From the NCBI GenBank assembly GCA_049971805.1, contig JBMFKU010000023.1, positions 1-18,791 on the forward strand: DNA of 18,791 nucleotides, given 5' to 3'. Under the pieces are notes generated by a model that saw only the letters and a program-made list of their open reading frames with translations, ran no database searches and was not told the origin of the DNA. Positions 1 through 18,791 of the stretch are shown one piece after another; position 1 is the stretch's first letter, and every line of letters begins with the position of its first letter. Origin of the DNA: Caldisphaera sp. (GTDB lineage Archaea; Thermoproteota; Thermoprotei_A; Sulfolobales; Acidilobaceae). A program made the translations under genes and the position numbers.

Positions 1-164
1 GATTGGCTATGCAAATAGAGGGTGGGTTTGGATATAGCAAAGAAAGCAATGTAGAGAGGTATTATAGAGACATAAAAATGATAGAGATTGGTGATGGAAC
101 AAACGAAGTACAGAAACTGGTTATTGTAAGATCATTATTAGGTAAAATAAGAGCTCCTAAATAA
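1..164 (+). CDS. Acyl-CoA dehydrogenase, C-terminal fragment (5'-partial; not in the ORF track)
   Basis: Frame +3 reads LAMQIEGGFGYSKESNVERYYRDIKMIEIGDGTNEVQKLVIVRSLLGKIRAPK*, with TAA at 162-164. This matches the ACAD C-terminal signature QxxGGxGY...ERxxRD...xxGTxExQ. Confidence 0.93.
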   Translation, partial: LAMQIEGGFGYSKESNVERYYRDIKMIEIGDGTNEVQKLVIVRSLLGKIRAPK

Positions 165-216
165 TCTACTATATATAGTATTTATTTATTTATACCAATA
201 TACAATTATAAACAAT

Positions 217-252
217 TTTTATTAACCTTTTAAAGTTGATCTATTATGGTGA
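217..252 (+). promoter_or_regulatory. Candidate TATA box (TTTTATTAA 217-225) and SD (GGTGA 248-252) for the HAD/ECH gene
   Basis: Archaeal-type spacing to ATG at 260. The AT-rich background makes the TATA call uncertain. Confidence 0.45.
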
Positions 253-259
253 GATAATT

Positions 260-2215
260 ATGGGCAAAATAGAGAAAATTGGAGTCGTTGGTACAGGCAC
301 TATGGGTCATGGAATTGCTGAAGTTTCTGCTTTTTTTGGATATAATGTAGTAATGATAGATATTTCTCAAGATTTATTAGATGAAGCACTACAAAAGATA
401 AATAACAGTTTAAAAAAGATTACCTCTAAAGAAAATGTTGAAAAAATAATGAAAAGGATTCATACTTCGATTGACTATAAAGATTTAGCAGATGCCGATC
501 TAATAATCGAAGCAGTTCCAGAAAAATTTGAAGTTAAACAAAAAGTTTTTGAAGAAATAGATAAAATTGCAAAAGAAAATGCCATTATAGCTACAAATAC
601 ATCCACAATTCCTATTAATGATCTTGCAGGCATAACTCATAGAAAATCAAATTTTATTGGTATTCACTTTATGAATCCACCAGTATTGATGCCCTTGGTT
701 GAGATAATATTGGGAAACGAAACATCTCAAAAAACGTTAGATTCTGCACTAGATTATGTTAGAAGCATAAATAAAGACTTTGTTCTGGTAAAAAAAGATG
801 TTCCGGGATTTTTAGTCAATAGAATTAATACAAAAACATTTTTAGAAGCAATGATAATGCTAGAAGAAGGCTATAAAAAAGAAGATTTAGATTTAATGAC
901 CAGATTTAGATTAGGATTTCCTATGGGATTTATAGAATTGATGGACTATGTCGGCATAGATGTGGTTTATAATGCATTAAATGAAATGATTAAGAGAGGT
1001 GAAAAATTATTCGTTCCCAAGACATTAGAAGAAATGATAAAGCAGGGAAAGCTAGGTGCAAAAACCTCTTCAGGGTTCTATAATCATCCAGGAAAGATAT
1101 TTAAAAAGCCGTTTTTGATTCCTAATGATAGCATGTACTTTGTTAATCCAGGTAGAATTATAGCTGTAGCTGTTAACGAAGCTTCTTATTTAATTGGCAA
1201 TAACGTATCTACAAAAGATGATATTGAAAAAGCTATGGTTAAAGGTATGAATTGGTCTTATGGTCCCCTTTATTTTGCAGATCACTATGGAATTGATAAC
1301 ATTTTAAAGATATTAGATGAGAGATATAATCTTACAAAATATGATATTTATAAAATAGATCCTCACATGAAGGAAATAGTAGGAAACAATTTAGGAGTAA
1401 AGAATGGTAAGGGATTTTTTGAATATACTTATGTAAGAGAAAATATGGGTCCCGTTTCCTACGAAAAAATTGAAAATTATGCATTAATTACAATAAGAAG
1501 GCCAGAAAAATTAAATGCATTAAATGAAGATGTTTGGAGAAATGTAAGGATCTTATTGGAAAAAGCTGAGAATGATAAAGATATCAAGTCTGTAGTTTTA
1601 ACAGGTGAGGGTTCATCATTCTGTTCAGGCGATGATATAGAAATGATGAAAACATGGAAAAATTCTGCCATAGCGAAAAAATGGCTTGAGGAATTAGCAT
1701 GGCCTTTAGTTAATAAAATGATTAACTATGAAAAGCCGATAATTGCTGCTGTAAAAGGTTATGCCTTTGGAGGGGGAATGGAACTAACACTATTAAGCGA
1801 CATAGTTATTTCTACAAATAATGCTATATTTTCAATACCTGAAAGCATTATAGGGGCATTTCCTCCAATAGCATCACCTTTGGGAATATATTTGACTGAC
1901 AAAAGAATTGCTAGGTATGCTTTAACCGGAGATTGGCTAAATGCCGAACAAGCAAGGTCTTTAGGAGTGGTAGATATAATTGTTCCTCAGGATCAATTAG
2001 ACATTGCCGTATTTGAGATGACAAATAAACTAGCCAAGATACCACCTTTATCAATTAGAGCAGTAAAGAAAACAGTTAATTCATCAAAGTCCATATTTAT
2101 AAACTCATTGAAAAATAGCCTAAATGAATTGGTTATACTTGCTGATAGCAAGGATTTTGCAGAAGGCATGTCGGCTTTTATAGAAAAAAGAAAGCCAAGA
2201 TATATTGGAGAGTAA
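260..2215 (+). CDS. Bifunctional 3-hydroxyacyl-CoA dehydrogenase / enoyl-CoA hydratase (archaeal HAD-N, crotonase-C fusion), 651 aa
   Basis: Rossmann GTGTMG, EAVPE, ATNTS, catalytic HFMNPP...LVE, PGFLVNR and two HAD C-domains. These are followed by crotonase motifs RPEKLNAL, FCSGDD, GGGMEL and PE (both catalytic Glu). Start moved from TTG 236 to ATG 260 because of SD GGTGA at 248-252. Confidence 0.95.
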   Translation: MGKIEKIGVVGTGTMGHGIAEVSAFFGYNVVMIDISQDLLDEALQKINNSLKKITSKENVEKIMKRIHTSIDYKDLADADLIIEAVPEKFEVKQKVFEEIDKIAKENAIIATNTSTIPINDLAGITHRKSNFIGIHFMNPPVLMPLVEIILGNETSQKTLDSALDYVRSINKDFVLVKKDVPGFLVNRINTKTFLEAMIMLEEGYKKEDLDLMTRFRLGFPMGFIELMDYVGIDVVYNALNEMIKRGEKLFVPKTLEEMIKQGKLGAKTSSGFYNHPGKIFKKPFLIPNDSMYFVNPGRIIAVAVNEASYLIGNNVSTKDDIEKAMVKGMNWSYGPLYFADHYGIDNILKILDERYNLTKYDIYKIDPHMKEIVGNNLGVKNGKGFFEYTYVRENMGPVSYEKIENYALITIRRPEKLNALNEDVWRNVRILLEKAENDKDIKSVVLTGEGSSFCSGDDIEMMKTWKNSAIAKKWLEELAWPLVNKMINYEKPIIAAVKGYAFGGGMELTLLSDIVISTNNAIFSIPESIIGAFPPIASPLGIYLTDKRIARYALTGDWLNAEQARSLGVVDIIVPQDQLDIAVFEMTNKLAKIPPLSIRAVKKTVNSSKSIFINSLKNSLNELVILADSKDFAEGMSAFIEKRKPRYIGE

Positions 2216-2227
2216 CAATAAATATTT

Positions 2228-2245
2228 ATATACTTTTTTGTATTT
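2228..2245. promoter_or_regulatory. Candidate operator ATATAC-N6-GTATTT (1 mismatch to RTAYAC-N6-GTRTAY), overlapping TATA-like TTTATATA (2225-2232)
   Basis: Seen in the intergenic gap before the GTG at 2267. The T6 spacer could also act as a terminator for the upstream gene. Confidence 0.4.
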
Positions 2246-2266
2246 ATGTAAAAGGGTGAATTTAAA

Positions 2267-3928
2267 GTGGAGAAGATAGTAAAAGGTTTTCCATCTACGG
2301 TCAATGATGATTATCAGTTAAATTTATGGAAAATAGTTGATTATATAGGTAAGGTACATCCAGACACAGAAGTTGTTTCCTATAGAAATTTGCAAGGAGG
2401 TAAAGTACATAGATTAAACTATGAATTGGTATCCAAAAGAGTAAAATCTATGGTAAATGCATTAGAAAAATTGGGCATAAATTCTGGAGATAGAATTGCA
2501 GTATTAGGTTGGAACGATCACAGATATTATGAGTCTTATTTTTCAATAACAGGAATTGGAGCTGTTATGTTGCAATTAAATCAGAGACTTCACTATACAG
2601 ACTTAGAATATATATTAGGACATTCTCAGGCAAAGGCATTGTTTGTAGATGATTCTTTATTGCAAATAGGTCAGCAAATAATTAAAGACGTTAAATTAAA
2701 CTTTGCCGTTATAATGGGTGATGATCCTTCTATAATGAATAACCTAAATTTAGGAATTAAGTTATATCACTATGAAGATCTTGTAAATGAAAATCCAAGT
2801 GTTAGAAAATTCCAAGAAATTGATGAAAAATCAGCAGCAACTGCTTGCTACACATCTGGGACAACTGGTAAGCCAAAAGGGGTCTATTATTCTCACAGAA
2901 GCTTAATTTTACACGCATGGGGAATTAATACGGTATTAAAAATGGATCCATCAGATACTTTTATTGCTATAGTTCCTCTATTTCATGCAAATGGATGGGG
3001 TGTTCATATAGCAGCATCAATGATGGGATCTAAACTAGTTTTTCCAGGAAGATATACTCCCGAAAGTCTAGCCAACATTTTAATTAACGAAGAAGTTACT
3101 GTTGGAGCTGCAGCACCTGCTATATTGATGCCATTATTAGAAGTTCTTAAAAAAACAAATCCAAAGCCATATTTTGAAAAATTAAGAATGGTATCTGGTG
3201 CAACAGAACCACCAATAGCCTTAATAAAGGGATTAAAGGATTTTGGAATCAATATAATACATGCCTATGGTGCAACAGAAACCAGTCCATTAGTTTTAGC
3301 TAATTTAAATAAAAAGAAAATTGAAAAAATGCCAGATGAATTTAGATTAGAAAATGCTCGTAAGCAGGGTTTACCTGTATTTGGTTTAGAAGTTAAAATT
3401 GTTGATCCAGCTGGAAATGAAATTCCATGGGATGGAAAAAGTATAGGTGAATTATTAATAAAAGGTCCATGGATTGCAAAGCAATATTATAATGATGAAA
3501 GGAGCAAAGAGCAATTTAATGAAGATTTTTGGTGGAAATCTGGTGATGCGGCTGTTGGAGATGAAAATGGCTATATAAAAATTGTAGATAGAATAAAGGA
3601 CTTAATAAAAAGTGGGGGTGAATGGATATCGAGCATAGATTTAGAAAATTATCTGATGGCCCATCCAGCTGTTTTAGAGGCATCTGTAGTTGGCGTTCCA
3701 CATCCCAAATGGGAGGAAAGGCCAATTGCACTTGTTGTTTTAAGACCTGAATTTAAAGAATATGATAGAAATAAGCTCGAAGAAGATATGAAAGAACATT
3801 TAATGAAAAAATTTGCTAAATGGCAAATCCCAGATAAGATATTTTTTGTAAATGAGATTCCGAAATCTAGCACAGGTAAGTTTGATAAAAAAACGATAAA
3901 AAATCAATATAAAGATATATTTACTTAA
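2267..3928 (+). CDS. Medium/long-chain fatty-acid--CoA ligase (AlkK/FadD-like, AMP-forming), 553 aa
   Basis: YTSGTTGKPKG P-loop, VPLFHANGWG, AYGATETSP, SGD, DRIKDLIKSGGEWISS, PHPKWEERP and the C-terminal PKSSTGK lysine. GTG start with SD GGGTGA at 2254-2259. Confidence 0.95.
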   Translation: MEKIVKGFPSTVNDDYQLNLWKIVDYIGKVHPDTEVVSYRNLQGGKVHRLNYELVSKRVKSMVNALEKLGINSGDRIAVLGWNDHRYYESYFSITGIGAVMLQLNQRLHYTDLEYILGHSQAKALFVDDSLLQIGQQIIKDVKLNFAVIMGDDPSIMNNLNLGIKLYHYEDLVNENPSVRKFQEIDEKSAATACYTSGTTGKPKGVYYSHRSLILHAWGINTVLKMDPSDTFIAIVPLFHANGWGVHIAASMMGSKLVFPGRYTPESLANILINEEVTVGAAAPAILMPLLEVLKKTNPKPYFEKLRMVSGATEPPIALIKGLKDFGINIIHAYGATETSPLVLANLNKKKIEKMPDEFRLENARKQGLPVFGLEVKIVDPAGNEIPWDGKSIGELLIKGPWIAKQYYNDERSKEQFNEDFWWKSGDAAVGDENGYIKIVDRIKDLIKSGGEWISSIDLENYLMAHPAVLEASVVGVPHPKWEERPIALVVLRPEFKEYDRNKLEEDMKEHLMKKFAKWQIPDKIFFVNEIPKSSTGKFDKKTIKNQYKDIFT

Positions 3929-3949
3929 ATAAGATTAACTTTTAATATT

Positions 3950-4864
3950 TTAACTCTCTTTACACGGATAATCAAATTTTTTTATATTTTCTGATATCAA
4001 ATTTACGGCTATATAGGCAAAATAATTATATTTAGCCTCAAAGCCTATCTCTTTTGCTTTGTTATATATTGCCAAATTAATGTAATCTAATTCAGTTTTT
4101 CTTCCATAATAAATATCCTGAAGTGTTGAAGAACAGTTATTATATGTTTCTCTAATAGTATCGATTAACATTTTTATAGGATCTTCCAATAAGGATATAT
4201 TTAGTTTTTCCGCAACATATGATGTTTCTTTGACAATATTAATTGCTAAATCAAATGCTTCTCCCTTATCAATTATCTTCCCATTTCTGTTCCATATCAG
4301 CACACTAAGAGGATTTATAGCTGAATTTATAGCTAGTTTCATCCATCTATAAGGCTCTATGTTTTCTACAATTTTTATTTTAAAATTATTGTTTACTCTT
4401 TCCCAATAATTTAGTTTATCCATGCAATTATTTTTACAACCTATAATTATAGATCTACCTCCATGAAATATAGATTTGCATTTATCTAAATACTGAAGTC
4501 CAGAATAAATAATCAAAATTGCAACATTTTTATAAATTTTTTCTAGTTCTTCCGCTGATCCTAATCCATTCTGCAAAGATATAGCTGTCTCAGCATCTAT
4601 ATTATTTTCCTTTAAATGCTCTATAGCATTTTTTACATCATAAGCCTTTGTAGCAAAAATTATTTGATCGAAATAATTATTTTTTAATGAATCATAGCCA
4701 CAAACCTCTAATTTACTTTTACCGATATTTATTACACTTATTTCTTTTAATTCACAATTCAATTGCCTTTTATCAACAACAGTAACATCGATTCCAATAT
4801 TACTTAATAACAAAGATATAAATGATCCAACAGATCCACAGCCACCTATAACTGCTATTTTCAT
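3950..4864 (-). CDS. panE: 2-dehydropantoate 2-reductase (ketopantoate reductase, ApbA/PanE family), 304 aa
   Basis: GGCGSVG nucleotide-binding loop, TKAYD, LQNGLG, catalytic WMKLAINSAINPL (Lys), SSTLQD and KTELDYIN (Glu). SD GGAGG upstream on the minus strand. Confidence 0.88.
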   Translation of the reverse strand: MKIAVIGGCGSVGSFISLLLSNIGIDVTVVDKRQLNCELKEISVINIGKSKLEVCGYDSLKNNYFDQIIFATKAYDVKNAIEHLKENNIDAETAISLQNGLGSAEELEKIYKNVAILIIYSGLQYLDKCKSIFHGGRSIIIGCKNNCMDKLNYWERVNNNFKIKIVENIEPYRWMKLAINSAINPLSVLIWNRNGKIIDKGEAFDLAINIVKETSYVAEKLNISLLEDPIKMLIDTIRETYNNCSSTLQDIYYGRKTELDYINLAIYNKAKEIGFEAKYNYFAYIAVNLISENIKKFDYPCKES

Positions 4865-4928
4865 TTTTAGCCTCCTATAAAAATGTGTTATTAAATTATT
4901 TAATTATTAAGCTTGCTATTGAAAATTA

Positions 4929-6914
4929 TCATTTCATTAAAGATTTAAGTTCTTGGATGGCCTTCTTAACCTCTTCTACTGATTCTGGATTTTCTACTAC
5001 TGGAGAAATTGTTGCTTTACCTTCTTTAGCAACGTCTCTAATAATTCTTCTCATTATCTTTCCGCTTCTTGTTCTAGGTAAATCTTTAATCTTTACTATT
5101 TGCTCTGGCTCAAAGGGCTTTCCAAGTTTTAATGAGATCATATTTTTCATTTCCGTGGTTTCCTTGTTGCCTATATCTTTACCTGGTTTTGGTATTGCAA
5201 AGCAAACTATAACTTCACCTTTAATAAAATCTGGATATCCGATACAAGCACTTTCGGCAACGGAATCATGGGAATTTATTATTGTTTCTATTTCTGCTGG
5301 ACCTACCCTTTTACCTGCAACCTTTATTACATCATCTGCTCTTCCTAAAATATACCACAATCCTTCCTCATCTATTAATGCGTAGTCTCCGTGGAACCAA
5401 ACTCCTTTAAAGGTACTCCAATATGTTTCTATATATCTTTTTGGATCCTTCCATAATCCTCTAGTCATACTTGGAGAAGGCTTAGTTGCGACCAGATATC
5501 CAGCTTTACCTTTTACTGGATTACCATAATCATCGTATACATCAACGCTCATACCCAATCCTGGACCCCAAAGAGTTGATGGTCTTAGTTTAACAACTGG
5601 ACTAGGCAATAAAAAGCAACCTAATATTTCCGTTCCTCCGCTTAGGTTTATTAATGGTCTCTTTTCTTTTCCAACGTCTCTCATTACCCAAAACCATGTA
5701 TCTTCATCTATTGGTTCGCCTGTATTCCCAAATGCTCTTAAAGAGTTTAAATCATGTCTTTCTACATTTTCATTACCTAATGCTTTTAACAATCTTGCTG
5801 CAGTTGCAGCAAAACCCAAATGCGTTATCTTGAACTTCTCTATTAAATCCCATACTTTATCTTTATTTGGATAATCTAAAGCTCCTTCTAATGAGAAATG
5901 AGTAGCTCCTAAAATTTGTGTTCCCACTACTTGCCACGGACCCATCATCCATCCGATATCTGTTATCCACCATAAAATATCATTATAGCCTTTCTCCCAT
6001 GCAGGCTTTATGTCTAGATTAAAGTAATGCTCCTTTGCTGGCTGCAAAATAGTTCCTGCATGACTTATTACGGCACCTTTTGGATTTCCTGTAGTTCCAC
6101 TTGTAAACATGAGCAATGCTGGATCTTCAGCATCTGTTTCTTCAGTTTCAAATTTAGAGCTTTTCCCTTTTATTGCATTATCAAACCAAACATCTCTCTT
6201 ATCGTTCCATTCTATATTTAACTTATCAAACCTTCTTGCAACCAATACAGTCAAATTAACATTCGAAAGACTAATGGCTTCATCGGCGTTTTTCTTCAAT
6301 TCTATAATTTTTCCTTTTCTATAATATCCGTCAGAAGTAATTAGTACTTTAGAGTTTGCTGACTTTATTCTTTCTGCTACAGCTTCTGGAGCAAATCCAC
6401 TAAATATAGGATTGGCTATTGCTCCAATTTTGAAAGCCGCATACATGCCAATTACTGTTTCAGGCATTAACGGAGCATATATAGAAACTACATCACCTTT
6501 CTTTACACCTATTTCTCTTAAATAATTAGATAGCTTATTCACATAATCGAGCATCTCAAAATATGTTAGTTTTACAGTTTTTCCATCTTCTCCATACCAA
6601 ATCATAGCTGTTTTATTCCCGTAACCTTTGTTTATTATTCTATCTAACGCATTATAAGCCACATTAATTTTACCATTAATATACCATTTTGTCCATTCTA
6701 TTCCTTGGCTAGTGTCATAAGTTTTTTCTGGCTTTCTGAACCAGTCTAATTCTAACCAATCTGGTAGATTGCCCCAAAACCAATTTAAATCATCTTGGCT
6801 TTTCTTAACTAAATCACTGTAAGAATTTATATTATATTTTTCCAAAAAAGAGGTTACATTGGCATTTCCTTTAATTTCTTCTGGGGGATACCACTCATAC
6901 ACCAATTTCTCCAC
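4929..6914 (-). CDS. AMP-forming acyl-CoA synthetase, Acs/acetoacetyl-CoA-synthetase-like, 661 aa
   Basis: Acs N-terminal FW...W...KWY..GKINVAYNALDR, IFSGF, SDGYYRKG, FTSGTTGNPKG, TDIGW, SGGTE, WFHGD, GRADDVIKVAGKR and LPRTRSGKIMRR. GTG start. Confidence 0.93.
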   Translation of the reverse strand: MEKLVYEWYPPEEIKGNANVTSFLEKYNINSYSDLVKKSQDDLNWFWGNLPDWLELDWFRKPEKTYDTSQGIEWTKWYINGKINVAYNALDRIINKGYGNKTAMIWYGEDGKTVKLTYFEMLDYVNKLSNYLREIGVKKGDVVSIYAPLMPETVIGMYAAFKIGAIANPIFSGFAPEAVAERIKSANSKVLITSDGYYRKGKIIELKKNADEAISLSNVNLTVLVARRFDKLNIEWNDKRDVWFDNAIKGKSSKFETEETDAEDPALLMFTSGTTGNPKGAVISHAGTILQPAKEHYFNLDIKPAWEKGYNDILWWITDIGWMMGPWQVVGTQILGATHFSLEGALDYPNKDKVWDLIEKFKITHLGFAATAARLLKALGNENVERHDLNSLRAFGNTGEPIDEDTWFWVMRDVGKEKRPLINLSGGTEILGCFLLPSPVVKLRPSTLWGPGLGMSVDVYDDYGNPVKGKAGYLVATKPSPSMTRGLWKDPKRYIETYWSTFKGVWFHGDYALIDEEGLWYILGRADDVIKVAGKRVGPAEIETIINSHDSVAESACIGYPDFIKGEVIVCFAIPKPGKDIGNKETTEMKNMISLKLGKPFEPEQIVKIKDLPRTRSGKIMRRIIRDVAKEGKATISPVVENPESVEEVKKAIQELKSLMK

Positions 6915-6995
6915 CTATCTTTGTACACTATTATGTATATTTATATGGCCAGAGTATTTATACAAGTATCATACAAAATAAATACGGGTGTGCTA
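6915..6995. promoter_or_regulatory. 81-bp divergent promoter region (acs-panE leftward; thiolase-like/DUF35 operon rightward)
   Basis: Head-to-head genes. TATTTATA occurs twice (6938-6945 and 6955-6962), reading TATAAATA on minus and TTTATA on plus. SD GGGTG at 6986-6990. Confidence 0.75.
6923..6940. promoter_or_regulatory. Candidate palindromic operator GTACAC-TATTAT-GTATAT
   Basis: Full match to RTAYAC-N6-GTRTAY. It lies 8 nt upstream of the GTG at 6914, and a counterpart occurs at 13233-13250. Confidence 0.55.
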
Positions 6996-8150
6996 ATGTC
7001 GCGAGTAGCTATAGTTGGAGCGGGTTGGTATGGTTTTAAACCCCAAACAATAGATATTTCCTTCCAAGATATGATGTTCGAATCATCATCAAGGGCATAT
7101 TCGAATTTAGACCCAAGAAAAGATATTGACGCATTTGTTGATTGCCAAGAAGATATGTGGGAAGGAATTGCTATAGCAGATGAATTTGCACCAGAACCTA
7201 TAGGAGGTGCTTTAAGACCTACTTATACCGTTTCTGGTGATGGATTACAAGGTATAGCCCATGCATTTATGTTAATAAAAACAGGTCACTTTAATGTAGT
7301 AGCAGTAGAATCTCATGGAAAACCGAGCGAAATAAAAACATTACAAGATATTTATAGATTTGCATTGGATCCTTTATATGTTAGGCCTTTAGATACAAAA
7401 AATCCATTGTTTTATGCTGGCCTAGATGCAATAGCATATATGAATAGGAATAACGTAAAAAGGGAGCATTTAGCAATGGTTGCGGTTAAAAATAAAACAA
7501 ATGGATTAAGGAATGAAAGGGCTTCCTTTTCAACAAGGATTGACTTAGATAATGTGTTATCTTATCCCTATTCTATATATCCAATGTCAGAGTACGAAAT
7601 TGCTCCATTTAGTGATGCTTCAATTACTTTTGTATTAGCAAGCGAAGAAGTTGCTAGAAAATATACGGATTTCCCTGTGTGGTTAAATGGTATTGGCTAT
7701 TCAACAGAAACCGGTACTGGGGTAACTGAATGGCATGAATGGGGACGAATGAAATCCATGAAAAACTCTGCATTAATGGCATATAAATTGGCTGGAATTG
7801 ATGGTAACCCTGATAAGTACTTTGATTTTGCCGAGGTAGAGGATAGATTTAGCTTTATGGAACTATTATCTTTGGAAGAATTAATGATTGCAAAGGAAGG
7901 TGAAGCCCATAAAATGTTAGAAAAAGGTGATTTTAACTTCAACGGTTATAAACCAGTTAATCCAAGTGGGGGTAGCCTATCAATGGGAGTACAGCTTGAG
8001 GCAACTGGATTGGCTAGATTGCTTGAGGCGTATTTGCAACTTAAAAATCAAGCTGGTTTACACCAATTAAAAGGTGTTTCTAAGGCTTTAGTTGCAAGTT
8101 GGAGGGGTGTTCCAACTTATACAAGCGCAGTCGCGCTTCTTTCTATATGA
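6996..8150 (+). CDS. Thiolase-fold (SCP2/non-decarboxylating condensing family) protein lacking catalytic residues; Ltp4-like, 384 aa
   Basis: RVAIVGAG, VAVKNK..G..N, APFSDAS..VLASEE and VNPSGGSL..G...ATGL. The nucleophile region reads TVSGDG (no Cys), the HDxF position reads EDRF and the GHP position reads GVQ. Start moved to ATG 6996 (SD GGGTG). Confidence 0.88.
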   Translation: MSRVAIVGAGWYGFKPQTIDISFQDMMFESSSRAYSNLDPRKDIDAFVDCQEDMWEGIAIADEFAPEPIGGALRPTYTVSGDGLQGIAHAFMLIKTGHFNVVAVESHGKPSEIKTLQDIYRFALDPLYVRPLDTKNPLFYAGLDAIAYMNRNNVKREHLAMVAVKNKTNGLRNERASFSTRIDLDNVLSYPYSIYPMSEYEIAPFSDASITFVLASEEVARKYTDFPVWLNGIGYSTETGTGVTEWHEWGRMKSMKNSALMAYKLAGIDGNPDKYFDFAEVEDRFSFMELLSLEELMIAKEGEAHKMLEKGDFNFNGYKPVNPSGGSLSMGVQLEATGLARLLEAYLQLKNQAGLHQLKGVSKALVASWRGVPTYTSAVALLSI

Positions 8151-8160
8151 GGTGAGATAT

Positions 8161-9339
8161 ATGAGATCTAATTTATTTGTAAAAGATAGGGTTGCAATTG
8201 TTAGTGCAGGATTGACTAGGTTTATGAGAAGAGCGCAGGAAACACCAAGGGAGTTGGCTTGGGAAGCTTCAAAAATGGCCTTGGATTCTGCTGGGCTAAC
8301 TTTAAAAGACATAGATTGCGTTGTAATGGGATCTGCACCTGATACATTCGATGGGATGCACTTCAAAGGAGAATATTTGGCTGATGGTTCTGGAGCCATA
8401 AATAAGCCAATGACTAGGGTTTATGTAGGAGGAGGGACAGGGGTTTTTGTTCCTGAAGCAGGTTACTGGCATGTAGCAAGTGGGCTATGTAAAAAAGTTT
8501 TAGTTGTAGCTGAAGAAAAAATGAGTCCAGCTCATCCCCATCCACAGTATGTATTTAAATATATCTGGGATCCGATACTGGAAAGACCATTAGATCCTAA
8601 CCTAATTTGGATTTTTGCAATGGAAATGAGAAGGTATATGGCAAAATGTGGAGCCAAGAAAGAAGACATTGCTTTGGTAAGTGTTAAAAATAAGAAAAAT
8701 GCATTAGATCATCCAGCAGCTTTAACTGCTGCAAATATAACAGTCGATGATGTTCTTAAAAGTGAAGTACTTGTATGGCCAGTTAACTTATTAGATATAT
8801 CGCCTGTAACCGATGGGGCTGCAGCATTAGTAATGGCATCTGAAGATGTTGCAAGGGGTATTACAGATTCTCCAGTGTGGGTTGATGGAATTGGGTTTAC
8901 ATTAGAGAATCAACATTGGTATAATAGAGAACTTGCTTTTCCGAGATATCTTAATTATGCAGCAAGAATGGCTTATAAGATGGCTGGAATTGAAGAACCC
9001 TGGAAAGAAATAGATGTAGCAGAACCTTATGATCCTTTCGATTATAAAGAATTGCATCACATTGAGGGATTAATGCTAGCAAGACCATGCGAAGCTTGGA
9101 AACTAGCCAAAGAAGGTTACTTTAATAGAGATGGAGAATTGCCAACTAGTCCAAGCGGTGGTCTATTAGGCGTTGGTAATCCAATTGCTGCCGCTGGAGT
9201 TATGAAAGTAGCAGAGCTATTCTGGCAACTAAGATATGAAGCCGGTAAAAGACAGGTTAAGAAACCCGTGCATAAAGCTGTTGCTAATGCTTGGGGTGAT
9301 TTAATGCAAGCAGCAACAGTTATTGTATTAAGTAATTAG
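8161..9339 (+). CDS. Thiolase-fold protein, Cys-less; Ltp3-like putative retro-aldolase subunit, 392 aa
   Basis: RVAIVSAG, IDCVVMGSAPDTFDG, RVYVGGGTG (Gly at the CxSG Cys position), EEKMS, SPVTDGAAALVMASE, AEPYDPF and SPSGGLLGVGNPIAAAG. ATG 8161 with SD GAGGTGA (8149-8155) overlapping the upstream stop. Confidence 0.9.
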   Translation: MRSNLFVKDRVAIVSAGLTRFMRRAQETPRELAWEASKMALDSAGLTLKDIDCVVMGSAPDTFDGMHFKGEYLADGSGAINKPMTRVYVGGGTGVFVPEAGYWHVASGLCKKVLVVAEEKMSPAHPHPQYVFKYIWDPILERPLDPNLIWIFAMEMRRYMAKCGAKKEDIALVSVKNKKNALDHPAALTAANITVDDVLKSEVLVWPVNLLDISPVTDGAAALVMASEDVARGITDSPVWVDGIGFTLENQHWYNRELAFPRYLNYAARMAYKMAGIEEPWKEIDVAEPYDPFDYKELHHIEGLMLARPCEAWKLAKEGYFNRDGELPTSPSGGLLGVGNPIAAAGVMKVAELFWQLRYEAGKRQVKKPVHKAVANAWGDLMQAATVIVLSN

Positions 9340-9352
9340 GGGGGTGTAAATC

Positions 9353-9883
9353 ATGAGTGTAAAGATAAATAAATTACCTGGAATTAAGCTAAAAGAAGAT
9401 GAAATGTATTCTTTGATCGGATTAGTAGAAGATAGGCCTCAGGCAAAATACGACTTTGCTGCAGGAACAACCATTTCTAAGTTCCTGATAGGATTAAAAG
9501 AAGGAAAGTTACTTGGAAGGAAATGTCCAAAATGTGGCAGAATATTTGTACCTCCTAGATCATACTGTGAATGGTGTCACGTGGCTACATCTGAATGGGT
9601 TGAGGTGCCTCAAACAGGTCAAATACATACTGCAACAATTACGTACATTTCGTCAAAGAGAGAGAAAATAGCAAAGCCTCTTGTTGTTGGAACAATAAAG
9701 CTCGATGTACCTGGATATAGAGATGACGAATATGAGTTTGCGGGGTTATTCCATAAAATATGTATTGATCCTGAAGATGTAATAAATGGAAAAGCAATTG
9801 GAATGAAAGTTAAAGTCAAATGGAAACCTAAGGAACAAAGGACAGGTAGCGTGTTAGATATAGAATGTTTTGAGCCTTATTAG
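9353..9883 (+). CDS. DUF35 family Zn-ribbon + OB-fold protein (ChsH2-C-like, acyl-CoA-binding thiolase partner), 176 aa
   Basis: GLKEGKLLGRKCPKCGRIFVPPRSYCEWC (intact CxxC-x10-CxxC), then OB-fold GQIHTAT...GMKVKVKW. SD GGGGGTG upstream. Confidence 0.92.
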   Translation: MSVKINKLPGIKLKEDEMYSLIGLVEDRPQAKYDFAAGTTISKFLIGLKEGKLLGRKCPKCGRIFVPPRSYCEWCHVATSEWVEVPQTGQIHTATITYISSKREKIAKPLVVGTIKLDVPGYRDDEYEFAGLFHKICIDPEDVINGKAIGMKVKVKWKPKEQRTGSVLDIECFEPY

Positions 9884-9893
9884 GGGTGATAAT

Positions 9894-10346
9894 ATGAGTT
9901 ATGATAAAAAGGGTAGATTGGAGGATTTAATAATTTTCCCAGGAGAGCAAGAAGTTGAGAAATATGTATATACGCCTGGAATTCAAGGAGTTGATTTTGC
10001 CAAAGGACTTATTGAAGGTAAAATTATGGGAATGAAATGCAAAGACAACAAAGTATATGTTCCACCAAAAGCCTTTTGTCCAGACTTTGAAGAAGGAAGC
10101 CTAATTGAAATAAACGACGATTGGATTGTATTATCATACACCGTTATCTATAGCGATATGTATGGAAACAAATTGGATAAACCCAAAGTAATTGGTGTAG
10201 TGAAGCCTAAAAACGGAGAAGGAGGAATCATTCACTTCTTAAACATATCAATAGAGAAGCTAAAAATTGGTATAACAGTAAAACCAGTTTTTAGACCAAA
10301 GAATGAGAGAAAGGGTAATATTAACGATATATTATATTTCGAATAA
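9894..10346 (+). CDS. Second DUF35 family protein with degenerate Zn ribbon, 150 aa
   Basis: GLIEGKIMGMKCKDNKVYVPPKAFCPDF has only 2 of 4 Cys. OB-fold SYTVIY...GIIH...LKIGITVKPVF. Start moved to ATG 9894 (SD GGGGTGA 9883-9889). Confidence 0.9.
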   Translation: MSYDKKGRLEDLIIFPGEQEVEKYVYTPGIQGVDFAKGLIEGKIMGMKCKDNKVYVPPKAFCPDFEEGSLIEINDDWIVLSYTVIYSDMYGNKLDKPKVIGVVKPKNGEGGIIHFLNISIEKLKIGITVKPVFRPKNERKGNINDILYFE

Positions 10347-10355
10347 ATGTTAAAC

Positions 10356-10370
10356 CGAAAAGTTTTTAAA
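10356..10370 (+). promoter_or_regulatory. BRE (CGAAAAG) + TATA (TTTTTAAA) promoter for the solute-binding protein gene
   Basis: A purine-rich BRE directly precedes the TATA box, which ends about 27 nt before GTG 10397. Confidence 0.6.
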
Positions 10371-10396
10371 TTAATTTATTTTTTATATAATAGGCG

Positions 10397-13126
10397 GTGC
10401 CTATTGAAGTAGGTAAATTGGGGAATTCGAAATCTGTATCTAAGGGGGTTTTAGTTGGTCTTATAGTTTTTGTTGTTGTTATAGCTTTTTTAGGAATATA
10501 TCTTGGCCATTTAAGATATAATGAAGTTAAAAAAACTTTCTCGAGTGTTTCAACAACATCTACATCTATGATTTCAATACTAAGTCCAATTTCTCCTTCG
10601 ACAAAAACTATAGAATCCAATCAATCAATTAGTGTATATTTATCTGGACTTATTCAGGGAAAAGGAAATTATGCTGTAGTTTATGACGGAAATGGTTCCA
10701 TAATCAATACTACTTCTCAATATCCGAATATATTTTACAGATATCCTGGAAGCTATTTATTATATTATGAAACTTTCAATAATGGAATTTTAACCGGTTC
10801 TTCCTCACAAAACTTAATTGGTATATCAGTTTATCCAAATGTACCGGCCAATATTTCACAATATATAACTGTTCCAGTTATCACATTTAACATAACTAAA
10901 AACCCAACAGCACCAGTTTTCACAACAGGTGAAGAAGTTTATTTGCTGGCTGGTTTTCTACAGCCACCATCTGGTCAAAACATGACGATTTATGAGTATA
11001 TATGGAATTTTGGTAATGGAAAAACACAAACAGTTATGGCAAATCAATCAACTCTATTACCTGAAACAAATCCAGTTAGTGTAACTTACACCTCACCAGG
11101 TTTATATGCAGTTTCATTAACAATAACAACTAAAAATGTATCATCAGGCAAAACTTATAACTATACAACATATCAAACTGTTGCAATATCTGGTATTAAT
11201 CTAACATTTTCATTATTTAAAACTACATCTAATATACCAAATCCTGGAACTATTATAGTAGCTGAAAACGTACCTGGTGGACCATATAGCTTCGATCCAG
11301 ATATAGATTTAGAGGTAGTTGGAGAAGAAATTATAAGAAATATATTTTCAACCCTTGTAATCTATAATGGATCTAGCACGAACAAATTTTTACCAATGGC
11401 AGCAGAATATTTACCAACAGTTGGTAATTGGTCTCAAAGAGACATTTATGGAGGTATTTCACCAAACTATACAGTTTATACATTTAAGATTAGACCAGAT
11501 TTAAAAGCTGCTAATGGCGATCCTATCACAGCATACGATGTATGGTATTCTATCATTAGATCTTTGTTATGCTCAGGTGGAGTACCACCAACGCCAGGTT
11601 ATTCATTGGCTCAATATTTAATACACAATTATAGTGAATTTATGCCAATAGTTTCATCTCCAAATGACACTCAAGGATTTAATGAAATAATTAACTCAGT
11701 TCATTATAATAACCTAACAAACACAGTTACTTTTAATTTAACGACTAGTGCTAATCCACAATTGTTCTTTAGTATCTTAACAGAATCGGAAGGCTCCGTT
11801 TTAGACGCCAAATGGCTAGAGGAGATTGGAGATGGAATTAATTTTACTCCACAAGGTTTCTTTGAATACGAGCAAACGTGCAACGGAGGTAACTATAATA
11901 CTCAAGTGCAATGGGATCCAATGTCAACTGCACCATATATGATAAAAAGCTATACTCCTGGGCAAAGTATAATTTTAACTCCAAATCCATATTGGCCTAC
12001 TAACATACAAGATATACCAAAACCAAATGAAACTATTGTTATTTATTGGGTAAAGGATCCAAACACTGCATATTATATGTTTACAAGCGGTCAGGCTGAT
12101 ATCTTAACTAATATACCATCACAATACATACCTGAGATAGAAAACTATGAATCCCAGGGACAGGCAGTTATTTATATATATCCTACATATACAGAAAACT
12201 TCTTTGCGTTTACGTTAAATACGAACACAACAATGCTAAAGGATATAAATCCAAGTTATAATATACCAAGCTATTATTTTGCAAATCCATTAGTTAGAAA
12301 AGCTTTTGCATATGCCTTTAACTATACACAATACATAAATGATATTTTAGGCAATGAAAAATATCATATAAACTTTGGAAACAGCTATTGTGGGATATTA
12401 ATTCAAGGACTGGACTATTATTTCCCACCTAACTATTTTAACGGTTGCCCAACATTTAACTTGACATATGCTAAACAATTAATGGAAGAATCAGGTTTCT
12501 ATAATATAAGCGTTAACTTCCCAATAATAGTATCAAGCGGAGATACTGTTGATTTCACAGCAGCAGAAATGTGGGCACAGAACTTGCATGAAATGGATCC
12601 AAATATACAGGCAGTTCCATTATATATGCCTTTCGTCACAATGTATGCATACGACTCCATATATGGTCAAAATCCAATGCCTATATTTTATATGGGTTGG
12701 TCTCCCGGAACTCCAACTGCTTTAGAGTTTGTACAGGGAATGATAGAGCAAGGGGGACCCTATGCTGCACCTGATGGAGTTAATGCTACGTACTTAAGCT
12801 TACTAAGCCAGTATTTTGATACAAAAAATACATATTTGGCTAATTTGTTTGCTAACGAAAGCTATGAATATAGCCTATTAAATAATATTTCCATGAAGGC
12901 TATGGCCGCTGAAGTAGCAGGAAATATTACTGGAGCTTCTATCCTTTATAGAAAAGTTGATCAAATGGTAATTAATTTATATTTATATGTTTATACTGTT
13001 CAGCCAACGAATATGTGGATAGTTAAGCCCTATATAAATGGTTATAATAATCAAATATCATGGGAAGAAAACCCTCTTGCTAACGCAGCTATGGACAGCG
13101 TTTATTGGTGGTGGATTAAAGAATAA
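10397..13126 (+). CDS. Membrane-anchored ABC transporter solute-binding protein, family 5 (OppA/DppA-like), with N-terminal PKD-like domains, about 909 aa
   Basis: N-terminal hydrophobic helix (VLVGLIVFVVVIAFLGIYL), S/T-rich linker and PKD motif YIWNFGNG...YTSPGLYAVSLTI. SBP5 motifs SFDP, YTFKIRPDLK..NGDPITAYDVWYSI.R, STAPY and FANPLVRKAFAYAFNY. Start uncertain (GTG 10397 or TTG 10418). Confidence 0.88.
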   Translation: MPIEVGKLGNSKSVSKGVLVGLIVFVVVIAFLGIYLGHLRYNEVKKTFSSVSTTSTSMISILSPISPSTKTIESNQSISVYLSGLIQGKGNYAVVYDGNGSIINTTSQYPNIFYRYPGSYLLYYETFNNGILTGSSSQNLIGISVYPNVPANISQYITVPVITFNITKNPTAPVFTTGEEVYLLAGFLQPPSGQNMTIYEYIWNFGNGKTQTVMANQSTLLPETNPVSVTYTSPGLYAVSLTITTKNVSSGKTYNYTTYQTVAISGINLTFSLFKTTSNIPNPGTIIVAENVPGGPYSFDPDIDLEVVGEEIIRNIFSTLVIYNGSSTNKFLPMAAEYLPTVGNWSQRDIYGGISPNYTVYTFKIRPDLKAANGDPITAYDVWYSIIRSLLCSGGVPPTPGYSLAQYLIHNYSEFMPIVSSPNDTQGFNEIINSVHYNNLTNTVTFNLTTSANPQLFFSILTESEGSVLDAKWLEEIGDGINFTPQGFFEYEQTCNGGNYNTQVQWDPMSTAPYMIKSYTPGQSIILTPNPYWPTNIQDIPKPNETIVIYWVKDPNTAYYMFTSGQADILTNIPSQYIPEIENYESQGQAVIYIYPTYTENFFAFTLNTNTTMLKDINPSYNIPSYYFANPLVRKAFAYAFNYTQYINDILGNEKYHINFGNSYCGILIQGLDYYFPPNYFNGCPTFNLTYAKQLMEESGFYNISVNFPIIVSSGDTVDFTAAEMWAQNLHEMDPNIQAVPLYMPFVTMYAYDSIYGQNPMPIFYMGWSPGTPTALEFVQGMIEQGGPYAAPDGVNATYLSLLSQYFDTKNTYLANLFANESYEYSLLNNISMKAMAAEVAGNITGASILYRKVDQMVINLYLYVYTVQPTNMWIVKPYINGYNNQISWEENPLANAAMDSVYWWWIKE

Positions 13127-13158
13127 ATATACAATAATATGCATTTTGATAAATTTGG

Positions 13159-13180
13159 TTTTTCTATTTTATAATTTTCT
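13159..13180 (+). terminator. T-rich candidate archaeal terminator after the SBP gene
   Basis: TTTTTCTATTTTATAATTTTCT about 30 nt after the stop. The AT-rich background weakens the call. Confidence 0.35.
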
Positions 13181-13204
13181 CAGTCTGTTTAGTAGGTTTA
13201 ATAT

Positions 13205-13219
13205 GGGAAAGTTTAAATA
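13205..13219 (+). promoter_or_regulatory. BRE (GGGAAAG) + TATA (TTTAAATA 13212-13219) promoter of the two-ligase operon
   Basis: Near-consensus BRE-TATA, followed by SD AGGTGA (13251-13256) and ATG 13263. Confidence 0.7.
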
Positions 13220-13232
13220 TTTATGCTTATCT

Positions 13233-13250
13233 ATATACTATAATGTGTAC
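13233..13250. promoter_or_regulatory. Candidate palindromic operator ATATAC-TATAAT-GTGTAC over the predicted transcription start
   Basis: Full match to RTAYAC-N6-GTRTAY, extendable by T/A flanks (13232 and 13251). It lies between the TATA box and the SD. Confidence 0.55.
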
Positions 13251-13262
13251 AGGTGAAAATGT

Positions 13263-15158
13263 ATGGAAGGAGAATTGTTTTCTTATAAGAAGATAATGAA
13301 GATGAATAAGGAAGGGTTAGAAAATCCTGAAAAGTTTTGGAGGGATAGATTAAATTTAATTTCATGGTTTAAAGAGCCAGTAAAAATACTTGAAGGAACT
13401 CCACCTTATGAAAAATGGTTTGTTGGAGGGATATCTAATTTAGCATATAATGCTGTTGATAGGCACTTACCTAATGAAGCAAATAAGGTAATCTTTTATT
13501 GGATGGACGAGAAAGGAAATACCAAATCGGTAACCTACCAGGATCTATACTATGAAATGAACAGGGCAGCTCATGTTTTAAAAGAAATGGGTGTAAAACA
13601 TGGAGATACTGTATCTATGCTTATGTCAAGTTCTCCAGAAGCTGTTGCATTTGGTTTAGCGGTTCATAGATTAGGAGCCATAGCAGTAATTCATTATGTA
13701 GGTTTGACTGATGAAATTATTGCTACAAGATTTATCGATACAGGGTCTAAGTATGCTATAGTGTTTGCTAATACTATCAATGCAGGGTCTGAAATAAACA
13801 TAAAGAAATACTTTGACAATGTAGCAAATAAATTTAACCTACCAGTTGAAAAAGTTCTTGTAGTAAGTAGAGGAAGTTCTAATTTTGATTTAAAGCAAGG
13901 TAGAGATATGGTCTATGAAGACATAGCACCTAAAGGTAAGGTTTATGTTCCACCTGAACCTGTTGAAGCTAATGAAGTTGGAACGATCTATTATACAAGT
14001 GGTACTACTGGTAAACCTAAAGGTATTACTCATACCCAAATAGGCTATCCAATATCTTTAAACTGGACCTTTAAAGGATTATATGATTTAAGGCCCAATG
14101 ATGTATGGTGGACTGTTTCTGCTCTAGGTTGGCCTGTATGGCCCATGGCTAATCTATATACAGCTCCTGTGTCTGGAATAACTTCTGTGCTTTTCGAAGG
14201 CTATATAGGGGCGAGGCCTGACCTTTGGTCCAGAATAATAGAAAGATTCAATGTTTCATTGATTTGGTCATCAACTACATCTCTATACACTTTAAGGTCT
14301 TTAGGAGAAGAATCTGTAAAGTCTGGTGATACTTCATCTCTTAGAATAGTATTAAATACAGGTGAAACACTAAATGTCGGGTTTTTCAATTGGTTAAGAG
14401 AGCAGCTACCAGATGTATATATTGGGGATGCTTATTGGTTTACTGAGCATTTATCACCAGCAGCAGCTACCCCTTATGGTATAGGAGAAATACCATATAA
14501 ACCAGGTTCTACTGGAATAGAATTTCCATTAAGCAAAGTAGTTATAGTAGATGATGATGGAAACCCATTACCTCCAGGCAAAAAAGGCTACATAGTTTTG
14601 AAGCCATATTCTCCAGCTTTGGGTAAGATGTGGAACGATCCAAACCTAGAAAGATATAGCAAAGTATATACATCAAGATTCCCAGGATATGTGTTCTTTG
14701 GAGACTATGGATTTGTTGATTCTGATGGGTATCTATTTGTTTTAGGAAGAGCAGATGATGTATTAAAACCAGGCGGTGAAAGAGTAGGTACAATGGAAGT
14801 TGAAAGTTTAATCGGAAATCATAAAGCAGTTGCAGAAGTTGCTGCGACAAGCATGCCATCATTTGAAGGTAAAGGAGAAAAGCTTTTACTATTTGTAGTG
14901 CCAATAAAGGGCTACCAACCAGATGAAAAATTATCTAATGATCTCAAAGAATATGCCAAGAACTCAGGATTCATAATTGATTATATAGTATTTGTTAATA
15001 AACTACCTAAGACTAAAAGTGGTAAAATAATGAGAAGACTATTGAGAGCAACTGTTAGAAATGAACCGTTAGGAGATATTTCAACCCTCGATGATCCTGC
15101 TGCATTCGAAGATTTGAGAAGGAGATATGAAGAATTTAAGAAAGCAATGACAAGCTAG
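13263..15158 (+). CDS. AMP-forming acyl-CoA synthetase, divergent Acs/PrpE-like, 631 aa
   Basis: PEKFW...KWFVGG.SNLAYNAVDRH, YYTSGTTGKPKG, TGE, YWFTE, FGD, GRADDV and LPKTKSGKIMRRLLR...GDISTLDDP. Confidence 0.92.
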   Translation: MEGELFSYKKIMKMNKEGLENPEKFWRDRLNLISWFKEPVKILEGTPPYEKWFVGGISNLAYNAVDRHLPNEANKVIFYWMDEKGNTKSVTYQDLYYEMNRAAHVLKEMGVKHGDTVSMLMSSSPEAVAFGLAVHRLGAIAVIHYVGLTDEIIATRFIDTGSKYAIVFANTINAGSEINIKKYFDNVANKFNLPVEKVLVVSRGSSNFDLKQGRDMVYEDIAPKGKVYVPPEPVEANEVGTIYYTSGTTGKPKGITHTQIGYPISLNWTFKGLYDLRPNDVWWTVSALGWPVWPMANLYTAPVSGITSVLFEGYIGARPDLWSRIIERFNVSLIWSSTTSLYTLRSLGEESVKSGDTSSLRIVLNTGETLNVGFFNWLREQLPDVYIGDAYWFTEHLSPAAATPYGIGEIPYKPGSTGIEFPLSKVVIVDDDGNPLPPGKKGYIVLKPYSPALGKMWNDPNLERYSKVYTSRFPGYVFFGDYGFVDSDGYLFVLGRADDVLKPGGERVGTMEVESLIGNHKAVAEVAATSMPSFEGKGEKLLLFVVPIKGYQPDEKLSNDLKEYAKNSGFIIDYIVFVNKLPKTKSGKIMRRLLRATVRNEPLGDISTLDDPAAFEDLRRRYEEFKKAMTS

Positions 15159-15175
15159 AACGAGGTATCGAATAA

Positions 15176-16678
15176 ATGGCAAACAAATTTGAATTATTAG
15201 ATAAACCAATTCATTCTTTTTTTGATGAAATTTCAGAAAAAATACCAAATAATTGTGCATTAATTCAGCTTGAAAATTATCATTGCTATACATGGAAAGA
15301 TCTAAAGACATTATCAGATAAAACAGCTAATTATATAATTAACAATGGTTTTAAAAGTAAACAAATACTTTTTGCAGCTCACAATACTATAGATGCTGTT
15401 ATTGGATTACTTGGAATAATGAAAAGCAATAATATGGCTGTGCTAGTAGATCCATTAACAATTTCAGAAGACTTATTGCAAGAAATTGAAGGAAAAGATA
15501 TTAAAATGGCATTAGTTTCTTGGCAATTTTATGAAAGAGAAGCAATTACTATGAAAAAAGCAGGAATTAATGAAACAATAGTACTGGATGGTCAAGTAAA
15601 AGAAAACGAAGAAGGACCAAAAGTACATTATATAAAAGACATAATAAACCAAAAGACTTTTAATAATAATTTAGAGACAAACTTAAATAATACATCAATA
15701 ATAATGTATTATGCTGGTATAGCCGGAAGAACCATGCAAACCTATCATACATATAAAGGATTATCCTATGCTGTGCAAGCGTTATCAAAAACAATTTCAT
15801 TTGATTTTAAGCCAAATTCGCTTGTCGTCTCTCCAATAACTCACGTACTAGGTCTAGAAGTAAGCTTATTGGTTCCGCTCTTAAATGAAGGAAAAACTAT
15901 AATGGTTCAAAGATGGGATGCCGATTTGGTTAGTAATTCTATCAAGTATCTTGATATTAATTTTATTTCAGGAGCACCAATGATTTTTGATTCTTTAATA
16001 GAAAGTGTTGAAAAGAATAATTATGATTTTAAAAATACAATAAAGTTAGGTATATCTGCAGGAGCTCCGCTCAGGCCAGAAACACAAGATAAATTCTTTA
16101 AAATGTTTAATTCTCCATTAGTGCAGGCATATGGTATGACAGAATCTTGGGTTATTACATACCAACCAAAAGAACTATATCAAATTAAAAATACATTAGG
16201 TATACCAATTTATGGAGCAAAAATTAGAATTGCTGATCCAAACAATCCAACAATAGATGTTAAAAAAGGTGAAGCAGGTGAATTGTTGGTCAGCTGTCCA
16301 TGGTTAATGAAAGGATATGAAGATGAGAAGGAAACTAACAATGCGTTTTATCAAGAATGGCTTAAAACTGGAGATTTGGTTGCAATGGATAATAATCTGC
16401 TATATTTTAAAGGAGTCAAAAAAAGAATGCTCAAATATAAAGCATATCCTATCTTTCCAAAGGACTTGGAAAACATATTGCTCAAGCACGAAGCTGTAAA
16501 AAATGCATACATTTATGGAGAAAAGGATCCAGAAGTAGGTGATATTGTTACTGCAAAGGTTATATTAAAGGATGAATATAAAGGTAAAATTAAGGATGAA
16601 GATTTAATTAAGTTTGTTAACTCTAAAGTTGCTTTCTATAAAAAAATAAGGAAGATTTATTTCGTAGATAAATTTTAA
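15176..16678 (+). CDS. ANL-superfamily (acyl-CoA ligase-like) protein with degenerate ATP-binding motifs, 500 aa
   Basis: Keeps PITHVLG, SAGAPL, QAYGMTES, GEAGEL and WLKTGDL. The P-loop reads YYAGIAGRTMQ and the ORF ends at FVDKF, before the usual PKTxxGK lysine. SD GAGGT at 15162-15166; 17 nt from the upstream stop. Confidence 0.88.
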   Translation: MANKFELLDKPIHSFFDEISEKIPNNCALIQLENYHCYTWKDLKTLSDKTANYIINNGFKSKQILFAAHNTIDAVIGLLGIMKSNNMAVLVDPLTISEDLLQEIEGKDIKMALVSWQFYEREAITMKKAGINETIVLDGQVKENEEGPKVHYIKDIINQKTFNNNLETNLNNTSIIMYYAGIAGRTMQTYHTYKGLSYAVQALSKTISFDFKPNSLVVSPITHVLGLEVSLLVPLLNEGKTIMVQRWDADLVSNSIKYLDINFISGAPMIFDSLIESVEKNNYDFKNTIKLGISAGAPLRPETQDKFFKMFNSPLVQAYGMTESWVITYQPKELYQIKNTLGIPIYGAKIRIADPNNPTIDVKKGEAGELLVSCPWLMKGYEDEKETNNAFYQEWLKTGDLVAMDNNLLYFKGVKKRMLKYKAYPIFPKDLENILLKHEAVKNAYIYGEKDPEVGDIVTAKVILKDEYKGKIKDEDLIKFVNSKVAFYKKIRKIYFVDKF

Positions 16679-16685
16679 TTTTTTT
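16679..16685 (+). terminator. Oligo-T (T7) archaeal terminator
   Basis: Seven Ts immediately after the TAA at 16676-16678, followed by a long intergenic region. Confidence 0.55.
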
Positions 16686-16964
16686 AAGTTTTAAATTATG
16701 ATGATAGTGTAATGTTAATTAAGCTTAATATGAAAAACATTAACTTTTTAATGAAAATTCTATATAAATAATAAAAATTTATGTTGGATACCAAAAGCAT
16801 AATTGGCTTTTAATAATATTATAATAAACTGTTATCGCATAACAAGAAATCTTAATAAAATTTTAGACTTTCTATTTATAGCAAAAATAAGATTAAAATC
16901 AACCCAAATAATCTTTCATTAAACTATTTAATTCTAATATTTATAATAGTTCAGGGGATATAAT

Positions 16965-18224
16965 TTGGAAAAAGATATATTAAATTATATTAATAATTTA
17001 AAAGATGAAGCAATAGATACTTTGATTAAATTGTTAAAAATACCTGCTATAAGCCCTGATTTCGGAGGAGAGGGCGAAATAGATAAAGCCCAAGCATTAG
17101 TAGAAATATTAGAGCAAAAATTTAATTTTGATAAGATAGAAAAGTTCTATGCAAAAGATTTAAGAGCTAAAGAAAAAATAAGACCTAATATTATTGCAAC
17201 ATATAAAGGGGATGAAGAAAAATCATTATGGATAATAACTCACTTAGATGTTGTTCCTCCAGGAGATCTTAAAAGTTGGACTGTAAGTAATCCATTTGAA
17301 CCAAAAATATTTGAAAATAAATTGTATGCAAGAGGTTCTGAAGACAATGGTCAGTCATTAATTTCATCTTTATATGCAGTCAAAGCAATAATGGATAAAA
17401 ATATTAAGACGAAGAGGACAATAAAGTTAGCTTTTGTAAGCGACGAAGAGGCTGGATCTAATTATGGATTAAAATATTTGCTAAATAATCACAACGATTT
17501 GTTTAACAAAGAAGATTTTTATCTTATTCCAGATGCTGGTAACAGTGATGGTACTTTTATTGAAATTGCAGAGAAATCAATATTGCAATTTAAAGTAATT
17601 GTTAAAGGTAAGCAAGTACATGCCTCTACTCCAGATTTAGGGTTAAACTCTCATAGAGTTTCATTATATTTAGCTATGCAGATAGATGAAATGCTACATA
17701 ACACTTTTAAGAATGAAAACAGCCTGTTTGATCCTCCATATTCAACTTTTGAGCCAACAATGGTAAGTAATGGTTCTTCCTCGCCAAACATTATACCAGG
17801 AGTGCATGAAACAGTTTTTGATTGCAGGGTAATTCCTGAATATAAACTCGATGATATATTAGATTGCGTAAACAAATCAATTATAAATATGAAAGGAAAA
17901 TACAAAAAGGTTTTTAACAAATCAGAGTTGCCAGATATCAGTCTAGAAATTATAGATAAAATGGAATCTCCAAAACCAACAAATCCGAACAGCAATTTGG
18001 TTATAGAAATTAAAAAAATAATCAAAGAACTGAGAAATAAAGATGCAAAAATAGGTGGAATTGGAGGAATTACATTTGCCTCTTTTTTAAGAGCTTATGG
18101 TTATGAATCGGTTGTATGGTCAACTATCGATGATGTAGCTCATCAACCTAACGAGTATGCAATCATAGATAATCTTATAAATGATTCAAAGGTATTTGCC
18201 ATGCTTATGTTAAGATTAATGTGA
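16965..18224 (+). CDS. M20 family (ArgE/DapE-like) dinuclear metallohydrolase/peptidase, 419 aa
   Basis: Metal-ligand motifs THLDVVP, ARGSEDNG, SDEEAGS, PDAG and AHQPNE; dimerisation domain GKQVHAS...NIIPG...FDCR. TTG start with SD AGGGGA. Confidence 0.93.
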   Translation: MEKDILNYINNLKDEAIDTLIKLLKIPAISPDFGGEGEIDKAQALVEILEQKFNFDKIEKFYAKDLRAKEKIRPNIIATYKGDEEKSLWIITHLDVVPPGDLKSWTVSNPFEPKIFENKLYARGSEDNGQSLISSLYAVKAIMDKNIKTKRTIKLAFVSDEEAGSNYGLKYLLNNHNDLFNKEDFYLIPDAGNSDGTFIEIAEKSILQFKVIVKGKQVHASTPDLGLNSHRVSLYLAMQIDEMLHNTFKNENSLFDPPYSTFEPTMVSNGSSSPNIIPGVHETVFDCRVIPEYKLDDILDCVNKSIINMKGKYKKVFNKSELPDISLEIIDKMESPKPTNPNSNLVIEIKKIIKELRNKDAKIGGIGGITFASFLRAYGYESVVWSTIDDVAHQPNEYAIIDNLINDSKVFAMLMLRLM

Positions 18225-18228
18225 GAAA

Positions 18229-18609
18229 ATGATTAAATATCAAAAAGATATAAAATTGGAGAATTTGGTTAGATGTGTTATATTATCCTTAAATATGGAT
18301 TATATAAAACAAGACAATGTTTTCATAATACGCAGTTTTAATACAAAAACAAAAGCAGTTGCTAGAATTTATTCTATTCCCTCTGCTATTAGATATGTAA
18401 TGAAAATTGAGCCTATATATGTTATTGAAATCATAAGTGAAAAATTTGATAAACTTACATATGATGAAAAAGTAAAAGTAATAATTCATGAATTATTACA
18501 TATACCTATAGGTTTTACTGGAGGCTTAAGGCCTCACGGTGACAAAGTAAATGAAAGAATAGTTAACAAGCTATTTAAAAAAATAAACTTAGAAAATTGT
18601 ATTTATTAA
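18229..18609 (+). CDS. Small putative zinc metallopeptidase (HEXXH; archaeal COG4900-like), 126 aa
   Basis: IRS..TK..AVARIY, YVIEIISEKFDKL, VIIHELLHIP..F.GGLRPHG. It starts 4 nt after the M20 stop, suggesting co-transcription. Confidence 0.8.
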   Translation: MIKYQKDIKLENLVRCVILSLNMDYIKQDNVFIIRSFNTKTKAVARIYSIPSAIRYVMKIEPIYVIEIISEKFDKLTYDEKVKVIIHELLHIPIGFTGGLRPHGDKVNERIVNKLFKKINLENCIY

Positions 18610-18714
18610 TTTTATTTATACATATTGAACCTTAAAGAACTAAGCATTTAAAATCAGAAATTATAGTCTTAGAAAGTTATAATTTTCATTTTGTAATGGT
18701 TTCCTTATAAACTT

Positions 18715-18791
18715 TTACCTTCTTTCATTCTCGTTAAATTTGATGAAATGTTTGATAAGGTCCTCAACATCCTTTTTTAAGGAGAAGAACA
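18715..18791 (-). CDS. Possible 3' end of a minus-strand gene entering from beyond the window (unknown product)
   Basis: One minus-strand frame is open from the window edge: FFSLKKDVEDLIKHFIKFNENERR*. It is too short to assign. Confidence 0.35.
   Translation of the reverse strand, partial: FFSLKKDVEDLIKHFIKFNENERR

Follow-up and report, generated by a model that had tools for sequence, protein, structure and literature searches.

Four adjacent genes in a genome of Caldisphaera sp. encode two thiolase-fold proteins (hereafter T1 and T2) that have both lost the thiolase catalytic residues, together with two DUF35 proteins (D1 and D2); the gene set is conserved in archaea and bacteria, and T2 bears a tyrosine of the type used by aldolases of this fold. 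We assign a probability of roughly one half to the reading that the four genes encode a single heteromeric enzyme, in which T2 would hold the only working site and would act on a 3-hydroxyacyl-CoA by retro-aldol (or aldol) chemistry that needs no Cys. The literature search recovered no archaeal characterisation of a Cys-less thiolase pair with DUF35 proteins, in line with a preliminary description of the locus.

A conserved gene set without the thiolase residues

The window (the whole stretch of DNA analysed, 18,791 nt, contig JBMFKU010000023.1 of assembly GCA_049971805.1; genome 96.6% complete) carries the four genes on its + strand, at positions 6996-10346 and in the order T1, T2, D1, D2:

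4929..6914, - strand: acyl-CoA synthetase gene, divergent neighbour outside the proposed complex; AcsA/acetoacetate-CoA-ligase-like, short-chain
6915..6995, + strand: leader 5' of T1, AT-rich intergenic with an SD-like GGGTGTG; common to the divergent acyl-CoA synthetase gene
6996..8150, + strand: T1, 384 aa, putative degenerate thiolase-fold partner subunit; NCBIfam PRK06066
8161..9339, + strand: T2, 392 aa, likely catalytic subunit; NCBIfam PRK06065
9353..9883, + strand: D1, 176 aa, DUF35 protein with zinc ribbon and OB fold
9894..10346, + strand: D2, 150 aa, ATG start, second DUF35 protein

The gaps between the genes measure 10, 13 and 10 nt, and SD-like sites lie 4-9 nt 5' of each start (GGGTGTG for T1, GGTGA for T2, GGGGGTG for D1 and GGGTGA for D2), which bears out the tight coupling, with one SD per gene, noted in the preliminary description. 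The module was found in 58 of 301 Thermoproteota genomes, as a single copy per genome, and 67 of 80 related loci, some of them bacterial, have the order T1-T2-D-D (10 of the others were cut by contig ends and 3 differed). T1 scored above the cut-off of its NCBIfam family (PRK06066, 574 bits vs 516) and matched only Thiolase_C_1 in Pfam, while T2 scored 760 bits against a cut-off of 455 (PRK06065) and matched both Thiolase_N and Thiolase_C_1. NCBIfam now uses the neutral name ‘thiolase domain-containing protein’, rather than the mis-annotation as acetyl-CoA acetyltransferase that had been expected; the latter is presumably an older database name for such proteins.

By comparing both proteins with solved thiolases (7yvy, 6esq, 6hsj) and with the canonical thiolase of the same genome, we found that the nucleophile-Cys site of T2 is Gly91 (R86-VYVGGGTG), that its Y290-D-P-F aligns to the HDCF of SCP2-type thiolases, and that its G339-N340-P aligns to GHP, with Asn340 replacing the His (the two motifs being joined by a gap-free alignment of 81 residues). 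In T1 the nucleophile loop is shortened (TVSGDG, residues 78-83), EDRF (282-285) replaces HDCF and GVQ (331-333) replaces GHP. Neither family holds an invariant Cys column (maximum 61 of 79 sequences for T2 and 65 of 78 for T1); as the preliminary description had it, both proteins are devoid of the catalytic residues of thiolases, and no other Cys is conserved as a replacement. Considering that T2 is devoid of the nucleophilic Cys and of both catalytic His, neither an acyl-enzyme nor thiolysis should be possible. The phylogeny that had been proposed as a check placed T1, T2 and the Ltp3-/Ltp4-like groups apart from the Cys/HDCF/GHP thiolases, with 100/100 support for the split and a poorly resolved backbone.

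At least 97% conservation was reached by 133 of the 392 positions of T2 (79 sequences; 132 invariant in 26 rows) and by 13 of the 384 positions of T1 (78 sequences; 26 invariant in 26 rows), which points to T2 as the likely catalytic subunit. Across archaea and bacterial metagenome-assembled genomes T2 identity amounts to 63-94%. Its Y290-D-P-F is invariant (26/26 rows), as are E155, Y159, H299 and H300, and the loops that form the thioester oxyanion site (G90-G94, G339-P341, W378-D380) are conserved.

Predicted assembly and proposed reaction

The AF2 model of T2 (pLDDT 82, pTM 0.86) has the SCP2-thiolase fold, with TM-scores of 0.80-0.89 to solved thiolases; in the fold search, ordinary thiolases outranked Ltp2 (rank 19) and Sal (rank 34). 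Co-folding of T1 with T2 yielded an ipSAE of 0.94 (best control 0.00), a mark that 58 of 80 solved complexes and 2 of 110 mismatched pairs also attained, and the runs had at least 93% of contacts in common, with partner pLDDT of at least 91. We stress that this pass may reflect likeness only, because thiolase dimers have already been solved. A natural fusion protein (P0006) unites a T2-like part with two DUF35 parts, in T2-D1-D2 order, and retains GGGTG, YDPF and GNP; together with the co-fold it renders the heteromer advanced in the preliminary description plausible.

We reason that the core would be a pseudo-symmetric T1-T2 heterodimer, in which T1 would act as a fast-evolving, non-catalytic partner completing the obligate dimer, and that D1 and D2 would be two distinct DUF35 proteins, one probably clamped on each thiolase-fold subunit (by analogy with DUF35 in solved thiolase and aldolase complexes). 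D1 matches zf-ChsH2 and OB_ChsH2_C and has all four zinc-binding Cys, kept in 71/71 orthologues. In D2, zf-ChsH2 is barely over its cut-off and OB_ChsH2_C under it, and the zinc ribbon retains only two of the four Cys, in columns conserved in 59/59 and 58/59 orthologues; the alignment with the solved SSO2064 (PDB 3irb), of which D2 is likely an orthologue, starts at D2 residue 1.

Most likely, T2 would act by retro-aldol (or aldol) chemistry, with a 3-hydroxyacyl-CoA of short or medium length as substrate. Tyr290 would abstract the beta-hydroxyl proton, the thioester enolate would be stabilised in the conserved oxyanion site by Asn340 and backbone amides, and the enolate might be reprotonated by another invariant residue, for which Glu155 is a candidate on account of its spacing relative to CtSal Gln161/Tyr165, not of sequence alignment; the reaction would yield acetyl- or propionyl-CoA and an aldehyde or ketone. 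A Tyr was experimentally shown to be the catalytic base in TcLtp2 (Y294-DHF) and CtSal (Y302-DCY), as described in PMC12329534, and Tyr290 does occupy that position, as had been proposed from its motif. The wider statement that Cys-less SCP2 homologues partnered with DUF35 are retro-aldolases holds for these two enzymes, but only for these two, and Sal still uses a Cys. Moreover, the second catalytic residue of both is missing from T2, which has Pro292 vs Cys304 (Sal) or His296 (Ltp2), and Asn340 vs Ltp2 Tyr344 (matched by equal +50 spacing). TbSLP, a protein of unclear function for which decarboxylase activity is reported, has a Tyr at the equivalent motif position (YDCF; PMC12329534), so that the Tyr alone is no proof of aldolase chemistry.

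Genomic context and other readings

The adjacent synthetase matches ACAS_N and AMP-binding in Pfam and lies below every NCBIfam cut-off (acetate-CoA ligase 585/657, acetoacetate-CoA ligase 423/639). Recurrent neighbours of the module are a short-chain acyl-CoA synthetase of the same protein cluster (25/80 loci) and an acyl-CoA dehydrogenase (19/80); in many lineages it is found amid unrelated genes (e.g., ThrRS, CdvC, CofD, nitroreductase), and the context thus says little on substrate. By hand comparison, a 3-hydroxyacyl-CoA dehydrogenase is present in 170 of 301 Thermoproteota genomes, including all 58 with the module. At E<=1e-20, a carboxyltransferase was not detected in 36 of these 58 (genomes with one, by family: f1 0/6, f17 0/20, f25 0/10), the Caldisphaera genome included, which had zero Carboxyl_trans matches and no HMG-CoA lyase above cut-off.

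Some other Cys-independent enolate chemistry, such as decarboxylation of malonyl- or methylmalonyl-CoA or Claisen-type condensation or cleavage that proceeds directly, with no acyl-enzyme, would agree with the kept oxyanion loops of T2, with the decarboxylation mentioned for TbSLP and its shared motif Tyr, and with an acetate/acetoacetate-CoA-ligase-like neighbour. We consider it unlikely, given that malonyl-CoA made by carboxylation is no evident substrate where carboxyltransferase goes undetected (in the 36 genomes, this one among them), and that the motif Cys kept by TbSLP and Sal is a Pro in T2. To our knowledge there is also no case of Cys-free thiolysis, which counts against such chemistry.

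The nearest family of the module is an actinobacterial trio (PRK08313, PRK07937 and a double-DUF35 protein), which we take to be of the Ltp3/Ltp4/Rv3521 type. It is rather improbable that the module is a functional orthologue of Ltp3/Ltp4, performing an HMG-CoA-lyase-like cleavage after carboxylation and hydration of a beta-branched acyl-CoA (e.g., in the breakdown of leucine or isoprenoids). In NCBIfam, the families of T2 and of the large trio subunit are each other's nearest (PRK08313 being the best foreign family of T2, with 264 bits, and T2's own PRK06065 that of a PRK08313 member, with 225 bits); the large subunit of the trio shares with T2 the Gly at the Cys site, Y-x-P-F and N-P, the small one (PRK07937) shares with T1 the shortened ‘DG’ nucleophile loop, and the adjacent synthetase is acetoacetate-CoA-ligase-like, though below cut-off. 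According to a review (PMC6678751), Ltp3 and Ltp4 would form a heteromeric aldol-lyase whose step follows C28 carboxylation and hydration. Nevertheless, the undetected carboxyltransferase argues against a carboxylation-dependent reaction of this type, and the direct equation of T1 with Ltp4 and of T2 with Ltp3, made in the preliminary description, was not supported: the scores fall far under the family cut-offs (T1 97.5 vs 419 bits for PRK07937; T2 264 vs 514 for PRK08313), T2 is only 33-35% identical to Ltp3-type proteins, and, on the poorly resolved backbone, AU tests rejected neither orthology nor independent duplication.

A non-enzymatic assembly that binds or channels acyl-CoA, or that serves as a scaffold recruiting other enzymes, would account for the disappearance of every classical catalytic residue. 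In S. acidocaldarius the DUF35 protein Saci_1120 is described as recruiting a reductase and a dehydratase in the assembly of the fatty-acid-synthase complex (bioRxiv 2024.07.05.601840). The Caldisphaera genome also holds a Cys-less thiolase-like gene and a DUF35 gene directly 3' of HMG-CoA synthase, whose products may be a scaffold. For T2 we find such a role doubtful, as its 132-133 near-invariant residues (Tyr290, Asp291, Asn340, Asp380 and the polar residues named above included) and its identity of at least 63% between archaea and bacteria speak for catalysis. Finally, an ordinary thiolase with a differently placed nucleophile would fit the intact fold but is scarcely credible, since no Cys is invariant in either family, neither catalytic His is kept, nor is the motif Cys, the split from Cys-bearing relatives has full support, and the genome already encodes a classical thiolase as well as a canonical one of SCP2 type, which has a DUF35 partner.

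Comparison with known systems

TbSLP (Trypanosoma brucei, PDB 5AB4-5AB7) resembles T2 in its Cys-less SCP2-thiolase fold and motif Tyr, but it is eukaryotic, keeps the motif Cys and is only weakly similar (45 bits); no DUF35 partner for it was found in the literature. In thiolase-DUF35 complexes such as 6esq, a thiolase-fold dimer is clamped by a stand-alone DUF35 protein whose gene lies downstream in the same operon; one of the best structural matches of T2 is 6esq (TM 0.89), and D1 and D2 both match its DUF35 chain. These complexes are, however, active homodimeric thiolases that keep Cys/HDCF/GHP and have a single DUF35 type.

TcLtp2-ChsH2(DUF35) (PDB 6OK1) and CtSal-Shy(DUF35) (PDB 9MYR) share with T2 the SCP2-thiolase fold without nucleophilic Cys and the Tyr that opens the HDCF-equivalent motif, and with the module a DUF35 partner, which there flanks the central dimer. 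They differ from T1-T2 in being homodimers, in having their DUF35 as a domain of a MaoC hydratase (no such hydratase was found beside the module), and in their second catalytic residue (Tyr344 or Cys304), replaced in T2 by Asn340 and Pro292. Sequence similarity to 6ok1 is weak (74 bits for T2, 37.5 for T1), and their substrates are steroids, not expected for a hot-spring archaeon.

For the actinobacterial trio no biochemical characterisation was found in the literature. Its gene order is reversed (DUF35 first), its DUF35 modules are fused in one 313-aa protein, and its small subunit is shorter by about 35 aa. T1 resembles the Ltp4 type no more closely than it does the Ltp3 type. The trio adjoins an EchA19-like crotonase in sterol-type clusters, and its pathway reportedly requires carboxylation, whereas most module-holding archaea are without a detectable carboxyltransferase. 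A PRK07937/PRK08313 pair of Streptomyces shows the Ltp3/Ltp4 hallmarks listed in the preliminary description; its identity is 54-70% to the pair that, in other Actinomycetes, lies 4-5 kb away from EchA19 equivalogs. Like the module, the trio pairs a well-conserved thiolase-fold subunit with a degenerate one and adds two DUF35 modules.

A Cys-less thiolase-fold pair

The source genome (1.52 Mb, 96.6% complete, represented here by contig C23) has its closest public relatives among the Caldisphaera and Acidilobaceae MAGs, in which T2 identity reaches 92-94%. The module consists of two thiolase-fold genes (T1 and T2) followed by two DUF35 genes (D1 and D2) and is set among genes of acyl-CoA turnover.

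Genes of the module and of its acyl-CoA surroundings
6996-8150, + strand: T1, thiolase-fold protein, 384 aa
8161-9339, + strand: T2, thiolase-fold protein, 392 aa
9353-9883, + strand: D1, DUF35 protein, 176 aa
9894-10346, + strand: D2, DUF35 protein, 150 aa
236-2215: 3-hydroxyacyl-CoA dehydrogenase/enoyl-CoA hydratase fusion (archaeal domain order, dehydrogenase first)
within 236-6914 and 13263-16678: four genes for AMP-forming acyl-CoA synthetases (different subfamilies)

The intergenic gaps are 10, 13 and 10 nt, in agreement with the preliminary description. A mechanical ORF list began T1, T2 and D2 at upstream TTG codons; judged from sequence features, the ATG starts are the better choice, since with them the NCBIfam models are matched over their full length, the alignment of D2 to the solved SSO2064 begins at residue 1, and a GGTGA-type Shine-Dalgarno precedes each ATG. 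A scan for sigma-70 promoters and terminators (a tool unsuited to archaea) recovered no more sites than in shuffled sequences. A hairpin resembling a terminator, with a T-rich run behind it (8123-8138), falls within the final codons of T1 and immediately ahead of the ribosome-binding site of T2; it may mean nothing, as 2 such sites were found against 2.3 expected by chance.

Over their full length, T2 and T1 are members of the NCBIfam equivalogs PRK06065 (760.1 bits; cut-off 455) and PRK06066 (574 bits; cut-off 516), respectively, both with the product name 'thiolase domain-containing protein', and Pfam recognizes both thiolase domains in T2 and the C-terminal one only in T1. The top solved relatives of the two proteins are all SCP2-type (7yvy, a Pyrococcus furiosus thiolase; 4yzo, a Sulfolobus tokodaii thiolase-like protein; 6esq, a Methanothermococcus thiolase), and the steroid side-chain retro-aldolase Ltp2 (6ok1) is matched at 74 bits by T2 and at 37.5 bits by T1. 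The AlphaFold2 model of T2 (26-row alignment; pLDDT 82, pTM 0.86) adopts the thiolase fold (TM 0.80-0.89 to solved SCP2-type thiolases), while T1 was modelled at pLDDT 91-93 in the co-fold with T2. Given that Ltp2 and Sal (a second retro-aldolase of steroid side chains) rank only 19 and 34 in the T2 fold search, the fold alone cannot tell a thiolase from an aldolase.

The catalytic sites were read by HMMER alignment to 7yvy, 6esq and the zebrafish SCP2-thiolase, as well as by MAFFT alignment with the genome's own canonical thiolase (contig C6: AACSSG, HDCF, GHP). In T2 the nucleophile loop reads V-G-G91-G-T-G, with Gly91 where the CxS loop of thiolases has its Cys; Y290-D-P-F occupies the HDCF site and G-N340-P the GHP site (the 81 residues from YDPF to GNP being gapless in the alignment). 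The T1 loop (SGDG) is 3 residues shorter, with EDRF at the HDCF site and GVQ at the GHP site. Neither protein has the Cys, the HDCF motif or the GHP His of SCP2-type thiolases (EC 2.3.1.9/2.3.1.16), and the loss of catalytic residues that the preliminary description had claimed for both proved right in every detail checkable by alignments and Cys-column counts. A substitute Cys, which would have spoken against that description, is excluded by the absence of any invariant Cys column (the best-conserved one holds Cys in 61 of 79 T2 and 65 of 78 T1 sequences). The module cannot be a thiolase, and it is a real and strongly conserved feature.

Elsewhere in the same genome, a canonical Cys thiolase is found with a DUF35 partner (C6:30707-32465). 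On another contig (C4:67228-69858) a thiolase-like gene comes directly after an archaeal HMG-CoA synthase gene (TIGR00748, 469 bits), and a DUF35 gene comes next; as the thiolase-like protein has Glu at the nucleophile position (IEAGEASG; HDSF and GHP kept), the 'thiolase' of this mevalonate-type operon is here also devoid of the catalytic Cys.

In a search of 1.84 billion proteins, Cys-less forms dominate the 106 full-length representatives closest to T2. A FastTree phylogeny of 136 rows recovered four groups (support in brackets): the T2 family (98), Ltp3-like proteins bearing Y-x-P/A-F and N-P (98), the Cys/HDCF/GHP thiolases (88), and a partner group (85) made up of the T1 family (99) and Ltp4-like proteins (97). 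With IQ-TREE (LG+G4, 52 chosen rows) the Cys/HDCF/GHP group stood apart from all others at 100/100, the backbone beyond this split not being resolved; thus, the grouping of T1 or T2 with Cys-thiolases that would have counted against the preliminary description is absent. AU tests rejected none of the unions of T2 family with Ltp3-like (delta lnL 5.3, p 0.389), T1 family with Ltp4-like (delta lnL 2.6, p 0.437) and T1 family with T2 family (delta lnL 18.2, p 0.286), and are weakened by the fact that the groups were named after the first tree was seen.

Unequal subunits and their predicted assembly

Relatives were collected by scanning one genome per species, which yielded 267 stretches encoding them, of which the best 80 were kept. 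The order T1-T2-DUF35-DUF35 is present in 67 of these best 80 loci; from the remaining 13, ten end at a contig edge and three differ (L035, L049, L068). MAGs labelled WOR-3, Thermodesulfobacteriota, Deltaproteobacteria and Geothermincolales are included in the same best 80 of 267. Identity to the window proteins decreases from T2 (63-94%) through T1 (38-84%) and D1 (34-90%) to D2 (28-75%). In T2, 133 of 392 positions are at least 97% conserved (79 sequences) and 132 are invariant (26-row alignment), as against 13 of 384 (78 sequences) and 26 (26-row alignment) in T1. The T2 invariants comprise the whole Y290-D-P-F-x-Y-K-E-L-H299-H300 stretch, G337-V-G-N340-P-I-A-A-A-G, G90-G91-x-T93-G94, E155, R158, Y159, K176-N-K and W378-G-D-L-M-Q. 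On this sequence-level asymmetry, we read T2 as the probable catalytic subunit and T1 as its putative structural partner.

The DUF35 proteins show a parallel asymmetry. Pfam assigns a ChsH2-type zinc ribbon and OB fold to both (for D2 the ribbon match is just over and the OB match under the cut-off). All four zinc-binding Cys of D1 are kept in 71 of 71 sequences, while D2 has just two of the four Cys conserved in nearly all of 59 orthologues, the solved orthologue SSO2064 (3irb), with four Cys, being the exception.

Co-folding of T2 and T1 (26-row alignment each) gave an ipSAE of 0.94 (runs 0.95, 0.94, 0.94), compared with 0.00 for the best of three controls; the same mark was attained in 58 of the 80 solved complexes and in 2 of the 110 mismatched pairs. 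At least 93% of contacts were common to the runs (partner pLDDT at least 91). This pass may show mere likeness, since thiolase dimers have already been solved, and as a model the co-fold cannot separate a heterodimer from two homodimers. The 61-residue modelled interface holds 7 of the 26 T1 invariants (about 4 expected), an excess on which we put no weight.

In the T2 monomer model pLDDT falls below 50 only at the N-terminus and at residues 60-68, 124-142 and 337-340, and these loops are mostly invariant (P60-D61-F63-D64-G65; P126-H127-Q129-F132-I135-D137; G337-N340). Residues 60-68 and 131-138 form part of the modelled T1 interface; such loops may, going by the models, become ordered perhaps only in the complex or with substrate.

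A natural fusion of 731 aa (P0006) joins a T2-like part (55% identical; GGGTG, YDPF and GNP kept) to a D1-like and then a D2-like module, and provides independent support for T2-D1-D2 contact, although this fusion and P0020 (an N-truncated form of the same type) are predicted proteins only, in which a lost stop codon is possible.

Acyl-CoA context and alternative roles

With four synthetases and the dehydrogenase/hydratase fusion surrounding the module, we regard the window, which also has a PanE-like reductase, as an acyl-CoA metabolism island. In the window no crotonase gene adjoins the module; the closest hydratase domain is that of the fusion at 236-2215. Among the best 80 of 267 loci, only two neighbour families recur: an AcsA/acetoacetate-CoA-ligase-like synthetase (25 of 80; under all NCBIfam cut-offs) and a short-chain-type acyl-CoA dehydrogenase (19 of 80). 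Other lineages, bacteria included, have unrelated neighbours (ThrRS, CdvC, CofD, nitroreductase and others).

Two other genes of the window deserve mention. The gene at 10397-13126, which separates the module from the following synthetase gene, encodes a family-5 solute-binding protein of 909 aa with a PKD domain; the GC skew flattens across it, unlike in the flanking + strand genes. Directly after an M20 peptidase gene, a 126-aa protein (18229-18609) carries a 'putative phage metallopeptidase' domain (PF18894) and has weak relatives in three related loci (L041, L048, L056).

Above its cut-off, PRK06065 was detected in 58 of the 301 Thermoproteota genomes sampled, always as a single copy. By hand comparison of these 301 (where relatedness makes genomes non-independent and a gene missing from a MAG may not be truly absent), all 58 module genomes fall among the 170 with a 3HCDH_N match and only 22 among the 138 with a carboxyltransferase match (36 without one), with three genome families (f1, f17, f25) contributing 24 module genomes and zero carboxyltransferases. 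This pattern ties the module to 3-hydroxyacyl-CoA metabolism, and the carboxyltransferase absence argues against any role needing acyl-CoA carboxylation.

One alternative is drawn from actinobacteria. A tblastn search against plasmids recovered a Streptomyces trio whose neighbours are a crotonase and an acyl-CoA synthetase. Its members are a double-DUF35 protein (313 aa), a PRK07937 'lipid-transfer protein' (350 aa, 573 bits) and a PRK08313 protein (388 aa, 717 bits). We take the PRK08313/PRK07937 pair to be Ltp3/Ltp4, from the mycobacterial gene order, together with the NCBIfam product name and EchA19 as landmark. EchA19 equivalogs were used as this landmark because a search with the Streptomyces Ltp3-like protein matched Streptomyces loci only, and the Mycobacterium branderi and Rhodococcus plasmid records held no PRK07937 member above cut-off. 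Out of five EchA19-equivalog genomes (Actinomycetes), three have the trio at 4-5 kb from EchA19, the fourth has only the double-DUF35 gene within the fetched region, and in the fifth no trio was found; the large subunits near EchA19 are 67-70% identical to the Streptomyces PRK08313 protein. A third architecture is present on a Rhodococcus plasmid (L081, 5102-7700), where a strongly degenerate partner (304 aa), a Y-A-P-F/N-P subunit (392 aa) and a single stand-alone DUF35 share a cluster with a pair of MaoC hydratases, a CoA-transferase and acyl-CoA dehydrogenases.

T2 and the PRK08313 large subunits both have Gly at the Cys site, Y-x-P-F and N-P, while T1 and the PRK07937 small subunits both have a shortened DG loop. 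Alignment bore out motifs listed in the preliminary description, with IDxVVxGxAPDxFxG and LADxxGAxxKPxxRV common to T2 and PRK08313; T1 and PRK07937 have GKxS and LDPxY in common. The family scores fall short of membership (T2 264.2 against the PRK08313 cut-off of 514; T1 97.5 against the PRK07937 cut-off of 419). PRK08313 and PRK06065 are reciprocal best foreign families (264 and 225 bits), and in BLAST comparisons T1 matches the Ltp3 type (111-113 bits) at least as well as the Ltp4 type (68-75 bits). By these comparisons, the relationship is a family resemblance with shared derived motifs, short of orthology. Of the proposed Ltp3/Ltp4 analogy, the architecture and motifs stand, family membership does not, and the pathway logic probably does not either: the available part of a review (PMC6678751) describes a carboxylate-hydrate-cleave scheme, and a carboxylase context is missing from the same 36 of 58 module genomes, among them the source genome (no Carboxyl_trans match, no HMG-CoA lyase above cut-off). 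The same absence pattern disfavours a role as malonyl-CoA decarboxylase. A module replacing HMG-CoA lyase after methylcrotonyl-CoA carboxylase was dropped as lead reading, the carboxyltransferase not having been found.

A putative Cys-free lyase among thiolase-fold aldolases

The best-supported mechanism is that of a heteromeric, Cys-free putative lyase of the retro-aldolase type, with T2 as catalytic subunit, to which we assign a probability of about 0.5. The more specific proposal, in which a carboxylation-independent Cys-free C-C lyase bypasses the beta-methyl block with a new catalytic pair, is unlikely to hold. Under it, the hosts would be heat-loving archaea and some anaerobic bacteria without acyl-CoA carboxylases, and the substrates would be 3-hydroxyacyl-CoAs not oxidisable to the 3-keto form (e.g., leucine-derived 3-hydroxy-3-methylbutyryl-CoA, or the 3-methyl-branched isoprenoid acids of archaeal lipids), cleaved to a ketone and acetyl-CoA. 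Catalysis would fall to Tyr290 and a carboxylate such as Glu155, a pair unseen in known thiolase-fold aldolases. If true, this would be a new way round the beta-methyl block in beta-oxidation. The general reading of the module as a conserved four-subunit relative of thiolase-fold aldolases would fill a missing step of archaeal acyl-CoA metabolism and would correct a family easily misread as a redundant thiolase in metabolic reconstructions. As the model archaeon Sulfolobus acidocaldarius (our control genome) has PRK06065, the question is directly open to genetics and biochemistry.

In agreement with the preliminary description, which knew of no characterisation in archaea, the literature on DUF35, thiolase, aldolase and SSO2061-SSO2064 contained no study of the module (subscription journals and supplements lay outside the search), and nothing relevant was found on Sulfolobus leucine breakdown. 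The available part of the SSO2064 structure paper proposes acyl-CoA binding from operon context, and that of preprint 2024.07.05.601840 characterises a different pair, the active thiolase/DUF35 Saci_1121/1120, with no mention there of the Cys-less one.

In the available part of PMC12329534, TcLtp2 has Tyr294 (Y294-DHF) as its catalytic base and Tyr344 as its acid, Tyr302 and Cys304 of Y302-DCY are the catalytic pair of CtSal, and the same motif site reads HDCF in SCP2 thiolases and YDCF in TbSLP (the Trypanosoma brucei SCP2-thiolase-like protein). T2 resembles these aldolases in having Tyr290 at the first HDCF-equivalent position (invariant in 26 of 26 rows), its equivalence to Ltp2 Tyr294 resting on both aligning to the His of HDCF; T1 has Glu282 there. 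T2 differs from the two aldolases in having Pro292 at the position of Sal Cys304 and Ltp2 His296. Asn340 stands at Tyr +50, the spacing of Ltp2 Tyr344 and Sal Gln352, an equivalence taken from the numbering. Thus, by the residue assignments in that part of PMC12329534, T2 has the aldolase-type Tyr but neither known second residue. Candidates for a bound DUF35 partner, as in the Ltp2/Sal type, are the two coupled downstream DUF35 genes of 67 of the best 80 of 267 loci, and a natural T2-D1-D2 fusion exists. To our knowledge, the breakdown of steroid side chains in bacteria is the only setting in which thiolase-fold aldolases are known; a conserved four-subunit relative, in a fifth of the sampled Thermoproteota and scattered bacteria, would show thiolase-fold aldolase chemistry to be old and general.
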